From Candidatus Nanoarchaeia archaeon (GTDB lineage Archaea > Nanobdellota > Nanobdellia > Pacearchaeales > GW2011-AR1), in contig JBAQGX010000003.1 of the NCBI GenBank assembly GCA_049288015.1, positions 55,662-119,661 on the forward strand: a stretch of 64,000 nucleotides of DNA, in the 5' to 3' direction. Below the pieces are notes generated by a model. It did no database searches, had not been told where the DNA came from, and saw nothing but the letters and a program-made list of their open reading frames with translations. Shown here piece by piece: positions 1-64,000 of this stretch; position 1 is the stretch's first letter, and each line of letters opens with the position of its first letter. A program made the position numbers and the translations under genes.

Positions 1-253
1 AAAGAGAATAGTTTGTAACATCTGTTTTTATCAGAATTGTTTTCCCTCCTGAGCCTGGAATATTAATTGTCTCATATCCTGATCCTGCCTCATTTGATTG
101 AGCAAAAATACCAGGGGCATTAACTCCCGAATATTTGTAACTATAGTTTTGTCCATTTAAAGAGAAGTACACGAAAGATATAGCTAATATTAGAGTAACT
201 CCTCCGAGTATAGAAAGGATAATTCCTGGGACATTTCTCTCTTTTTTTGCCAC
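1..253 (-). CDS. partial membrane-anchored secreted protein; candidate GTG start near 253, 3' end outside window
   Basis: The minus-strand frame stays open from about 307 to position 1. Translation reads VAKKERNVPGIILSILGGVTLILAISFVYFSLNGQNYSY, a basic N-terminus followed by one hydrophobic helix. The start codon is uncertain. Confidence 0.3.
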   Translation of the reverse strand, partial: MAKKERNVPGIILSILGGVTLILAISFVYFSLNGQNYSYKYSGVNAPGIFAQSNEAGSGYETINIPGSGGKTILIKTDVTNYSL

Positions 254-304
254 ACTTTTAAGGTAAGCAAACTTATTTAAAAAAGTATTTAATCTCAGTA
301 GAAT

Positions 305-380
305 GCGTCCGTAGCTCAGCCTGGATTAGAGCATCTCCGTCCTAAGGAGAGGGTCGTAGGTTCAAATCCTATCGGGCGCA
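305..380 (+). tRNA. tRNA-Arg (anticodon CCT)
   Basis: Cloverleaf folded by eye. The acceptor GCGTCCG pairs with CGGGCGC, the T-loop is TTCAAAT, and the anticodon loop GTCCTAA gives CCU. Confidence 0.8.
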
Positions 381-430
381 TAATTGTCATATAGTAATCT
401 TTAAAACTCTATTTTAATACATATTTTTAA

Positions 431-502
431 GCGTGGGTAGTATAGCGGCTAGTATATCTGCCTTCCAAGCAGATGGTCCGGGTTCGACCCCCGGCCTACG
501 CA
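431..502 (+). tRNA. tRNA-Gly (anticodon TCC)
   Basis: The acceptor GCGTGGG pairs with CCTACGC, the anticodon stem TCTGC pairs with GCAGA around loop CTTCCAA, and the T-loop is TTCGACC. Confidence 0.8.
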
Positions 503-510
503 CTTAAAAA

Positions 511-1428
511 ATGGAAGAACCAAAAGAAACAAAGAAGTTTGTCAGTTCGTTTAAAGACTTTTATAATAAAAGATACAAACTATTATTTGTACTTACAGCA
601 ATTCTAATACTTTCATCAATCGCTTTCATCTTTTTTTTCCACATCCAAAATCATGATTTTATCTATAAAGATATATCCTTGTCGGGAGGAACTTTAATTA
701 CAATTAATAGTAACAATCTTAGTGTTGCAAAATTGCAACAAGATCTTCCGAGCTATTTAGGAAATGTACAAGTCAATTCTATAAAAGATATTATTACTCA
801 AGAGCAGAAAGCAGTAACAATTCAGACATCGGAGAATGCAGATAATTCTAAACAGATACTGGATAATTATTTAGGATATAACTTAACAAGCCAGAATAGT
901 AGTTTTGAATTTACTAGTCCAACTTTGGGAGCAGGATTTTATCAGCAACTCTTGATTGCAATATTGGCCGCTTTTGTGTTCATGTCTATTGTTGTATTTA
1001 TTTTGTTTAGAACATTTGTCCCATCAGGAGCTGTTGTTTTATCTGCATTTGCCGATATTTTAATGACTCTTGTTGTGGTTGATCTTATCGGTATGAGATT
1101 ATCCTCTGCAGGGATCATAGCTTTCTTAATGCTGATTGGATATTCAGTAGATACGGATATACTACTTACAAATAGAGTACTAAAGAGAGATGTAGGTTCA
1201 ATAAATAGCAAAATTTTTGGAGCATTCAAAACAGGAATTACAATGTCAATTACCGCTTTGGCTTCCGTTCTTACAGCACTTATAATTACAGGCTCTTTCT
1301 CAAGCACACTTTCTCAAATATTTACAATTCTAGCAATTGGTCTTTGTTTTGATATATACAATACTTGGGTCACTAACGCTTCAATAATTAAATGGTACGC
1401 AACAAGAAAGAATGAAAATAAATCTTAA
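511..1428 (+). CDS. secF: protein-export membrane protein SecF
   Basis: 305 aa and polytopic. SecF-type motifs are present (LSGGTLITI, GYSVDTDILL). It overlaps the downstream secD gene. Confidence 0.8.
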   Translation: MEEPKETKKFVSSFKDFYNKRYKLLFVLTAILILSSIAFIFFFHIQNHDFIYKDISLSGGTLITINSNNLSVAKLQQDLPSYLGNVQVNSIKDIITQEQKAVTIQTSENADNSKQILDNYLGYNLTSQNSSFEFTSPTLGAGFYQQLLIAILAAFVFMSIVVFILFRTFVPSGAVVLSAFADILMTLVVVDLIGMRLSSAGIIAFLMLIGYSVDTDILLTNRVLKRDVGSINSKIFGAFKTGITMSITALASVLTALIITGSFSSTLSQIFTILAIGLCFDIYNTWVTNASIIKWYATRKNENKS

Positions 1429-2947
1429 ATTCACTTGGAAAATTTGGTTATTAATTATAATCCTTGTACTGTCTCTCCTATCTATATTTGCAACTCCTTA
1501 CTTATTCCAAAAAGGAGTTGTGATATCAAGTGTAACCACAAATTCAACCGCAGCTATTCAAGGATTTAATTCAAGTTCGGTGATAAATTCAATTAATGGC
1601 CAACCTGTTACAAACACAACAGATTATGCAAATATAATTCAGAATATATTTGTTTCAAATAACACAGTTAAAGTTACATTTAATACAAACCAAGGATCAA
1701 TAATTTATTATTCAAATTCTTCTCCAGATATCACCGTCTCAGATATTTCTCCAACAAGACTTCAAACTGGTTTGGATCTTTCTGGAGGAGCAAGTGCTCT
1801 AGTACAAGCCGCAAATCAATCTATGACTGCTTCTCAGGCAAGCGAAGTTGCACAAATGATTGATAATAGATTGAATGTTTATGGGTTGGAAGATATTAAA
1901 GTTTCACCTATAAGTGATTTGTCGGGAAATAATTATGTAAGTATTGAAATTGGAGGCAAAACTCCTGCAGATTTGGAAGATTTGATTTCTCAACAAGGAA
2001 AGTTTGAAGCTAAAATAGGTAATGTCACAGTTTTCCAGGGGGAAAAACAGGATATAGCAAACGTTGCAACATCTGGGCAACAGTCTGGGTTGCAACAATG
2101 CACTCAACAGTCAGATGGTTCTTATGTTTGCCAATTTAGTTTCGCGGTTTACTTAAGTCAGACAGCTGCACAGAGATTTGCAGATCTTACACAGAATCTC
2201 ACAATAAATCATACTTCCAGTGGAGATTATTTATCAAAAACTATTGATTTGTATCTTGATGGACAACTTCTTCAGGGAGGTAGTTTACAGATAAGTGCTG
2301 ACTTGCAAGGAAGAGTAACGACTCAAGTATCTATTCAAGGTTATGGTTCGGGAGTAACACAAACAGATGCGATTAATGATGCACAAGCTCAGATGAAAAA
2401 ACTTCAGACCGTATTACAAACAGGAAGTTTGCCATTCCAGTTAGAAATCGTTCAGCTAAATACAATCTCTCCATTATTAGGGAACTTTACTAACACAATA
2501 ATGTTGGCGGGTCTTGTTTCATTGCTTGCAGTATCTATAATTATATTCATAAGGTACAAGAAAGTTAGAATCCCTCTTGCTGTAATCTTCACCTGCCTAT
2601 CTGAAATAATAATTATCTTAGGTATTGCAGCATTCATAAGTTGGAATCTTGATCTTCCAAGTATTGCTGGAATTCTAGCCACAATTGGAACAGGTATTGA
2701 TAGTCAAATAATAATCCTTGATGAAGCTAAGACAAAAATATTAAATTTAAGACAGAGATTAAAGAGAGCATTCTCAATTATTTTAGGATCATATTTCACT
2801 GCATTTGTTTCTTTAATTCCTTTAGGTTGGGCTGCAGCTGGATTCTTTAAAGGATTTGCATTTACGACAATTATAGGTATTACTGTGGGTATTTTAATTA
2901 CAAGACCTGCCTTTGTGGATATTGTTAACAAGATTGAAAAAGAATAG
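1412..2947 (+). CDS. secD: protein-export membrane protein SecD
   Basis: 511 aa. It carries the GLDLSGG SecD periplasmic-domain motif and a C-terminal 6-TM SecDF-type bundle. Confidence 0.8.
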   Translation: MKINLKFTWKIWLLIIILVLSLLSIFATPYLFQKGVVISSVTTNSTAAIQGFNSSSVINSINGQPVTNTTDYANIIQNIFVSNNTVKVTFNTNQGSIIYYSNSSPDITVSDISPTRLQTGLDLSGGASALVQAANQSMTASQASEVAQMIDNRLNVYGLEDIKVSPISDLSGNNYVSIEIGGKTPADLEDLISQQGKFEAKIGNVTVFQGEKQDIANVATSGQQSGLQQCTQQSDGSYVCQFSFAVYLSQTAAQRFADLTQNLTINHTSSGDYLSKTIDLYLDGQLLQGGSLQISADLQGRVTTQVSIQGYGSGVTQTDAINDAQAQMKKLQTVLQTGSLPFQLEIVQLNTISPLLGNFTNTIMLAGLVSLLAVSIIIFIRYKKVRIPLAVIFTCLSEIIIILGIAAFISWNLDLPSIAGILATIGTGIDSQIIILDEAKTKILNLRQRLKRAFSIILGSYFTAFVSLIPLGWAAAGFFKGFAFTTIIGITVGILITRPAFVDIVNKIEKE

Positions 2948-2977
2948 AAATAAAAAATCAAAAATCTATTTTCAATC

Positions 2978-4357
2978 ATGAAATCTAGTATTAAAGAAAA
3001 TATTTCTTCCGGTGCAGGGGATATAAAAAAGTTATGGCATAGACTAAAGAATCGTGATTTTTCTGGAAATTCAGGACTTGCAATACAAAATAGTCTATAT
3101 CAGTTCCTTACAAATGTGTCCACAAAGTTAGGTGCACTAATATTTACTGTAATTTTAGCAAGAGTAATGATGCCTACTTTGTTTGGGGAGTACAGCCTTG
3201 CTCTTTCAGTGGTCTTAATTTTTGTTTCTTTTTCAGACTTAGGTATTGGAGATACGATGATCCGGTTTGTATCAAAAAAAATTGGAGAGAATAATCCCCA
3301 AAAGGCAAAAACTTACACTAAATATTTTATCAAAATAAAATTTGTATTTATATTTTCTATATCTCTACTTATTCTTATTTTAGCAAAAGTTATCTCAAAC
3401 ATTTATCCTAATGAACCTATATATTTGGCTCTTATGGCCGGATCTATCTATATTTTCTTTGTGGGATTTGTTGCATTTTTTATAAATGTTTTAAATGCGA
3501 ATAGTCATTTTAAACCAATATTTTATAGAGAAACAGTCTTTCAAGTTATAAGAATTATATTAATCCCCTTAATTACTATTTATCTTTTGAAAAATAATTT
3601 TAGTAGTGAACTGATTTTATTTTGGAATATTGCAATGTTAGCGGTAACATATTTTCTTTCAGGATTTACCTTTTTATCTTACAAAGAAGTAAATATATTT
3701 TCCATACTTAAACAGAAAGAGCAACTTTCTTCGCCTGAAAAGAAACAAGTAAATAAGTTCATTCTTCTTATGTCTGCTACTGTCTTTTCGGGTGTATTCT
3801 TTGGATATATTGATACCGTAATTCTTGGACTTTTTGTCCAGCCCCAATATATTGGATATTATAGAGCAGCATTTAATCTTATAGCTGCGATAGCCCCACT
3901 AATAACCCTCTACGTTGCAGTATATCCTATTTTTAACAAACTAAACAAAGAAGATCTTGAAATATTATTTAAGAGATCATTCAGGATAACTTTAATCTTA
4001 TCTGTACTAATTTCAATATTTCTATTTGCATTCGCAAATATTATAATTAGTCTTATTTATGGATCTGCATATTCAATGTCTGCCAATATACTCAGGATAT
4101 TTTCAATAGTATTAGTCACATTCCCAATAACTGGAATTTATTATGCTTATTTTGCTTCAATAGGAAAGCCAGAAATTAATACCAGGACGCTTGCTTGGTC
4201 TACAGTAATTAATATTGCCCTTAATATAATTTTGATTAGCTGGCTTGTAAGATATAGCCCTCTTTGGGCTGCATATGGAGCAGCAGCAGCAACGATTATA
4301 AGCAGATGGTTTTATACAATAGCATTAGCAGTTTATAAGAGAAAATTGAAGACCTGA
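2978..4357 (+). CDS. oligosaccharide/polysaccharide flippase (Wzx/MOP superfamily)
   Basis: 459 aa with about 12 predicted TM helices. It has the Wzx-like architecture and opens the glycan cluster. Confidence 0.65.
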   Translation: MKSSIKENISSGAGDIKKLWHRLKNRDFSGNSGLAIQNSLYQFLTNVSTKLGALIFTVILARVMMPTLFGEYSLALSVVLIFVSFSDLGIGDTMIRFVSKKIGENNPQKAKTYTKYFIKIKFVFIFSISLLILILAKVISNIYPNEPIYLALMAGSIYIFFVGFVAFFINVLNANSHFKPIFYRETVFQVIRIILIPLITIYLLKNNFSSELILFWNIAMLAVTYFLSGFTFLSYKEVNIFSILKQKEQLSSPEKKQVNKFILLMSATVFSGVFFGYIDTVILGLFVQPQYIGYYRAAFNLIAAIAPLITLYVAVYPIFNKLNKEDLEILFKRSFRITLILSVLISIFLFAFANIIISLIYGSAYSMSANILRIFSIVLVTFPITGIYYAYFASIGKPEINTRTLAWSTVINIALNIILISWLVRYSPLWAAYGAAAATIISRWFYTIALAVYKRKLKT

Positions 4358-4374
4358 AAAATTTTAATAATTTA

Positions 4375-5571
4375 TTAAACTTTTTTCAAACTTAGTAACT
4401 TATTATATTCTTTTATGCAAGTATCTGCGAGAAAACTATAATCATATTTTTCTGCCATTTTTTTGGAAACCTCCCCCATTTTTTTCATTTTTGATTTGCC
4501 GCTATTATATATTTTTAATAAAGCATCCCTTATTCCCAGAGGATTTTTGAATCCAACAACAAAACCATTTTTACCATTATCAACTAAATAGGGTTGAGCT
4601 GAACTAACAATAGGTAGCCCGCAGGCCATTGCCTCTTGTATTGTAATCATAAATTCTTCTGAGAGGGTTGCAGCAACAAAAAGATCTGATGAAAAGTAAT
4701 AATCATATAAGACTTTTTCTGGAACATTTTTCCTATGAAAAACATCTTTCTCCAATTCTAACCCTTCTTCTTTTACCCATTTATACATATCTTCTTCCAA
4801 GATCCCTCGACCAACCATCAAAAGTTTGGCATTTGGAATATCTTTCTTTAAAAGAGCAAATCCTTTTATGATATCATCGATTCCTTTATCTGGTGCTATC
4901 TGTCCGGTACTTAAAATCAATAAATCATCTTTCTTGATTCCGAGTTCCTTTCTTTTATCTTCATAACTCTTTTTCATATTTTGAATCTGATAAAAATTAA
5001 CTCCATTTGGTAAAAGAAAGATTTTATCTTCTGAAACTCCTAGCTTAGTTATTCTTGGAACTTGGAACTCTCCATCTGCAGCTATAGAATCTGATTTCTC
5101 CAAGACATACTGCCAAGGTTTTCTTAAAAACAACTTAATATATAATTTGCTTATGCCCTTTTGTCTCAAAGTTTCCTTCCCATACCATGCCTCCATACCC
5201 CATGTTTGATAGATTACTGGTTTCCTTTCTTTCTTATGTAAATACCACCAAGCAAACGATTCAGTACTATGTAATATATCAAAATTAGTTTTTTGGAGAT
5301 ATTTCATAAGATTATAACTAAATACAAATTTGTATGGTATGTTAGGAAATATCCTTCTAACCCCTGTATAAACAGGAGGCAGGAAAATATAACTAACACC
5401 ATTATACACGGTTTCTTTGAGTTTAGGATTGTCCTTAAGTTTGGTTGTAACAACAGTGACATTTATACCTTTTTTTACTAACTCTTCAGAAAGGTAGTGA
5501 ACATATTTTGATCCCCCATCAAATGCATTATGAAAATGGAAAGTTTCCATTCTTGGAAAGACTACCCTCAC
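4375..5571 (-). CDS. glycosyltransferase family 4 (GT-B, retaining)
   Basis: 398 aa. The C-terminal GT1/GT4 EX7E-type motif is present (ATLSEEFMITIQEAMACGLPIVSS). Confidence 0.8.
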   Translation of the reverse strand: MRVVFPRMETFHFHNAFDGGSKYVHYLSEELVKKGINVTVVTTKLKDNPKLKETVYNGVSYIFLPPVYTGVRRIFPNIPYKFVFSYNLMKYLQKTNFDILHSTESFAWWYLHKKERKPVIYQTWGMEAWYGKETLRQKGISKLYIKLFLRKPWQYVLEKSDSIAADGEFQVPRITKLGVSEDKIFLLPNGVNFYQIQNMKKSYEDKRKELGIKKDDLLILSTGQIAPDKGIDDIIKGFALLKKDIPNAKLLMVGRGILEEDMYKWVKEEGLELEKDVFHRKNVPEKVLYDYYFSSDLFVAATLSEEFMITIQEAMACGLPIVSSAQPYLVDNGKNGFVVGFKNPLGIRDALLKIYNSGKSKMKKMGEVSKKMAEKYDYSFLADTCIKEYNKLLSLKKV

Positions 5572-6104
5572 TTTACTACTTCTAATATAAAATGAACTTC
5601 ATTTGCAGGGAATAGATTTGCAAAAAAGGCCTCATAAATATTTGGAAATTTATTTGCAAAGAAATAAAGACCAAAAAAAGTATAGGTTCTGCAGAAAACA
5701 ATTTCTTTTTTAAAAAATTTAAATCTTATATCTCCATACTCATGAGATTGAATTTTGCCAATATGATTTTTTCCCTTAGGTTCGAATTCAACATAATCAA
5801 AACTGGTAAAGCTAAAAGGATGTAGATGAGTTAAATCCGAAGCAGCTGCACTTGAAGAATAATATGGAACCCTTATATCAATTCTTCCTCCTTTTTTCAC
5901 AACTCGATGCATTTCATTTATCAACGGGATTATATTCCAAACATGTTCTATAACATGATATGCTATTATCTCGTCTACTGAATCGTCCTTAAAGGGGAGC
6001 TTTTTTTCTAAATTAATAACCATATCTGGATTTACTGTGGACGAAATGTCACAATTCAAATATCCATCTAGCTTTACTTGACCACATCCCAAATTAAGCT
6101 TCAT
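5568..6104 (-). CDS. class I SAM-dependent methyltransferase
   Basis: 178 aa. Motif I LNLGCG is near the N-terminus and the size fits the Methyltransf_11 type. There is a 4-nt overlap with the neighbouring gene. Confidence 0.7.
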   Translation of the reverse strand: MKLNLGCGQVKLDGYLNCDISSTVNPDMVINLEKKLPFKDDSVDEIIAYHVIEHVWNIIPLINEMHRVVKKGGRIDIRVPYYSSSAAASDLTHLHPFSFTSFDYVEFEPKGKNHIGKIQSHEYGDIRFKFFKKEIVFCRTYTFFGLYFFANKFPNIYEAFFANLFPANEVHFILEVVK

Positions 6105-7180
6105 TTTACTAGTACTTCTTTTATAATTTTACAAATCTTCTCAATTTCTTCTTTTTTTAACTTAGAAGAAGAAGGTAAGTTGAGTCCTCTCTTTTCCAAT
6201 TCTTCTGCTACAGGAAAATGTTCTTTAGTAAAATAAGGGGGCATTTGATTCAAGGGTATAAAGAAAGGTCTCGTCTCTATCCCCTCTTTTTCCAATCTTT
6301 CAATAACCTCTTCTTTTTTATTAGTCAGGATTATATTCATCCAATACACATTTTTTCTGTCGTCTTTTTTCGGGATAAATCCCATACTTTTGATACCTTT
6401 TAACAATTGAACATATAAATCTGAATTTTCTTCCCTTATTTTTAAGAAAGACTTTATCTTTTCTAATTGTGCCAAACCTATTGCAGCTTCTATGTTAGTC
6501 ATTCTATAGTTGAATCCAATAACAGAATGCCAATATCTTCTTTCTTTACTCATTCCCTGATTCCTAAATAATTCCATTTTTTCTTTCAATTCTTCATTAT
6601 TTGTAACACACATTCCTCCCTCACCTGTCGTAATAACTTTATTACCAAAGAAACTAAAACATCCGATATCTCCAAAACTACCTACTTTTTTACCATTATA
6701 TTCAGCCCCATGAGCTTCTGCGCAATCTTCTATAACATAAAGATTATGCTTATTTGCAATTTCCATAATCTTTCCCATATCGCAAGGTATTCCATATAAA
6801 TGTACTGGAATTATTGCTTTTGTTTTTTTGGTGATTTTCTTTTCAATTTCATTAGGATCAATTGTCCAGGTATCTCTTTCAGAATCTACAAAAACAGGAG
6901 TAGCATTAACATATTTTACTGCATTTGCAGTTGCAATATAAGTAGACACTGGAACTATGACCTCGTCACCATCTTTTATACCTAATGCGAGTAAAGCAAG
7001 ATGTAATGCCGCAGTTCCATTACAGCAGCCAATTCCATATTTTACTTCGCAAAATTCCGCAAATTCTTTCTCAAATTTGTGAATATATTCTCCTTTGGAC
7101 GAGATCCAACTGCTTTTCACCGCGTCTATTACATATTCTAATTCTTCGTTTCCAAGCAGTGGTTCAGATACCGGAATCAT
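6101..7180 (-). CDS. DegT/DnrJ/EryC1/StrS-family PLP-dependent sugar aminotransferase
   Basis: 359 aa. The N-terminus MIPVSEPLLGNEELEYV..WIS.G is typical of nucleotide-sugar aminotransferases. Confidence 0.8.
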   Translation of the reverse strand: MIPVSEPLLGNEELEYVIDAVKSSWISSKGEYIHKFEKEFAEFCEVKYGIGCCNGTAALHLALLALGIKDGDEVIVPVSTYIATANAVKYVNATPVFVDSERDTWTIDPNEIEKKITKKTKAIIPVHLYGIPCDMGKIMEIANKHNLYVIEDCAEAHGAEYNGKKVGSFGDIGCFSFFGNKVITTGEGGMCVTNNEELKEKMELFRNQGMSKERRYWHSVIGFNYRMTNIEAAIGLAQLEKIKSFLKIREENSDLYVQLLKGIKSMGFIPKKDDRKNVYWMNIILTNKKEEVIERLEKEGIETRPFFIPLNQMPPYFTKEHFPVAEELEKRGLNLPSSSKLKKEEIEKICKIIKEVLVK

Positions 7181-7250
7181 CTTAATAAAAATCTCCCATA
7201 TTTTATGTCTATTTGAAATTATATATAAAGGTTTTTATTCCTTATGGATG

Positions 7251-7763
7251 TTAATTCTGATGTAAAAAATCTAAAATCTTTTTAACAGACTCTTCGACAT
7301 TTTCTTTTGTAGAATTAATCTCTACTTCCGGAGATTCTGGAGGTTCGTAAGGAACGTGTAATCCAATAAAGTTTTTAATTTCCCCAATTTCTGCTTTTGC
7401 ATATAATCCCTTAACATCTCTTTTCTTGCATTCCTCATATGAGCATTTTACATATATTTCAATAAAATTATCTCCTAAAACTCTCCGTGCCATTTCACGG
7501 GATTCTTTGAAAGGCGAGATTATTGGAACTAATATGTAATCCACTATACCCATAGAGTCTTTGCACAACTCAACTATTAATCTATTATTTTCTTTTATAT
7601 CTTCAGGGGTAAATCCTAAATGCTTGTGCAATCTTTCTCTAACATCATCACCATCAAAGATTTCATAGCTTTTGCCAAGATTATCAAATTTTTTTCTGAG
7701 AAGGTCTGTGATGGTACTTTTACCACTTCCAGATAATCCAGTAAACCATAGAACTTGAGTCAT
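7251..7763 (-). CDS. cysC: adenylylsulfate (APS) kinase
   Basis: 170 aa. It has the FTGLSGSGKST P-loop and APS-kinase length. It overlaps the upstream sat fusion by 4 nt. Confidence 0.85.
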   Translation of the reverse strand: MTQVLWFTGLSGSGKSTITDLLRKKFDNLGKSYEIFDGDDVRERLHKHLGFTPEDIKENNRLIVELCKDSMGIVDYILVPIISPFKESREMARRVLGDNFIEIYVKCSYEECKKRDVKGLYAKAEIGEIKNFIGLHVPYEPPESPEVEINSTKENVEESVKKILDFLHQN

Positions 7764-9970
7764 TCTACAAAAACTTTATCTCCCTTCTTTATACTTTCAA
7801 TGATTATATCAGATATTTCTGGTCTCATAAACCATTCTGGAGGTCTTATACCCTTATTTAGCATTTCTCTTGCCTGAGTTCCAGAAATATGCATCTTATT
7901 TTCTTCAGGATAGTCAATAAAATCGGGTTCATGTATGTACTTGTTGTCTAAATCAGAATAAAAAACAGTATCAAATTTTATTATTTCCATACCAAGTTCT
8001 TCTTTTGTAAATTTGTTAAAGATTTTGTGAGAAGCTTGCGGATCATAAAAATTTCCAACTCCTGTATGATCTCTTCCAACAATAAAGTGAGAACATCCGA
8101 AGTTCTTTCTTACTAGTGCTGTAAAGACTGCTTCTCTTGGTCCACCATATCTAGAATATGTTCCCAGAGTTCCAAAAACAACTTTTGATTTAGGATAAAT
8201 GTCTTTAATCATCTTCTCATAAGTTTTGATTATTATATCTGACTCAAAATCTCCAATTTTTTTCTTTCCTATAACCGGATGAACAAATAAACCATCACAA
8301 AGTCCTCTTTTTAGTCCTTCCAATTGTACAAATTCATGAGATCTATGTATAACATTTCTTGTATGAAATCCAACTACTTTGCTCCACCCTCTTTCCGAAA
8401 ATATTTTTCTTGTCTGTTTAGGTGTTAATTCATGACTGTTCTGGGAAATTCTTTTTTTTATTAAGCTAATTTTTCCACCCAAAAAAGTATTTCCTCCATC
8501 CAAAAACTTTTTTACTCCCGGATGATTTTCATCCAAAGTTCCGTAAACTTTTAAGGCGAGGTCACTTTTGTTCAAATTATATATCTCTTCTATATGAAGT
8601 ATGGCGTAGACTTCATTATCTTTAGATAACGATACATCTTCATTTTCTTCAAAGTTATTGGATATTTTTTCATCTATTTTTAATAAAATTGGTAAAGGCC
8701 AAATTGCATTGTTGGGTAATCGCATGTTATCTGCAACAGATTCTGCTTCATTCTTTTTCATAAAACCTTCAATAGGACTAAATGAACCCATTGCAATTTG
8801 TTCCACATCCATTAAAGTTTCTTCATCAATCTCAATTTTTTTATTTGGAATTATTCCATTATAATTTGGAAAGAATCTATTTACAAGTTTACCTCCATGA
8901 GGTTTTACCAATATTTCTGGAACTTTATCTGATTTTATATAGTTAGAATTAATTATCTTAGTAACTAAATCTTCTCCTTTTTGACTATTCAAAAAATTAA
9001 CTTGCTTCATCAGTACAGATAGCATATTAACTGTCTCAACAGGGTATTTTCCGACAGCAGTTTCTTTTGTTAATGCAATACCACTAACCCCATCTAAAAG
9101 TGTATTTATTATATCATTAACCTCTGCCTTATTTGGTTTTAATGCCATAGACATTTGTTCCAAGGTATTTGTTGCAACAAAAATTTCTTTTCCAAGATCT
9201 CTAACATTCTTTATTATTAACTTTTGAATAAAAGGAATCTTTTCAAGAGGAATTTGTGAACTTAAATCTCCTCGGTCAATAAGTATTCCATCAGAAACTT
9301 TTGCAATTTCAATAAAATTTTCTAGACCTTTTTTTGATTCTATCTTTGAGTATACTATTGCTTCTGGATATATCTTTCTAAATTTTGATACACTTTCAGG
9401 ATCTTCCATAAAAGATAGCGTGAAGTGGTTTATATTATGCTTTTTTGCAAGTTCAATAGCAGTGTGATCTTTTTTACTAAAAGGAGGTAAATTAAAGGTA
9501 GGACTATCCACTAAAACTGCTTTCTTTCCTCCTACTAGTCCGCCAATTATAACTTCGCACAATATATATCCTTCAACTATTTTTGAAGTATCAAAAACTC
9601 TAAGCAGAACCGAATTAAAATCTATAGAGATTAAATCCCCTACATCTAATTTTTTTATAATCCCGCTTGGATTTAAAAAAAGATTATTAGCATCGCATTT
9701 AATAGGATCTCCAAATAATTTAATCAAGTCCCCATCATTAAATCTAATCTCTTCGGTGTTGCCGGATCTTATTTGTGACCCTTCGGTATCTAGTATTATA
9801 GGTACTCCATAATCTATAATATCCCTTATTTTTTCATCAATTTCGTTTTCCTCAGTATGAGAGAGATTTATCCTAAAAAAATCAACTCCGCTATTTTTTA
9901 ACTTCCCAAGAGTTTCTGGATTATTAGATGAAGGACCTATAGTGCATATGATTTTTGTGCCATTTATCAT
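7760..9970 (-). CDS. sat: bifunctional fusion: N-terminal pyruvate-kinase-like barrel domain plus C-terminal sulfate adenylyltransferase (ATP sulfurylase)
   Basis: 736 aa. The N-terminal ~330 aa carry PK motifs (KIICTIGP, FRINLSHT, DTEGSQIR, KIESKKGLEN, DRGDLS, TKETAVGKYP). The C-terminal ~400 aa carry ATP-sulfurylase motifs (GFHTRNVIHRSHE, IVGRDHTGVG). Confidence 0.8.
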   Translation of the reverse strand: MINGTKIICTIGPSSNNPETLGKLKNSGVDFFRINLSHTEENEIDEKIRDIIDYGVPIILDTEGSQIRSGNTEEIRFNDGDLIKLFGDPIKCDANNLFLNPSGIIKKLDVGDLISIDFNSVLLRVFDTSKIVEGYILCEVIIGGLVGGKKAVLVDSPTFNLPPFSKKDHTAIELAKKHNINHFTLSFMEDPESVSKFRKIYPEAIVYSKIESKKGLENFIEIAKVSDGILIDRGDLSSQIPLEKIPFIQKLIIKNVRDLGKEIFVATNTLEQMSMALKPNKAEVNDIINTLLDGVSGIALTKETAVGKYPVETVNMLSVLMKQVNFLNSQKGEDLVTKIINSNYIKSDKVPEILVKPHGGKLVNRFFPNYNGIIPNKKIEIDEETLMDVEQIAMGSFSPIEGFMKKNEAESVADNMRLPNNAIWPLPILLKIDEKISNNFEENEDVSLSKDNEVYAILHIEEIYNLNKSDLALKVYGTLDENHPGVKKFLDGGNTFLGGKISLIKKRISQNSHELTPKQTRKIFSERGWSKVVGFHTRNVIHRSHEFVQLEGLKRGLCDGLFVHPVIGKKKIGDFESDIIIKTYEKMIKDIYPKSKVVFGTLGTYSRYGGPREAVFTALVRKNFGCSHFIVGRDHTGVGNFYDPQASHKIFNKFTKEELGMEIIKFDTVFYSDLDNKYIHEPDFIDYPEENKMHISGTQAREMLNKGIRPPEWFMRPEISDIIIESIKKGDKVFVE

Positions 9971-10049
9971 ATTCCTAAACTTGGTTATTTCCTTTTAAAG
10001 CTTATGAAATTTAGACATACTTTTAAGTAACTTTTAAAAATAAAATATC

Positions 10050-10835
10050 ATGGTAATTACAATGGATGATAATATACTTTGGATTCATTTGCATCCTCCT
10101 AGAACTGGAGGTAACACCATTGTTGAGACGATACTTAAACACTTTCCAAGAGAGGAAATATATATGACCTCTCTAGCAAGATATGGGATAGATACAGAGA
10201 AATTTGATAAGAATAAGGTCAGATTTATATTGGGACATGCTACTTATTACGGGATAGATAAATTGGTCCCTCAAAGAGTTCCAAGATATTTTGTCATTCT
10301 AAGGGATCCTGCAGAAAGGCTTGTTTCACACTATAATGCTAAGATGCAAGATGAAGAGAAGAAGATACCATTTGATAAGTGGTATAAAAATCAGATAAAA
10401 AACGAGATGGTTAATTTTCTAGACTTAAAATTTAGGGGAAGTGAATCTAGCAGAATGCGTGTTCCCAGGTTTATTTTGCCCTTAATAAAGAGGGTTAGCT
10501 ATAAAACAGTCTACTTTTTTCAAACAATTTTATTCAATTTGTTTAATCTCAATAAAAAGAACGATTTGAAAAAATTGGAGAATGCAAAAAAGTTGTTGGA
10601 TCTGTGTTGGTTTGTCGGAACTACTGAAGGGAGTAAAAAAGATTTTAAATTTATTTTTAATTCTATCGGGTTAAAAGATGTAAAATATAAAGATAATGGC
10701 GTAAGTAAAAAAGTTGTTAAAATAGATAATCAGCTTAGAGAAAGGATCTATAAAGATAATTCTTTAGATGTTGAATTATATAAATATGGATTAGAACTTA
10801 ATAAAAGACTAAGAGAAAAATATAAAATTAAATAA
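10050..10835 (+). CDS. PAPS-dependent sulfotransferase family protein
   Basis: 261 aa. The 5'-PSB-like motif is HLHPPRTGGNT. The 3'-PB-like motif is ILRDPAERLVSHY, of the RDPxxRxxS type. It is divergent from sat-cysC. Confidence 0.65.
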   Translation: MVITMDDNILWIHLHPPRTGGNTIVETILKHFPREEIYMTSLARYGIDTEKFDKNKVRFILGHATYYGIDKLVPQRVPRYFVILRDPAERLVSHYNAKMQDEEKKIPFDKWYKNQIKNEMVNFLDLKFRGSESSRMRVPRFILPLIKRVSYKTVYFFQTILFNLFNLNKKNDLKKLENAKKLLDLCWFVGTTEGSKKDFKFIFNSIGLKDVKYKDNGVSKKVVKIDNQLRERIYKDNSLDVELYKYGLELNKRLREKYKIK

Positions 10836-10857
10836 TAAAGTTATCTGTTTTCTTATT

Positions 10858-11910
10858 TTATTTATCTACAGAAGATATTCCTTTCTCTTTTAAAATTCTT
10901 AGATCATTTTGAACCATCATATTTACTAATTCTTTAAAGCTGGTTTTCGATTTCCATTTTAATTCTCTTTTAGCTTTAGAAGGATCCCCTAAAAGCAAAT
11001 CTACTTCTGCTGGTCTAAAAAATTTTTGATCTACTTTTACAACCACTCTTTCATGGTATTTTCCTACTTCATTAATTCCTTTTCCTTCCCAGATAATGGG
11101 CATGTCCACAATTTTGAATGCTTCTTCAACAAAATCTCTTACAGTATGATTTTCTCCCATAGATATAACATAATCTTCAGGCTTCTCTTGCTGAAGCATA
11201 AGCCACATTGCTTCCACGTAATCTCCTGCGAATCCCCAATCTCTTTTGGCGTCAAGATTACCAAGAGAAATAGGAAAATCTTGATATCCTAATTTTATCT
11301 TAGCTACGGAGTGCGAAATTTTTCTTGTGACAAATTGTTTACCTCTTATTGGTGATTCGTGATTAAACAAAATTCCACTACATGCAAATAACCCGTAACT
11401 TTCTCTATAATTTACTGTAATCCAATGACCGAATAATTTTGATACGCCATAAGGACTTCTTGGATAAAAAGGAGTCTTTTCTGTTTGCGGAACTTGCTGA
11501 ACTTTTCCAAACATTTCACTACTAGAGGCCTGATAAAATTTGATCTTGGGATTAATGAGCCTAATGGCTTCCAATATTCTTAGAACGCTCAATCCAGTAA
11601 TCTCTGCGGTAGATTCTGGTTGCGTCCAGGAAGAAGGAACAAAAGATTGTGAACCAAGATTATAAAACTCTGTAGGTTCAATTTCCTTCAATAACCTTAT
11701 TATAGAGCCTGTATCTGTTAAATCACCTTCAACTAAATGAATCTTATATTTTATCTCCCCTATTCTCTCGAATACATCTGTACTGGTACGTCTATGCATT
11801 CCAAATACTTCATATCCTTTTGAAAGTAAGAATTCAGCAAGATAGGTTCCGTCTTGTCCAGTAATGCCTGTAATTATAGCTTTTTTGTTTTGACCTTCAG
11901 ATTTATCCAT
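10858..11910 (-). CDS. gmd: GDP-mannose 4,6-dehydratase
   Basis: 350 aa. The N-terminus [28 protein letters not shown] matches the GMD hallmark, and the catalytic YxxxK is present. Confidence 0.9.
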
Positions 11911-12123
11911 TAGAAACCATATGAGAAATGATTTAAAAACTTTCTGAATTACAAACCTTTAATATAACTCTTCTAGAACTTAAATTCATCTGTAAAATTT
12001 ATCAACTAAGATTGTCATTGCAAGGTCTAAATTTTTTGAAACATACGGATGTAAATTTGATAGCTTATTTTCCTTTTTATTCAACATATTTGGGGTTACA
12101 ATAATTGGATTATTATCTAATTC

Positions 12124-12603
12124 TCAAAATTTCAATTCCCCTTCACCTTGTGCATAATAAATACCCATATAATCTCTAACTCCTTTCCCTCCTTTATTGA
12201 TATTCTTAGAAATTGTGGTCCATCCACAGTCCGCTCCTCCGAAATAAACAAAGTCCGAAAGATTTAGATTGGCTTCTCTTTTTGCATTAGCACTTAAAGC
12301 ATTTCTTAATCCAATAGTGCCTCTAGGTATACCTCCCCCTATTGGCCATAAAAGATCTTTTGCAGGATGACCCTTTCGGGTAATTAACAATATGCCTCTT
12401 TCATTTTTTTCATTTAAACATGCGATAAGACCATCAACACTTCCACGCACAAGGTAGGATCTTGCAGAATAATAATCTTTATCTGAGATTAATCCTGGAC
12501 TAAAACTGTTCTCGTCAAACGGAGACCCTTCATTTTCAATAAAAGTAATAGGCTCAAAGATTTTTGAGTATTTTCTTATTTCTGATGCAGTAATATTATC
12601 CAT
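12124..12603 (-). CDS. hypothetical protein (possible degenerate NUDIX-like fold)
   Basis: 159 aa. A ...LLWPIGGGIPRG... segment is only loosely Nudix-box-like. It sits next to gmd. Confidence 0.35.
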   Translation of the reverse strand: MDNITASEIRKYSKIFEPITFIENEGSPFDENSFSPGLISDKDYYSARSYLVRGSVDGLIACLNEKNERGILLITRKGHPAKDLLWPIGGGIPRGTIGLRNALSANAKREANLNLSDFVYFGGADCGWTTISKNINKGGKGVRDYMGIYYAQGEGELKF

Positions 12604-12680
12604 TCCTTACTCTATTTTAATTGCTTTAAAAGTTTTATTATGTGTTATTTAACAACCCTTATAAATTGATAATTTGATTA

Positions 12681-13781
12681 ATGTTTATGAAAATTGTAAT
12701 GATTTACCCAAGTTCGTTATCGGAAAAAGGAATTTCAAAATATTCTCAAGATTTAATTAGTAACATAAGAAAGCAAGATGTAGACATAGACGAAATTACA
12801 TTCACCCAAGGAAAGTCTTCTACTTTATTTAAACAAATACCTAAAATCTTAAAATACGACGTAATACACATTCAGCATGAGTATAATCTCCTAGGAGGTT
12901 ATGGAATACCTTACTTTGCATTATTTGGAATATTAGGTCTTTTTAAGAAAAAAAGAATTATAACAACAATGCATACAGTTCCATCTTTAAAAGGTGAATT
13001 TCAAAGTGGAAAAATCAAAACTTTTTTGAGAAAAGTTCTTTATAAATTACAAAATAGACTGATAAATGTTAATTCTAATAAAATAATAGTTCATTCGGAA
13101 GCGTTTAAAAGAATTTTATCAGAAGAGTATCATGTTTCAGAAGAAAAAATAAATGTTCTTACTCATGCAATAATTGAAGATATAAAAATCACAAATAAAA
13201 ATAAGGCGAAGAAAGACTTGAAATTAGAAGGTAATGTCTATTTACTTATTGGGACTATGATACGAGACCATGGGCATGATATAATCTTAAGGCAAGCTGA
13301 CAAAATTGGTAAAACTATTTTAGTTGCTACCAACCCCCTCGCGATTAACTACAGAAACGAGGAAAAAATAAAAGAATTTTTAAAACTAAATCAAGATATT
13401 GTTTCACAAAATCATTTTGAGAATTTTGTACGGTTTGATCTCGGACAAATTTCTTATGAAAAATGGTGGGAATATTTTTCCGCAGCAGATTTAATTTTGT
13501 TACCTTATAGAGGGGGAATAGGTAGTGGGATTTTTGCGGACGCAATGGCAGCACAAAAACCAGTAATTTCTAGTAATGTCCCTTATTTTAAAGAGATTGC
13601 AAAAGACTATGATTGTATAAAAATTGCAGATACAGATAATGATTTTGCTGAAATAATTAAAGAATCAATGAAACCAGAAAATTATAAAAAAATGATAAAA
13701 GGATGTGAAAAATTTTTGAAGGAAAATGGATTAACTCCTATTTCAAGAAAATATAAGGAAATTTATAAATCATTATTATGA
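12681..13781 (+). CDS. glycosyltransferase family 4
   Basis: 366 aa. The C-terminal GT4 motif region is present (LILLPYRGGIGSGIFADAMAAQKPVISSN). Confidence 0.75.
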   Translation: MFMKIVMIYPSSLSEKGISKYSQDLISNIRKQDVDIDEITFTQGKSSTLFKQIPKILKYDVIHIQHEYNLLGGYGIPYFALFGILGLFKKKRIITTMHTVPSLKGEFQSGKIKTFLRKVLYKLQNRLINVNSNKIIVHSEAFKRILSEEYHVSEEKINVLTHAIIEDIKITNKNKAKKDLKLEGNVYLLIGTMIRDHGHDIILRQADKIGKTILVATNPLAINYRNEEKIKEFLKLNQDIVSQNHFENFVRFDLGQISYEKWWEYFSAADLILLPYRGGIGSGIFADAMAAQKPVISSNVPYFKEIAKDYDCIKIADTDNDFAEIIKESMKPENYKKMIKGCEKFLKENGLTPISRKYKEIYKSLL

Positions 13782-14620
13782 AAATAGCAATAATAGGAGC
13801 AAATGGTTTTTTAGGTAAAAAGTTGAAAGAATACTTTTCTAAAAACAATGAGGTTATATCTGCAGGAATTAATGGAATAGGGGATATAATACCCTTAGAT
13901 GCCTCTGATAAGAAAGCTGTTGAAGATTTTATTTCTAAATACAATCCAGAAGTAGTCATAGATACTGTTGCCTTATCAAGTTCAGTGGCATGCGAAAAAG
14001 ATCCAAAGCTTTGTAAAAAACTAAATTATATTTCTGCAAAGAATATCGCAGATTCTTGTAAGAAAAATAATTCTGAAATGGTCTTTATTTCATCTTCGTA
14101 TGTTTTTGATGGTAATAAGGGAAGTTACAAAGAAGATGATCCAGTTTTACCTACAAATCAATATGCAATCACTAAGATTATGGCTGAAAAGGAAGTATCA
14201 AAATTATCTAGATTTTTGATCATAAGGGTTGAAATGATGTACGGACTAGATCAAAAAAAGATTAGATTTGGGACAGGGGGATTTAATAAAGAAATTATTG
14301 AAGTAGGATATCCAAAGCAAGTAAGAAACCCGCTTTTCGTTAATGATATTCCAAAGATAATAAATGAACTAATAAATAAAAGACAAAAGGGAATTTTCCA
14401 TTTAGCTGGCCCGGACAAGATTTCATTACTAGACTTTATAATGAAATTGTCTAAATTAGAAAAAGCAGAGAAAAAGGTTAAGATTGTAGATAGTTCTAAT
14501 TGGGCCATTAAATCTCCTAAAAATTCAACATTAGATACGTCTAAAATTAATTCCTTGGATATACACACTACTCCCCTAGATCTTTCATTAAGTGAAATAA
14601 AAAAAGAAATTATTAATTAG
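13778..14620 (+). CDS. RmlD-like NAD(P)H-dependent nucleotide-sugar 4-ketoreductase (SDR)
   Basis: 280 aa. It has the N-terminal glycine-rich loop MKIAIIGANGFLGK and a YAITK (YxxxK) catalytic motif. It overlaps the upstream GT gene. Confidence 0.65.
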   Translation: MKIAIIGANGFLGKKLKEYFSKNNEVISAGINGIGDIIPLDASDKKAVEDFISKYNPEVVIDTVALSSSVACEKDPKLCKKLNYISAKNIADSCKKNNSEMVFISSSYVFDGNKGSYKEDDPVLPTNQYAITKIMAEKEVSKLSRFLIIRVEMMYGLDQKKIRFGTGGFNKEIIEVGYPKQVRNPLFVNDIPKIINELINKRQKGIFHLAGPDKISLLDFIMKLSKLEKAEKKVKIVDSSNWAIKSPKNSTLDTSKINSLDIHTTPLDLSLSEIKKEIIN

Positions 14621-15881
14621 AGTTAATATCTATTACTCTCAATCTAGGGAAAGGTAATATAAATTTCCCTCCATTATTCAAGTATTCTTTCTCATCATCG
14701 CCAATGCCTTTGAATATATGCCAAATTAAAACTAATTGATAGTCAGGGTTGTATTTTTTTATATTATCTGGGGAAGTGATGGGAATTAATGAACCTACAG
14801 TTAATTTTCCCTCTTTATCTGGGTTTCTGTCAAAGATACAATCAATTAAGTCTGGGCCAAGATTAAAATATTGGAGAGTTGTATTTCCCCTAGTAGACGC
14901 TCCTAATCCACATATTATTTTACCGGACTTTTTCTCATTTTTTAAAAAAGTCAATAATTCTTCTTTTATAGAATCAATCCTAGATGCGAAATCTAAGTAA
15001 GGCTTTTTAGTGTTAAGTCCTATTATCTTTTCTTTTTCATTTATCTCCTTCAAGTAATCTTTGTCCGATTCTGAAGAATTAATTGTCTCATTGTCTTTAA
15101 ATTTAATATAAGTTCTTATGCTTCCTCCATTTACTTCATTTTGTTCTATCTTAAAAATTTCTAGGTTATATTTATCTAAGAGGTTTCTAAGAGATAAAAG
15201 TGAATAGTACTCTCTGTGCTCATGGCAGATATTATCTACTGCATTATTTTCAAGCATAGCAATTAAATAATTTTGCTGAATTATAAAAATCCCATTTTTA
15301 TCTAAAACTGAAACAATATCTTTTAAAAATTTATTTGGATTATCAAGATCATAAAACATTGAAATAGCAGTTATTATTTTTGCTTTGCTATTTTCAGATT
15401 TTGAAAAATCATCTGCATTAAAAAAATTATTTATTATTTTATATCCTTTGCTGCTTGCCTCTTTAGCTACATTTTTTGAAGGTTCAAATCCAATAATATT
15501 GATTCCTTTGCTTTTATCATAAGAATCTAACAGTGTTCCATCATTGCACCCTATATCTATAACAGTATCTCCCTTCCTTAATTGGACTATCTTCTGAGCT
15601 TTCTCAACTATATCCTTTAGATCCTCTCTAATCATTCTGTTTATTCCAGATTTATACCAATACTGGTCTCCCCACATAGAACTAGCAGGAGCATTGTGTT
15701 TTAATTGTAATAACTTGCAATTTTCACATAAAACTAATTCTAATGGAACGAGGGGGATATCTCTTTGTTCTTCCTCAGAGCTGACAAAATTTGTAACATA
15801 TTGATTACCTAAGGATATTATGGGAGTTAACTCTACAGAACCACACGATCTACATTCCTTTATTTCTAAAGTCTTTTCCAT
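14613..15881 (-). CDS. sugar C-methyltransferase-like protein (Zn-ribbon + SAM MTase + C-MT C-terminal domain)
   Basis: 422 aa. The N-terminus has CxxC...CxxC (CRSCGS...CENCKL), followed by the SAM motif VIDIGCNDG. The architecture resembles TylCIII/NovU-type sugar 3-C-methyltransferases. Confidence 0.55.
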   Translation of the reverse strand: MEKTLEIKECRSCGSVELTPIISLGNQYVTNFVSSEEEQRDIPLVPLELVLCENCKLLQLKHNAPASSMWGDQYWYKSGINRMIREDLKDIVEKAQKIVQLRKGDTVIDIGCNDGTLLDSYDKSKGINIIGFEPSKNVAKEASSKGYKIINNFFNADDFSKSENSKAKIITAISMFYDLDNPNKFLKDIVSVLDKNGIFIIQQNYLIAMLENNAVDNICHEHREYYSLLSLRNLLDKYNLEIFKIEQNEVNGGSIRTYIKFKDNETINSSESDKDYLKEINEKEKIIGLNTKKPYLDFASRIDSIKEELLTFLKNEKKSGKIICGLGASTRGNTTLQYFNLGPDLIDCIFDRNPDKEGKLTVGSLIPITSPDNIKKYNPDYQLVLIWHIFKGIGDDEKEYLNNGGKFILPFPRLRVIDINSN

Positions 15882-16020
15882 CTATTATTTGCTCGTAAAT
15901 TTAACTGCAAGCCAATTTTATTGGGAATTTTCCCTTTTTAATGATTTCTGTATGTCTATACTTTGAAGAATTGTTCTTCATAATCTTTTTAAATAATGGA
16001 CGCAACCTATCAACCAGAAG

Positions 16021-17133
16021 ATGAAACATCTAAAAGTATTTATCAATCCAGGGATCCACCCTCAGTTTAGAGAGATAATTGATTTTCCACCAGAAGATGT
16101 AGAATATGTTTATGATCCTATAGTTGGAGATCACAATAATGAATTAACTAGGAGAAAGAGAGAAGTTATTTCTTTTGTACAGAGATATCTCCAAGTTCCT
16201 AGGATGGCAAAAATAGAGAATGAGGATAAATTTGATCTTATCCATTCCACGAGAGGAATTCTAATAAGAAATAAGAAACCATGGGTTATTGACTTAGAAT
16301 CTGGTGCTGCCTTTTCCGGTTTGGAATGGACAACATTAAAGAAACCCAGAATGAGAAGACTGATAAGAAAATATCTTTCCTCTCCTTATTGTAAAAAAAT
16401 AATGCCCCAAAGCGAAGCGGCTAGGAAAACTCTGCTTGAAAATGTTGACTGTTTTGGTTTTGAAGATAAAATAGAGACAGTTTATTTGGCTTATCATACA
16501 ACTAAACTAGAAAGAAAAAAATCAGATAAAGTTAGATTATCTTTTATCGGAAGAGGATTCTTCGAAAAAGGAGGTAATGATGTGCAAGAGGCGTTTAAGA
16601 TATTAGATAAGAAATATCCTGGTAAGCTTCAATTAAAAGTCAAATGTAATGTTCCAGAAGACCACAAATTGGATATGAACAATGTGATTTATTTGCCAAA
16701 AATAGATGATCCTTTAGAATTTTATAAAGAAATATTTGGAGATTGCGATATTTATGTACAACCAACCACTGTGGATAGCTTTGGTGTTACTATATTAGAA
16801 GCAATGTCAACAGGACTACCCATAGTTTGTACAGATGATTTTACTCTGCCAGAATTAGTAGAAGACGGCCATAATGGGTTTTTGGTGAAAAGTCCTGTTC
16901 ATTGGTATCCTTATGGTATAAAAGGGGAATGGAAAGAATATACAAAAAAAGCAGAAGAGGAACATCCAGAGACTGTTCAAGAATTAGTTGAAAAAATTTC
17001 CCTGCTTATAGAAAATCCAAAATTAAGAGAAAAAATGGGAAAAAATAGTTTTGATATCGTTGAATCTGGGAAATTTTCGATAAAAGAAAGGAACAAAAAA
17101 TTAAGAAAAATTTATGATGAAGCTCTTAGGTAA
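16021..17133 (+). CDS. glycosyltransferase family 4
   Basis: 370 aa. The GT4 C-terminal motif is present (FGVTILEAMSTGLPIVCTDDFTLPELVEDGHNGFLV). Confidence 0.75.
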   Translation: MKHLKVFINPGIHPQFREIIDFPPEDVEYVYDPIVGDHNNELTRRKREVISFVQRYLQVPRMAKIENEDKFDLIHSTRGILIRNKKPWVIDLESGAAFSGLEWTTLKKPRMRRLIRKYLSSPYCKKIMPQSEAARKTLLENVDCFGFEDKIETVYLAYHTTKLERKKSDKVRLSFIGRGFFEKGGNDVQEAFKILDKKYPGKLQLKVKCNVPEDHKLDMNNVIYLPKIDDPLEFYKEIFGDCDIYVQPTTVDSFGVTILEAMSTGLPIVCTDDFTLPELVEDGHNGFLVKSPVHWYPYGIKGEWKEYTKKAEEEHPETVQELVEKISLLIENPKLREKMGKNSFDIVESGKFSIKERNKKLRKIYDEALR

Positions 17134-18050
17134 TTAATAAATTTTTTAATCCCTTCTTCGGGGCTCATTGGTTCTATTCCCAATATTTCCCTCATTAGCT
17201 TCGTATCTGCTTCAAGATTTTCAACATAATTGGCTTCCTTTGGAATAAAAATTGGTTCTAAATTAGTATTGAAATCATCTTTTATAGTTTTTAACAATTG
17301 TCTGAATGATTTAGATTTTCCAGTTCCAACATTGATTATACCTGTATACTCAACCTCTGCAGATCTTACAATCATTTTAACTACATCTTCTATATAAACA
17401 AAATCACGGGTTTGATTTCCATCCCCCCATATTTCTGGGGCCTTTCCATTCATATAATCTTTTATGAATAAGTAAAGTACACTTCCAAAATCTTTCTTTC
17501 TTTCTTCACCAGGCCCATATCCAGCAAAAATTCTTAGACCAACCGATTTCACAAAATCAGAATAAGAACTTGCAAGGCCTTCACAAGCCATTTTGCCTGC
17601 AGCATATAAATTTCGTGGTTTAATATAAATATTTTCTCTGTGAGGCATCTCATTTCCTGCATAATTGCTTCCGGAAGTAGGATATACCAATTTCTTTGTT
17701 TTGTTTTGTTTTGCAAATTCCAGTGCTTCATACAAACCAAAGATAGTTTCGCTTAAGCATTTTTCTGGAGTTTTTTTGAATAGTGTTATGGATGATGGTG
17801 CAGCAAAATGGAAAATATAGTCTATATCTTTTGGAACTTTAGCCCATGATTCATGTTTGGATACATCTCCCTCGATTATATTTATTTTTTTTAAAAAATC
17901 CAACTTGTCTTTAAATTTCTCATAATCTGTGTAAGAAAAATTATCAATTGAATAGACAATAGCTCCTCTCGAAAGTAACTCTTTTGTAATGTTTGATCCT
18001 ATAAATCCACTTGCTCCATTAACCAAAACTTTTTTGTCTTTCCAATCCAT
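17112..18050 (-). CDS. NAD-dependent nucleotide-sugar epimerase/dehydratase (extended SDR)
   Basis: 312 aa. It has the NGASGFIGSN Rossmann loop and a YAAGK catalytic motif. Its 3' end overlaps the convergent GT gene. Confidence 0.75.
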   Translation of the reverse strand: MDWKDKKVLVNGASGFIGSNITKELLSRGAIVYSIDNFSYTDYEKFKDKLDFLKKINIIEGDVSKHESWAKVPKDIDYIFHFAAPSSITLFKKTPEKCLSETIFGLYEALEFAKQNKTKKLVYPTSGSNYAGNEMPHRENIYIKPRNLYAAGKMACEGLASSYSDFVKSVGLRIFAGYGPGEERKKDFGSVLYLFIKDYMNGKAPEIWGDGNQTRDFVYIEDVVKMIVRSAEVEYTGIINVGTGKSKSFRQLLKTIKDDFNTNLEPIFIPKEANYVENLEADTKLMREILGIEPMSPEEGIKKFINYLRASS

Positions 18051-18099
18051 GGAATTTGGAAAGACTAGTTATTTTTAAGTCTTATGTATCTTAAACACA

Positions 18100-19206
18100 C
18101 TATTTTAATATTTCTAAAATTTTCTTGCTTACTCCACTTTCTCCGTATGGGTTTTTAAAATTTTTAATTTCAACTTTGTTATTTTCTATATCTTCAATAA
18201 TTTTCTTAGCATAGTCTATATCAAATTTTATGAGAAAATTTATTCCGCTTTCAATGCCTTCTTGTCTTTCAGTTCTTTCTCTAAGAATTAAGCAAGGTTT
18301 TCTAAATACTAAACTTTCTTCTTGAATGCTTCCCCCATCCGTAATTAAATACTTGCTATTGGCTAATAAGAAAATAAACTCAAAATAATCAATGAGTGGA
18401 GTAATTTTGATATTTTTCATCTCTTCGATTTCTTTCATCAAGCCATATTTCTCCAAATATTGTCTGGTATTATCATGAAGAGGCCATATTCCTTTTATTT
18501 TTACATTCTTTATGACTTCGACAATACTAATCATCCTTTTCTTATTTACTAAGTTCTCATGTCTATGAATATTTATAAGAACATAATCTTCATCAAGTTT
18601 TTTATACTTTTTTTTAGCTTTATTATATGTAATCTGTGCAGATTCTATAATGGTATTTCCAACATTTACTATTTGCCCTTTCTTTCTTTCTTTTATTAGA
18701 TTGTTTGCAGAAAAATCTGAAACTGCTAGTAGTATATCCGAGTTTCTATCACATATTTTTCGGGAAATTTCTTCGGGAAATGGTTCCCATATGCTACCAC
18801 TTCTTAATCCAGCTTCCAAGTGAACACTTTTCCAAGATTTATTATGATTTAATAATCTGCTGGAAGCTATTGAAGCTGCTGCAGTGCTCATAGTATCTCC
18901 ATGATAAATAACATAACTTGGCTTTAGTTCTCTTATTTTTCTCCTAATTCTAAAAATAGTTTTGATAAACCAAAATAAAGAGCTACTGTTAACTTTTGAC
19001 CAAAATTTTGTACTTTTTTCTGGTTCTATACTAAGAGTAAAATCTGGTCGTTTTATTCCAAATATACTACATGCTTCTCCGAGAGGATGCTGACCTGTAT
19101 GAATAAACCAATATTCTCTCTTCTGTTTTTGTAATTCGAGCATTAAAGGCATACATTTAATCAGTTCTGCTTTAGTGCCTAATATGAATGTTATTTTGTT
19201 TTCCAT
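18100..19206 (-). CDS. wecB: UDP-N-acetylglucosamine 2-epimerase (non-hydrolysing)
   Basis: The HLEAGLRSGS motif is present and the size fits WecB. I moved the start to MENKITFILGTK; the ORF track starts 12 codons earlier at 19242. Confidence 0.8.
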   Translation of the reverse strand: MENKITFILGTKAELIKCMPLMLELQKQKREYWFIHTGQHPLGEACSIFGIKRPDFTLSIEPEKSTKFWSKVNSSSLFWFIKTIFRIRRKIRELKPSYVIYHGDTMSTAAASIASSRLLNHNKSWKSVHLEAGLRSGSIWEPFPEEISRKICDRNSDILLAVSDFSANNLIKERKKGQIVNVGNTIIESAQITYNKAKKKYKKLDEDYVLINIHRHENLVNKKRMISIVEVIKNVKIKGIWPLHDNTRQYLEKYGLMKEIEEMKNIKITPLIDYFEFIFLLANSKYLITDGGSIQEESLVFRKPCLILRERTERQEGIESGINFLIKFDIDYAKKIIEDIENNKVEIKNFKNPYGESGVSKKILEILK

Positions 19207-19213
19207 ATTATTT

Positions 19214-20212
19214 TTATAAAAGATAAGTAAAAACCAGTACAATGATTATTATTAACAACTGGAAGCAATTTATCAAATTTACAACATCATTTTCATAAAC
19301 TTTATGGCTCGGCTTTATTTTTTTCAAAATTTTTATAGATAAATGTTCTAATCCATAAATTTTGTCATATGCAAGATCTAAACTTCCGTCGGGATTTGGC
19401 TTTCCGAAACTATATTTCTTTAGTTTTCCTCTTGCTTTCAAGATTGTTTCAATTATGTATGGTATAAAGAATAATATAGTAATAACTTCCAGATTTCCCA
19501 ATATAGCAATTGCAGCAATCATCATACCAATAGAGTAAGTCATCACATCTCCTGGAAAGACTTTTGCCGGATTTTTATTATAAATATAGAATGCAACTAG
19601 TGATGCTACCATTATCAAAGAAATCAGACTAAGCCAAGTATTTCCACTTAGATATGTTGCCAGCGCAAGTGCGGAAAGAATTAATATTCCTTGCCTTGCT
19701 TCAAGACTATTATAACCAGCCAAAAAATTATATGTTGTGGTTGCTCCGACAACTCCAATCGGAATTATTATTAGAGGATATAATATGCCTAAGCTGATTC
19801 CCATAACAACAGAGTTTCCTGCATTTATTACCATTAAAGGAATTGCGGAGAATAACACTAAAATTAATCTAGATCGAATGGACATCCCGCCCTTTTGCCA
19901 TCCAAATAAGTCATCAACTAAACCAATTCCAGCTACCAAGAAAAGTGAACTTATTATTGCAAATATCTGAATTGTATCTTCTGATGATTTAAAATAAAAT
20001 GTTTGTATTGCAATGTATAAAAAAATACCAATAAGTGTTGCAAGTACAGCAACAATTCCCCCCGAACCTGCAACATTTTTTTCTCTTTTTGGCTTGTTCA
20101 TATCTTCCCAAACCAAGCCGATTTCCTTTGCTTTTCTTATCCAGAAGGGCATAACAATTAAAGTAACAAAAAAACTTACTAAGACTGTCCCCAAAAGCCA
20201 AGGATTTACCAT
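19214..20212 (-). CDS. aglH: GT4-family (MraY/WecA/AglH-like) dolichyl-phosphate GlcNAc-1-phosphate transferase
   Basis: 332 aa with about 10 TM helices. The GLVDDLFG motif is characteristic of polyprenyl-phosphate HexNAc-1-P transferases. Confidence 0.75.
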   Translation of the reverse strand: MVNPWLLGTVLVSFFVTLIVMPFWIRKAKEIGLVWEDMNKPKREKNVAGSGGIVAVLATLIGIFLYIAIQTFYFKSSEDTIQIFAIISSLFLVAGIGLVDDLFGWQKGGMSIRSRLILVLFSAIPLMVINAGNSVVMGISLGILYPLIIIPIGVVGATTTYNFLAGYNSLEARQGILILSALALATYLSGNTWLSLISLIMVASLVAFYIYNKNPAKVFPGDVMTYSIGMMIAAIAILGNLEVITILFFIPYIIETILKARGKLKKYSFGKPNPDGSLDLAYDKIYGLEHLSIKILKKIKPSHKVYENDVVNLINCFQLLIIIIVLVFTYLL

Positions 20213-20277
20213 CGTGTCAGGAATATTTTTTCACTTTTAAGCTTTATGCAAGATATAATCAAATCTTTCAAATATTA

Positions 20278-21141
20278 TCAGCTGAAAAGAATTGGAGTTA
20301 AATATATTTCCATTAAACCTGCTATCACCAATAGTAATATTGATATAAATATCAATATTAAAGTATGTATTGCAATTTTCAAAAACATTTTACTTTTTAT
20401 TCCATGTCTTGCAACTCCAATTCCAAAGATTCCTCCAGCTAAAGCCGCAACAAAGTATGCCGCAATTTCGGGGAAACCATGAATCATATATCTAGCTAAT
20501 CCTAATGGAATCTCCACCCAACTATATTTAGTAAAGATTCCTATGCTTGCAGCTATAACACTTGCATTCCATGCAAGAATAAATATTGCTCCCGCACCGA
20601 ATAGAAGGGAGAATACAAGGGTAAAGACCATAACAAGAAGATTATTTTCCAACACAGAAAAAAATTCTGGTGTACTTGAAGAGCTTACTGCTCCTGTTGC
20701 TACCTGACCTCCAGATATGTACTGAGACATACAACCATTGACATCAGAGGGACTATTTATCGCACAATAAGTTCCAATTTGAGCATTAAGCAAATTACCA
20801 TCTTGAAGAACTATATACCAAAACGAAAAAGCTATTAGGAATCCAAAGAATAACCACATAAATGCATAAATTGCATTCTTATGAATTTTTAAGACTCCAA
20901 AGAATCCATCTACCTTTTCATCTTGTTTTTCTTCTCTTCTAATTATAAAATACATGAAAGGTAGAGAAAACATAACACAAAAAGTTACGACCATAACTCC
21001 AGAATATTTTGACAAAACTGGATCACTTGAAAAAAACCAATGAACTAAAAGTAATGATAAAGAGGCATATATTAAACCGATAAAAAACATTTCCCAAGGC
21101 TTTCTTTCAGCCTTTTTAGGATTTATAATAGATTCAAGCAT
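20278..21141 (-). CDS. SpoIIM/DUF95-family membrane protein
   Basis: 287 aa and polytopic. The conserved HGFPEIAAY (HGxxE) motif of the SpoIIM family is present. Confidence 0.5.
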   Translation of the reverse strand: MLESIINPKKAERKPWEMFFIGLIYASLSLLLVHWFFSSDPVLSKYSGVMVVTFCVMFSLPFMYFIIRREEKQDEKVDGFFGVLKIHKNAIYAFMWLFFGFLIAFSFWYIVLQDGNLLNAQIGTYCAINSPSDVNGCMSQYISGGQVATGAVSSSSTPEFFSVLENNLLVMVFTLVFSLLFGAGAIFILAWNASVIAASIGIFTKYSWVEIPLGLARYMIHGFPEIAAYFVAALAGGIFGIGVARHGIKSKMFLKIAIHTLILIFISILLLVIAGLMEIYLTPILFS

Positions 21142-21175
21142 ACATCTTGTAAAGAATTCTATTTTTTAAATATTC

Positions 21176-21577
21176 TTACAATTTTTCTTCTTTTTCATGC
21201 TTCTGATATTCTTGGATCATCGATAAAAATTCGTTATTTATTGAGTTTATATTACCGCTTAATTCTAATTCTACTTCCTTTAATCTCTTTATTTGTGATA
21301 TTATAAGTTCTTTAACTTCTGGAACGGTTCTATTCACAAAGTTATTGTCTCCAACATTAATAATTAAATCTTCGGAAATCAACTTGGATTTTATATAGAT
21401 CCCTTTCCCAATTTGTGCAAAAATTTCTTTATCTTTTGCCTGATTAATTTCATCTAGACCTAAATTGAGAGACTCAAGTTCTGAGATACCTCTTACTACC
21501 GATTGTAACTGTTGCTGGAGTTGATTTAATTGTTGCTCCATCATTCCTAATTTGAATACAGCTTCTTGGTCTTCCAT
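21176..21577 (-). CDS. pfdA: prefoldin alpha subunit
   Basis: 133 aa. Terminal coiled-coil heptads flank a central double beta-hairpin (GKGIYIKSKL...LIINVGDNNFV). Confidence 0.65.
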   Translation of the reverse strand: MEDQEAVFKLGMMEQQLNQLQQQLQSVVRGISELESLNLGLDEINQAKDKEIFAQIGKGIYIKSKLISEDLIINVGDNNFVNRTVPEVKELIISQIKRLKEVELELSGNINSINNEFLSMIQEYQKHEKEEKL

Positions 21578-21616
21578 GAAATTTAGAATTTGATCTATTT
21601 TTAAAACTTTTTAATT

Positions 21617-22015
21617 TTATACGACTTTGAGTATTTTTCTCAATATTATGCTAAAGACTAATCCTGATAGTATATACCACCAAATCCAACTTGGCAAAAT
21701 TTTTATAAATACACTATTCATCCATCCGGCTAACAGGACAAGAGGGATAAATGTTATAAGCATGGGCTTGAATGAATGTTTCATTAATTCCATTGAGCAG
21801 TCCATAACTTCTTTGTTAATTTTGTTCATCTCTTCAAGATTGCCTTTATTGTCTCTTAATTTTATTTGACATGCCTTTTGAATTTCTCTAAGCTCCTTCA
21901 TTCTTTTCTGGTCTGTGAAATACTTGGTAATTATAGTAGTAACCAATACTACTAAAAATGAGATTAATAGTATACTTTCTGTGGGATAAGAAACAACTAT
22001 ACTCGTTATATTCAT
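21617..22015 (-). CDS. DUF106 (archaeal YidC/Oxa1-like, EMC3/TMCO1 family) membrane protein
   Basis: 132 aa with a TM, basic coiled coil, TM, TM layout. The MELMKHSFKPML segment is typical of DUF106. It lies immediately downstream of secY. Confidence 0.55.
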   Translation of the reverse strand: MNITSIVVSYPTESILLISFLVVLVTTIITKYFTDQKRMKELREIQKACQIKLRDNKGNLEEMNKINKEVMDCSMELMKHSFKPMLITFIPLVLLAGWMNSVFIKILPSWIWWYILSGLVFSIILRKILKVV

Positions 22016-22050
22016 TTTATTGTAAATAAAAATTGGTATTTAAATTTAGT

Positions 22051-23487
22051 TTATTTGTTTACAAACTTGCCTAATGAAGGATTTATTACTTCTGGATGTT
22101 GCTGTGCAATGTTTTGGTAAAACTGGTTTGTAATCATAATTACAAGTAATATTGAAGTTCCTGAAACTAGAGCTCCCATCAAATCAGTTAGAGCTGCCAA
22201 TAATCCAATTGCTAGCCCTCCCATAACTGTTAGAGGCATAATATATCTGTCAAGAATTGTTTCGAGAACTCTTTCATCTTGTCTAAATCCAGCTACCTGA
22301 AGTCCTGATGAGGAGATTTTCTTAGCCACTGATTTTGCATCCATCTGAGAAGTTTTAACCCAGAATATTGCAAATATTGTTGAGAAAGTCATGAAAAATA
22401 ATATGTGTACAATTCCTTGCAAGATATATTCGGGAAGGAATCCTCCTCTTATTAACAAATCCAAAATATTAGTTGACCCAATCCAGAAAGATAAACCCGA
22501 GACTGCTTGGCCTTGGACAAATTGTCCCAAGAAAGTAAAGTGAGAAGCTAATTTAGCTAATCCACTACAGGATCCCCCCGATGAACAAACGGTTGCAGCA
22601 TTTTGGAAAATTCCTCCAAATAACTGAACATTTGCAACCAGAGCTGCAGTTAAAATTACTGGAATAACAGAAGCATAAAAGAATAACAATGGCTGCTTTA
22701 CAGTATATCCTCTTATTTTTCCGAAAGAGAGTGGAATTTCAACTTTTAGGCTCTGAGCCCAGACTACTAGCAAAAATATACCCATTGTTACCGCAATTGC
22801 GGCAAATGCGGAGACTAATTCCACATTTTGTCTGGTTATTATTGATTGAATTAAGACTAATATCTTTCCAGAACAAGGAATTGTCGAGAAATTAAGAAGG
22901 CAGTTTCTACCTTGTTGGTCTATGAACTGCAAAGAACTTGTAATAAGTCTCCATGAAACTCCAGCGGCTATGAATAAGCTTATTCCCTGTCCTATTCCCC
23001 ATTTTCCTATAAGTTCATCCATATAATAGATTGCAATTCCACCCAATATAAGTTGTAGAATTACAAGCCATGCTAATCCTGGAACAGCCTGAAGACCTTG
23101 CATTAATACATAAATTATGGCTTCAAATATTATGAAGAAGAAAGTCAATAACTTCTGAAGTCCTTGAAAGAATTTTCTCCCCTCTGCGGTCGTTGTATCA
23201 ATATTTAATATTCCCGATCCCGCAAGCAGTTGCAGAATAACAGAGGACATGACGATTGGACCAATTCCAAGAGAAATTATACTTCCAAAATTTGTTCCAA
23301 GAATTATTGCAAGATACTGAAATTGTGCCAGCGCATTTTTTGACAAACCAAATAGAGGGATATTAGATAATACAAAGAAAGAAAGCAATACTATAATGGT
23401 CCACTTAGCCTTTTCTCTAAAACTTAGTTTCTTTTCTTCTGGAGATTTAATCTCCGGAATAAATTTCAGAATCCCTCTAAAATCCAT
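22051..23487 (-). CDS. secY: preprotein translocase subunit SecY
   Basis: 478 aa with 10 TM helices. It occupies the conserved position after uL15. Confidence 0.9.
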   Translation of the reverse strand: MDFRGILKFIPEIKSPEEKKLSFREKAKWTIIVLLSFFVLSNIPLFGLSKNALAQFQYLAIILGTNFGSIISLGIGPIVMSSVILQLLAGSGILNIDTTTAEGRKFFQGLQKLLTFFFIIFEAIIYVLMQGLQAVPGLAWLVILQLILGGIAIYYMDELIGKWGIGQGISLFIAAGVSWRLITSSLQFIDQQGRNCLLNFSTIPCSGKILVLIQSIITRQNVELVSAFAAIAVTMGIFLLVVWAQSLKVEIPLSFGKIRGYTVKQPLLFFYASVIPVILTAALVANVQLFGGIFQNAATVCSSGGSCSGLAKLASHFTFLGQFVQGQAVSGLSFWIGSTNILDLLIRGGFLPEYILQGIVHILFFMTFSTIFAIFWVKTSQMDAKSVAKKISSSGLQVAGFRQDERVLETILDRYIMPLTVMGGLAIGLLAALTDLMGALVSGTSILLVIMITNQFYQNIAQQHPEVINPSLGKFVNK

Positions 23488-23489
23488 AT

Positions 23490-23966
23490 TTAAGCCTCTT
23501 TTTTGGATGTTTTTGTCCCTAGAATAATTTCGCCACCATTCCTTTTAATCTTTTCTTCGGCAGATTTCGATGCACTTTTTGCTTTTATGAAAAACTTATT
23601 TTTTGTTTCGCCTTCCCCAAGTATTTTATAAGACTTTAAATCAATCTCAAAACCCTTTTGGGTTTTCTTTGCAATTCCTTTACTAATATAATTCTCCAGA
23701 TTCATTTCAATATCTTGTATATTAACTCTATCTGATTTGTCTCTTTGAGTTTTTCTACTGGTTACTCCTTGTTTTCCAAAATAACTATTTCCATACAACT
23801 TTAATACCAATGTCTTTTTTTGATCTGCTCTTTTACCAGTTCCAGACATTCCTTTTCCACCTCTATGTCCTGAACCCTTTGCTTTCTTTCTGGCTCCTCT
23901 TCCATAGGTTCCCATTCTCTTTCCTCTGTATTTTCCTGTCTTTCTTTTTTTATGTGTCTTTATCAT
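23490..23966 (-). CDS. rpl15: ribosomal protein uL15
   Basis: The GKRMGTYGRG..GHRGGKG motif is present. Confidence 0.85.
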   Translation of the reverse strand: MIKTHKKRKTGKYRGKRMGTYGRGARKKAKGSGHRGGKGMSGTGKRADQKKTLVLKLYGNSYFGKQGVTSRKTQRDKSDRVNIQDIEMNLENYISKGIAKKTQKGFEIDLKSYKILGEGETKNKFFIKAKSASKSAEEKIKRNGGEIILGTKTSKKEA

Positions 23967-23967
23967 T

Positions 23968-24387
23968 TTACAACATCCTCTCTAAAAGTTCATTTATTTT
24001 ATCTTTGTGATTTCCTAGAACTCCTTTTGGGAAACTTTCTTTACTCTTTATTCCCCCTCTTGGAGGATGTAGCCTAAAAAATGGCTTTAAGTTCAATTCC
24101 TCGTATTTTTTACCTTTTTCAATATCCTTTGCAGCTTCTTTTGAGTTAATTTTTTTTGTCTTATCTACAGGTTGGCCTCTTTTTTCCAATAATTTTTCGA
24201 ACATTGAAGAGTTTATTTCTCCAAATGCAACGAAGTCTTTGACTTTCTTAATCATTCCTAACTGTTCTTCTTTTGGATTAGCAATTACAATGCAAGAATA
24301 TTTTTTCTTAAGTCTTAATCTATTTAGAGTCTCTTCTATTTCTCTTCTTACTCCAACTTCTCCTCTTATCCTTATTAGGCAAATCAT
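23968..24387 (-). CDS. rpl30: ribosomal protein uL30
   Basis: The N-terminus LIRIRGEVGVRREIEETL matches uL30, and the gene is in the operon position. Confidence 0.8.
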   Translation of the reverse strand: MICLIRIRGEVGVRREIEETLNRLRLKKKYSCIVIANPKEEQLGMIKKVKDFVAFGEINSSMFEKLLEKRGQPVDKTKKINSKEAAKDIEKGKKYEELNLKPFFRLHPPRGGIKSKESFPKGVLGNHKDKINELLERML

Positions 24388-25199
24388 TTTGTGTTAGTTT
24401 TCCTCAATGCATCAATACATGCTTTTACTAAATTGAATGTCGTTTTTCTTTTACCAAATGTCTGACTATACACATCCTTTACTCCAGCAAGTTGAAGAAC
24501 TTTTTTAAGTTCATCTGCAACAACAAGACCGGTACCTTGTGGTGCCGGAATTAAAGTAATTCTTACACTACCGGCCTTTCCAGTTATTTTGAAGGGGATT
24601 GAATGTAATTCATTACAAGAGCAATCAAAACTACCACATGATCTTCTTATCTTCATAAGATTTAATTTTGCTTTTCTTATTGCTTTATCTCTTGCAGGAA
24701 GAGTTTCTTTTGCTTTTCCATCTCCAATTCCCACGTGTCCGTTTTCATCCCCAACAACAGCAAAGGCTGAAAAGCTTGCAACATTACCTTCCATTGTCTT
24801 CTTTTGAGTCTGTTTCCAAGCTCTTCTTTTTCCTCCCCCAAATTTACCTTTTGATTGACCAATTGAAATTAAATCTGACTTTAAACTAATTAAGGAATCT
24901 ACTATTTTGTCCTCCAGAATTTTCTTATTATTATCAAGTATTTCATCAATATTTTTTACTTTTCCTTCCTTGACTTCTTTTCCTAACTTTGTTTTAGGAG
25001 ACCAAGATAAAAATACCTTTTCTGATTTTTCCTCTTTTTCTACATAACGCTTTCCTTCAAGTTCCTTTTCAATTTCTTTTTCCAAAACTTTTTCATCAGC
25101 ATTAACATCCTTTTCAATTATTTTTTCTGCGGCTTCTGCTACTGGAGCTTCATAATCATCTTTCTTGAATTTTTGCAATCTTCTTTCCTTTTCTGCCAT
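24384..25199 (-). CDS. rps5: ribosomal protein uS5 with K/E-rich N-terminal extension
   Basis: The GHVGIGDGKAKE core is present with the dsRBD and S5 C-terminal domains. An acidic/basic leader of about 55 aa precedes it. Confidence 0.85.
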   Translation of the reverse strand: MAEKERRLQKFKKDDYEAPVAEAAEKIIEKDVNADEKVLEKEIEKELEGKRYVEKEEKSEKVFLSWSPKTKLGKEVKEGKVKNIDEILDNNKKILEDKIVDSLISLKSDLISIGQSKGKFGGGKRRAWKQTQKKTMEGNVASFSAFAVVGDENGHVGIGDGKAKETLPARDKAIRKAKLNLMKIRRSCGSFDCSCNELHSIPFKITGKAGSVRITLIPAPQGTGLVVADELKKVLQLAGVKDVYSQTFGKRKTTFNLVKACIDALRKTNTK

Positions 25200-25696
25200 T
25201 ATTCTTTTTCTATATTAAGTTTAATTTTTTCATACATCTTTGAAAAGTCTTTCTTTAAACTTTTGCCTTTTATTCTATCTTCTTCAGGGAATAAATCTTT
25301 ACTGCCGTAACTTATTTTTAACCCAGAATCAACTAATCCCTTCAAAAAAGCGTATGGTTTAGTCTTTGCAGCAGAAGAAATCATTCCAATGTCAAATATT
25401 GGTAATTTCTTTTTTTCTTTGATTATCTTTTTTCCAATTAATAATCCAGTAAGATATGCTGCTGGAATTGACTTTAGACTTCCCTCAAATTCCTTGTCCC
25501 ATCCATATTTTTCTAAATTTTTTGAAGTCACTCCTATTTCGATGCTATCTTTAGCTTCCTTCGTTGTAACATATTGTGCAATTATATATCTGTTAGTTCT
25601 TCTGAACACAATTCTTGGTATCCCGCTTATAAGTAACTTTTTCCTTTTGGAATAATCTGTTATTCCTTTCTTTCTTCTATGGAATATATTTTTCAT
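25199..25696 (-). CDS. rpl18: ribosomal protein uL18
   Basis: The RIVFRRTNRYIIAQ motif is present. Confidence 0.8.
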   Translation of the reverse strand: MKNIFHRRKKGITDYSKRKKLLISGIPRIVFRRTNRYIIAQYVTTKEAKDSIEIGVTSKNLEKYGWDKEFEGSLKSIPAAYLTGLLIGKKIIKEKKKLPIFDIGMISSAAKTKPYAFLKGLVDSGLKISYGSKDLFPEEDRIKGKSLKKDFSKMYEKIKLNIEKE

Positions 25697-26100
25697 TTTT
25701 TCGAATCATTCAAGTATTCTTTTAATTGAGATTTACTTTTGAAATATCTATTTCTTATCTTTTTCCTTAAATCCAGAGCTTGTTCCTTTGTTATAAGACT
25801 TTTGTTTTTCAACAATAAGACGTGTTTCCTAAGTTTTCTGGTAATCGTCATATATTCTCTTTTTGTGTCTTTTGCGTTCTTCTTTATGTTTCCTGGACTT
25901 CTTTTTGTCTTATTCTTTGGTTTTGATCTTTTAGCTTTTATTTCTCTGAGAATTATTGCCCCATCCGCCCTTAAGTTCCTTATATCATTCTTTGTGATTG
26001 CCTCCTTTATCTCATCTAGTCGAGGTTCCACAAAAATTATTCTGTTTTTTCCAACGCCTAAAACTTTGGCTGCAAGAGCCTTTTTTTTATTGAGTTTCAT
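25693..26100 (-). CDS. rpl19e: ribosomal protein eL19
   Basis: The N-terminus MKLNKKKALAAKVLGVGKNRI matches eL19. Confidence 0.8.
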   Translation of the reverse strand: MKLNKKKALAAKVLGVGKNRIIFVEPRLDEIKEAITKNDIRNLRADGAIILREIKAKRSKPKNKTKRSPGNIKKNAKDTKREYMTITRKLRKHVLLLKNKSLITKEQALDLRKKIRNRYFKSKSQLKEYLNDSKK

Positions 26101-26465
26101 TTTTTATTATTTTTAAGAAATTTATTTACATTCAAGTTATGTATCAAAATATTGCCTTCTTTTGCTTTTTTTGCAATTTCCAGTCTTTTTTTCTTCCCGA
26201 TTTTTCCTATAATTGCCATTTCTTTATTTTTGATTTTTTGCAAATCTTTGAGGTTATTTACCATTATGACTTCCTTGTCATTTATTTTTCCCCTCAGTTC
26301 TTTTTCTTTCCTATAGCCTATGCTTACAACTGCAGGGTAACCTCCTCTTTTCTCTCTCATCTTATTATCTCTTCCTGTAGGTCTTCTCCAAACCTGTTTA
26401 CTCTTCCTTCTTAATCCTAATTTTGAATATCTACTCCACGTCCTTCTCAAAAATTTCTTTGTCAT
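26097..26465 (-). CDS. rpl32e: ribosomal protein eL32
   Basis: The segment WRRPTGRDNKMREKRGGYPAVVSIGYR matches eL32. Confidence 0.8.
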   Translation of the reverse strand: MTKKFLRRTWSRYSKLGLRRKSKQVWRRPTGRDNKMREKRGGYPAVVSIGYRKEKELRGKINDKEVIMVNNLKDLQKIKNKEMAIIGKIGKKKRLEIAKKAKEGNILIHNLNVNKFLKNNKK

Positions 26466-27004
26466 ATTTCTTTACCTGCCTTAGTTATCATGAAAATTCC
26501 GTCCTGGAAAACTCTTCTATCTCTCTTTCTTACTTTTGTTGCAGTTTCTATATTAGCAGCAGTTTGACCTGCTATTTCCCTATTTATTGAAGTAATTGTT
26601 ACCATTTCTTTGTCAATTTTAACATCTGCACCGTCTATAATCTTTGATTTTCTGTTTGATTTTTCTCCCAAGAAGTTTTTTATAATGATCTCATTGCCTT
26701 TTACTTCTGCAGTGATTGGAAAATGTGAGTAGCAAATCTTAAGTTTGTATTCAAACTTTTTTGAAACACCTTCAAGAATATTTTTTATGTGGGCTCTCAT
26801 TGTATTTATTGTCTTTTTTTCTTTCTTGGTAGCCTTTTTACAACCAATAATTAAAAGATTTCCGTCAAGTTTTATCTCGAGATCTCCCAAGTTCAATTTT
26901 TTATTATCTTCTCCTTCTGGACCTTTTACATTTATTATATTTCCATTTAATTTTATCTCAATACCTTCAGGAATTTCAATTGTCTGAAAAATTTCTCTTT
27001 TCAT
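26462..27004 (-). CDS. rpl6: ribosomal protein uL6
   Basis: It shows a two-domain uL6 pattern and sits in the operon position. Confidence 0.75.
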   Translation of the reverse strand: MKREIFQTIEIPEGIEIKLNGNIINVKGPEGEDNKKLNLGDLEIKLDGNLLIIGCKKATKKEKKTINTMRAHIKNILEGVSKKFEYKLKICYSHFPITAEVKGNEIIIKNFLGEKSNRKSKIIDGADVKIDKEMVTITSINREIAGQTAANIETATKVRKRDRRVFQDGIFMITKAGKEI

Positions 27005-27005
27005 T

Positions 27006-27386
27006 TTAGTAAAAATAAGCTATCAAAGAGCCCCCTACTCCTTTTTCTATTGCTTCTTCGTGTGTAACTAGCCCTTGGTTTGTAGAAATAATCATTGTTC
27101 CCAAGTTTCTTGCAGGCAAATATCTTCTTCTATATTTTTCAATTTGACTTTTATCAACACTAAATCTTGGTTTGATTGCTCTGCATTCAACAAAATCTCC
27201 AAACACAACTTCTACACTTCTTTCCTTTACATTTATTTTATATCTCTTTATGACTTCTTTTTGCTTCATTATCTTTAGAATTTCGATTAGTAAATCCGAG
27301 AACCTGTTTATTACAACACTTTCTCTTCCAGCTTTCTTAGCGTTTTTAATCATGTTCAATGCATCTGAAACTGTATCTTGTGCCAT
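27006..27386 (-). CDS. rps8: ribosomal protein uS8
   Basis: The C-terminus ...GGSLIAYFY matches uS8. I set the start at MAQDTVSDALNMIKNA; the ORF track starts 12 codons upstream at 27422 and would overlap S14. Confidence 0.8.
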   Translation of the reverse strand: MAQDTVSDALNMIKNAKKAGRESVVINRFSDLLIEILKIMKQKEVIKRYKINVKERSVEVVFGDFVECRAIKPRFSVDKSQIEKYRRRYLPARNLGTMIISTNQGLVTHEEAIEKGVGGSLIAYFY

Positions 27387-27387
27387 T

Positions 27388-27630
27388 TTATGAATATTTT
27401 CTGAAGCCGATTTCGACCGCAACCTCCCTAAAACATTGTCTACATAAATTTAATCCATATGAGTCTATATGTGCTCCAAATCTCCCGCATCTTTCGCATT
27501 TTCTGGAAGCTATTCCAGTCTTCCTTGCTTTTGGTTTATTATGCCTTATGAATTTCTCCATTACCGCTGGCTTTCCCTTGAGCTGTTTTAATTCTTTTTT
27601 CCAATCACTTGCTGTCATTTTATTATACAA
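27388..27630 (-). CDS. rps14: ribosomal protein uS14 (zinc-binding type Z)
   Basis: The zinc motif CERCGR...CRQCFRE is present. A shorter start, MEKF at 27561, is possible. Confidence 0.75.
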
Positions 27631-28117
27631 ATTTTGTTTGAAAATTGTCCTCCATAAATTTGATTATTTCTTCCTTGCTTATCCTTTGTTTTTTTGGAAG
27701 CCTGCTATTCTTTATTCTTCTTAATTGAATTCTTTTACCTGCTCTCTTAAATGTTATTGTAACATCAAATCCGGTAATTCCTATATCTCTTTGGAATTCC
27801 ATCCCTGGAATTTCTATATATTCTTTTAGTCCAAAAGAGAAAGTGTTTTCGCTAATTTGCTTTTTTCTTATCTTATTATCTATAGCAACAAGAACTCTTT
27901 TAAGTAAAGGTTCAAAATCTCTTCTTATTGTTATAATCGCACCAACATTTAATTTTGGTCTTACACTTAAAGAAGGAATTCTTTTATTTGTCTTCATTTT
28001 TGCTGCTTTTCTTCCTGTAAGTATCTCAAGTAATTTGGCACTTTTTTCTAATTTATCTTCAGTTCCACCTACACCAAATACAATTTTTTCAATTTTTATT
28101 GATCTCATGTCAGTCAT
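27623..28117 (-). CDS. rpl5: ribosomal protein uL5
   Basis: The N-terminus [29 protein letters not shown] matches uL5. Confidence 0.85.
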
Positions 28118-28776
28118 TTTAGCACCATAAGTTGTTTAATTAAAATATTAATTATTTCTCCATTTCTTTCCAATTGAACAGAGTCGTTTCCGTGAATCTC
28201 TTTAATTATTCCCATTTCTCCCATGTGTTTTCCTGCAAAAACAATAGCCTTTGCTTCTTTTTGCAGTGTGATACATTCTTCTATTTTCTTATCCTTCAAA
28301 TTCAATAATAGAGAATCATTTACCTTGCACTTCATATTAGAGATGAAATTTCTTCCATCACTAAGATTCAACTGTGTCTTATTTCCTTTCAAAGATTTTT
28401 TGTTTATGATCTTTGCTATTTTGTAAATAGATTCCTTAGAGTTTATTTCATTCAAGATGAACTTCTTACTTTTTCCTATTCCAATCTGGTAATACTTCTC
28501 TGGAAAATTACTTCCCTTTGCAGGGATTATTGTTATAACATCAAACAATAGAGCATTTTCCCTATCATCAAATACAATTCTGTTATTTAACAAAACCTGC
28601 TTTGCATTCAATGCTTTTTTTGCTTCTCTTCTATTCTGTGCCAATTTCAGCATATCTCTGATTATTATTAATATTGGAACTCCTTTTTCTATGCTATATC
28701 TTGGTCTAACCAAGAGAGCGGTTCCTTTCCTTTCTATTGGCCAATTTTTTGGGCTTGCTTCCCTTTTTAAGTGCAT
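28114..28776 (-). CDS. rps4e: ribosomal protein eS4
   Basis: An N-terminal HLKRE...P motif and a KOW-like region are present. It is in the operon position. Confidence 0.8.
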   Translation of the reverse strand: MHLKREASPKNWPIERKGTALLVRPRYSIEKGVPILIIIRDMLKLAQNRREAKKALNAKQVLLNNRIVFDDRENALLFDVITIIPAKGSNFPEKYYQIGIGKSKKFILNEINSKESIYKIAKIINKKSLKGNKTQLNLSDGRNFISNMKCKVNDSLLLNLKDKKIEECITLQKEAKAIVFAGKHMGEMGIIKEIHGNDSVQLERNGEIINILIKQLMVLK

Positions 28777-28777
28777 T

Positions 28778-29161
28778 TTATTTTTTCTCCGTTAGTCTCT
28801 TTAATCTTTTTTTGTCTTCTAGATTTAATTCAACTAATTGTAAATTTGAGGGCTCCATTTTTAAATTTGCTTTTGAGCCATCTTTCTTTTTAATTTGAAT
28901 TCCATCAATAATTACCTTTGAAACTTTTATCATTACTTGTGTTATTTTACCTTCCTTTCCTTTGAACTTTCCTCTCATTACTTTAATTTTATCTCCTTTC
29001 CTCAGAGTAAGACTTCTTTTTTTGTATTTTTTTCTTAAATCTTCTGATAAATTTGAGCTCACAGATTTAGCTTTTAAATGCAATGGCGCATTTGCTAAGT
29101 ACTTTCTCTGCTTTCTAGGCTTTTTGCTTCCTTTCCAATCTTTGTTAAATTTTTGTTTCAT
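28778..29161 (-). CDS. rpl24: ribosomal protein uL24
   Basis: The KOW motif RKGDKIKVMRGKFKGKEGKI is present. Confidence 0.8.
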   Translation of the reverse strand: MKQKFNKDWKGSKKPRKQRKYLANAPLHLKAKSVSSNLSEDLRKKYKKRSLTLRKGDKIKVMRGKFKGKEGKITQVMIKVSKVIIDGIQIKKKDGSKANLKMEPSNLQLVELNLEDKKRLKRLTEKK

Positions 29162-29162
29162 T

Positions 29163-29564
29163 TTAGTATACTACCGACGCAATTTTAGCAACTTGAGGCC
29201 ATCTTTCCATGACTTCTCTTGCAACTGGTCCTTTTATTTGTGTTCCTTTAGGGTTTCCTTTTTCATCCTTGAGAAGAGCAACTGCATTATCTTCAAATGC
29301 AATTCTCTCACCATTAAATCTTCTGTAAGATTTTTTCTGTCTTATTACGATAGCATCAAATACTTTCCCTCTCATATCAGGGATACCTTTTCTTACACTA
29401 ACTTTTACCCAATCTGCAATTTTGGCAGTAGCTTGTCTTCCTTTTTTCGCCTTCCATCTCTTTACAGATACAATTCTTACAACTCTTGCTCCACTATTAT
29501 CTGCTGCAATTACCTTAGCTCCAAGATTAAGCCCTCTTGTTCCTCTTGCCCCTATTGCTTTCAT
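29163..29564 (-). CDS. rpl14: ribosomal protein uL14
   Basis: The segment LNLGAKVIAADNSGARVVRIVSV matches uL14. Confidence 0.85.
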   Translation of the reverse strand: MKAIGARGTRGLNLGAKVIAADNSGARVVRIVSVKRWKAKKGRQATAKIADWVKVSVRKGIPDMRGKVFDAIVIRQKKSYRRFNGERIAFEDNAVALLKDEKGNPKGTQIKGPVAREVMERWPQVAKIASVVY

Positions 29565-29917
29565 AATTTTTCTCCTCCTTTGACTTTATCTGTGACTACA
29601 AAATGTATGATCTTGCTTAGAGGTCTGCATTCCACTATTTTCACATAATCTCCAACATTAATGTTTTTTTCAATACATACGGGGAGTCTTGCATGAATTT
29701 TCGTTTTAAGTTTGATGTATCTCTCATACTTTCTGATATACTCGGTTCTATCAAACTCGATTGTAATTCTTTTCTGGAACTTTTTTATAACTTTTCCATT
29801 AAATGTTCTTCCTCTAAGTTTAAGAGACCCGTGAAATGGGCAATCAATATCATTACAGCTAGTGCTAACTATTTCAGGAGTTTTCTTTCTTTCAATTTCT
29901 TTGTTTTTCTTTTCCAT
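29561..29917 (-). CDS. rps17: ribosomal protein uS17
   Basis: The OB-fold core GKVIKKFQKRITIEFDRTEYIRKYERY matches uS17. Confidence 0.8.
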   Translation of the reverse strand: MEKKNKEIERKKTPEIVSTSCNDIDCPFHGSLKLRGRTFNGKVIKKFQKRITIEFDRTEYIRKYERYIKLKTKIHARLPVCIEKNINVGDYVKIVECRPLSKIIHFVVTDKVKGGEKL

Positions 29918-29934
29918 TTTATTTTTTCGTTTGT

Positions 29935-30222
29935 TTATTCAATGTTAAAGCCCATCTCTTCCAAGATTGGCTTTATCTTCTTCATGTGATCTCCTTGAAG
30001 TTCTATTGTGCTTCCTTCAAAGGTTCCTCCACAAGCAAGCTCGTTTTTGAGATCCTTTGCGATCTTTCTAACGTCGACTCCCTTGTCAAAGCCGGAGATC
30101 AATGTGACGACCTTTCCGTACCTTTTCTTGTCAGTCTTCACTTGTATTCTCTGACTCGCTTTACCAATGTGTTCACAAACGCATGCCTCTAAGGGCAACC
30201 CGCATTTTGGACATATATTCAT
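29935..30222 (-). CDS. sui1: translation initiation factor aSUI1 (eIF1 family) with N-terminal Zn-ribbon
   Basis: The N-terminus has CPKCG..CVC. The SUI1 core is TLISGFD..LKNELACGGT..IELQGDH. Confidence 0.7.
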   Translation of the reverse strand: MNICPKCGLPLEACVCEHIGKASQRIQVKTDKKRYGKVVTLISGFDKGVDVRKIAKDLKNELACGGTFEGSTIELQGDHMKKIKPILEEMGFNIE

Positions 30223-30223
30223 T

Positions 30224-30391
30224 TTATTTGTTGAGTGTGAGTATCTGAGCTATTGTCTTTTTAATGTTTTTTATCTTAGACGTTCCCTGCTTTGAAACAT
30301 TGATCTTTGATTTTATTAGCTCAAGTTTTAATTCTTTGATTCTTTTTTCCTTTTCTTCCTTATTCAAATTGATATGTTCTTTTGTCTTCAT
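30224..30391 (-). CDS. rpl29: ribosomal protein uL29 (missed by ORF track, under 60 aa)
   Basis: A manual minus-strand translation gives MKTKEHINLNKEEKEKRIKELKLELIKSKINVSKQGTSKIKNIKKTIAQILTLNK, which matches uL29. Its start forms an ATGA overlap with the S3 stop. Confidence 0.7.
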   Translation of the reverse strand: MKTKEHINLNKEEKEKRIKELKLELIKSKINVSKQGTSKIKNIKKTIAQILTLNK

Positions 30392-31062
30392 TTTTTATTC
30401 TTCTTTGATTTAGTTATTTTTGGAACGTCCCTAGCTTGTATTGAATTTGATTTTAACTTTGTAATTAATTCATCATTGATTATTATCTTATCTTTCAGTT
30501 CTGCAGTTGGTGAGAGGATTGCAACTTTTATCCCAACAGTCCCTGGTTTTGTTTCTGCTCTAGCTTGAGCCCTGTCAACTACTTTTGCACCTTCTCCAAT
30601 CTTTTTCAAATAACCTTGGGCAAATCTCCAAGATTTTGCTCTTGCTCCTGGTAGTTTTCCACTTAATCTTATTTCGGATCCTAGAGCCTTTGCATCAATT
30701 ATTTTCTGAAGTGTTCTATATGCAATTACTTTGAACCTTAAAGGACCGAATTTTTCTATTCCCAAAGCGATTTCATCTGCAGTAATCTGAGCATCAAATT
30801 CTGGATTTCTTATTTCATCTATTTCTACATGGGGATTTTCAAGTTTGAATCTAATTTTCAATGTCCTTGTTAATTCTTCTATTCTCTCCCCACTTCTTCC
30901 AATTATTAATCCTGCTTTGTGGGTTGAGATAATTATCTTTTCTCCAACAGGAGTATATTCTATCTTAACTCTGCTAATTTTTCCTCTTCCAAGTGAACTT
31001 TTTATGAATTCTTTCATTGCGAATTCCTCTTTCTTGAACTTTACAACATTTTTTTCTTCCAT
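30388..31062 (-). CDS. rps3: ribosomal protein uS3
   Basis: A KH domain (IGRSGERIEELT) is followed by the uS3 C-terminal domain. Confidence 0.85.
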   Translation of the reverse strand: MEEKNVVKFKKEEFAMKEFIKSSLGRGKISRVKIEYTPVGEKIIISTHKAGLIIGRSGERIEELTRTLKIRFKLENPHVEIDEIRNPEFDAQITADEIALGIEKFGPLRFKVIAYRTLQKIIDAKALGSEIRLSGKLPGARAKSWRFAQGYLKKIGEGAKVVDRAQARAETKPGTVGIKVAILSPTAELKDKIIINDELITKLKSNSIQARDVPKITKSKKNKK

Positions 31063-31063
31063 T

Positions 31064-31576
31064 TTATTTTTTCTTATTCTTTGTTTGTTTATTTTTTACA
31101 ATTATCTTAATATGTGTCCTTTTTCTTCTAATTTTGCCGAATTGACCAAAAGGTCTTTGACCAATGTTGGAAATTGCTTCAACAATTACTGGATTTTCCA
31201 ATCCATTTACGTTTGAATTTGCAGATAATGTTTTTAACAATTTTATAAAATGTTCAGAGGCATTTTTTGGAAATCTTCCAGACATAATTTTACCCTTTCT
31301 ATGTGGAATTTCTCCTCTCATTGGGACAGCTTTCTTCTTTAAGATAACTTCTTCTAAATCGCTAATTGCTTGGTTTATTGTTTTATTCTTAATAAATCTA
31401 CAAACTGCCCCACTTGTTTTTGTTGATAAATGGGAATTATATGAACTAACAAAAGCTTCTGTTTTTGGTTTCTTTGTTTCTTTTTTGGCTTCCTTCTTTT
31501 CCTCATTCTTTTTGGGAGCCTCAGCTAATTCTTTGTTGTCTTTTTTCTCTTCCATTTTTATTTCTTTATTTTCCAT
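31064..31576 (-). CDS. rpl22: ribosomal protein uL22 with K/E-rich N-terminal extension
   Basis: A uL22 core follows an approximately 40-aa charged leader. Confidence 0.75.
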   Translation of the reverse strand: MENKEIKMEEKKDNKELAEAPKKNEEKKEAKKETKKPKTEAFVSSYNSHLSTKTSGAVCRFIKNKTINQAISDLEEVILKKKAVPMRGEIPHRKGKIMSGRFPKNASEHFIKLLKTLSANSNVNGLENPVIVEAISNIGQRPFGQFGKIRRKRTHIKIIVKNKQTKNKKK

Positions 31577-31578
31577 TT

Positions 31579-31974
31579 TTATTTCTTAGATTTGAATTTA
31601 CTTCCTTTAGTTGCACCAACACCTGCGCTTCCATGCTTTATTCTCTGTCTTGTTAATGCGAATTCTCCTAGTCTATGTCCAAGCATATTTCCAGTAATTT
31701 CAATTGGCTCGAAAGTTTTACCTGTGTGAATGTGAATCTTCATTCCGACCATTTTGGGAACTACAACCAAGTCTCTACTGTGGGTCTTTATGAGTTTATT
31801 CTTAGAGATTTTTTTATTTGCTCTTGCTATAAACTTTTCAATCTCGTTAAACTGCCTCAAAGTAGCTCTTCTTCCTCTTGACTTAAGGTATTTTGCAAAC
31901 TCTCTTACATCTAGCAAATTTAACTCTTCAAGAGTTTTTCCTCTAAATGTAAAATCTTTTTTCTTTACTTCCAT
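31579..31974 (-). CDS. rps19: ribosomal protein uS19
   Basis: The segment GMKIHIHTGKTFEPIEITGNMLGHRLGEFALTRQ matches uS19. Confidence 0.85.
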   Translation of the reverse strand: MEVKKKDFTFRGKTLEELNLLDVREFAKYLKSRGRRATLRQFNEIEKFIARANKKISKNKLIKTHSRDLVVVPKMVGMKIHIHTGKTFEPIEITGNMLGHRLGEFALTRQRIKHGSAGVGATKGSKFKSKK

Positions 31975-31975
31975 T

Positions 31976-32680
31976 TTATCTCTTGTATCCCGTTCTCCTT
32001 GGTCTTAATAGACCTACTTTTCTTCCTGGAGGAGCATTTCTCTTCGCGATCTTGCTCTTCGGATTTTTACCTCTTCCAGAACCAAAGTAGTGGTCTACTG
32101 CATTTACTTTCAAGGCAGATGTTCTTGGCCAAACTCTTCCGCCTTTTGATCTTTTAATATAATGTTGTTTTCCTGCTTTCACTATTGGCTTGTCGAATCT
32201 TCCAGTCCCAGCAATAACCCCCACAATAGCCCTGCAATTTTTATTGAATGCCTTCTCTTTCTTTGAAGGCATTAAAACATAAATGTTATCTCCGATAATT
32301 TTGCTTACCGTTCCAGAGGATCCGGCTGTCTTTATGAATACTCCTCCATCTCCTGGGCGAGATTCTATATTATAAACCTGTGTTTTTAGAGGGATATCTT
32401 TAAGGAGAAGTATATCTCCATATTTATCTTTCTCGGATTTTTCAAATCTAATATTTTGTCCTTCAACCATTCCTTTGAATGCAGAAATGTAAAAAGTTCC
32501 ATCTTTATATTTTATTTTTGCTAAAGGTGCACTATGAGCGAGAGAGTTCATCAATTTTAATACCATTCCTTCTCCTTCCAACTTACTTGGATATGCTAAC
32601 TTGTATTTGAATGACTGCTTCTTTACTCTATACCTAAGACTTCCATGCCCTCTTGCCTGTTGAATAATTCTCTTTCCCAT
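31976..32680 (-). CDS. rpl2: ribosomal protein uL2
   Basis: The C-terminal GGRVWPR and GKNPKSK-type basic tail matches uL2. Confidence 0.85.
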   Translation of the reverse strand: MGKRIIQQARGHGSLRYRVKKQSFKYKLAYPSKLEGEGMVLKLMNSLAHSAPLAKIKYKDGTFYISAFKGMVEGQNIRFEKSEKDKYGDILLLKDIPLKTQVYNIESRPGDGGVFIKTAGSSGTVSKIIGDNIYVLMPSKKEKAFNKNCRAIVGVIAGTGRFDKPIVKAGKQHYIKRSKGGRVWPRTSALKVNAVDHYFGSGRGKNPKSKIAKRNAPPGRKVGLLRPRRTGYKR

Positions 32681-33039
32681 TATATCATTCCTAGTTTCGT
32701 TGCAACATCTATCGCAGGATTCTTTGAGTTTAATTTAACGTAAGCATACTTTTTGCTGTTTCTATTTAGAACTCTTATTTTGTCGACTTTCACATCAAAT
32801 AATCCTTCAATTTCCTTCTTTATTTGCTTCTTCGAAGCATTCATCCCGAATTTGAATGTTAGAACATTTTGTGATTCGATTAACATAACCGCTTTCTCAG
32901 TAATTACTGCTTTTGTATCCAAAATATCCTCATATCCTATTTTTTCTTTATTCTGAGTTGTTTTACTTTTCTTACTGACTGGTTTAACTAGTTCTCTCTT
33001 TATTTTCCCTTTAAGTTTTGCTTTTTCTTTATTTTCCAT
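32680..33039 (-). CDS. rpl23: ribosomal protein uL23 with N-terminal extension
   Basis: A uL23 core (KAVITEKAV...TFKF) follows a charged leader. Confidence 0.7.
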   Translation of the reverse strand: MENKEKAKLKGKIKRELVKPVSKKSKTTQNKEKIGYEDILDTKAVITEKAVMLIESQNVLTFKFGMNASKKQIKKEIEGLFDVKVDKIRVLNRNSKKYAYVKLNSKNPAIDVATKLGMI

Positions 33040-33832
33040 TTACCCTTTCTTCTAATTCTTTAATTGCCTTCTCAGTATAAAGTGTTAATCTTCCTAATCC
33101 ACCATTGCATAAATCAGTAATATTCAATTCTTTAGCGTTCTTTATTTCAAAACTGTTTGAATTTAACTTCTCAGAATTTCCAGTTACAATTAATAATCCC
33201 GCAGATTTTTTGTATTTTCTTCCTCTTAATTTTCCTTTTCCGCTTCTTATTCTCTTTTTCTGCAATCCAATTTCAAATAATGTTTCTCCAAGAATATTTT
33301 TCAAACTTGAAATTAAATCTTTTGTTTTTTTGAAGTTTAATTCAGAAACGATTAAAGGGAAATGATTTTCTATTTTTTTATCTTCAAGAGTTCTATATTT
33401 CTTTTTTAATTCTTCTACTTTTGCAGTGGAACTCAATGCAGAAATAAATGCAGTTTTCATTTCTTTCTTATTTATCTTTGGAAGTTCAATCATTGATAGT
33501 ACTTTTGGAGGATGTGCTCTCATACCACCTCTTGCAAATGGCACTTCTGCAGCTTCCCAATTAAACTGTTCTCCTCTTCTCGAAAATATCTTTCTTGGGA
33601 CCCTAGACATTCCTTTTCCATAACCGCTTCTCCATACATGTCTTCTATGGACCATTTTTCCTTTTGCTGCATGCTGCTGTCCTGCAACAGGTGAGGGTTC
33701 ATAAGGTTGTCTTTTCTTTTTTGCTTCTAATATTTTTGAAATTAAGTCATCTCTTATTCTTGCAGAGAAGAAATTGGGCAAATCAATTTCTTTTATTTTC
33801 TTTCCATCATTACCAAGCACCTGTGCTTTCAT
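33029..33832 (-). CDS. rpl4: ribosomal protein uL4
   Basis: The size, basic composition and position between L3 and L23 fit uL4. Confidence 0.75.
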   Translation of the reverse strand: MKAQVLGNDGKKIKEIDLPNFFSARIRDDLISKILEAKKKRQPYEPSPVAGQQHAAKGKMVHRRHVWRSGYGKGMSRVPRKIFSRRGEQFNWEAAEVPFARGGMRAHPPKVLSMIELPKINKKEMKTAFISALSSTAKVEELKKKYRTLEDKKIENHFPLIVSELNFKKTKDLISSLKNILGETLFEIGLQKKRIRSGKGKLRGRKYKKSAGLLIVTGNSEKLNSNSFEIKNAKELNITDLCNGGLGRLTLYTEKAIKELEERVNGK

Positions 33833-33833
33833 T

Positions 33834-34781
33834 TTATCTTAACTCCAAAAGCTGGAAATCTTTCTTAGCTTGTTTTTTAGTTTCTCTGAATGAAGGTGTG
33901 ATTAATAGTTGTCTTTTAGCAGGTCCAGGAACAGATCCTCTAACTAAAATATAATCTGAAGTTACATCACCGAAATTTTTTATATTCTTAAGATTTGGAT
34001 TCTTTTCCACACTTCCAATATCAACTATCTTATTGTTGTATATTACTCTTGTAAACATTCCAAGCTGCCCTGCCATAGGGGTTCTATAAGTAACTCTTGC
34101 AGGATGCCATGGACCAAGACTTCCGGGTCTTCTTTGTCCTTTTTCAGATTTATGGGACTTTAATGTAATTCCAAATCTCTTTACTGGACCCTGCAAACCC
34201 TTTCCCTTTGTTAGCCCTCTTACATCAATCAATTTTCCTCTTTCAAAGATTTCGGTAGCAGAAATTTCTTTGTTGAGATTTGTCTTTATGAAATTTATCT
34301 TATCCTCGAGGCTTCCGACAAGTGAAACTTCACTTAAATCAGGTGTTTTCTTTATTCCTGTGGGTCTTACAAGTGAATAAATTATAACTCTAACATCATC
34401 ATAATCTTTAACATTCTCAATAGATTCGTGTTCTTTCTTTGGAAGTCTTAATTTTCTTTTAAGATCCTTATCTAAGTTTTTTGAGAGTATTTCTTTCATA
34501 ACTTTCCCATTTTTATAGAATCTTACAGATAATATCTTATTTTTTGGGCATTCTAAAATAGTCAAAGGAACAACTATCTTTTTTCCTTTAGTCATAGAAT
34601 CAGGGGTATTATCAAGAGCAAAACCAGAAGACATGCCTGCCTTGTAAACAATGAACCCTTTCAAGCCTTTGGTAGAATCCTTTTTTATTGCACTCCAGTT
34701 TACACTAGGTAAAAACTTACTGGCCCTTTTTCTTGGCCAAATCTGCAAACTTCCGCTCCTTGGCGTTCTTGGTGGTGGCAT
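33834..34781 (-). CDS. rpl3: ribosomal protein uL3
   Basis: It is the first gene of the archaeal L3-L4-L23-L2 cluster, and G..K..VRGSVPGP-type segments are present. Confidence 0.8.
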   Translation of the reverse strand: MPPPRTPRSGSLQIWPRKRASKFLPSVNWSAIKKDSTKGLKGFIVYKAGMSSGFALDNTPDSMTKGKKIVVPLTILECPKNKILSVRFYKNGKVMKEILSKNLDKDLKRKLRLPKKEHESIENVKDYDDVRVIIYSLVRPTGIKKTPDLSEVSLVGSLEDKINFIKTNLNKEISATEIFERGKLIDVRGLTKGKGLQGPVKRFGITLKSHKSEKGQRRPGSLGPWHPARVTYRTPMAGQLGMFTRVIYNNKIVDIGSVEKNPNLKNIKNFGDVTSDYILVRGSVPGPAKRQLLITPSFRETKKQAKKDFQLLELR

Positions 34782-34867
34782 TTATCAATATGTTAGCGAA
34801 GAACATTTTAACTTACCCTGGAATATATTCTATGAGAAATCATCCTTTTTAAAGGTTTTTGATTAAT

Positions 34868-35197
34868 TTAGATTCCCTTGAAGAAATTTACTATCCTTTC
34901 CCATAATAACTCTGGAGTCAAATTAAATTGATTTGGAAATAAACATTTGAAAGTTCCATCTCCGTCTGGATCAGGGCCGCATACTGTTCCATTTGAGCAT
35001 ATGAGGGGAGAATAATCATATCCTGTTCCGTTTGCAGCACAATGAACTACTGCACTTTTATTAGAATTGCAACTCAGAGTATATCGAATACAACTTATAC
35101 CCTCTTCTTTTGGTTCAGTAGCTTTGAGAATTAAGAAAATTGAAAAAACAACAATGAAAATTCCAATCATTAAATAGAATAAATTCTTCTTTTTCAT
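34868..35197 (-). CDS. small Cys-rich membrane-anchored/secreted protein
   Basis: 109 aa. An N-terminal hydrophobic anchor is followed by an approximately 75-aa domain with 8 Cys and N-x-T sequons. Confidence 0.4.
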   Translation of the reverse strand: MKKKNLFYLMIGIFIVVFSIFLILKATEPKEEGISCIRYTLSCNSNKSAVVHCAANGTGYDYSPLICSNGTVCGPDPDGDGTFKCLFPNQFNLTPELLWERIVNFFKGI

Positions 35198-35229
35198 GAG
35201 ATTAATAGTTACTTGTTACCAATAAATAT

Positions 35230-35937
35230 TTATGCCTCAAATTCTATCTCTTTCTTTATCTTTTCTCCATCAATTTCAGCTTCTCTAATTATCTTTCCCT
35301 TTCTCTTTGATTCCTCCCTAACTAACAGGAAGTCGCTTGATTTTTTCAAGTTTTCAGGTACTTCAATACTATCAATTACAAATGTATGTGATATATCAGC
35401 TCTTTTGAAATCAGATTTCTCAAATACGAAACCTCTTCCTATTTTTTCATCTGTTGTAACAATTTTACAAAAATCGCCCTTAGGTTTTTCATCATCTTTA
35501 CTCTTTGGTTTTCCTGACTTTGGTGCTTTTGGTTTTACTTTTAATTCAGTATCTTCAATTTTGAAACTTAGTCCAAAAAATGCTTTTGGAAACTCATCAA
35601 TTAATTTTATTATTTCATTTCCGGTCATTTCCTTATTAATTATATAACTCTTGACCCCCTGAAATTGTTTTTTACTATTAAAATCAAGTTTTCCAGTTAA
35701 ATCAAATGTTGAGATAACAGCTCCAGTAAAAACTGTCTTCTTATCTCCCAATTTTTGAGCTACTTCTCTTACAAGTTCATTTGCAAACTCTGCACTTGTT
35801 GTGATAGAGTATTTATTCCCTGATTTTTTTGCATTGATCAAAGCTCGGTTTCCAAAAGTTCCTCTGCTAAATTTTTGAAATTGCAAGTGAACTAAGTTAT
35901 CTGTTTCCTTCAAAAAAATCTTTTCTATGAAATTCAT
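35230..35937 (-). CDS. hypothetical protein
   Basis: 235 aa, soluble and Lys-rich. It shows ordinary codon periodicity but I recognise no motif. Confidence 0.45.
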   Translation of the reverse strand: MNFIEKIFLKETDNLVHLQFQKFSRGTFGNRALINAKKSGNKYSITTSAEFANELVREVAQKLGDKKTVFTGAVISTFDLTGKLDFNSKKQFQGVKSYIINKEMTGNEIIKLIDEFPKAFFGLSFKIEDTELKVKPKAPKSGKPKSKDDEKPKGDFCKIVTTDEKIGRGFVFEKSDFKRADISHTFVIDSIEVPENLKKSSDFLLVREESKRKGKIIREAEIDGEKIKKEIEFEA

Positions 35938-36017
35938 AGAGACTATTGTTTAATTTGTCTTTTAAATTTTACCTAAAAACCTTTATAAATTTAGAACAGC
36001 TTTATAACGGAAGAAAG

Positions 36018-37034
36018 ATGGAAGATAATAAGATAGTTATACTTGTTGTGTTAGCAGTGTTAGCAGTCTTATCTTTTTTTATATTGCAACCAGTATTGAT
36101 GTCTATAATATTTGGATTTGTTCTAGTTTTTATTTGTGCTCCCCTCTATAATTTAATTCATAAGAAAATTAAATCAAAAAATTTGTCAGCCTCAATAATA
36201 ACTCTTCTGTTGTTAATTGTGATAGTAGTCCCTCTAATTTTTTTAATTCCTGCAGTGGTCAATGAGGTAATTAAAATATACACCTTTGCTGAGAATATAG
36301 ATTTTGTAACTCCCATTGAAAAATTACTTCCAACAATGTCTCAGTCAGGAGCCTTATCTGCCGAAGTTGATTCAATTTTACATTCTTTTATAACTAAGCT
36401 CACAACAGGAATGATTGACTCTGTTTCTAACTTTTTGGTTGACTTGCCAATAATTTTATTACAACTTACGGTAGTATTATTCACTTTCTTTTTTGTTATG
36501 AGAGACAAAGAAGAGATTATATTATACTTAAAGTCTATTCTTCCATTCTCAAAAGAAGTTCAAGAGAAGTTGCTTAAAGCAACAGGAGATGTTACTGTAT
36601 CAGTTTTATATGGACAAATCGTGGTTGGTTTGATTACAGGCGCAATAGCAGGAGTAGGATTCTTCTTGTTTGGGATTCCAAATGCCCTATTTTTTATGAT
36701 ACTTGTTATAATCGCAGGAGTCTTACCTGTTATAGGTGCACCAATTATTTGGGTTCCAATGGTTATTTACCTGCTTGTAACTGGAAACACTGTTGCTACT
36801 CTCGGTGTTACTATATTTGGAATTGCATCCATAATTGTTGAAAATTTACTTAGACCTTTATTAATCTCAAAAAGATTAATGATAAATTCCTTGCTTGCCT
36901 TGCTTGGGACAATTGGAGGACTACTGCTATTTGGAGTTTTGGGGCTTCTTCTTGGACCACTTATAATTGCTTATTTTGCAATATTTTTGGAAATCTATAG
37001 GAACAAAAAGTTCTCAGGATTAATTGTAAGGTAG
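36018..37034 (+). CDS. AI-2E family (PerM/UPF0118) transporter
   Basis: It has about 8 TM helices in the AI-2E pattern. The start was chosen at MEDNKIV; the ORF-track start at 35946 lies 24 codons upstream. Confidence 0.6.
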   Translation: MEDNKIVILVVLAVLAVLSFFILQPVLMSIIFGFVLVFICAPLYNLIHKKIKSKNLSASIITLLLLIVIVVPLIFLIPAVVNEVIKIYTFAENIDFVTPIEKLLPTMSQSGALSAEVDSILHSFITKLTTGMIDSVSNFLVDLPIILLQLTVVLFTFFFVMRDKEEIILYLKSILPFSKEVQEKLLKATGDVTVSVLYGQIVVGLITGAIAGVGFFLFGIPNALFFMILVIIAGVLPVIGAPIIWVPMVIYLLVTGNTVATLGVTIFGIASIIVENLLRPLLISKRLMINSLLALLGTIGGLLLFGVLGLLLGPLIIAYFAIFLEIYRNKKFSGLIVR

Positions 37035-37106
37035 GAATAATAATAGTGGATTATATAAGATTAAATCTTACTTAAATTTTTAAACTTTTATTGTCTTGTA
37101 AACAGC

Positions 37107-37388
37107 ATGGGAGAAGGATATAGAAGAAGTTTTATAGACCACTTAAAGAGAACTTTATCTAAAGGATATAAAGAGGATTCTCTCAGGTGGGCTCTGATAA
37201 ATCAGGGATATGCAGATGTTATTATTAATAAGGCAATGGAGCAAGCAAAAAAAGAACTTGCAGAAGAGGAAAAAGAAAGACTGGAGAAAGAAAAGCCAAA
37301 GATAACTTACAAGATATATGATGAGAATAATAGGCCTGTAAAGTTAAGCAAAAGACCTTTCTGGAGAAGAATTTTAAGATTAAAATAA
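37107..37388 (+). CDS. hypothetical small basic protein
   Basis: 93 aa with a K/E/R-rich coiled region. I could not assign it to a family. Confidence 0.35.
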   Translation: MGEGYRRSFIDHLKRTLSKGYKEDSLRWALINQGYADVIINKAMEQAKKELAEEEKERLEKEKPKITYKIYDENNRPVKLSKRPFWRRILRLK

Positions 37389-37429
37389 TTCCAAAACTTT
37401 TTTAACGGGACTTTATTTTAAGAAGTATT

Positions 37430-37510
37430 GCCGACATGCGGAGAATGGTATTCCACCTGGTTTGAGCCCAGGACCTTTATGGTATCCAGGTTCGATTCCT
37501 GGTGTCGGCG
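37430..37510 (+). tRNA. tRNA-Ser (anticodon TGA)
   Basis: The acceptor GCCGACA pairs with TGTCGGC, the anticodon loop TTTGAGC gives UGA, and there is a long variable arm and a TTCGATT T-loop. Confidence 0.75.
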
Positions 37511-37558
37511 TCCTTTTATTTAAACAATTCAAAGATAGACTTCCCTAGTAATATCATT

Positions 37559-39490
37559 TCATTCAAATTCTCTTAGTACTCTAATATCTGGACTAAGTAG
37601 AAAAATATGGTCCTCCTTGTATCTTAGACCTCTATAGACTTTTTGTAATAGTTCTCTCTTTGATTTATCTCTGTAAAATTCCCAGTATTGATTTGGGTTT
37701 GTCAATTTTAATATTTTCCAAAATGGTTCATCCGGACTAGGATTTGGATATTTCGTGAAAACTATGCTATTACATTGTTCACCCGGAAAATCAACTCCTC
37801 TTGCGCATTTTGTAGTAAATAAAATATTAATAGCCCCTTCCTTAAATTTTTCAATTATAATTCCTTCTTTGTCTTCCTTCTGCTTCTCTTTTAGTTCATC
37901 TCTACTGATTAAAGAATCTAATTTTAGATGTTCAATTTCATAATCATTTGGTAAATCATAAAATGCGCTGACATGAACTAATATTGGTTTCTTTGCAATT
38001 TTTACGCATTTATTCAGCGCCTCAAGGTAATTTTCTCTTGTATATCTTTTAGTCATAAAATTTTCATATTTACAATCAAATTCTAAACCTGTTCTCGTAA
38101 CATCAATTGTTCCGGGTTGTTTTGTCTCAGCATCAACAATCTTAAAATTTTCAAGACCAAAAATATCTTTTAGAATAGTTTCAGAGTGCAAAGTTCCAGA
38201 CATTAATACTAGGACTTTATTTTTGTTAATCATCTCGTGAAATTTTTTGGATAGATTTGTAGTCACAATAGTTGCAATAAGGTTATTTTCTTTTCTTGAA
38301 AAAATTATATATGATTCATCAAAGAAATCTTCAAACATTTTAACCGTTTCCTTAATTTCAAATAAATAACTTTCTTCATCTATTTCTTCGGAAAATTCTT
38401 TTGAATCATTAATAACTTTGAACAGATCATATATCCCTGTTTTTTTTAAAGGAATCACATTTCTTGATAAAACTGAATCATTGGCTTCTTTGTTCATTTT
38501 TATATAACTAATAATTTTATTTAATTCCTCAACAATTTCATGGTGATTCTCTTTCATTCCAAGAAATTGCGCTAGAGAATTTTGCATTCTGTCTAAGTTT
38601 ATATGCCTCTCATTTGTAAAGCTATCCAGAAACTCATCACATTCGTCTATAATTTCTACTTCAGTCAAAGGCTTCCTGCTAAGTGCAGATTCTAGTTTGT
38701 ATTTTAAAGAATTAAATACTATTATATCTGAATCAATATAAGAATTGAATTGTTCATAAAATCCACATCCAGGCTTTCTTTGATATATAATAAATGTCGT
38801 ATTATTTAATCCCATATAACTTCTTTTGTTGGTATAATCTAAATTTTTTAAATCATAAACATCCGGAAGAACGGGGCTCCAATAAGGACATACACTTGCT
38901 AATGGAAGTCTCTTAACATCTTGAATATTAATAATATTTGAAGTATTGATATGCTTGTTCTGTTTAAGATATTCTATTATTTTCTTGAAATTCTTTTCTT
39001 TTATCTCGATCTTGCAAGGAATTTCCCAATTATCTGCGGACCTATCTCTTTTTTTCCTCTCTTCAATTTCTTCTTTTTTAAATTCAAAAATATCATTTAA
39101 TTTTGAATTAATCTCTCTTCTTATCTTGGGGATTGCAGATTCATTTGTTCTTATAAAAGCACATTCATGGTTATTCCTTCCAGTTATAACACTTATCTTT
39201 AATTTATCTTCATTATTTTCTTTAAGGATATATTTTTTATTTTCATAATCCTTTTTGTATTGATTTTGAAGACTCTTTCCTGGAACGATAATTGAAGTTT
39301 TACCCAAATGTCTTGCAATATTCAATGCTATTGCACTCTTTCCAGTACCACACATACCTCTTATAAAAATTACTTTTGTACCCTTTTTTACCAATTCAAT
39401 AACTTCATTTACAACTTCTTCTTGGTTTTTCCCATTTGAAAATTTTAAGGGTTCTAGAAATTTTGAATCTTCATATAAACTCCATGACAT
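37559..39490 (-). CDS. Rad3/XPD/DinG-family SF2 DNA helicase
   Basis: 643 aa. It has a Walker A motif (GMCGTGKSA), a DECD box (IIDECDEF) and a C-terminal Helicase_C_2-like region. Four Cys in the N-terminal domain are compatible with an FeS cluster. Confidence 0.65.
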   Translation of the reverse strand: MSWSLYEDSKFLEPLKFSNGKNQEEVVNEVIELVKKGTKVIFIRGMCGTGKSAIALNIARHLGKTSIIVPGKSLQNQYKKDYENKKYILKENNEDKLKISVITGRNNHECAFIRTNESAIPKIRREINSKLNDIFEFKKEEIEERKKRDRSADNWEIPCKIEIKEKNFKKIIEYLKQNKHINTSNIINIQDVKRLPLASVCPYWSPVLPDVYDLKNLDYTNKRSYMGLNNTTFIIYQRKPGCGFYEQFNSYIDSDIIVFNSLKYKLESALSRKPLTEVEIIDECDEFLDSFTNERHINLDRMQNSLAQFLGMKENHHEIVEELNKIISYIKMNKEANDSVLSRNVIPLKKTGIYDLFKVINDSKEFSEEIDEESYLFEIKETVKMFEDFFDESYIIFSRKENNLIATIVTTNLSKKFHEMINKNKVLVLMSGTLHSETILKDIFGLENFKIVDAETKQPGTIDVTRTGLEFDCKYENFMTKRYTRENYLEALNKCVKIAKKPILVHVSAFYDLPNDYEIEHLKLDSLISRDELKEKQKEDKEGIIIEKFKEGAINILFTTKCARGVDFPGEQCNSIVFTKYPNPSPDEPFWKILKLTNPNQYWEFYRDKSKRELLQKVYRGLRYKEDHIFLLSPDIRVLREFE

Positions 39491-39535
39491 AGTTTATTAA
39501 AAATTATAAAAGGGTTATAATCTTTTGGATTCCAA

Positions 39536-39608
39536 AGCCTCAGGAGGGTCTTGAACCCCCGACCTCTGCTTTACGAAAGCAGCACTCTACCAGCTGAGCT
39601 ACTGAGGC
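39536..39608 (-). tRNA. tRNA-Thr (anticodon CGT)
   Basis: Folding the reverse complement gives an acceptor GCCTCAG paired with CTGAGGC, an anticodon loop TTCGTAA and a T-loop TTCAAGA. Confidence 0.8.
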
Positions 39609-39703
39609 AGATATATACTATCTACAGATAGCTGGTGTTTAAAATTTTTTAGAAAAAGTTCTAACTAGGAAATAAGGCCTGTCTTTTAGAATATTAAAAA
39701 AAT

Positions 39704-39997
39704 TTAACCGAATAATGCAGACAGACCCTCTGCTGCGCTTTCATGTTTCTCTTCCTTTGGCTCTTCTTTCTTTTCTTTTGCACCGTGTTCAGCACCGCTT
39801 GGTGCAGGTGTACTTGCAACTAAGCTTGCGCTCTCAAGTTCTTTGTCAATGTTTATGCCTTTAAGGCTTGCAACCAAAGACTTAACTTGTGATTCGTCAA
39901 CATGTGCTCCTGTTGATTCAACAACCTTTTTTACATGTTCTTCGCTTACTTCTTTGCCAAGTTTGTGCAATAAAAGAGCCGCATATAAATACTCCAT
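39704..39997 (-). CDS. rpl12: ribosomal stalk protein P1 (aP1/L12e)
   Basis: It starts with the classic MEYLYAALLLH and has an acidic Ala/Glu-rich tail ending ...LSALFG. Confidence 0.85.
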   Translation of the reverse strand: MEYLYAALLLHKLGKEVSEEHVKKVVESTGAHVDESQVKSLVASLKGINIDKELESASLVASTPAPSGAEHGAKEKKEEPKEEKHESAAEGLSALFG

Positions 39998-40806
39998 TAT
40001 TGTGTTTCTCCAGATTTAATTTCGGGAATATTTTCTTCTTTAATTAATCTTCTTATTGCAGATTCGTATGCAAATGCTTTGTTCATCAAAAATTTGATTG
40101 TATCTTTTGATGAATATCCTATAGAAACTGCAAATGCCAACGCTTTTCCAAACTTTTCTTTCAATTCAACTAAAGTTTCTTCTATACTTATTTTAATTTC
40201 TAAATATAATTTTTTATTCGCTATATCGAATGCAGCTAAAGGAGTAAATCCGACTTTGAAGGGCTTTATTCCTAATTTGGTCATTACTTCAGCTGCACCT
40301 TTAGAAATTTTTTCTCCTTTCTTTGCAATAATCTTTGCTTCCTTAATGCTTATCTTACCCTTATCTATCATTATTGCTATCCCTACTGCTCCAAGCTCGC
40401 TTATTGCGGGGCCCGGAACCAAATCGGTTGGACCTGCGGGAACTTCAATGTCCTCTTCAGCTACTTGCCCAGATTTTGCCCTTATAGAACTTCTATTTTG
40501 GATTAATTCTAGTGAAAGATCAAAGGGATCTAAATTTGAAAATATTACTGCTATACTATCATCAACTTTTTCACTCAACTTCTTTAGTTCCTCTTCATTT
40601 GAACTATTGAGGACTCTGATTGTCAAATTCTTTTTTGGGACTTTTATAATTGCTTTTCCTCTGAGCTTTTTTGAAATTTCCTGAAACTGAGAAGCAGGAA
40701 TATTCTTTATGGAAGCTATTAGCAAAGTTTTGTTTTCTTTCATTAATTCAGAAAGTTCTTTTACTGACTGAATTTTCTTTTTAGATACATGGGCTTGAGT
40801 TTTCAT
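39997..40806 (-). CDS. rpl10: ribosomal stalk protein P0 (uL10)
   Basis: The uL10 N-domain is present and the gene lies between L1 and P1. It is a short 269-aa version. Confidence 0.75.
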   Translation of the reverse strand: MKTQAHVSKKKIQSVKELSELMKENKTLLIASIKNIPASQFQEISKKLRGKAIIKVPKKNLTIRVLNSSNEEELKKLSEKVDDSIAVIFSNLDPFDLSLELIQNRSSIRAKSGQVAEEDIEVPAGPTDLVPGPAISELGAVGIAIMIDKGKISIKEAKIIAKKGEKISKGAAEVMTKLGIKPFKVGFTPLAAFDIANKKLYLEIKISIEETLVELKEKFGKALAFAVSIGYSSKDTIKFLMNKAFAYESAIRRLIKEENIPEIKSGETQ

Positions 40807-41462
40807 TTTAAGTATATTTTCTGAGGTTTAGTCATAGTGAATTTTATTTCCACATTCTTTATGTTATCATTGCTCTTAGGCAGGGCTTTCAATAAAGAAT
40901 TATAGATGGACATTATATTCTCTACAAGTTCCTCATCCTTCATGTTTTGTTTTCCGATTGCCAATTTTATGCTTGGTTCCTTGGATTTTATTCTTACAAT
41001 ATGATCTATTTTTTCTTTAAGTTCTTCAATTGATTTGTCTTCAGCACTTTGGACGATTCCCAATTGTGGCGAAGGCATTTTTCCTGAAGGTCCCAAAACT
41101 CTTCCAAAAACAGTAGCAACTTTTGGCATTAATATTGCCTGAGAGATAAAAAAATCATAGCTGCTTTCTAACTTTTTTAGTTCCTTTTTATCAGAATATT
41201 TTTTAAAATCAGCTTCAGTTACTGTGTCTAAATCTTTATGTTTTGAAGTTAAAAAAGCGCAAATTTTTTTGCTTTTTATCTTGTGTGGAAGTTGGACAAA
41301 CAAGTTTACAGAATCTTTTTTTACATCGAATTTTTGCAAATTTATAACTAGGTCCAATGTTTGGTTGAATTTTCTTTGTTCTTTCTTTCTTAGTTCTGTA
41401 AGGGCTTTTTTAAGCTCCTGTTCCATTTCAATCATGTCTTGAATACCTCCTACATAATGCAC
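40803..41462 (-). CDS. rpl1: ribosomal protein uL1
   Basis: 219 aa with a uL1 pattern (..VQLPHKIK..GKMPSP..). It overlaps P0. Confidence 0.75.
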   Translation of the reverse strand: MHYVGGIQDMIEMEQELKKALTELRKKEQRKFNQTLDLVINLQKFDVKKDSVNLFVQLPHKIKSKKICAFLTSKHKDLDTVTEADFKKYSDKKELKKLESSYDFFISQAILMPKVATVFGRVLGPSGKMPSPQLGIVQSAEDKSIEELKEKIDHIVRIKSKEPSIKLAIGKQNMKDEELVENIMSIYNSLLKALPKSNDNIKNVEIKFTMTKPQKIYLK

Positions 41463-41595
41463 TAAATGCTCAGAAAATGTCTTGAGCCTTAATGATGTAG
41501 TATATGGTAAAAATCTCAGATAAAATGTATTTATAAATCTAATCTTTAATAGTAACTACAACAATTCTTATAAATCATTTCGGTTATTTTGTTAA

Positions 41596-41946
41596 ATGGA
41601 ATTAGTTGCATTGCTTTCATCAGGGGAAGGAACATGGGCGCAAGTTTCAGGTCTGATCAAGTATGGGGAATGGGATAAAATAATAATTTTAGGAGATGAT
41701 CTTGCAAAGAAATTTACAATAGAAAAGGAATTTGAATTTATTAAAATTGATTTAAACAAAAAAATAATCGATTTGAGAGATGAGCTATTGCAAAAATTAA
41801 AAGGAAAAATTGATGGAACCGAAGTTGCACTATCTATTGCTAGCGGAGATGGAAAGCAGCACATGGCTTTGATATCTGCATTAATTAACTTTCCTGTAGG
41901 AATAAGGTTTGCTGCCCTAACAAAAGAAGGGGTTATCGATTTGTAA
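41596..41946 (+). CDS. hypothetical protein
   Basis: 116 aa. The + frame has ordinary composition, whereas the overlapping minus ORF is an S/F/I-rich mirror. The family is unknown. Confidence 0.4.
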   Translation: MELVALLSSGEGTWAQVSGLIKYGEWDKIIILGDDLAKKFTIEKEFEFIKIDLNKKIIDLRDELLQKLKGKIDGTEVALSIASGDGKQHMALISALINFPVGIRFAALTKEGVIDL

Positions 41947-41948
41947 TC

Positions 41949-43382
41949 TTACTTAATATAAAAAATCCAAAACAGCATAACTACTAATAATAAAAGTAAG
42001 AAGAAATAGGTTACAATTTGGAAGACTCTTTTTGCAACTTTTTCTTTCTTTGTCATTGCTAAAATTGTAAGATAAAAGAATCTACCTCCATCAAATATCC
42101 CTACCGGAAGCATATTGATAAGGGCAACACTTATGCTTATCATAATAAGCCACCATAGTAAATCATAGATAAATATTCCACTATCCCCCATAAGAGATGC
42201 ATAATATACATGGTTCCTATCAAATGAGGATAACGTTGAATAAAACTGATTCAAAATCCCTTGATTTTGGGTCTGTAAGAACCCAATTCCAAGCCAAGAC
42301 AAACTTTTATTATTAGGATCTTGTCCAAGAGTAATTGTCTTATTTTCTGCAGAATTGTTTTGGTTTAAGACTGTAACAATAATACTAGTATCTGGGGAAT
42401 ATTGGTGTATCACACTAGCCAATTGAATTACATTTGTTATTTTTTCACCATTAATACTTAGAATCGTACTATCTAGATTTGCTCTTATAGCGGGAGCATC
42501 ATAGTACACGATTAATGAGCCTTCGGATCCATTTTGTTGTTCCAGAAAATTCTTCGTTAAAAGATAATTTCCTAAATTAGTCTGAACTTCATTTAAGCTA
42601 CTATTTCCATTTATCAAACTAAGCACACTAGAGTACGAAGGATCGTTTACGGTTATATTGTTAATTGCGGTTACAGAAGAAATATTTATCTGAGTGTAGG
42701 GATAAGTATCAAAAACAACTCCTGAAGGAGCGAACGCAACTGCAAAAAATCCCAAGAGTATTACAAAAAAGAATATTGCTGTCAAAGTATTTACAAAAGT
42801 TCCGGCCGAAAGTACTGCTAACTGATCAAATTTCTTTTTCTTCCCCATCTCTTTTTCATCTAATTCTACAAATGCGGCTAAGAATATTGGAAAGAAGAAA
42901 GGAAAGAATCCAAATCCGGTACTTTTTATCTTAACTTTTTTTCTTGTAGCAAAAATACCATGTGCAAACTCGTGGGTTATTGCAATAACTGCAATTATAA
43001 TTATCCAATATGTAAAATAAAAAGGAGGTAAGAAACTTAATTTGAAGATTTGAGGTAGATAAGGGATAAGAGGCATTATAGGTGGAATTTTAACTGCTTT
43101 AACGAAAGCTCCCTGCGTTGTATAAATCCAAACTACTTTTCCTATAAGATATAGGACACTTACCATTAGAATATAACCGAGACCAACTGAGATATAACTT
43201 AAAACTTTTAGTGTCTTCTGATACTTTTCCCCAATCCTATGAATTAACTTAACCCCCCAATTTGTTTTATAAAGTAGCAATAAACCCTCTCTCTTAACAT
43301 TTTTTCTCTTTCTATATAAAAAAATTCCTAATAAAATTACAAATAATCCTAAAAAAGTCAAATCGTATACTAAAAAACTCAT
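41949..43382 (-). CDS. site-2 protease family (M50) zinc metalloprotease with PDZ-like region
   Basis: 477 aa. The HExxH motif sits in a TM helix (ITHEFAHGI), and a C-terminal LPVGIFDGG (LDG) motif is present. Confidence 0.75.
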   Translation of the reverse strand: MSFLVYDLTFLGLFVILLGIFLYRKRKNVKREGLLLLYKTNWGVKLIHRIGEKYQKTLKVLSYISVGLGYILMVSVLYLIGKVVWIYTTQGAFVKAVKIPPIMPLIPYLPQIFKLSFLPPFYFTYWIIIIAVIAITHEFAHGIFATRKKVKIKSTGFGFFPFFFPIFLAAFVELDEKEMGKKKKFDQLAVLSAGTFVNTLTAIFFFVILLGFFAVAFAPSGVVFDTYPYTQINISSVTAINNITVNDPSYSSVLSLINGNSSLNEVQTNLGNYLLTKNFLEQQNGSEGSLIVYYDAPAIRANLDSTILSINGEKITNVIQLASVIHQYSPDTSIIVTVLNQNNSAENKTITLGQDPNNKSLSWLGIGFLQTQNQGILNQFYSTLSSFDRNHVYYASLMGDSGIFIYDLLWWLIMISISVALINMLPVGIFDGGRFFYLTILAMTKKEKVAKRVFQIVTYFFLLLLLVVMLFWIFYIK

Positions 43383-43387
43383 TGGTT

Positions 43388-43549
43388 TTATTTCCTCTTA
43401 AGAGGTCTGAATGCTCTTTTTTTGCATTTCCTGCACTTTACCTCTCCCTTCAAAATCTTTTGAGGGTCTGCTCTCATCTTGCTCTTGCAGTTTTTACAAA
43501 CAAAAACATTCTTGAATTCCCTGTTCATCGCTTCTGCTATTTTTGCCAT
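43388..43549 (-). CDS. rpl40e: ribosomal protein eL40 (missed by ORF track)
   Basis: A manual translation gives MAKIAEAMNREFKNVFVCKNCKSKMRADPQKILKGEVKCRKCKKRAFRPLKRK. It has the C4 zinc ribbon and basic tail of eL40. Confidence 0.65.
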   Translation of the reverse strand: MAKIAEAMNREFKNVFVCKNCKSKMRADPQKILKGEVKCRKCKKRAFRPLKRK

Positions 43550-43555
43550 ATTTCA

Positions 43556-43948
43556 TTAAACCTTTCTCTTGATTATTTTTTCGCCTTCAATATCCCAATA
43601 TTCTACATTAGAATTAACTTCAAGTTGAGATTTTATCTCATCAGGGCATTCAATCTCTATTGTTTCAAAATTATCCAGATCCATCACACTAACTTTATTT
43701 CCTATTGACAATACTTGACCTTTTCTTTTATCTATCATAGGAACTTCAAATCTATCCGTTCCAGGAACAACAAAAACCTTTTTTTTCTCGCTAAGGATTC
43801 CAACAGCTTCAATTCTGCACTTGTGAGCCCCATGCTTTCCAGTCTTACTCACATCCATACTTTTAACAGTATAAGGATCTCCATCGAGAATAATATTTGT
43901 ACCCACCTTTGCTTCTGTAGCATTAATTATTTTGGAAACCATAAACAA
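43556..43948 (-). CDS. eif5a: translation initiation factor 5A (aIF5A)
   Basis: The hypusine-loop motif SKTGKHGAHK is present, followed by a C-terminal OB domain. Confidence 0.85.
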   Translation of the reverse strand: MFMVSKIINATEAKVGTNIILDGDPYTVKSMDVSKTGKHGAHKCRIEAVGILSEKKKVFVVPGTDRFEVPMIDKRKGQVLSIGNKVSVMDLDNFETIEIECPDEIKSQLEVNSNVEYWDIEGEKIIKRKV

Positions 43949-44066
43949 TCCAGAAAAAATACGTTTATAAACGTTTTTGATAAATTTTTATAATTTTATT
44001 AATTACAGTAGTTCTAATTATGTATAGTAACCAAAACCTTAAAAATCCCTTCATTTATCTCCTTTT

Positions 44067-44738
44067 ATGACATTGCAAAAAAAAGATTTCATTGAAGTTG
44101 AATTTACAGCAAAAGTAAAAGGAGGAGAAACTTTTGATTCAAACATAAAAGAAGATTTGGAAAAACTTCATGAAGGTCATGACCATTCAATAGAAGCAGA
44201 ACCATTTATCTTCTGTTTAGGTGAAGGAATGTTTCTAAAAGGAGTTGAAGATTTTCTCATTGGAAAAGAAATAGGGAATTATGAAGTGGAACTTCCTCCA
44301 GAGAAGGCGTTTGGAAAAAGAAATCCACAGTTAGTACAGAGAATTCCCCTTAAGGTATTCAAGGAACAAAAACTTAATCCTATTCCTGGTTTTGCATTTA
44401 ATTTTGATGGTAGGATTGGCAGAGTTCTAGCATCCTCTGGGGGAAGGGTAATTGTTGATTTTAACAATCCTATTGCCGGAAAAGATGTTATATACAAAAT
44501 TAAAATTTTGAGAAAAGTAGACAATCTAAATGAAAAGTCAAGGGCCCTTATTAAATTCCTTTTCAGAGAGGATGTTAAATTTGAAATAAAAGATAAAAAA
44601 ATTATTATTGAAGTTGAAAAACCTTTAGTTGAATTTGTAAAATTGTTTAAGGACAAATTCAAGGAAATGCTTGATTTGGAGCTGGAAGTTAATGAAACTA
44701 CAAGAAAAGAGGAAAAATCATCAGAAATAAGCAAATAA
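44067..44738 (+). CDS. FKBP-type peptidyl-prolyl cis-trans isomerase (long archaeal SlyD-like type)
   Basis: An FKBP core (FIFCLGEGMFLKGVEDFLIGKEIG) carries an IF insert, and a VDFNNPIAGKD motif is present. Confidence 0.75.
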   Translation: MTLQKKDFIEVEFTAKVKGGETFDSNIKEDLEKLHEGHDHSIEAEPFIFCLGEGMFLKGVEDFLIGKEIGNYEVELPPEKAFGKRNPQLVQRIPLKVFKEQKLNPIPGFAFNFDGRIGRVLASSGGRVIVDFNNPIAGKDVIYKIKILRKVDNLNEKSRALIKFLFREDVKFEIKDKKIIIEVEKPLVEFVKLFKDKFKEMLDLELEVNETTRKEEKSSEISK

Positions 44739-44780
44739 TAGAACAATAATTCTTATAAATAGAACCGACTTATTTATGGC

Positions 44781-45863
44781 ATGGATGATATTTACGAAAG
44801 TTCTTCTAATGTAAAGGAAATAGATAAGGAACTTGAAGAGTTACTTAAGGCCCAAACAGCGAAAATAAAAGTTATTGGTGTAGGTGGTGGAGGTAATAAT
44901 TCTCTTAATAGAATGAAAGAAATTGGAATTAGGGGAGGAGAACTTATAGCAGTAAATACGGACGCTCAGGATTTATTATATACAAATGCAGATCAAAAGA
45001 TCCTTATTGGTAAGGAGCTTACTCAAGGTCTTGGAGCGGGGAGTAATCCAAGGATAGGAGAAGAATCTGCAAAGGAGTCTGAATCTGAGATAAAAAAGAA
45101 AATTGCGGGAAGTGATATGGTTTTCATAACTTGTGGTATGGGGGGAGGAACAGGAACAGGGGCTGCTCCAGTTATTGCTTCGCTTGCAAAAAAACAGGGA
45201 GCATTAACAATAGGTGTTGTTACTTTACCATTTACTATTGAAGGAAAGAAAAGAATTGAGAATGCAATGGAGGGGTTAGAGAAGATGCAATCTGTTGTTG
45301 ATACTCTGATAATAATTCCGAATGATAAACTTTTAGAATTGGCTCCGGACTTGCCACTTCATACAGCTTTTAAAATTGCGGACGAGATACTTACAAATGC
45401 GGTGAAGGGTGTAACAGAACTTGTAACAACAACAGGATTGGTAAATCTTGATTTTGCAGATATAAAAGCAGTAATGGTTGATGGAGGGGTTTCTCTTATC
45501 GGAATGGGAGAATCAGACTCTGCGGGAAGAAGGGCTGTTGAATCTGTTGAAAAAGCAATTAATAACCCTTTATTAGATGTTGATATTTCTGATGCAACAG
45601 GAGCCTTAGTAAACATTATTGGCGGACCAAATATGAGCCTTGATGAATGTAAAACAATAATTGCAACAGTTGGGGAAAAATTAAGTCCTGATGCAAAATT
45701 AATTTGGGGAGCTCAGATATCTGAAGATATGGATAAATCTATTAGAGTTTTGCTTATTGTTACAGGGGTTAAGAGTTCTCAAATTGTGGGTCATGAAGGT
45801 GCAGATGAAGCTGCAAGACATAAAGAAATCGAAGATGAATTGGGAATTGAATTCATTGAGTAA
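44781..45863 (+). CDS. ftsZ: cell division GTPase FtsZ
   Basis: The motif IKVIGVGGGGNN is present, and the tubulin signature is GGGTGTGAAPVIA. Confidence 0.9.
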   Translation: MDDIYESSSNVKEIDKELEELLKAQTAKIKVIGVGGGGNNSLNRMKEIGIRGGELIAVNTDAQDLLYTNADQKILIGKELTQGLGAGSNPRIGEESAKESESEIKKKIAGSDMVFITCGMGGGTGTGAAPVIASLAKKQGALTIGVVTLPFTIEGKKRIENAMEGLEKMQSVVDTLIIIPNDKLLELAPDLPLHTAFKIADEILTNAVKGVTELVTTTGLVNLDFADIKAVMVDGGVSLIGMGESDSAGRRAVESVEKAINNPLLDVDISDATGALVNIIGGPNMSLDECKTIIATVGEKLSPDAKLIWGAQISEDMDKSIRVLLIVTGVKSSQIVGHEGADEAARHKEIEDELGIEFIE

Positions 45864-45914
45864 AACTTGTTTATTTTCCAACAAACTTAAAAACCAATAA
45901 TTAGTCTCTTTATT

Positions 45915-46097
45915 ATGGCAATAAAAGATCTTCCTATAAGTGCTAAGTCATTTTTTATAAAATGTAAACGTGTTTGGCAAGTATTGACTAAACCAACAAA
46001 AGAGGAATTTAAGGCAACTGCGAAAATATCTGCAATTAGTATTATCGCTCTCGGAATTATTGGATTTATTATTTCTTTGATTGTAACGTCGATATGA
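45915..46097 (+). CDS. secE: protein translocase subunit SecE/Sec61-gamma
   Basis: 60 aa with a single C-terminal TM helix. It sits in the conserved ftsZ-secE-spt5-L11 position. Confidence 0.65.
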   Translation: MAIKDLPISAKSFFIKCKRVWQVLTKPTKEEFKATAKISAISIIALGIIGFIISLIVTSI

Positions 46098-46141
46098 CCT
46101 AGTTTACTAGAAAAATATATAAGGATTTCTTATTTAGCAAG

Positions 46142-46396
46142 ATGGTTGATACAATGGTAAATGAGGTAGATAGTTTGGCAAGATTGAAGAAAGAGAGAGA
46201 ATACGAGGATGATTTAGTTTATGACCTAATTAATGTCTTCCTTTTATCACTAAAAGAGATTTCTGATTTAAAACATGAAGAAGAAACTATAGTTAGAGAT
46301 AGATTGACAAAAATTGCATCGGATTCAAAGCGCCATAGTCATTTATTTGAAACTTTAATAGAAATGGTCATAAAAAATGGAGATAATAACTACTAG
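46142..46396 (+). CDS. hypothetical small helical protein
   Basis: 84 aa, predicted all-helical. It overlaps the next ORF by 20 nt in another frame. Confidence 0.35.
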   Translation: MVDTMVNEVDSLARLKKEREYEDDLVYDLINVFLLSLKEISDLKHEEETIVRDRLTKIASDSKRHSHLFETLIEMVIKNGDNNY

Positions 46397-46583
46397 GTCC
46401 CAACTTATAGAAAAATTAAGGGATGTAAAGACTGTTGAAATCATAGCTAGAGAGAATTACAAAGAGGATGCAATAACATTCAAAAATCCTCAAATAGTTA
46501 AGACTGTCTCCCAAATTAAGCTTGATGAAGACAAACATATTGACATGTTAACTGAAATTATTGAATTACTAGAGAAAAATTAA
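46377..46583 (+). CDS. hypothetical small helical protein (weak ferritin-like E...Y / ExxH pattern)
   Basis: 68 aa. EIIARENY and DEDKH motifs are present, but a ferritin-like assignment is speculative. Confidence 0.35.
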   Translation: MEIITTRSQLIEKLRDVKTVEIIARENYKEDAITFKNPQIVKTVSQIKLDEDKHIDMLTEIIELLEKN

Positions 46584-46671
46584 GCTTGCAATTAGACCAA
46601 ATATTTTATAAACCTAGATTTTTAACTTAATACATCTTTCTAAGATGTTATATCTTAGATGGAGCTAGAAA

Positions 46672-47139
46672 ATGATATTTGTAATAAAAGTAACAACTAA
46701 TAAAGAAGAAAGTGCTGTAGATTTAATAGCTGATAGAATTGGAAAAAAGAATCTTAATGTATATTCTGTTTTAAAGCCTCATGGATTAAGGGGATATATT
46801 CTTCTAGAAGCTGAAGATAGAGAAAGTGCAGAAGAAGCTGTTTTCAATCTTCCTTATGTTAAAGGAATTATAGGAAAAACTTTGACATATGAAGAAATAA
46901 AGAATATGATTGAAACCTCAACTGCTCCTGTTTCAATTAAGGAAGGAGATATAGTTGAAATAATTTCAGAACCTTTCAAAAAGGAAAAAGCGAAAGTTTT
47001 AAGAGTTGATGAACAGAAGGGAGATGTTGTCGTAAGTTTGCTTGGAGCTCTTGTTCAGCTCCCAGTAACAATTAAAATTGATAATGTTAGAGCAATAAGC
47101 AGGGAAGAAAGGGAGGAAGCAGAACAAAATGCAGATTAA
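46672..47139 (+). CDS. spt5: transcription elongation factor Spt5 (NusG)
   Basis: An NGN domain is followed by a KOW domain (GDIVEIISEPFKKEKAKV). It lies upstream of L11. Confidence 0.75.
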   Translation: MIFVIKVTTNKEESAVDLIADRIGKKNLNVYSVLKPHGLRGYILLEAEDRESAEEAVFNLPYVKGIIGKTLTYEEIKNMIETSTAPVSIKEGDIVEIISEPFKKEKAKVLRVDEQKGDVVVSLLGALVQLPVTIKIDNVRAISREEREEAEQNAD

Positions 47140-47809
47140 ACTTTTAGTAGACGCAGGGGGAATGAAGCCAGGTCCGGCCCTTAGCCAGAAGCTTGGTCCA
47201 ACAGGGGTAAATGTAAATCAAGTAATACAAAAAGTTAACGATGCAACCAAGAAATTTGCAGGAATAAAAGTACCTGTTGAATTAGATATAGATGTTCAGA
47301 CAAAAAACATAGAAGTAGTAGTATTTTCGCCTCCTACATCAGGATTATTGAAAAAGGAAGTTGGAATTGAGAAAGGTTCGGGAATGACTTCAAAAGTAAA
47401 GGTAGGGAATATTTCAATAGAGCAAGTAATTTCGGTTGCAAAAACAAAATATCCTAACTTGTTAGCAAAAAACATGAAAGCAGCAGTCAAAGAAGTTGTT
47501 GGCACATGTGTCAGTCTTGGAATATTAATTGAAAATAAATCTCCTGTTGAAGTTGAGAAAGAGATTGATGAGAAGAAATATGACAAAGAGATTTCTGAAG
47601 AAAGGACAGAGACTTCGGAATCAAAAAAATCGAAATTAGAGAAATTCTTTGCAGAACTAAAAGCAGCTCAAGAGAAATTGAAGAAGCAGGAAGAAGCTGC
47701 AACAGCTGCCGCAACAGCTGCCTCTGCAGCAGCAGCTACTGCTACTCCAGCAAAGACTCCAACAGTAGCAGCTAAGCCTACGGCGGTAAAAACGCCTGCT
47801 AAAAAGTAA
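47129..47809 (+). CDS. rpl11: ribosomal protein uL11 with A/T/P/K-rich C-terminal tail
   Basis: The uL11 N-domain MKPGPALSQKLGPTGVN is present. A 65-aa low-complexity tail follows (...AATAAATAASAAAATATPAKTPTVAAKPTAVKTPAKK). Confidence 0.8.
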   Translation: MQIKLLVDAGGMKPGPALSQKLGPTGVNVNQVIQKVNDATKKFAGIKVPVELDIDVQTKNIEVVVFSPPTSGLLKKEVGIEKGSGMTSKVKVGNISIEQVISVAKTKYPNLLAKNMKAAVKEVVGTCVSLGILIENKSPVEVEKEIDEKKYDKEISEERTETSESKKSKLEKFFAELKAAQEKLKKQEEAATAAATAASAAAATATPAKTPTVAAKPTAVKTPAKK

Positions 47810-47845
47810 AGCCTTTTAAATTTCTCAAATCATTATCATTATCAT

Positions 47846-47918
47846 GGGGCTGTGGGGTAGCCTGGTAGCCTTTCAGGTTTGGGACCTGACGACCCCGGTT
47901 CAAATCCGGGCAGCCCCA
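47846..47918 (+). tRNA. tRNA-Pro (anticodon TGG)
   Basis: The acceptor GGGGCTG pairs with CAGCCCC, the anticodon stem TCAGG pairs with CCTGA around loop TTTGGGA, and the T-arm is CCCGG TTCAAAT CCGGG. Confidence 0.75.
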
Positions 47919-47960
47919 TTTTATAAGAAGTTTTAAAAACCAAATTTATGCTATAATAAA

Positions 47961-48182
47961 ATGAGTACAAAGACAAAAAAAGTAAAGGCTGCAGGGAGAT
48001 TTGGCGCAAGATATGGAAAGAGAGTTAGATCTAAACTTGCAAGTGTAGAATCAAAGCAAAGAGTAAAACAAAAATGTCCTTATTGCAATAAACTTGGAGT
48101 TAAAAGAGTTTCCAAGGGAATTTGGAAATGTCCAAAATGTGAGAAGAAATTTGCGTCAGATGTTTTTTACCTTTCAAGTTAA
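47961..48182 (+). CDS. rpl37ae: ribosomal protein eL43 (L37Ae)
   Basis: It has GRFGARYG and the CPYC...CPKC zinc ribbon. Confidence 0.85.
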   Translation: MSTKTKKVKAAGRFGARYGKRVRSKLASVESKQRVKQKCPYCNKLGVKRVSKGIWKCPKCEKKFASDVFYLSS

Positions 48183-48212
48183 GCTTATAAATTCAAAATA
48201 ATCAATTATAAT

Positions 48213-48350
48213 ATGTCAACATACAAATGTTTCAAATGTGGAAAAGTTGTAAAGAATACAGAATTAGATAAGAGATTTGTTTGCTCGAAATGTGGAAGCA
48301 AGATTTTTTACAAGCCTAGAACAGTTATAAAAAAAATAAAGGCAATATAA
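48213..48350 (+). CDS. rpoP: DNA-directed RNA polymerase subunit P (Rpo12/RpoP) (missed by ORF track)
   Basis: A manual translation gives MSTYKCFKCGKVVKNTELDKRFVCSKCGSKIFYKPRTVIKKIKAI. It has the CxxC...CxxC ribbon and sits in the conserved position after L37ae. Confidence 0.6.
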   Translation: MSTYKCFKCGKVVKNTELDKRFVCSKCGSKIFYKPRTVIKKIKAI

Positions 48351-48356
48351 TTCTAA

Positions 48357-48674
48357 ATGGAAAATAAAAATGAAGAAATTCAAGAGATGCAGATATTAGA
48401 TCAGAATTTGCAAAATATTCTTTTACAAAGACAGGCTTTTGAGATGGAATTATCTGAGACGAGAGAAGCTTCAAAAGAGATAGACAAATCAAATGAAGTT
48501 TTCAAATTGATTGGGGAGTTGATGATAAAAAAAGATAAAGAGAAAGTAAAAGAGGAACTTTTAACCAAGGAAAAGATATTATCAATGAGAATAAAGTCAA
48601 TTGAAAAACAAGAAGAGTCTCTAAGCAAAAGATTAGATGAATTAAGGGATAAATTTTCAAATCTTGCAAAATAG
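48357..48674 (+). CDS. pfdB: prefoldin beta subunit
   Basis: 105 aa with a coiled-coil, beta-hairpin (VFKLIGELMIKKDKE), coiled-coil layout. Confidence 0.7.
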   Translation: MENKNEEIQEMQILDQNLQNILLQRQAFEMELSETREASKEIDKSNEVFKLIGELMIKKDKEKVKEELLTKEKILSMRIKSIEKQEESLSKRLDELRDKFSNLAK

Positions 48675-48713
48675 TTGCGAAATCTTTATAAACATCAGCC
48701 TTTTCAAAATACT

Positions 48714-49127
48714 ATGGTGTTCGATAAATTGAGGAAAAATCTTTCAAGAGGATCTGCAGGTTCTGATGAGGATTATCTTGAGATAGATTTGAACCAAGGA
48801 ACGAAAGGAGATCATAAAGTAATGGTCAAGCTCTTTGTATTGAAACATTATGATGATGTCAATAAAATTCTTGCATCTTTGAGAGACGGTTATACTATTG
48901 CAATCATTGAAACTAAGATTTTAAGACAAAAAGATCCTATCGAATTGAAGAGGGCTATTTCGAAGATAAAGAAAACGACAGACGCCCTTGAGGGAAGTAT
49001 TGTTGGATTCAGAGAGAATATAGTAATTGCCACACCTTCTTTTGCCAGAGTAGACCGTGAAGCAGAAGTTGTTGTTGATGATAAGAAAATGTCCAACAAG
49101 TTTGATCAAGATCTTTCTTCCATGTAA
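48714..49127 (+). CDS. sepF: cell division protein SepF homologue
   Basis: A SepF/DUF552-like core is present (VMVKLFVLKHYDDVNKILASLRDGYTIAIIE...ALEGSIVGFRENIVIATPSFARV). It follows an N-terminal amphipathic segment. The ATG was chosen at 48714; the ORF track begins at TTG 48675. Confidence 0.55.
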   Translation: MVFDKLRKNLSRGSAGSDEDYLEIDLNQGTKGDHKVMVKLFVLKHYDDVNKILASLRDGYTIAIIETKILRQKDPIELKRAISKIKKTTDALEGSIVGFRENIVIATPSFARVDREAEVVVDDKKMSNKFDQDLSSM

Positions 49128-49229
49128 ATTTTCTAAATAGTTTACTTAGAGAGCTGTAATTTGCGCATTGTTATATACTACTGAACTATAGAAATCTTTT
49201 TAAGACAAGTAACTCCTCTATAATTACGA

Positions 49230-50972
49230 ATGAAATACAAATATTTTAGTATTTTGGCATTAAGTTTAGTCTCGTTTATACTACTAGTCTCTTCAGCAAG
49301 CGCTTTAACAGTATCTACAAATTCACTTTCAGCATTTACAAATCCTGGAGTTTCACAGAACTTATCCGTGTATAATTCACAGCAAGATGTAAATTTTAAT
49401 ACAAATTTTAGTATTGCAAGCCATTTGACTGATTCAAACGGCAATAATTATGACTTTTTAATAAATCCTACAGGCTCTGTTAATAATGTTTCTTCATCCG
49501 GACAAGCAAGTTATAATATAAGTTTAAATCCAAGTATTAGTAGTGGCAGTTTCGTATATGGTAATACATATTCTGAAACCGCACAATTTAATGCAATCAA
49601 CTCTTCGAATTCTTCTATACAGAGCAGCATACCCGTAAATTTAACTTATGTAAAATCTTTTTGCCAGAGTGGGGATTTGAATGATTCAAATATTCAAATG
49701 AATGTTTATGTAACAAATACCGGAAGCGGAACGTCTTCTAGTTCTACAAATTGGAATCCTCTTGATACAATTCAGGTTCAGGTTCAACTTTATAATTATA
49801 ATTCTAACTTCAATTTGAACAATGTAGTATTCAACATCGGTTTATTTCAACAAGGTACAAATAATAACATAATAAATGAAATGAATTGGCAAAGTGGAGG
49901 TAGTAATTCTGTACAAATTGGGGGAATAAGTAGCAATTCAAATGGTCAGTATACATTTACATTTAAGGTTGATCCATCAATATTGTCTAATAATAACGGG
50001 CAGACTAGTTATATTTTAATGGTAGAAGCATACGGAAACCAATTTTGCGTAGATCACTCTACTAGTTTAAGCAGTTATGGGGGATCAATATATTATACAA
50101 ATATTGGCATACAATCCCCAGACTATAACCAAGCTGTTGTTGTTGATATAGGTTCATTACCTCTATCGACGCAAGTATCATGTGGACAACAAGTTACTCT
50201 TACACCAAATATCTATAACTTGGGCTATAACGAAAATTCTTATTCCAAAGGTCAGGTTTTTGTAACAATGTCAATCCCTCAGTTAGGGATTAATGAGAAT
50301 CAAACATTATACGGAGACTTAAATTCGGGAAGCAGTGTACAAGCACCTTTTACATTTGATGTCCCCATAAATGCAGGCCAAACTACATACAATGTATATT
50401 TCAGGACATATTACGGATATAATAGTCAGTATAGTGAACCCTACTTCGGAGATTATCAATATGTTTCTCAGAATACATTTAATACGTTACTAAGTGTTCA
50501 AGGAAATTGTGTTTACGCAACTGCAGCTACAACGCAAATTACTGCACAACTTGAGTCTGGAGGTAAGGCGGGTAGTCCATTAGTTATAAAATCAACAATA
50601 ACTAACACAGGAAACACAACGGTAAGTTATAATTTTGGATTGGAAGAGTATTCATCTTGGGCCTCAGTCTCGGACATCTCTCCTCTTAATATAACTCTTA
50701 CCCCGGGTCAATCACAGGATATTACCGCAAATCTTAGTGTGAATAGTGATGCGAGTGGTGACAAATCATTCTATCTTGATGCTTACTCAAATGGATATCT
50801 AATAACAAAACAGCCTCTTTCAATCTCAATAACTCCTCAATTCAGTTTAGCATCAATAACGGGTGGTGCTATCTCAGGAGATAATTGGTATTTATGGGGA
50901 ATAGGGCTGCTTAATGTTATTCTTATACTATCAATAATTATTATTCTGGTAAAAGTAGGAAAAAAGAAATAG
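49230..50972 (+). CDS. secreted N/S/T-rich surface protein with C-terminal TM anchor and KKK tail
   Basis: 580 aa. A signal peptide (LVSSASA) opens the protein, dozens of N-x-S/T sequons follow, and the C-terminus is ...WYLWGIGLLNVILILSIIIILVKVGKKK. Confidence 0.6.
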   Translation: MKYKYFSILALSLVSFILLVSSASALTVSTNSLSAFTNPGVSQNLSVYNSQQDVNFNTNFSIASHLTDSNGNNYDFLINPTGSVNNVSSSGQASYNISLNPSISSGSFVYGNTYSETAQFNAINSSNSSIQSSIPVNLTYVKSFCQSGDLNDSNIQMNVYVTNTGSGTSSSSTNWNPLDTIQVQVQLYNYNSNFNLNNVVFNIGLFQQGTNNNIINEMNWQSGGSNSVQIGGISSNSNGQYTFTFKVDPSILSNNNGQTSYILMVEAYGNQFCVDHSTSLSSYGGSIYYTNIGIQSPDYNQAVVVDIGSLPLSTQVSCGQQVTLTPNIYNLGYNENSYSKGQVFVTMSIPQLGINENQTLYGDLNSGSSVQAPFTFDVPINAGQTTYNVYFRTYYGYNSQYSEPYFGDYQYVSQNTFNTLLSVQGNCVYATAATTQITAQLESGGKAGSPLVIKSTITNTGNTTVSYNFGLEEYSSWASVSDISPLNITLTPGQSQDITANLSVNSDASGDKSFYLDAYSNGYLITKQPLSISITPQFSLASITGGAISGDNWYLWGIGLLNVILILSIIIILVKVGKKK

Positions 50973-50974
50973 TT

Positions 50975-51595
50975 TTATTTTGATATTTTATCATAAATCT
51001 TTTTAGAAAATTTGTATTTATCTTCTAACTTCAGAAACATAAATCCTATAGAATAACCAATCAAAGCTCCAATTAAAATATCGCTAAAATAATGTAGTCC
51101 CAAATATAATCTAGATAAAGCAACTAATCCAGCAAAAATTATCCAAATATATTTGAATTTAGGATAAAACTTTGACACAAAGGGGATAGTACAGAATATA
51201 AAAGCAGAATCAAAAGAAGGAAAAGAAAAATCCCATGTATGATAAATTATATTGTTTGTAATTCCTGGCAACAATGAAACCATGTTTGTGACAAAAGGTC
51301 TCTGCCTTTGGACTATAACTTTTAGCACAACACTTACCACAGCAGTAACTCCGATACTAAACCATAAAGGTAATATTGCTTTCCTCTTTTTTATACTCCA
51401 AATTAGTAATAAAGTCAAAAATATGACAATAAATATTTCACTATTTAGAAAATTTATTACTAGAAATAATTGATTTAGATAGTAACTCCTAAGAGATGAG
51501 ATAAATTTGATAATTGTATTATCAAAGAAAAGACTTAATACTATTGCGACAGCAATTATCAATAAAACAACAACAAGCCTTTTTTTGTTATACAC
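50975..51595 (-). CDS. PAP2-family lipid phosphate phosphatase (candidate polyprenyl/dolichyl-PP phosphatase)
   Basis: The PAP2 motifs are present: KVIVQRQRP, SFPSFDS and SRLYLGLHYFSD. Confidence 0.7.
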   Translation of the reverse strand: MYNKKRLVVVLLIIAVAIVLSLFFDNTIIKFISSLRSYYLNQLFLVINFLNSEIFIVIFLTLLLIWSIKKRKAILPLWFSIGVTAVVSVVLKVIVQRQRPFVTNMVSLLPGITNNIIYHTWDFSFPSFDSAFIFCTIPFVSKFYPKFKYIWIIFAGLVALSRLYLGLHYFSDILIGALIGYSIGFMFLKLEDKYKFSKKIYDKISK

Positions 51596-51645
51596 TTCTT
51601 CAGTAGAAAAAAACTATTTAAATAGATTTCTCTAGACTAAAACAA

Positions 51646-52182
51646 ATGAAAAAGAGAAAATTAAAATTTAATTTATATGATTTTATTATTAGATATTCTT
51701 TCTTGGTATTAGTTGCAATTCCAAATCTTTGGATTTTTTATACAATATTTACTCCTCTAACTATTTATCCCGTCTACTTAATAACAAAGATTTTTTTTAA
51801 TGTATCTTTATCAAGTAATGTAATCCTGATTAACGGGCACATTCCAATAGATATGATAAATGCATGTATTGCAGGTTCTGCTTATTACCTTCTGCTAGTT
51901 CTTAATATATCAATACCAAAAATTGAGACAAAGGAAAGAGTAAAAATGATTTTATTTTCATTTCTTCTTTTTCTAATTGTTAATATTATAAGAATAGTTA
52001 TACTTATCCTAATCTATATGTCATCAAATTCTTCATTTAATCTTATCCATCAATTATTTTGGTATGGATTAAGTACACTATTTGTATTATTGATCTGGTT
52101 TTTAGAAATTAAAATTTTTAAAGTTAAAGACATCCCAGTATATTCGGATATAAAATCTTTAATAAAATTTATTAAAAAATGA
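51646..52182 (+). CDS. small polytopic membrane protein, candidate exosortase/archaeosortase-family protein
   Basis: 178 aa with about 6 TM helices. A Cys sits in a TM helix (MINACIAGSAYY) and an Arg in a later TM helix (IIRIVIL), resembling archaeosortase catalytic Cys/Arg residues. The assignment rests on pattern recognition only. Confidence 0.35.
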   Translation: MKKRKLKFNLYDFIIRYSFLVLVAIPNLWIFYTIFTPLTIYPVYLITKIFFNVSLSSNVILINGHIPIDMINACIAGSAYYLLLVLNISIPKIETKERVKMILFSFLLFLIVNIIRIVILILIYMSSNSSFNLIHQLFWYGLSTLFVLLIWFLEIKIFKVKDIPVYSDIKSLIKFIKK

Positions 52183-52814
52183 TCGCTATTATTTCAAATA
52201 TTGTATCTTTTATCTTAGGGATAATTGAGAATTGGGGGTATGTAGGAATTTTTGTAGGGATGACTATAGAGAGTTCTTTTTTCCCTCTGCCAAGTGAACT
52301 AATGTTAATCCCTGCAGGGGCTTTGATTTCTCAAGGTAAAATGGAGTTTATTTTAGTTTTCATCTTTGCAATATTTGGCAGTCTTTTTGGAGCTTTAATA
52401 AATTACTTTTTATCTCTATCTCTTGGGAGAAAGGCAATTGAACATTTTGTTTCTAAATATGGAAAAGTATTTTTTATAAGCAGAGAAGAACTAGATGGAA
52501 TAGATCACTATTTTTACAAACACGGAGATATTACCACATTTGTAGGTAGACTTTTGCCAGGGGTAAGACATCTTATCTCAATCCCAGCAGGATTTTCAAA
52601 GATGAATTTGTATAAATTTAGCTTGTTTACTTTAATTGGTGCTGGCTTTTGGAGTTTGATCTTGATCTATGCGGGATGGCTTGCAGATAGAAATGTATCT
52701 TGGATTGCACAACACCTTACATTATTGACAGCAGTTATCATATTAATATGTGCTTTAATAATTTCAAGTTATATCATATTTATGAAGAGAAGAAAAAATA
52801 GAAAAATTAAATGA
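52179..52814 (+). CDS. DedA/TVP38 (SNARE-associated) family membrane protein
   Basis: The DedA motif region is present (GYVGIFVGMTIESSFFPLPSELMLIPAG...GRLLPGVRHLISIPAG). It overlaps the upstream gene by 4 nt. Confidence 0.75.
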   Translation: MIAIISNIVSFILGIIENWGYVGIFVGMTIESSFFPLPSELMLIPAGALISQGKMEFILVFIFAIFGSLFGALINYFLSLSLGRKAIEHFVSKYGKVFFISREELDGIDHYFYKHGDITTFVGRLLPGVRHLISIPAGFSKMNLYKFSLFTLIGAGFWSLILIYAGWLADRNVSWIAQHLTLLTAVIILICALIISSYIIFMKRRKNRKIK

Positions 52815-53549
52815 TTAAGAAACATTAAAAGCCTGATTCAGAGTTGAGAAAGTTTCAGTCATATATCTTTCGGTTGCTGCCAGAATTTGACAATTGTTTA
52901 CATTAATATTATAACATCCAGGAGCTATTTCTTGAATATTTGTCTCATTTGAAGGCACTATATTTAAGTATACATACCTTATCTGAGGATCACAAGTCAT
53001 ATTAGAACTCTTCGTTACATTTATCCCCAAAGCATTTTGATATAAATTAACAAGGTTTGCAACTCCAAGTATACCATCACCATTACAATTAAGCTCACTT
53101 AAATTACTGCTTGAATTTATTACTAAATTTTGTCTTACATACAGACTTCCATTGAAAGGGACTTCTTTATCCAACATTCTTGGATCATAATTAAGATAGA
53201 TATTATATTCTGCATTAGATCCGTTAGACAAAGTCATAGGTATCTTTGTATCATAAAGAGTTTGCCCCTGCTCAATTGTAGTATCCACAATATATCTCAC
53301 CCCATCAACAGTAAAACTTTTTGAAGTATTTGATAGCAAAAGAATGAAGATGAATACTCCAACGAGTAATCCTATTATTACCAAAGTTATTAGAAGTATC
53401 TTACTTTCAGAAGCAATCTGTTTTTGACTAGGATGTTCCTTTTTATCTTCAACTTCTTCTGCTTTTTCGATATTATCTTCTATACTTTCTTCAATAGCTT
53501 CAATTTCTTTTTCTTTCTTATTACTCTTTGTTTTCTTGTTGGTTTTCAT
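52815..53549 (-). CDS. type-II (N-terminally anchored) surface protein, Asn/Cys-rich ectodomain
   Basis: 244 aa. A charged K/E N-terminus is followed by a single TM (LLITLVIIGLLVGVFIFILL) and an ectodomain with sequons and paired Cys. Confidence 0.5.
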   Translation of the reverse strand: MKTNKKTKSNKKEKEIEAIEESIEDNIEKAEEVEDKKEHPSQKQIASESKILLITLVIIGLLVGVFIFILLLSNTSKSFTVDGVRYIVDTTIEQGQTLYDTKIPMTLSNGSNAEYNIYLNYDPRMLDKEVPFNGSLYVRQNLVINSSSNLSELNCNGDGILGVANLVNLYQNALGINVTKSSNMTCDPQIRYVYLNIVPSNETNIQEIAPGCYNINVNNCQILAATERYMTETFSTLNQAFNVS

Positions 53550-54145
53550 TGTCTAATTCCAAATATTTTAAATAAAACATTGTCAACAGTCTTTATTAAA
53601 TCTTGTCCTTGTCCGTAAATATAAATACAGTTTTGTACTTGCATCACGCTCTGCTGTCCGCTGTTAATTATTATAAAATTGTTACTACAGTTTATATTCT
53701 GAGCAATTGTTTGGTTACACTGCATCCCGGCAGGGCAGGCATCTATTATTGAAGTGTTAAAAGAATATAGGTTTGATCTGACCTCAGACTCTGCATTCGA
53801 ATCGTCAGAATAAATATACAAAATTTTATTCGAAAAATCACCTAAGGTTTTTGTTATATTTGTTAAGTCCTGAGAGGAGATCTGTGAAGGATTGTAAGTA
53901 AAAACTAAGGTATTACCATTGTAATTTGAATACCAAAAACCGTTTTGGTTTAAAAAATTGATTCCGTTATAACTTATAGATTGTGTCGAATTAATGTTTG
54001 ATACATTATTATTTCCGGTAAGGTAATTCTGAAATGCATAGCCTAGGACACTTATTAGCATGACTCCTATTAGAATTATGCTTATTAAAAACTGATTTCT
54101 CTTCTTTTTTTTATCTTTTTCATACTTTGAAATAATCTTTCGCAT
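53546..54145 (-). CDS. type-II (N-terminally anchored) surface protein, Asn/Gln-rich ectodomain
   Basis: 199 aa. A basic N-terminus is followed by a single TM and an ectodomain with Cys pairs. It overlaps the downstream gene by 4 nt. Confidence 0.5.
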   Translation of the reverse strand: MRKIISKYEKDKKKKRNQFLISIILIGVMLISVLGYAFQNYLTGNNNVSNINSTQSISYNGINFLNQNGFWYSNYNGNTLVFTYNPSQISSQDLTNITKTLGDFSNKILYIYSDDSNAESEVRSNLYSFNTSIIDACPAGMQCNQTIAQNINCSNNFIIINSGQQSVMQVQNCIYIYGQGQDLIKTVDNVLFKIFGIRQ

Positions 54146-54230
54146 AACACTATCTAATATTTTTTATTTATAATATTATTGGTTTAGGCATATTCTTGCA
54201 CGCTAATTATCGACGGCACTAGCCAACCCT

Positions 54231-54276
54231 CAAAAAAAAAAGAAAAAGAAAAAAATAAAATTAAAATTTTTCAGTC
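54231..54276 (-). terminator. oligo-T transcription terminator of the S-layer-like gene
   Basis: Immediately 3' of the TAA stop, the minus strand reads TTTTTATTTTTTTCTTTTTCTTTTTTTTTT. This is the archaeal T-tract termination signal. Confidence 0.6.
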
Positions 54277-57102
54277 TTAGTGACTTGCTACCTGCAATTG
54301 AGCACTTGTTGAAGTTGTTCCAATGTACTTGTTACCCATAGTCATATCTGGCTTCTGAGTAGTCAAGTAAGTTGCAGCATTTTGTGTATCTGGGGCATCG
54401 TATCCGGCAACTAGCAATGCGACATATTGTGGCGCATTTAATACAGAGTTGTTGTATGTTTGAATCAAGAATTGTCCTGATCCTACACCGGTTGCTTGTG
54501 TCCAAGCACTTCCACAGTAAGCTCCTCCTACTAATGTAGCAGCAGCTGAATTAATACAGCTACCTCCAACAACAATTAAGTTGTCGTTCATTACAGAGGA
54601 AACTTGTGAATCTTTTACAAGTACTTGTCCTAACTGCAAAGCTCCTGATGTTGATGAAGAACCTGATGTAACACTTGAACCTAGACTACCAATGTACAAC
54701 TGCTCATATACCTGGTTTAGAGGATATGTAATTGTTGCAAATGGCGATGACGAACTGTCTGCGTTCTTTGTTACCTGAGTTCCCCAATAATCAACCCATA
54801 CATTCTGGTTTGAATCACTATACAAAGTTGTGGTATAATTTGTGGTAGATGTTGAGTAAACATTGCTTACTCCTAATGTACCTCCACTTGTACTTGCAAT
54901 ACCTGCAAGGGTAGTTACAAATGTATTATAGTTAGAGTTTACATCTCTACCTTCGATTAAGTTCACAGCGGTTGTATTTACTATAGTTGATGCAGTTCCA
55001 GGCTCTATTAAGTAAACATCTGTTCTATTAGTAGAGTTTGAAGGATCAGCCATAAATTCATATGTTAAGTTTGAAGCTTTGCTGCTTCCAACAGTAACAA
55101 ACACTGTTTGATTTGCAGACGCAAATGCATTACTATTGTTAGCTGAAATCCACAAATAGGCACTTCCATCAACAGTACCTGTACCACCAGTAATACTTAC
55201 TGTATAATTGGTAAGGTTCATGGCTGCAGCTCCACTAACTGTAATAGGTGTGAAAGTTACAGCTGTAACTCCTCCCCCATATGGAAGGTCTAATGTAGTT
55301 ACATTGTTTAAATTTCCATCAATATTACTTAACGTGAGGTTAAGTGGTTCATATAACTGTATTTGTCCATGATTCTGCGTAGAAATTGCAGGATATAACA
55401 AATAAGCACCTGATGAAGGAACTCCAGAATCACCTGTATATCTTATCTCTGCCCATGATGAATTTTCGAAATAAGCGGTATACGTCTTTCCATCTAATGT
55501 GAAAGTTGTATACGTTGTTCCGTTAGTTGCACCACTTAAACTAGTAATACCTTGTCCTTTAAGATTATAGGACTGTCCTGTTACTAGGTCGTAAAGCTGT
55601 ATGTAATCGCTTGTATAGTTTGTATCTGAGCTTGAAGCGTGAACAACGTTATAGACAGACTGCAACTGAATCATATGTCCTTCTAGTTGTCCAGAAGATC
55701 CAGTTCCTGTTATTACAATAGGACTCAATCCACCATTAACCGAAAGGTTAGCCATTTCATATGGATAAATTGGAGAAATGTAAGTTGCTCCTCCATATGT
55801 CAGGTTAACAGAACTGAATCTGTTGGTATCGTTGTATGCAAATGGCACACTAGCGTTGTAACCCATAAGATCAGTAAATCCTAATGTTGCAACTTGTCCG
55901 CTTGGAGTTATTGTAATAGTATCCCTTTGTGTGGTACCATTCAATGGATTACTTAATCCAGCATTAGTTATTTGGAAACTTCCGAATACAGGGTCTGTAA
56001 ACTTTTGACCTGCAAGTAAAGTGGCATTTGTAGATATCGGTGCCTCAACCTGAACAGTTATTCCTGTTAAAGCGCTCAATGTACCTGTAAAGTATACCAA
56101 TGTCCCTTGTATTGCAGTATTTGAAGTTCCAACCTGTACCGCAGATCCACTTGTCATAGTAATTTGGTTTGCTCCCAATAAAATTGTAGCTGAACCAGTT
56201 GCTGTTCCCGAACTTGGGAATACGCTTGTTGTTGCAACATTTACTCCATTAATTAATTGGGGTGTTCCTATACTTAACGTTCCAGCAACACCATCAACTG
56301 TTAATTGTACCTGAGTACTACTAACTGCATTTAATGCAATTGTATGACTTACTCCGCTTATACTTACAGTTGTACTATTTCCCTGAGCCAAATTTACGGT
56401 TTGTGCAGAAGAGTATAGTAATAAACTACTTGATCCAGCGGCCATAGTACCTACAACATATTGGTTTCCAAATAGTGTTATAGGAATTCCCTGACTGCTA
56501 GAAGCTGTAAAGTTTATAGGCTGGCTGAATGCTATCGTTGCATTATACAAATAGTTCGAGAAATTGTTTACACCTATGCTAAGTCCCACGGATGGGTTGT
56601 AAGCACTTGTTGGCATTTTAGAAAACTCAACTTTTCCTGAGTTATCTGCACTACCTGATGAAGTTGTACTGATTGTACCAGGCCCAAGAGTTATAGTCTG
56701 GGTGGTCGTTGCAGCGACATTACCTCCGAAGGTAGTAGTTCCAAGAAGTGTTGGAAAATCTGAACTTGTATAAGCTGTTTTAGCAGTAGTCAATGTAGTG
56801 TTTAGCCATATCTTATTGGATCCTCCCTGATCTAAAGCTTCAACTGCTCCGTTTGTTGTTGTAACTACTCCGCCAGATGTTCCAGTTAGATATGATTGCA
56901 AGTTGGTTTGTATATTTCCTGCTTGTACCACATCTAAAGGAGAAACTCCAGCACCAGTACCATAAACAATAGCAACGTTACTTGCTGCTCCGTTCTGCAC
57001 GAAAGGTGCGGGGAAAGGAGTTGCTGCAGCGAAAGCTGTAGTCATACCGGCCAATAAAACACTTGCTCCGATTGCTGCGATTTTTTTAAAGTTAAATCTC
57101 AT
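54277..57102 (-). CDS. S-layer-like major surface glycoprotein
   Basis: 941 aa with a signal peptide (LLAGMTTAFAAA). Composition is T/S/G/A/N-rich beta-type with many N-x-T/S sequons. The GC content is locally elevated and the codon-biased frame is clean. A strong SD and a terminator flank the gene. Confidence 0.65.
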   Translation of the reverse strand: MRFNFKKIAAIGASVLLAGMTTAFAAATPFPAPFVQNGAASNVAIVYGTGAGVSPLDVVQAGNIQTNLQSYLTGTSGGVVTTTNGAVEALDQGGSNKIWLNTTLTTAKTAYTSSDFPTLLGTTTFGGNVAATTTQTITLGPGTISTTSSGSADNSGKVEFSKMPTSAYNPSVGLSIGVNNFSNYLYNATIAFSQPINFTASSSQGIPITLFGNQYVVGTMAAGSSSLLLYSSAQTVNLAQGNSTTVSISGVSHTIALNAVSSTQVQLTVDGVAGTLSIGTPQLINGVNVATTSVFPSSGTATGSATILLGANQITMTSGSAVQVGTSNTAIQGTLVYFTGTLSALTGITVQVEAPISTNATLLAGQKFTDPVFGSFQITNAGLSNPLNGTTQRDTITITPSGQVATLGFTDLMGYNASVPFAYNDTNRFSSVNLTYGGATYISPIYPYEMANLSVNGGLSPIVITGTGSSGQLEGHMIQLQSVYNVVHASSSDTNYTSDYIQLYDLVTGQSYNLKGQGITSLSGATNGTTYTTFTLDGKTYTAYFENSSWAEIRYTGDSGVPSSGAYLLYPAISTQNHGQIQLYEPLNLTLSNIDGNLNNVTTLDLPYGGGVTAVTFTPITVSGAAAMNLTNYTVSITGGTGTVDGSAYLWISANNSNAFASANQTVFVTVGSSKASNLTYEFMADPSNSTNRTDVYLIEPGTASTIVNTTAVNLIEGRDVNSNYNTFVTTLAGIASTSGGTLGVSNVYSTSTTNYTTTLYSDSNQNVWVDYWGTQVTKNADSSSSPFATITYPLNQVYEQLYIGSLGSSVTSGSSSTSGALQLGQVLVKDSQVSSVMNDNLIVVGGSCINSAAATLVGGAYCGSAWTQATGVGSGQFLIQTYNNSVLNAPQYVALLVAGYDAPDTQNAATYLTTQKPDMTMGNKYIGTTSTSAQLQVASH

Positions 57103-57114
57103 TTAATTTTTAAA

Positions 57115-57120
57115 CCTCCT
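57115..57120 (-). promoter_or_regulatory. Shine-Dalgarno (GGAGGT) for the S-layer-like gene
   Basis: On the minus strand the sequence reads AAAGGAGGTTTAAAAATTAAATG, placing the SD about 12 nt upstream of the start codon. Confidence 0.5.
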
Positions 57121-57521
57121 TTCAATAATATAATATGTTGCTGAAAGCAACTCCATCCAATTCAAAAGTTGTGGGGTATAACTATTTAATTGGGTGAGCA
57201 TAAATGCATTATCTTTGTTTCTTACCATTTTTTTCTTGTGTATCCCCCACGAAGAACACCTATAAGGGTGTATCATATGATTACCAATTTTCCTTTAAAA
57301 ATCTTCCTATACCTCCTTTTCCGAATACATTAAATAGTCTCATTTTGGAGGTTTTATTTATAAATATTTTGACACTATTATATTATTAATACAATAATAT
57401 ACTTTCTTTATCTTCGGAGAATCATTTTATAGCAAGGTTTTTATATATATAATAACAAAATAACATATAAACATAAAGTATATATCTTCATTATCTAGAT
57501 TATCAAATAGTATATATAAAA

Positions 57522-57881
57522 ATGGCAAAAGAAAAGTCAAAAATTAAAGAGATTTTCCTGACTTATAATAAAGGAGCCTTTTCTTTATTTAAGAAGCCAG
57601 GATACTCAAGAAAAGATTATAATTTCGAGGATTTATCCCAATTAAGGCATCTACTAAGCAATGAAAAAGCAAGGATCTTAGAGGTAATAAAGTCCCAGAA
57701 TCCTTCATCAATATATGAACTTGCAAAGAAACTAGGAAGAAATTTTAAAGCAGTAAATGATGATGTTAAGCTACTTAAGAAGTTTGGATTCATAGACTTA
57801 AAAGAAGAATTAACCAAAAAAAGAAAAAGGTTTAGACCTATAATTGTAGTGGATACATTAGATATACATTTTACATTGTAG
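57522..57881 (+). CDS. winged-helix (ArsR/MarR-like HTH) transcriptional regulator
   Basis: 119 aa. An HTH-like segment (KARILEVIKSQNPSSIYELAKKLGRNFKAVNDDVKLLKKFGFI) is present. The gene is convergent with the pilin genes. Confidence 0.5.
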   Translation: MAKEKSKIKEIFLTYNKGAFSLFKKPGYSRKDYNFEDLSQLRHLLSNEKARILEVIKSQNPSSIYELAKKLGRNFKAVNDDVKLLKKFGFIDLKEELTKKRKRFRPIIVVDTLDIHFTL

Positions 57882-57884
57882 TGC

Positions 57885-58379
57885 CTAAGAATAGGCACTG
57901 AATATAATACGCACAGAAGTTCCTCCCTTTGAAAGAGGCTGCGAGTTTCCTTGCGAATTGCTAGTTATATTACCTTCTTTTACCGAAAAGATTTCTCCTG
58001 TACTTGAACTAATATTCATAATATACCCCTTTATTGAGCTTCCCTGCCCTACAATCCAAGTTTGATTTAAAATTCCCCTTAGAGTTGAATTTAGTATTTG
58101 ACAACTATTTATAGAAGGGTTATTTGTCCGATCTAAACAATTAGTTCCTGAACCGCACATAAAGATTAGATCTCTTACCGAAATATATCCATAATAATTT
58201 TGACATTGTGTGCTTGTTTGTAGAGTTGAAGTTACAAAACTCTCGGCCTCATAGCTTTGGACAGTTTGATTTCCGGAACTATTCAGAAAAAATCCTAAAA
58301 ACACAAGCAAAATTATAGATACGATTATTATAATCAGTGCAAATCCAATCATTTCTTCCTGAGCTCTTTTATTTTTCAT
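57885..58379 (-). CDS. prepilin-like protein with class III signal peptide
   Basis: The start was chosen at MKNKRAQEEMIGFALIIIIVSIIL, forming an ATGA overlap with the upstream stop. The ORF track starts at 58418. Confidence 0.55.
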   Translation of the reverse strand: MKNKRAQEEMIGFALIIIIVSIILLVFLGFFLNSSGNQTVQSYEAESFVTSTLQTSTQCQNYYGYISVRDLIFMCGSGTNCLDRTNNPSINSCQILNSTLRGILNQTWIVGQGSSIKGYIMNISSSTGEIFSVKEGNITSNSQGNSQPLSKGGTSVRIIFSAYS

Positions 58380-58897
58380 GTTCCTTGGTATGTTACAATT
58401 ATTTTTGCAAGATTGCATTCTATAGATCCATTAATTGAATATCCACATAAAGAAACAATGTTTGAAGTTCCTGTTCCGTTGTTTGTTGGTATTAATGTTA
58501 TTTTATTACAATTTGGAAAATTTGAGATAGTACACTCGACATTATCTGTTTGCGGATATACGGTTCTTATTTGAATACCTTGAACTCCCCAGAAAGTTCC
58601 GTTGCCATATATTTTCAAATTATTCTCCAAACTTATAACTTTGTCCACATCAATGCACGAGCTCATTCCAGTTCCAAAATAGTTACTAAAACTATCCCCA
58701 CATGAAAACTCGGGAGAATCTGAAATCTTTGAAACTAAAAGTTGAGCATTATCTTGCTGTAAGACTGATGCTTTTTGTTTTAGCCCATTTACTGAAGTAA
58801 CCAGGACAAACATTCCCGCCAGGACAAAGAATAATGTTACCGCAATAAGCATAAAAGTCATCTGTTGGATTTTCAATTGACCTTTTTTTGTTTTCAT
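58376..58897 (-). CDS. prepilin-like protein with class III signal peptide
   Basis: The start was chosen at MKTKKGQLKIQQMTFMLIAVTLFFVL. The ORF-track start at 58933 would overlap the upstream gene by 35 nt. Confidence 0.55.
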   Translation of the reverse strand: MKTKKGQLKIQQMTFMLIAVTLFFVLAGMFVLVTSVNGLKQKASVLQQDNAQLLVSKISDSPEFSCGDSFSNYFGTGMSSCIDVDKVISLENNLKIYGNGTFWGVQGIQIRTVYPQTDNVECTISNFPNCNKITLIPTNNGTGTSNIVSLCGYSINGSIECNLAKIIVTYQGT

Positions 58898-58898
58898 T

Positions 58899-59825
58899 TT
58901 ACCAAAGTTTGCATGTTGAAGCATCATTTTCATTTTGAAGTTGACTTGTAAGAGGTATTAGGTTGATCATGTCTTGAGAATTTTGGAATGAGTTTAACAT
59001 CGAGTTTAATTGCATAAGATCTGGATTAGGAGTACATGACTGGATTGCATTAGATTTTTCAATATACAATGAGGAGAGCTCTGCATCTCTTTCCATTAAT
59101 CTTTTTAATTGACATTCATAAATACTGCTATCTGAGAAAATAGCGCCATACATTAAGGCGTCACCATAAAAGTTTAATGTGCTCCCATTTTTTGTTACCT
59201 CTTCTCTAGTGTAATCAACATTGATATCGCAATTGCTTCCAGAGAAGCAAACTTTTATGCTATTCTGGGGACAGTTTGTTGTATCATTGGTTAATCTGAT
59301 ATTGCCTTCGTTAAGATTTGACAATTCTTCCTGTATACTCTGAGGAGAATTAACAAAACAATAATCTACAGAAGATGAGGTCATATATATTAAATCAGAA
59401 ACTTCAAAAGGAAAACTAAATGGCTTTGAAAAAAGATAAAATTGTCTTCCGTCAGAAACATTATCCGAAAAAATGTATTTATCTCCAAATGTTACTCCGT
59501 TAGTTTGAGGAGACCATTTCCCTAAGCTTAACTGTGATAAGCTAAGTATTTGCAATCCAAAAGTCCCACTAAAATTTTCACATTGATTGTATATTCTTGT
59601 TTCCACTGGCAAACTTATTGAAGTAATCTGTCCTGATTGGAAACTTGTTTGAAGAGGATTAAGAAGGGCCGCAATTTCACTTCCTGCCTCAGCAGTAGTT
59701 GAAGATTGTCCAATATTCATTATTCTTGTTACCGTAAAAATTGCAATTGCAAGAATAATAGCACCTGCAATAATTCCAAACAGCCAGGCAAATGAAATTT
59801 CTAAAAATCCTCTTTTATTCTTCAT
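58899..59825 (-). CDS. prepilin-like protein with class III signal peptide (larger, 308 aa)
   Basis: It starts MKNKRGFLEISFAWLFGIIAGAIILAIAIF, with a KRG cleavage-site context and a hydrophobic N-terminal helix. Confidence 0.6.
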   Translation of the reverse strand: MKNKRGFLEISFAWLFGIIAGAIILAIAIFTVTRIMNIGQSSTTAEAGSEIAALLNPLQTSFQSGQITSISLPVETRIYNQCENFSGTFGLQILSLSQLSLGKWSPQTNGVTFGDKYIFSDNVSDGRQFYLFSKPFSFPFEVSDLIYMTSSSVDYCFVNSPQSIQEELSNLNEGNIRLTNDTTNCPQNSIKVCFSGSNCDINVDYTREEVTKNGSTLNFYGDALMYGAIFSDSSIYECQLKRLMERDAELSSLYIEKSNAIQSCTPNPDLMQLNSMLNSFQNSQDMINLIPLTSQLQNENDASTCKLW

Positions 59826-59828
59826 TTT

Positions 59829-60260
59829 CTAATGTACTGTTACTAATGTGTCTCCAAAATTTTTCTGAAGAATTAGATTCACATTGCCATTCACTACAGG
59901 GAAGCATGAATTACTACTTGAAGTTATTGCGCTTATATTAAGATTTTCTATGTTTCCTCCGGGAGCACTATATCCGTTAGCACCATTGAGAACAACATCG
60001 TCTCCATTCGTATTAACAAAACAAACTTCTTTTATTGAACTAGGAAGACTGTAAGATTTTGTTTGGCTTGACTGATCAGAATTCCATACTACGTTGACAT
60101 CTTTCTGAAGATTGTCCGAGAATTGGCTTATTTTTACGCTATCTTGCAAACCCAAGAACTTTTGTATCACAAAAAAAGCAAATCCTATAAAGACAATTAT
60201 GAGCACTATGGAGAAAATCATACCAAACGAAAGCTGGATCTGCCCCCTTTTGTTTCTCAT
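59829..60260 (-). CDS. prepilin-like protein with class III signal peptide
   Basis: It starts MRNKRGQIQLSFGMIFSIVLIIVF, resembling euryarchaeal type IV pilins of the RGQ-ISLEF type. Confidence 0.6.
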   Translation of the reverse strand: MRNKRGQIQLSFGMIFSIVLIIVFIGFAFFVIQKFLGLQDSVKISQFSDNLQKDVNVVWNSDQSSQTKSYSLPSSIKEVCFVNTNGDDVVLNGANGYSAPGGNIENLNISAITSSSNSCFPVVNGNVNLILQKNFGDTLVTVH

Positions 60261-60292
60261 TCAATAAATAAATTAAATAAGCTTATAAATTT

Positions 60293-62740
60293 TTAGAAAT
60301 TAATTGAAGAAGGATTTAATATAATACTACATGCATTCTGAGGCTGATTTCCAAATTGGTCTTCACACTTTATATAATAAGTCTGATCAGAAACCCATCC
60401 AGTGCTATGAGTTATATTGTCAAGAGTTGTCAATGGAATTCCTTGACTGAATGGATATGTACAATCGACAATATCATAAACACAGTTCCCTGCTCTATCT
60501 GTTTCTATATTTAATGTGTTTGTTCCTGAGTCATGATAAGCTCTTACAACATTTGGAGGAGTCGTAATTGACTGTACATTAAAGTTTATACTAGAATAAT
60601 CCGCGTCTCCTGCAAAGTCGACACACTTTAAATAGTAAGTATAATTGCCAGGAGTAAGCCATAAATCCTGTGTGCTCTGATAAGAAGTAGTATTTGAGAA
60701 CTGCATATAGGTACTCTCATCAGGATTAGTGCTATAATAACATGTGGAACTTCCGGAATTATATCCTCCTGAAGTCTGAAGGTTCAGTGTAACATCAATA
60801 TTTGTCGTTGATCCTGTAATCGTTGTCTGATTAGGGCTTGCGGAAGTAATAGACAACTGACTGCTTGATCCTGATAAGACAAAAGGATAAGACTGCTGAT
60901 TTATATTGCCATTAGTGTCGTTACATCTGAAGTAGAAATTACTTGTAGCTCCATTAACTATTCCAGTAAGATTTGCAATACAAGAGAATAATCCTAATGG
61001 AGTTGGAGCAGCACGACAGGACATATTGTTTGGCATACTTTGATAGCTTTGGTCTGTGTGACTCCATCTACATCCGGTAACTTGCTTATTTATGAAAACA
61101 GAAACATCGGTTGAAAATGTTCCAAAGGATATTGGAGTTCCTGTTGCAGGCGATGTAGATACAATACTTGGGGGAGTTACATCTGGAGTCTGATCTGCAT
61201 TGAATTGTATAACATATGCTCCTGTATCAGAAGCATTGTTTACATTGTTACATCTTATGTAATAATCTGTCTGCCCACTTTGTTGTACACTTAAACTAGT
61301 TCCAGTTTGATTCTTGAAAACGGGAATTTCAAAGGTGTGATTATATGTTCCATCAGGATTCCTTATACCCCATGTACCTTCATTTCCATTTATTCCGCCG
61401 TCCGTTCCAATCAAGAAACCTGTTGCAGTCATGTTAGCATAAGAATTTCCCCTTATAGGACTAACCATACACTGGGCTGCTTGATCAGTCTGTATCCCAA
61501 GAGATAGTATAGTATAAGGAGATATGTTTGGAGTTATCAAAACTCCCGTATCTCCAGGATATGAAGGAGCAGGCATAGGCTTGTAGTTAAGGGTATTTCC
61601 ATTAGATAAAGATAATACATTTCCCAAGAAAGTTATAACAGGTTGTGGTGCATTTTGATTTGTTGCAATACAAATTGGTTGCCCATTTTGTCCTGCATTT
61701 ATTAGTTCACATGCTGTTCCTAAACTTGCACATTCATATGCTGTACAAGTTAGTCCATTCTTTCCACATTTGCTGCAATCACTTCCACCATAAGGTGCTT
61801 GCCAAGGAACACATTGAATGACAACAGCATCATCTTTTGTATCTTGTGAAAATATTAAATAAGCTGCGACTACAATTATAGCTGTTGTTCCTCCCACTAT
61901 CCATCCTAAAGGTCCAGCAGCAACTGTACCTATTCCTGCAGGGAATATTTCTGCAGCAAGAACTCCAGTGAATGTTCCTGCAGTAAAGGCTAATTGCGCC
62001 CCTGTAAGAATAGAATCCCATGTGCTTCCCGGAGCTGCATTAACCCAAAGCTTGATGAGTGAAATTACTCCCAAAACTGCTACCGCTGCACCGGCTGCCA
62101 CACCAATTGCTATGGTGAGTGCCCAAACTCCTCCCCAAAGAGTTTGCCCAGTAAATAAAGTTGTTAGTGGTGCTGCTGCAGTTGCTGTTCCTGCAGGTAA
62201 TCCTGATGCAGACCCAGAGAGATAGGCACTAGCGGGCAATCCATTTGTTGTTGCTGGGGGTACATAGGGGGTTGTAGCTGCTGCAGGTAATCCCGTTGTT
62301 TCACTTCCAGACAATGATGTGGCTCCTGGTGATGATACAGGTGTACGGGCCGGAGCTCCTCCCGGGAGATATCTAGATCCAGATGAAGCAAGGGATCCCA
62401 CCTGCGATATTTCAGATAATACACTAGATATCTGTGTGGATAATCCTGCTGTAGATGAAGGAGGAGGGCTTGATGGTGCTGCACTAGGAGGAGTCGTTGC
62501 TGCAGGAGGTGAAGGTAAAGTATTTTCTGTAGTAGTACAATATCCAGTACCAGCACTAACTATATAGCAAAATTCACCCGTTGAACATCCTGAACTATCG
62601 TGACAAGCATTGCCTACGACAGCAGAAACTACACCAACTTCGCTTCCGATAGCATAAGAAACTGAAACAATTCCAATTAGTAATATTAAAATCTGGCTCA
62701 AGGCCATTCCCACCGATTTCTTATAAAATATTTTTTTCAT
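60293..62740 (-). CDS. large polytopic Cys-rich surface protein with mucin-like P/S/T/A linker
   Basis: 815 aa. The layout is an N-terminal anchor, a small Cys knot, an approximately 150-aa P/S/T/A low-complexity linker, 3 TM helices and a roughly 500-aa Cys/Asn-rich C-terminal ectodomain. Confidence 0.55.
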   Translation of the reverse strand: MKKIFYKKSVGMALSQILILLIGIVSVSYAIGSEVGVVSAVVGNACHDSSGCSTGEFCYIVSAGTGYCTTTENTLPSPPAATTPPSAAPSSPPPSSTAGLSTQISSVLSEISQVGSLASSGSRYLPGGAPARTPVSSPGATSLSGSETTGLPAAATTPYVPPATTNGLPASAYLSGSASGLPAGTATAAAPLTTLFTGQTLWGGVWALTIAIGVAAGAAVAVLGVISLIKLWVNAAPGSTWDSILTGAQLAFTAGTFTGVLAAEIFPAGIGTVAAGPLGWIVGGTTAIIVVAAYLIFSQDTKDDAVVIQCVPWQAPYGGSDCSKCGKNGLTCTAYECASLGTACELINAGQNGQPICIATNQNAPQPVITFLGNVLSLSNGNTLNYKPMPAPSYPGDTGVLITPNISPYTILSLGIQTDQAAQCMVSPIRGNSYANMTATGFLIGTDGGINGNEGTWGIRNPDGTYNHTFEIPVFKNQTGTSLSVQQSGQTDYYIRCNNVNNASDTGAYVIQFNADQTPDVTPPSIVSTSPATGTPISFGTFSTDVSVFINKQVTGCRWSHTDQSYQSMPNNMSCRAAPTPLGLFSCIANLTGIVNGATSNFYFRCNDTNGNINQQSYPFVLSGSSSQLSITSASPNQTTITGSTTNIDVTLNLQTSGGYNSGSSTCYYSTNPDESTYMQFSNTTSYQSTQDLWLTPGNYTYYLKCVDFAGDADYSSINFNVQSITTPPNVVRAYHDSGTNTLNIETDRAGNCVYDIVDCTYPFSQGIPLTTLDNITHSTGWVSDQTYYIKCEDQFGNQPQNACSIILNPSSINF

Positions 62741-64000
62741 TTAGCCATAAGAGGGTTTCCCCAAAAGTATTTTGAATAAATCATTCATTCCATTTGTTCC
62801 ACTAGTCCCAATATAATTCACGCTTACACCGCAATCTCCGATAGAAGAACAGATATTAGATACACTTGATGCCCATGGTTGTGATAAACTCTCACCATTA
62901 TCTAAACAAACAACATCATTTGCAGGTGAAATAGCCCAAGGAGCGTTGAATATGCTTGCTCCTTTACTTCTCGTATAATTCTCGTAACAAACCATACTCC
63001 CCATAAAACACAAATCCTTTGCACTTGGGCCTTGTATATTCAAATTGCCTGAAGAGCTTAGTAGTCCATTTACAGAAATATCAAATCCAGGAGTATACTT
63101 CGGAACACATGAAGCTCCAGGTCTTGGATCTAGTGCTCTTGATGTATCATCTTGTCTTGGAACTAAGATATCATTTACACTGTCATAAACATAAGGTAAT
63201 CCCGTTGAATTATCTTTTAAGATGCTATACCCAATAATCCATTGACAATCTCTTGTAGTATTATCCAAACAAGACTTACTGCTGTTTTGATAATAACAAT
63301 CTTGCCATCTGTTCAAAGTAAGATAAGAACTGAAGTACCCATTTGAAGTTTCATTTTGGACACATACTTTCTGTCTGGCATCATATGTTTCTGTTGTGAT
63401 TTCTCCATTCTGACATATGAATAAAGTATCAACATTTCCAGGTAAATCTAAAGATTTGTTAAAAGTCACTGTATCAGGAAGGGTGTAACTTACAGAACCA
63501 GTACCAAAACCATTATTCCCGCTTCCGCTTTGTCCTGGCGTCGAAGATGAACTTGAACCAGGATCTCCTCCGAACACAAGATTCCCGTTAGACTCTGTTC
63601 CACACCAACTTTCTCCATTAACGGGATATTGAAGAATTTGATTTGACTGTCTTTGAGTTCCGTAAGTTTGAACAAATTGTGGGACAAAGGTCCCGCTCTT
63701 GCAATTTAAATCTCTGCATATGTAATCTCCAATTGCAGGCTTACTACTATCTATTGTTGGATCATATTTCATGCATGTGCTTCCAGCAAGATAATTACAA
63801 TTACCATTACTTGCAGATTCTACATCTCCAGCATTATCGCTATCTGGAGCTGATGCTACTAAATAATCCCAATAACTTTCATTAGTATACTGCTTCTGAT
63901 CATATATGTTAGCAGTGTTTCCGCAGCTATCGATATAGAATATCTGATCTGAGGCAGATGAACAAGTCGTTTCTTGCGTCTTTACACAATTTGTTCCTAG
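62741..64000 (-). CDS. Cys-rich secreted protein, 5'-partial (N-terminus outside window)
   Basis: The frame is open to the window edge; the ORF-track M at 63772 is internal. It has more than 25 Cys, sequons and a G/S-rich linker. Its stop abuts the start of the 815-aa gene. Confidence 0.5.
   Translation of the reverse strand, partial: LGTNCVKTQETTCSSASDQIFYIDSCGNTANIYDQKQYTNESYWDYLVASAPDSDNAGDVESASNGNCNYLAGSTCMKYDPTIDSSKPAIGDYICRDLNCKSGTFVPQFVQTYGTQRQSNQILQYPVNGESWCGTESNGNLVFGGDPGSSSSSTPGQSGSGNNGFGTGSVSYTLPDTVTFNKSLDLPGNVDTLFICQNGEITTETYDARQKVCVQNETSNGYFSSYLTLNRWQDCYYQNSSKSCLDNTTRDCQWIIGYSILKDNSTGLPYVYDSVNDILVPRQDDTSRALDPRPGASCVPKYTPGFDISVNGLLSSSGNLNIQGPSAKDLCFMGSMVCYENYTRSKGASIFNAPWAISPANDVVCLDNGESLSQPWASSVSNICSSIGDCGVSVNYIGTSGTNGMNDLFKILLGKPSYG

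Follow-up and report, generated by a model that had tools for sequence, protein, structure and literature searches.

The window analyzed here, 64,000 nucleotides from a Candidatus Nanoarchaeia archaeon (GCA_049288015.1 JBAQGX010000003.1:55662-119661), contains a locus in which the initial annotation, made from the raw sequence, had placed four open reading frames, coding for a 580-aa secreted protein, a PAP2-like phosphatase, a 178-aa membrane protein and a DedA-family protein. All four were recovered at the positions given there (Table 1). The 580-aa protein is encoded two genes upstream of the 178-aa protein. The PAP2 gene lies between them on the opposite strand, beside the gene for the 178-aa protein as reported, and converges on the gene for the 580-aa protein with a gap of 2 nt. 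We likewise found the 4-nt overlap of the DedA start with the preceding stop codon (ATGA, 52179-52182). The palindromic sequence TATTTAAATA, about 25 nt from both the GTG of the PAP2 gene (51595) and the ATG of the 178-aa protein (51646), is a candidate TATA box from which both genes might be transcribed divergently.

Table 1. Genes and sequence features of the locus, in window coordinates.
Feature	Position	Strand	Remarks
SepF homologue	48675..49127	+	PF04472, 33.7 bits; immediately upstream of the substrate gene
PACE-CTERM protein, putative sortase substrate, 580 aa	49230..50972	+	NF033506 match
C-terminal tripartite sorting signal, aa 539-580	50844..50969	+	SLAS-ITG-GAISG-DNWYLWGIGLLN, hydrophobic helix, KVGKKK
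PAP2-family phosphatase, 206 aa	50975..51595	-	GTG start; PF01569 match
Palindrome TATTTAAATA, candidate archaeal TATA box	51615..51624		read directly from the sequence
Pacearchaeosortase, 178 aa	51646..52182	+	NF033505 and TIGR04178 matches
Cys74 codon	51865-51867	+	motif NACIAGS; candidate catalytic residue
Arg116 codon	51991-51993	+	motif IIRIVIL; candidate catalytic residue
His135 codon	52048-52050	+	candidate catalytic residue
DedA/VTT-domain membrane protein, 211 aa	52179..52814	+	PF09335 match
p244, N-terminally anchored surface protein	52815..53549	-	no family match; last gene of convergent operon
p199, N-terminally anchored surface protein	53546..54145	-	no family match
p941, large secreted protein	54277..57102	-	S_layer_C-like C-terminal domain; PF05124 in orthologues

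The sortase and the sorting signal of its neighbour

Profile searches matched the 178-aa protein to NF033505 ("pacearchaeosortase") with 207.1 bits (cutoff 80; E 1.8e-61; residues 11-176 on positions 2-166 of 167) and the 580-aa protein to NF033506 ("PACE-CTERM-PROT") with 310.9 bits (cutoff 110; E 2e-92; residues 57-579 on positions 135-627 of 627). Given these E-values the matches are not due to chance. The search against TIGR04178 and archaeosortase models that the initial annotation had proposed detected the exosortase/archaeosortase signature in residues 72-152 of the 178-aa protein (TIGR04178, 32.3 bits, cutoff 23; E 9.3e-8). Judged by these profiles the 178-aa protein belongs to the exosortase/archaeosortase enzymes, as had been suspected, and the 580-aa neighbour, for which a sortase-type signal had been suggested, belongs to the catalogued target family. 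Both proteins score far above their cutoffs over nearly the full length, and nothing sets the window apart from other NF033505/NF033506 pairs. An identical protein, with Candidatus Nanoarchaeia as its source, is already named pacearchaeosortase in NCBI/GenBank. Since NCBIfam has models for the pair and GenBank an annotation for the protein, the recognition of enzyme and substrate from raw sequence alone was correct rather than new; no searchable paper names the family. New are the explicit signal motif, the indications that only one protein family serves as substrate, and the wider set of conserved neighbours.

Cys74 and Arg116, which the initial annotation had singled out as an active-site-like pair, are invariant in 27 diverse homologues (51-69% identity), as is His135. 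The AlphaFold model of the enzyme (pLDDT 82.8) has six helices. The K+R counts of its loops (5, 0, 4, 0, 7) follow a positive-inside pattern that probably fits about four membrane spans together with an N-terminal interfacial helix and a C-terminal amphipathic helix, so that the six transmembrane helices annotated initially are probably an over-count. The same charges would place the three invariant residues toward the outer membrane face. No exosortase-family structure was found in the PDB.

ArtE (TIGR04124), ArtD (TIGR04175), XrtM, XrtX and XrtH are of similar size (150-170 profile positions), so the small size of pacearchaeosortase has precedent, and the TIGR04178 region is common to it, ArtE, ArtD and the small exosortases. 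With ArtE the alignment is nearly full length (residues 11-158 on positions 6-151 of 153; E 1.5e-7). The scores are nevertheless far below the respective cutoffs (31.6 against 95 for ArtE, 20.5 against 125 for ArtD), so pacearchaeosortase forms a subfamily apart, which has a cognate signal of its own.

The 580-aa protein begins with a signal peptide-like helix (about aa 1-25). Beta-sandwich domains follow in a chain, and a flexible linker connects them to a transmembrane helix with a KKK tail. Its AlphaFold model (pLDDT 77.5) shows a helix at 3-23, an all-beta body, a low-confidence linker at 536-552 and a helix at 553-578, and comparison of the model with the PDB gave only generic Ig-like fold matches. 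With 12 sequons the protein is rich in N-glycosylation sites in absolute terms, as had been claimed, but not relative to its composition, from which 15.7 ± 3.3 are predicted.

The protein ends in WYLWGIGLLNVILILSIIIILV-KVGKKK, and the signal falls in the low-confidence linker directly before the helix. The consensus reads [SG]-[IL]-T-G-x(4-7)-[DG]-N-W-Y-L-W-G-[IL]-G-x-L-N, followed by the transmembrane helix and R/K. Among 72 substrate orthologues the T and G of the first part are found in 57 and 66 of 70, and N, W and G of the second part in 55, 64 and 63 of 72; the Asn within the membrane helix is present in 60 and the first basic residue in all 72. The signal is among the best-conserved parts of the protein (mean pairwise identity 0.43 vs 0.30 for the rest), and the succession of T-G, N-W-Y-L-W-G and intramembrane Asn could guide experiments. 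A profile built from the signal only retrieved 539 clusters, the best 150 of which all match at the extreme C-terminus. PGF and PEF are not present in the 580-aa protein. The tripeptide PQF (residues 536-538), placed about 20 aa before the helix by the initial annotation, lies about 15-17 aa before it; it is not conserved among orthologues and was rejected as a sorting signal.

One enzyme, one substrate family

Pacearchaeosortase is encoded by 310 GTDB species. We compared 80 species-level loci, which overwhelmingly come from Pacearchaeota, Woesearchaeota or Nanoarchaeota MAGs; the few bacterial labels look like mis-binned contigs. The host organisms are uncultivated. Sortase and substrate genes are adjacent in nearly all of these loci where this could be assessed, the rule for the NF033505/NF033506 pair across species. 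In 69 loci the substrate gene lies directly upstream of the sortase gene, with or without the PAP2 gene in between. The loci that deviate have an assembly gap (one), a rearrangement (two) or two divergent paralogues in tandem (one). Conservation of gene order continues through SecE, Spt5, L11, L37ae, prefoldin and SepF. Because synteny runs through such unrelated housekeeping genes, adjacency by itself says little about functional coupling.

The initial annotation had expected further proteins of the same proteome to share the signal, and would have counted their absence against the proposal. Within the window and a further 1.02 Mb of loci, the signal is confined to genes of the substrate family. 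All 86 database representatives that bear it match NF033506, and in an exhaustive search 136 of the 137 testable top signal-bearing representatives kept ectodomain homology to the substrate family after the signal was removed. Pacearchaeosortase is a dedicated one-enzyme, one-substrate-family system, and for such a system the test of a signal shared within the proteome does not apply; the reality of the signal is shown by its conservation across species. The 580-aa neighbour is the substrate that pacearchaeosortase most likely processes.

Lipid-handling genes and envelope proteins around the pair

The 206-aa PAP2 protein matches PF01569 with 69 bits (gathering score 27.2). Measured against the reference motifs C1 (KX6RP), C2 (PSGH) and C3 (SRX5HX3D), the residues of C1 (K92, R99, P100) and C3 (S161, R162, H168, D172) are invariant in 40 of 40 orthologues, whereas the C2 His is replaced by D129 (PSFD) in the window, and the orthologues have Q (16), H (14), D (9) or R (1) there. 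The protein has PF01569 and both invariant motifs, including the nucleophilic His, in common with SepP and BcrC/PgpB-type PAP2 enzymes, but it scores far below every equivalog cutoff (best SepP, 39.7 against 250). The 211-aa protein matches PF09335 with 74.5 bits (gathering score 33.9) and has the VTT/DedA domain of UptA, which acts on C55-P, and PetA, which acts on phosphatidylethanolamine. UptA (NF052604) is its best NCBIfam match, but the 121 bits fall well short of the equivalog cutoff (250) and are too low for a lipid substrate to be assigned. Roles as lipid flippases are documented for the DedA family (PMC11474028, PMC12893004, PMC10193950).

Both genes are optional rather than obligatory neighbours. 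Of 69 loci, 38 have PAP2 between the substrate and sortase genes; DedA occupies the slot after the sortase in 33 of 68, and the presence of the two is uncorrelated (Fisher p = 0.80). Where DedA is missing, the slot holds a PF06695 protein in 21 of the 68 loci, where its gene closes the p941-p199-p244 operon; DedA and PF06695 never occur together in the slot, and 14 loci have neither. On the sortase tree the state of the slot changes at least 23 times, compared with a mean of 29 after shuffling. In 28 of 35 sortase-DedA pairs the DedA gene either overlaps the stop codon of the sortase or is no more than 1 nt away from it. Two published analyses describe PF06695 as a distant member of the DedA superfamily; profile-profile comparison did not detect homology between PF06695 and DedA (probability 1.3%).

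The initial annotation had combined these genes into an envelope-anchoring and Dol-P recycling unit. A fixed unit is at odds with the patchy, uncorrelated occurrence of PAP2 and DedA, while the recycling idea gains from the coupling of DedA to the sortase stop, its replacement by PF06695 and a polyprenyl-linked glycan gene cluster with PF00953 in the window. We regard such a unit as plausible but unproven. The recurrent association with PAP2 and alternating DedA or PF06695 is relevant to the supply or recycling of lipids in archaeosortase pathways.

Downstream, p244 is found next to the sortase in 69 of 80 loci and overlaps p199, found in 67 of 80, by 4 nt. Neither protein matches an NCBIfam or Pfam family, similarity between them was not detectable, and p244 has 9 sequons where 4.1 are expected. 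The third protein of this operon, p941, has no membrane anchor and is found in 54 of the 80 loci. The window copy reaches 19.3 bits with PF05124, below the gathering score of 23.9, and PF05124 matches the C-termini of 19 of 19 orthologues at E ≤ 0.01 (best 1.2e-8); from these matches p941 is probably a lattice-forming S-layer protein. The anchored PACE-CTERM protein, the anchorless S_layer_C-like protein and the two small anchored proteins make up a compact DPANN cell-envelope set. SepF, which precedes the substrate gene in 49 loci, is context and stands outside the sorting system.

Proposed mechanism and alternatives

We consider it likely that the locus as a whole encodes a dedicated archaeosortase system, belonging to DPANN archaea of the Pacearchaeota type, with accessory lipid-handling neighbours. 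The N-terminal signal peptide would direct the 580-aa protein into Sec export, and the C-terminal helix would keep it in the membrane for a time, its KKK tail remaining on the cytoplasmic side. At the outer membrane face pacearchaeosortase would recognize the juxtamembrane motif ITG...DNWYLWGIG..N, and Cys74, helped by Arg116 and probably His135, would attack a peptide bond within the flexible linker or close to it, releasing the helix with the KKK segment and forming a thioester acyl-enzyme. The acyl-enzyme would then be resolved by a nucleophile. The example of Haloferax ArtA makes a membrane lipid with an amine group the most likely one, and the mature protein would thereby end up attached through a lipid to the cell surface, beneath or within the S-layer. 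For PAP2 and the DedA-superfamily protein, the most likely role would be to recycle the polyprenyl-(pyro)phosphate carrier on which glycosylation of these surface proteins draws.

We infer cleavage, its site and lipidation by analogy with known systems, above all with ArtA of Haloferax volcanii. No ArtA profile appeared among the sortase matches at E ≤ 1, but ArtA has the same superfamily signature and a conserved Cys and Arg (Cys173 and Arg214; PMC9263693), spaced by 41 residues compared with 42 in pacearchaeosortase. As here, the PGF-CTERM signal is tripartite, with a motif, a transmembrane helix and a basic tail on a surface glycoprotein (e.g., the S-layer glycoprotein). A thioester and lipid-amine model has been proposed for ArtA, and its synteny with PssA/PssD (PMC7157517) is a precedent for genomic links to lipid-handling genes, here PAP2 and DedA/PF06695. 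The systems differ in that ArtA has many substrates and pacearchaeosortase one substrate family, in the PGF motif, which is found only on the ArtA side, and in the third residue, where Arg253 is critical in ArtA and the invariant His135 is without a demonstrated ArtA counterpart. Bacterial sortase A (LPXTG) and rhombosortase (GlyGly-CTERM) follow an analogous logic, in which an enzyme associated with the membrane removes a C-terminal motif, helix and basic tail and transfers the protein to an acceptor in the envelope (PMC9263693, PMC7157517), but they are not homologous to pacearchaeosortase and their folds and motifs differ.

If the C-terminal helix were instead a permanent anchor, the sortase-like protein would be inactive or act on another target. 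This is very hard to reconcile with Cys, Arg and His that are invariant over deep divergence, with T-G, N-W-Y-L-W-G and an intramembrane Asn conserved beyond what a plain hydrophobic anchor needs, and with strict one-to-one adjacent pairing. The sortase might also cleave without lipidating, the ectodomain being shed, or transferred to p941 or a glycan and so joined to the S-layer. Bacterial sortases do transfer proteins to non-lipid acceptors, and p941 is an anchorless protein encoded in a conserved convergent operon; we still think this unlikely, since the only archaeosortase that has been studied attaches its substrate to lipid.

For the neighbours, a serious competitor, to which we give somewhat less than an even chance, leaves enzyme and substrate as described and takes PAP2 and DedA/PF06695 as lipid housekeeping genes in a variable slot, without a link to sorting. 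Their uncorrelated presence, the empty slots, the frequent slot changes on the sortase tree and a synteny that continues into ribosomal, transcription and division genes of unrelated function all suit it. The tight placement of DedA at the sortase stop does not, nor do the mutually exclusive occupation of the slot by two reportedly distant relatives, the addition of PF06695 to the end of the convergent envelope operon and the ArtA precedent of synteny with lipid-pathway genes. It is doubtful that the DedA-superfamily protein flips the lipid nucleophile itself (e.g., an ethanolamine-type archaeal lipid) for the sortase while PAP2 trims the head group. The ArtA model does need an amine lipid at the outer face (PMC7157517), PetA of the DedA family controls how phosphatidylethanolamine is distributed across the bilayer (PMC10193950), and the DedA and sortase genes are tightly coupled; but the best NCBIfam match of DedA is the C55-P transporter UptA, though below cutoff, DedA is absent from many loci and PssA/PssD-like genes were not seen near the locus. 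Lipid biosynthesis is also generally reduced in DPANN archaea. We also find it improbable that DedA (in the sortase operon) or PF06695 (in the convergent S-layer operon), with PAP2, is a dedicated accessory that supplies or recycles the outer-leaflet lipid to which the sortase anchors its one substrate; if true, a flippase-sortase module would be seen for the first time, and PF06695 would gain a context for its function.

The dedicated archaeosortase system that we favour pairs one enzyme strictly with one substrate, which makes it unusually simple for heterologous reconstitution and suited to asking what the archaeosortase nucleophile is.

The pacearchaeosortase and its PACE-CTERM substrate

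The initial annotation had proposed the 178-aa protein as a candidate archaeosortase, with a Cys and an Arg recalling the active site of that family, and profile searches bear this out: it matches NF033505 ("pacearchaeosortase") essentially end to end with 207.1 bits (cutoff 80) and, in the comparison suggested there as a check, the exosortase/archaeosortase signature TIGR04178 with 32.3 bits (cutoff 23). Weaker matches, below threshold, involve ArtE and ArtD, which are small archaeosortases, and several small exosortases. The identical sequence is named "pacearchaeosortase [Candidatus Nanoarchaeia archaeon]" in NCBI, showing that the assignment was correct and that the family is already known and curated, with this exact protein annotated. 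Since a literature search for the names pacearchaeosortase and PACE-CTERM found no paper, the system seems to have been annotated without having been studied.

Both candidate active-site motifs, NACIAGS (Cys74) and IIRIVIL (Arg116), are present. In an alignment of 27 homologues (51-69% identity) C74, R116 and H135 are invariant, as are R16/Y17, a TPLT motif, N87, R98, N113 and a C-terminal P-x-YSD motif. Cys and Arg are spaced 42 residues apart, much like Cys173 and Arg214 of Haloferax ArtA, in which these two, together with Arg253, are critical (PMC9263693). The AlphaFold model (pLDDT 82.8, pTM 0.75) contains six helices, and residues 53-69 form a small beta-hairpin. From the K+R content of the successive loops (5, 0, 4, 0, 7), however, about four membrane spans are likelier than the six described initially. 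This charge pattern would place both termini inside and loops 50-70 and 122-134 outside, so that C74, R116 and H135 would lie toward the outer face, on the side of the substrate's juxtamembrane motif. Structure searches found no solved structure resembling the sortase fold.

The 580-aa neighbour, proposed earlier to be the anchored target, matches NF033506 ("PACE-CTERM-PROT, putative S-layer protein") with 310.9 bits (cutoff 110); the reading of the two genes as a sortase-substrate pair is right. The substrate ends in PQFSLASITGGAISGDNWYLWGIGLLNVILILSIIIILVKVGKKK; no other ORF of the 64-kb window combines a C-terminal helix, such a basic tail and a match to the signal profile. In its AlphaFold model (pLDDT 77.5) a signal-peptide helix precedes a chain of beta-sandwich domains, after which residues 536-552 form a low-confidence linker and residues 553-578 the TM helix. 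A specific S-layer relative was sought in the PDB and rejected, as only generic Ig-like multi-domain repeats were returned (TM-score ~0.15). Of the supposed richness in N-glycosylation sites, the 12 N-X-S/T sequons are real, whereas an enrichment over composition is not seen.

Across 72 orthologues the sorting signal reads [SG]-[IL]-T-G-x(4-7)-[DG]-N-W-Y-L-W-G-[IL]-G-x-L-N, followed by a hydrophobic run and R-x-x-[RK]. The T is found in 57/70 sequences, the G in 66/70, the W in 64/72, the intramembrane N in 60/72 and the first basic residue in all 72. Mean pairwise identity is 0.43 in the last 42 residues compared to 0.30 in the rest of the protein. The PQF noted initially upstream of the helix was rejected as the sorting tripeptide because its columns are not conserved in the orthologues.

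Family membership, the invariant residues, the conserved signal, the pairing of the two genes and their synteny are observed here, whereas the likeliest mechanism is inferred in all its catalytic steps. The substrate would be exported via Sec and retained by its C-terminal helix, the sortase would recognise the juxtamembrane motif, Cys74 would form a thioester and thereby free the helix-KKK peptide, and a lipid nucleophile would resolve the intermediate, as proposed for ArtA (PMC7157517).

One enzyme, one substrate

The enzyme is encoded in 310 GTDB species, and the substrate gene lies directly upstream of it in 69 of the 80 loci fetched from related genomes. Where the upstream sequence is usable, the arrangement differs because of an assembly gap in L076, rearrangement in L043 and L072, and a tandem pair of divergent paralogues in L079. 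In this last, divergent lineage the two substrate paralogues (689 and 682 aa, 5556-9730 of L079) lie upstream of the sortase and carry a variant signal (DWNWKIIFNIILG...) with a long K-rich tail. Several contigs with this archaeal locus (L017, L024, L040, L074) bear bacterial names in the databases (Patescibacteria, Omnitrophota, Vicingus, Collierbacteria) and are probably mis-binned Pacearchaeota.

The initial annotation expected further proteins sharing the signal. None was detected with a signal-only HMM in the window or in the 1.02 Mb of locus sequence; that the signal is real is shown by its conservation across species, and the expectation of other carriers is not applicable to a dedicated system. 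A signal-only profile run against a word-indexed database of 5.8 billion proteins was uninformative, yielding only 12 short fragments. In its place, 1.84 billion cluster representatives were searched exhaustively, which returned 539 clusters. The best 150 of these all match at the extreme C-terminus, and all 86 scanned among them match NF033506. After removal of the last 60 residues, an ectodomain-only profile still matches 136 of 137 among the best signal clusters; the one that does not match is apparently a chimeric ORF call. What is new here is in part that this sortase-substrate system would be simple to test experimentally.

PAP2, DedA and PF06695 at the sortase locus

All four ORFs described initially (substrate, PAP2, sortase, DedA) lie where they had been placed (see table). 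The convergent substrate and PAP2 genes are separated by 2 nt, and the sortase and DedA genes overlap in ATGA. The conserved gene order is SecE, Spt5, L11, L37ae, prefoldin, SepF, substrate, (PAP2), sortase, (DedA), followed on the opposite strand by three surface or secreted proteins of 244, 199 and 941 aa (p244, p199, p941). Plainly unrelated genes share in this order, so that adjacency by itself is weakly indicative.

Features of the window (strand given where recorded)
Feature	Position	Strand	Remark
Glycan biosynthesis cluster	about 4375-21141		polyprenyl-linked
APS kinase	7251-7763		
ATP sulfurylase	7760-9970		
Sulfotransferase	10050-10835		
PF00953 transferase	19214-20212		initiating polyprenyl-phosphate sugar-1-P transferase
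FtsZ	44781-45863	+	
Two small ORFs	46142-46583	+	84 and 68 aa, overlapping
SepF	48675-49127	+	
Substrate	49230-50972	+	580 aa
PAP2	50975-51595	-	206 aa
Sortase	51646-52182	+	178 aa
DedA	52179-52814	+	211 aa
p244 and p199	52815-54145	-	N-terminally anchored, Cys-containing, overlapping by 4 nt
p941	54277-57102	-	941 aa
Five consecutive ORFs	57885-63772	-	177, 185, 308, 815 and 343 aa

PAP2 is present in 38/69 loci and DedA in 33/68. Both occur in 17 loci, PAP2 only in 18, DedA only in 11 and neither in 14; the two are uncorrelated (Fisher p = 0.80), and a co-inherited pair was rejected. The proposed Dol-P recycling unit is therefore over-stated, since its members are optional and uncorrelated, while the glycan cluster lends the carrier-recycling reading some context. 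In PAP2 the C1 and C3 motifs are invariant, and the His of C2 is not conserved (PSGH; Q16, H14, D9, R1; Asp at residue 129 of the window protein, PSFD), giving this subfamily an atypical catalytic motif.

Where present, DedA is tightly coupled to the sortase gene: in 28/35 pairs it overlaps the sortase stop codon or is no more than 1 nt away. In 21 DedA-less loci (including L008, L010, L012, L013, L015 and L024) the slot between sortase and p244 holds, on the opposite strand, a 159-aa PF06695 gene (Sm_multidrug_ex, 110 bits). Its distance from the end of p244 is only a few nt, which makes it the terminal, 3'-most gene of the p941-p199-p244 operon. No slot contains both DedA and PF06695. Accordingly, in 54/68 loci one of the two convergent envelope operons, and never both, has a DedA-superfamily gene at its end; this alternating association is the other new part. 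Frequent changes of slot state are seen on the sortase tree, which is noisy. PF06695 has been reported as a distant DedA-superfamily member in two papers; hhalign of the shallow locus alignments detected no homology between DedA and PF06695 (probability 1.3%). Known DedA members include C55-P flippases (UptA) and the phosphatidylethanolamine distributor PetA (PMC11474028, PMC12893004, PMC10193950), and the best NCBIfam match of the window DedA is UptA, below cutoff.

Other envelope genes of the window

The glycan cluster also encodes a UDP-GlcNAc 2-epimerase, several GT1/GT4 transferases, NAD-epimerases, a DegT aminotransferase and methyltransferases, and its sulfation genes suggest a sulfated surface glycan.

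The p941 protein has a signal peptide and no membrane anchor, and is thus probably the real lattice-forming S-layer protein of the lineage, likelier so than the PACE-CTERM protein, which may be its anchored partner. No Pfam match above threshold was found for p941; its C-terminus matches PF05124 (S_layer_C) in 19/19 orthologues, the window copy lying just below the gathering score. This C-terminal domain carries an invariant GGSC-N..AA...G...C motif, and the protein has 26 sequons compared to 18.4 expected. Co-oriented with p941, p244 and p199 adjoin the sortase in 67-69 of 80 loci; a family search gave no match for either, and a paralogous relationship was dismissed as they share no detectable similarity. 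None of the five consecutive ORFs downstream of p941 matches a Pfam family at E <= 0.001, and the 815-aa ORF was rejected as a candidate oligosaccharyltransferase for want of a Pfam match.

FtsZ and SepF flank the SecE-Spt5-L11 block. SepF lies directly upstream of the substrate gene, an order found in 49 loci, which may be a curious parallel to midcell ArtA localisation and S-layer insertion in Haloferax or mere conserved gene order. SecE and Spt5/NusG are normally adjacent; here two small ORFs without Pfam match are inserted between them, an arrangement shared among the 80 loci only by the closest relative, L001.

Follow-up and report, generated by a model that had tools for sequence, protein, structure and literature searches.

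Four tightly packed adjacent genes on the minus strand (57885-60260), referred to here as G1 to G4, were found in a stretch of 64,000 nucleotides (the window) from a small-genome DPANN archaeon. We consider their products, and that of a fifth gene encoding 278 aa, to be type IV pilin-like proteins that are synthesised with class III signal peptides, and assign this reading as a whole a probability of about 0.6. The G1-G4 products probably belong to a filament on the cell surface or to a complex in the envelope, and this structure may serve host attachment. Judging from sequence comparison, the genes belong to a conserved island of the Pacearchaeota and Woesearchaeota, with the same gene order in many related species.

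Two groups of small-genome, uncultivated archaea, the Pacearchaeota and Woesearchaeota, occur in abundance and are presumed to live on hosts to which they attach. 'Hypothetical' is the annotation of most of their surface proteins. The island provides a concrete, testable candidate set: five pilin-like families with sharp processing sites, two large surface proteins, a regulator and an S-layer gene in fixed order. The set may be used for annotating hundreds of genomes, for finding mature N-termini in metaproteomes, and for steering cryo-ET and heterologous expression. We found no description of the G1-G4 island in the literature.

Four adjacent genes with prepilin-like N-termini

The genes and their N-termini are as follows.

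59829-60260, minus strand: G1, 143 aa, MRNKRG followed by QIQLSFGMIFSIVLII
60260-60243, minus strand: G1 leader MRNKRG; predicted mature N-terminus QIQLSFGMIFS
58899-59825, minus strand: G2, 308 aa, MKNKRG followed by FLEISFAWLFGII (reads MKNKRG-FLEISFAWLF)
58376-58897, minus strand: G3, 173 aa counted from MKTKKG (the raw ORF extends to 58933), followed by QLKIQQMTFMLIAV (reads MKTKKG-QLKIQQMTFML)
57885-58379, minus strand: G4, 164 aa counted from MKNKRA (the raw ORF extends to 58418), followed by QEEMIGFALIIII (reads MKNKRA-QEEMIGFALII)

An earlier, sequence-only reading had described four minus-strand neighbours starting with MRNKRG, MKNKRG, MKTKKG and MKNKRA, each followed by a hydrophobic stretch, and packed with an ATGA overlap or spacers of 1-3 nt. 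The ORFs and the sequence bear this out. About 20 hydrophobic residues directly follow the KRG, KKG or KRA leader in each protein, the gaps are 3 nt (G1-G2) and 1 nt (G2-G3), and the G4 start overlaps the G3 stop as ATGA. All four proteins thus have a short basic leader ending in [KR]-[G/A] and a hydrophobic segment at the extreme N-terminus. A FlaFind-like scan ([KR][GAS][ALIFQMVEDY] within the first 25 residues, then an uncharged hydrophobic stretch) of the window, taking in all ORFs from 80 aa upwards on either strand, matched only G1-G4 and the gene for an 815-aa protein directly upstream, so the clustering is not due to chance.

The choice of starts was supported by alignment of orthologous N-termini, in which the sequence 5' of the [KR][GA] site was not conserved. 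The sole upstream conservation came from overlap, in another frame, with the conserved C-terminus (CKLW) of the preceding gene. Most orthologues had an ATG 3-12 codons 5' of the [KR][GA] site. For G1, the start was further corroborated by a conserved TATA box exactly 29 nt 5' of the chosen ATG.

60282-60289, minus strand: archaeal TATA box TTTATAAG, 29 nt 5' of the G1 ATG, with an A-run (BRE-like) before the box

The motif [TC]TTATAA[GA] was present upstream of 38/69 G1 orthologues, and in 33 of the 37 orthologues with the motif the first in-frame ATG lay exactly 29 nt downstream of it. Upstream of the other genes the motif was found in 4/74 (G2), 1/78 (G3) and 0/76 (G4) cases. This spacing implies a leaderless G1-G4 transcript, as far as can be told from sequence, with G1 as the first gene of the predicted transcription unit and a single promoter before it.

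Conservation of the predicted cleavage site

Conservation was counted over about 70 species-level orthologues per gene. The residue at position -1 was G, A or S in every orthologue of G1 (69/69), G3 (77/77) and G4 (75/75). Position +1 was Q in 62/69 G1 orthologues; Q+1, K+3, Q+5 and Q+6 were each present in 77/77 G3 orthologues, and QEE occupied positions +1 to +3 in 75/75 G4 orthologues. The 278-aa family had G, A or S at -1 in 100% of cases and Q at +1 in 42/42. The G2 family carried F, Y, A or G at +1, and no Gln. A Gln at +1 is required for processing by the peptidase EppA in Methanococcus maripaludis (PMC4390842), and among the five families it is found in G1, G3, G4 and the 278-aa family.

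Leader length and sequence varied among orthologues, and the mature N-terminus was nearly invariant. With starts set by a TATA box at -29, leader length ranged from 4 to 24 aa for G1 and from 5 to 30 aa for the 278-aa family. The free leader combined with a fixed cleavage site and mature N-terminus (G1, G3 and G4; Q at +1 in 90-100%) fits a class III (prepilin) signal peptide. The 199-aa neighbour described below provides an internal contrast. Its N-terminal cytoplasmic segment is conserved (MRKIISKYEE..KKRNQ) and G/A at -1 is lacking; this protein is a plain signal anchor and not a class III protein.

Predicted folds and relationships of the families

AlphaFold2 (AF2) models had the lollipop architecture of a long N-terminal helix followed by a mostly beta globular domain, for both G1 (mean pLDDT 84.7; helix 12-59 and 7 strands) and G2 (pLDDT 83; helix 12-60, beta domain and helical bundle). 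The predicted helix is about 48 residues long in both, twice a membrane span, and this helix-plus-beta architecture agrees with the pilin-like character proposed earlier. The large globular part of G2 contains 8 conserved Cys and the conserved C-terminal CKLW.

Comparison of the families by hhalign revealed similarity confined to the N-terminal 30-60 residues; G1 and G3 matched with a probability of 79% at the N-terminus only, and the remaining pairs stayed below 20%. Recent tandem duplication of G1-G4 is ruled out by this result. The suggestion of a prepilin-like tandem array was supported in its main point and needs a correction: the class III signal peptides were upheld by cleavage-site conservation and the G1 and G2 models, and a paralogue array was not, since G1-G4 are by sequence four distinct families, each a separate 1:1 orthologous family. 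Similarity limited to the N-terminus is also seen in sets of pilins.

A profile search with G1 returned 1319 clusters at 50% identity (E<=1e-3), and the best 150 of these contained no bridge to known pilin families. G1-G4 had no match to PF04021, PF07790 or TIGR02537 in Pfam and NCBIfam; for PF07790 (Pilin_N) and TIGR02537 this held at E<=1 in both databases. PF04021 matched no window protein at E<=1 and was absent among the best 25 of 51 Pfam families matched by 69 G1 orthologues. Several G1 homologues carry the JGI label 'UPF0333 family'. Even at E<=10, PF04021 had no match in G1, in the isolated G1-G4 N-terminal peptides or in four G1 homologues so labelled. The QxSxE motif of PF04021/UPF0333 does not occur in G1, which reads Q-x-x-L-S-F-G. 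Membership in a curated pilin family was rejected: when G1-G4, 69-73 orthologues of G1 and G4, and the N-terminal peptides were scanned against Pfam and NCBIfam, all matches were noise driven by transmembrane segments (for example Tetraspanin, MLANA, DUF7248, YxzE). The likeness to euryarchaeal 'RGQ-ISLEF' pilins noted in the sequence-only reading thus holds as an analogy of motifs and does not establish family membership.

Profile searches of PDB sequences with the G1 and G2 families yielded nothing below E 0.06, and no structural match of the globular domains to solved pilins or archaellins was found. Over a radiation at the level of an order, the globular domains of G1-G4 retain 40-50% identity; such conservation is unusual for pilins and counts against the pilin reading. 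With no curated pilin family or solved structure matched, we class G1-G4 by their sequences as new families of a known, pilin-like kind.

A conserved envelope island

The neighbours of G1-G4 in the window are the following.

60293-62740, minus strand: 815-aa envelope protein, directly 5' of G1
62741-64000, minus strand: gene for a secreted 625-aa protein rich in Cys, of which the window contains the 3' part (full gene 62741-64618)
57522-57881, plus strand: 119-aa HTH regulator of the HVO_A0114 family, convergent with G4 (PF25212, E 2.4e-19)
54277-57102, minus strand: 941-aa S-layer protein gene, downstream of G1-G4
52815-54145, minus strand: two syntenic membrane-anchored proteins of 199 aa and 244 aa, downstream of the S-layer gene

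The island begins with the 278-aa pilin-like gene (KRA followed by QVTIFII), which lies just outside the window, and continues with the Cys-rich secreted protein, the Ig-like membrane protein of 815 aa, G1-G4, the HTH regulator and the S-layer gene. The order G1-G2-G3-G4 is kept in nearly all loci, and the longer order from the 815-aa gene through G1-G4 to the S-layer gene in 58/85. The 815-aa gene precedes G1 in 69/85 loci; the sequence between the two can be long. In 62/75 loci, a homologue of the HTH gene is encoded on the strand opposite to G4, no more than 300 nt from the G4 stop.

The 815-aa protein has a Sec-type signal peptide, whose VSA site is conserved, a linker rich in Pro, Ser and Thr, a multi-span hydrophobic segment and a large ectodomain that is rich in Cys and contains Ig-like domains; 20/43 orthologues gave Big_13 Ig-like matches. 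We considered it as a possible sixth class III protein and rejected this, because no G/A is conserved ahead of the hydrophobic region in its orthologues and a conserved VSA-type signal peptidase I site follows that region. We regard it as a candidate adhesin or anchor. In orthologues of the 625-aa protein, a Sec-like signal peptide is present and the motif CxE.T..GAWCQ is conserved. PF05124 (S_layer_C), a Methanococcales-type family, was matched by 28/35 orthologues of the 941-aa protein (best E 8.4e-13); the Pfam scan gave no PF05124 match for the window copy. The adjoining Ig-like ectodomain protein and S-layer gene would fit a surface structure.

Assembly machinery

As the sequence-only reading had stated for the window, no T2SSE, T2SSF or Peptidase_A24 was found among 46 window proteins scanned against Pfam. 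These were all ORFs of at least 100 aa except the ribosomal-protein block (~23.5-35.2 kb) and overlapping ORFs on the opposite strand. Likewise, the 5.9 kb upstream of the window start (~5.4 kb of it new sequence) contained no ATPase, platform protein or A24 peptidase, and motif searches of 85 loci (secretion-ATPase Walker A and GE.R; GxGDxK) detected no assembly genes at distances of up to 10 kb. For DPANN archaea, there are reports of type-IV-filament systems 1 and 4A, system 1 in some of them (bioRxiv 10.64898/2026.04.22.720090).

Alternative explanations

The predicted class III signal peptides could be signal sequences of another kind. Were they Sec-type signal peptides cut by signal peptidase I, G1-G4 would be released as soluble secreted proteins, as the 815-aa and 625-aa neighbours, which do seem to use Sec signal peptides, might suggest. 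However, in each G1-G4 protein no other part is as conserved as the hydrophobic segment, this segment runs on into a long helix, and no conserved AxA-type site follows it, which makes this explanation highly improbable. Alternatively, G1-G4 may be unprocessed single-pass (N-in, C-out) signal-anchored membrane proteins, with [KR][GA]Q as a mere positive-inside flank. The failure to match a curated pilin family or a pilin structure, the lack of a peptidase among the scanned window proteins, and the transmembrane-driven nature of all weak Pfam matches would agree with such proteins. Yet a flank does not explain why four unrelated families with free leaders have 100% G/A/S at -1 and an invariant Gln at +1, the true signal anchor next to them (199 aa) shows the opposite pattern, and the AF2 helix is twice as long as a membrane span requires. 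We therefore consider simple anchoring quite unlikely.

A third explanation accepts that the proteins are pilin-like, and perhaps processed, and does without an extended pilus. Instead, they would make up a fixed complex in the envelope on which the S-layer and the large Ig-like and Cys-rich proteins depend for their anchoring or organisation, by analogy with the archaellin-like, S-layer-binding FlaF/FlaG or with a bindosome-like pseudopilus. The strict synteny with the S-layer gene and other envelope proteins speaks for such a complex, as do the 1:1 orthology and high conservation of all globular domains and the absence of motor genes from the scanned window proteins and, by motif, within 10 kb in 85 loci. 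No C-terminal anchor can be seen in the sequence of the S-layer protein in the window, and there is a precedent in FlaF, a monotopic beta-sandwich protein described as binding the S-layer (PMC4425475). On the other hand, nothing physically links the G1-G4 proteins to the S-layer, synteny alone may mean co-regulation of envelope genes, and the invariant Gln at +1 with a small residue at -1 implies the processing route of filament subunits. We regard this explanation as possible but doubtful. A bolder and rather unlikely reading would join the five pilin-like proteins with the 815-aa and 625-aa proteins in an envelope organelle that is specific to DPANN archaea and has a fixed stoichiometry. As a short pseudopilus or stalk, it would cross or anchor the S-layer and bring about host contact. 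In such reduced genomes it might do without the canonical type-IV-filament motor, and its pilin-like proteins would be the 'missing' nanoarchaeal pilins remarked on in 2016.

Proposed mechanism

We prefer the reading of G1-G4 and the 278-aa protein as type IV pilin-like proteins with class III signal peptides. From the motifs, conservation, synteny, promoter and predicted folds described above, we infer how cleavage, assembly, stoichiometry and a role in attachment might proceed. The short basic leader would keep the N-terminus cytoplasmic, and an archaeal prepilin peptidase would cleave after the G/A at -1, leaving Gln, or Phe/Tyr in G2, as the new N-terminus. The invariant Gln at +1 makes an EppA-like enzyme the best candidate for this peptidase. 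A type-IV-filament ATPase and platform, whose genes would lie elsewhere, could then draw the conserved hydrophobic helices out of the membrane, and the extracted helices would pack into the core of a filament or short pseudopilus.

The five globular domains are non-homologous, each protein is a single-copy orthologue, and each has its own invariant N-terminal signature. Therefore, the set would most likely be a defined hetero-oligomer, analogous to the minor-pilin priming or tip complex of bacterial type IV pili and type II secretion systems. G1 is a candidate main subunit because it is the smallest and the first behind the strong, putatively leaderless promoter, and G2 may be a large tip or adaptor subunit. 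The Cys-rich 625-aa and Ig-like 815-aa proteins may be presented adhesins or an envelope anchor. From the fixed place beside the S-layer gene, the structure might be expected to pass through the S-layer or to be assembled along with it. Its role may lie in the attachment between cells that has been reported for Pacearchaeota; ultrasmall cells and Pacearchaeota are described as having pili-like appendages and attaching strongly to hosts (PMC7906910).

Comparison with known systems

The archaellum proteins FlaF/FlaG (ArlF/ArlG) resemble the proteins studied here in having an N-terminal hydrophobic helix, a beta-sandwich and a functional S-layer link (PMC4425475). They differ in that archaellum operons contain FlaH/I/J; no such genes lie at the G1-G4 locus, and no homology was detected. 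The NEQ255 family reported in 2019 (PMC6393860) resembles the families of the island in being DPANN-specific and secreted and in the kind of gene neighbourhood; it is not described there as pilin-like.

The Epd pili of M. maripaludis, an archaeal type-IV-filament 'system 1' with minor pilins EpdA-C, major pilin EpdE and the dedicated peptidase EppA, share with G1-G4 a short basic leader, G/A at -1 and the obligatory Gln at +1 (PMC4390842). Several distinct pilin genes per operon are also common to both, and the S-layer neighbour here belongs to the PF05124 S_layer_C family. Unlike Epd pilins, G1-G4 do not match PF04021/UPF0333 and have globular domains without detectable homology, and the genes for EppA, the ATPase and the platform are absent from their locus.

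Bacterial FimU-PilVWX with PilY1, and GspH-I-J-K, parallel the island in organisation. In each, four or five mutually non-homologous pilin-like proteins are encoded together; for G1-G4, hhalign, gene order and the single promoter point to co-transcribed genes of this kind, each a single-copy orthologue. One member is much larger (G2 here, GspK/PilX in bacteria), a large non-pilin surface protein adjoins (the 815-aa Ig-like protein here, PilY1 in bacteria), and each protein has its own conserved N-terminal signature. Unlike the bacterial priming complexes, to which no sequence or fold homology was detected, G1-G4 have an archaeal-type leader and lack Glu at +5. The likeness to bacterial minor pilins is thus a guide to how the system might work rather than a sign of family membership.

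Four pilin-like families in a conserved order

The sequence-only reading had proposed four clustered prepilin-like genes on the minus strand, joined by an ATGA overlap or 1-3 nt spacers. A FlaFind-style scan of all ORFs of 80 aa or more, run over the whole window in both orientations, restricted such N-termini to these four genes and the adjoining upstream gene for an 815-aa protein, so that the cluster is real and the grouping not due to chance. The packing was also as described (G1/G2, 3 nt; G2/G3, 1 nt; G3/G4, ATGA overlap).

Pilin-like genes in transcription order (slash, predicted class III cleavage site; counts, species-level orthologues)
G1: 59829-60260, minus, 143 aa, MRNKRG/QIQLSFGMIFS; -1 G/A/S 69/69, +1 Q 62/69; S5, F6, G7, M8, I9, F10, S11 almost invariant
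G2: 58899-59825, minus, 308 aa, MKNKRG/FLEISFAWLF; [KR][GA], then F/Y/A/G, plus invariant xSFxWxF
G3: 58376-58897, minus, 173 aa, MKTKKG/QLKIQQMTFML; -1 G/A/S 77/77, +1 Q 77/77; K3, Q5, Q6 invariant
G4: 57885-58379, minus, 164 aa, MKNKRA/QEEMIGFALII; -1 G/A/S 75/75, +1 Q 75/75; QEE and G6-F7 invariant
Fifth pilin-like gene: ~64620-65456, just outside the window (4370-5206 in L003, the ENA copy of the contig), minus, 278 aa, MFMKKRGNDFVDNFKFTKSKRA/QVTIFIILGII; -1 G/A 42/42, +1 Q 42/42

The window (G+C 30-40%) is contained in ENA contig_42673 (228,819 bp); its other genes include those for ribosomal proteins L1, L10 and L11, SecY/SecDF, FtsZ/SepF and glycosylation. An identical G1 protein occurs in a 'Candidatus Nanoarchaeia archaeon' MAG, and the G1 family comprises 1319 clusters at 50% identity (E<=1e-3). 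For G2, homologues exceed 1000; those listed (120, at 46-74% identity) are all unnamed or 'hypothetical protein', without a function name, and where the source is named it is a Pacearchaeota, Nanoarchaeota or Nanoarchaeia MAG. A survey of one genome per GTDB species detected 208 loci, and 80 of these were fetched; across the 85 loci examined in all, G1, G2, G3 and G4 were each found in 79-85, and their order was identical in every arrangement recovered. One complete archaeal island lies on a 147-kb contig (L068, JAHYJW010000002.1) deposited as 'Patescibacteria group bacterium', a bin that is probably mislabelled or mixed.

In 16 of 63 loci the distance between G1 and G2 exceeds 200 nt. A two-gene insert of ~1 kb fills the gap in all six wide-gap loci inspected (L020, 9048-10000; L027; L033; L064; L035; L029). 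Judged by eye, it encodes an HTH/nucleotidyltransferase-like protein ending in YGFWEVF and a HEPN-like protein, looks like a toxin-antitoxin pair, and is reminiscent of the DPANN 'MNT-HEPN in housekeeping context' family (PMC6393860).

Profile-profile comparison found likeness among the G1-G4 families only in the N-terminal 30-60 residues, which indicates four separate families with a common pilin-type N-terminus and rules out duplicates. PF04021, PF07790 and TIGR02537 matched none of G1-G4, even at permissive thresholds or with isolated N-terminal peptides; the sole outside label was JGI 'UPF0333 family' on some G1 homologues. The AF2 model of G1 (mean pLDDT 84.7, pTM 0.66) has a helix at 12-59 followed by seven strands, and that of G2 (mean pLDDT 83, pTM 0.77) a helix at 12-60, then a beta domain and an alpha/beta part, with a helical bundle at the C-terminus. 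The G2 family has eight conserved Cys, one of them within the C-terminal CKLW-stop (58899-58910, minus), which is almost invariant family-wide.

Start sites and signal peptides

The motif [TC]TTATAA[GA], itself preceded by an A-run, is found ahead of G1 in 38/69 orthologues, with the first in-frame ATG exactly 29 nt past it in 33/37. The 278-aa gene has its ATG exactly 29 nt past its own TATA box in 27/29 orthologues. Ahead of the other three genes it is rare or missing (G2, 4/74; G3, 1/78; G4, 0/76). Such fixed TATA-ATG spacing is expected for leaderless transcripts in archaeal promoters, and it delimits two transcription units, one comprising the 278-aa, 625-aa and ~800-aa genes and the other G1-G4. 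In the window, the 815-aa gene ends immediately before the TATA box (60289-60282), and the conserved spacing supports the previously chosen G1 start (ATG at 60260). With the start thus pinned, true leader length is variable, at 4-24 aa.

Positions -2 and -3 are K or R in most orthologues; beyond -3 the leader is free to vary in sequence and length, the nearest ATG lying 3-48 codons upstream. A 199-aa neighbour provided an internal control: its pre-membrane segment (MRKIISKYEE..KKRNQ) is kept in sequence and length, without a small residue at -1, as in a simple signal anchor. Prepilin-peptidase substrates, by contrast, are expected at the sequence level to combine a variable leader, an invariant small -1 residue, an invariant +1 Gln and a conserved hydrophobic mature N-terminus. 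The proposed class III signal peptides, with their predicted cleavage sites, fit this pattern. The EppA peptidase of Methanococcus maripaludis specifically needs a +1 Gln (PMC4390842).

A conserved envelope island

The conserved gene order encodes the 278-aa protein, a secreted Cys-rich 625-aa protein, an ~800-aa protein, G1-G4, an HTH regulator, an ~900-aa protein and, at the end, two membrane-anchored proteins (199 aa and 244 aa).

Other features
57522-57881, plus: HTH regulator, HVO_A0114 family (PF25212), convergent with G4
54277-57102, minus: putative S-layer gene, intact, 941 aa
10050-10835, plus, and 7251-7763, minus: sulfotransferase and APS kinase genes
7760-9970, minus: 736-aa fusion of pyruvate-kinase barrel (PF00224), PUA_2 and ATP-sulfurylase

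Proteins of the ~800-aa family carry a Sec-type signal peptide, whose VSA site is conserved, a linker rich in Pro/Ser/Thr, a multi-span hydrophobic block and a large ectodomain rich in Cys; in 20/43 orthologues there were Big_13 Ig-like matches. The HTH regulator, which lies no more than 300 nt past G4 in 62/75 loci, is a candidate regulator of the island. Sequence identifies the ~900-aa product as an S-layer protein, since PF05124 (S_layer_C) matches 28/35 orthologues (best E 8.4e-13); in the window copy the match is below detection. In the ENA copy (L003, 12724-15550) an indel splits this gene into 718 and 229 aa, a difference that may stem from misassembly or from variation between strains.

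Elsewhere in the window, the 736-aa fusion, whose architecture looks unusual, adjoins the APS kinase and sulfotransferase genes within a glycosyltransferase/flippase cluster, which suggests sulfated surface glycans.

A scan of 46 window proteins (all ORFs of 100 aa or more outside the ribosomal-protein block at ~23.5-35.2 kb, apart from opposite-strand overlapping ORFs) turned up no T2SSE ATPase, T2SSF platform or A24 peptidase, in agreement with the sequence-only reading. They were likewise not found in a further 5.9 kb preceding the window or, by motif search, within 10 kb in the 85 loci. Nor were they found in the 5.8 kb past the window end, where precomputed Pfam matches were to primase and PCNA only and three genes had no match on record. 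It is plausible that the machinery is encoded elsewhere in the genome, because some DPANN have type-IV-filament systems 1 and 4A (bioRxiv 10.64898/2026.04.22.720090) and pilB/pilC are often far from major and minor pilin genes (PMC6098224).

Interpretation

We favor, with a probability of roughly 0.6, the reading that G1-G4 are type IV pilin-like proteins that an EppA- or PibD-type peptidase would process and a motor encoded elsewhere would build into a filament or short pseudopilus. G1 would be the candidate main subunit and G2 a large adaptor, with the 625-aa and 815-aa proteins serving as presented adhesins or anchors. The main rival, a non-filament envelope complex linked to the S-layer, draws on an analogy with FlaF (PMC4425475) and appears a good deal less probable. 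The conservation pattern is a poor fit both to plain signal anchors, which we consider improbable, and to Sec signal peptides, which are more improbable still.

For the pilin-like reading, the five distinct single-copy families, each with its own invariant N-terminal signature, suggest a defined hetero-oligomer resembling a minor-pilin tip or priming complex; conceivably, the QEE of G4, which is acidic, and Lys +3, invariant in G3, could be a sign of ordered docking. Strong host attachment has been reported for Pacearchaeota, and ultrasmall cells bear pili-like appendages (PMC7906910), which makes the island a concrete candidate for the attachment apparatus.

The literature searched contained no description of the island, and one of its families may correspond to a secreted DPANN family of Makarova et al. 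(PMC6393860). As a kind, archaeal pilin-like proteins that carry class III signal peptides are already known; new are the families themselves, the fixed set of five, its linkage to the S-layer gene and the pair of leaderless promoters.
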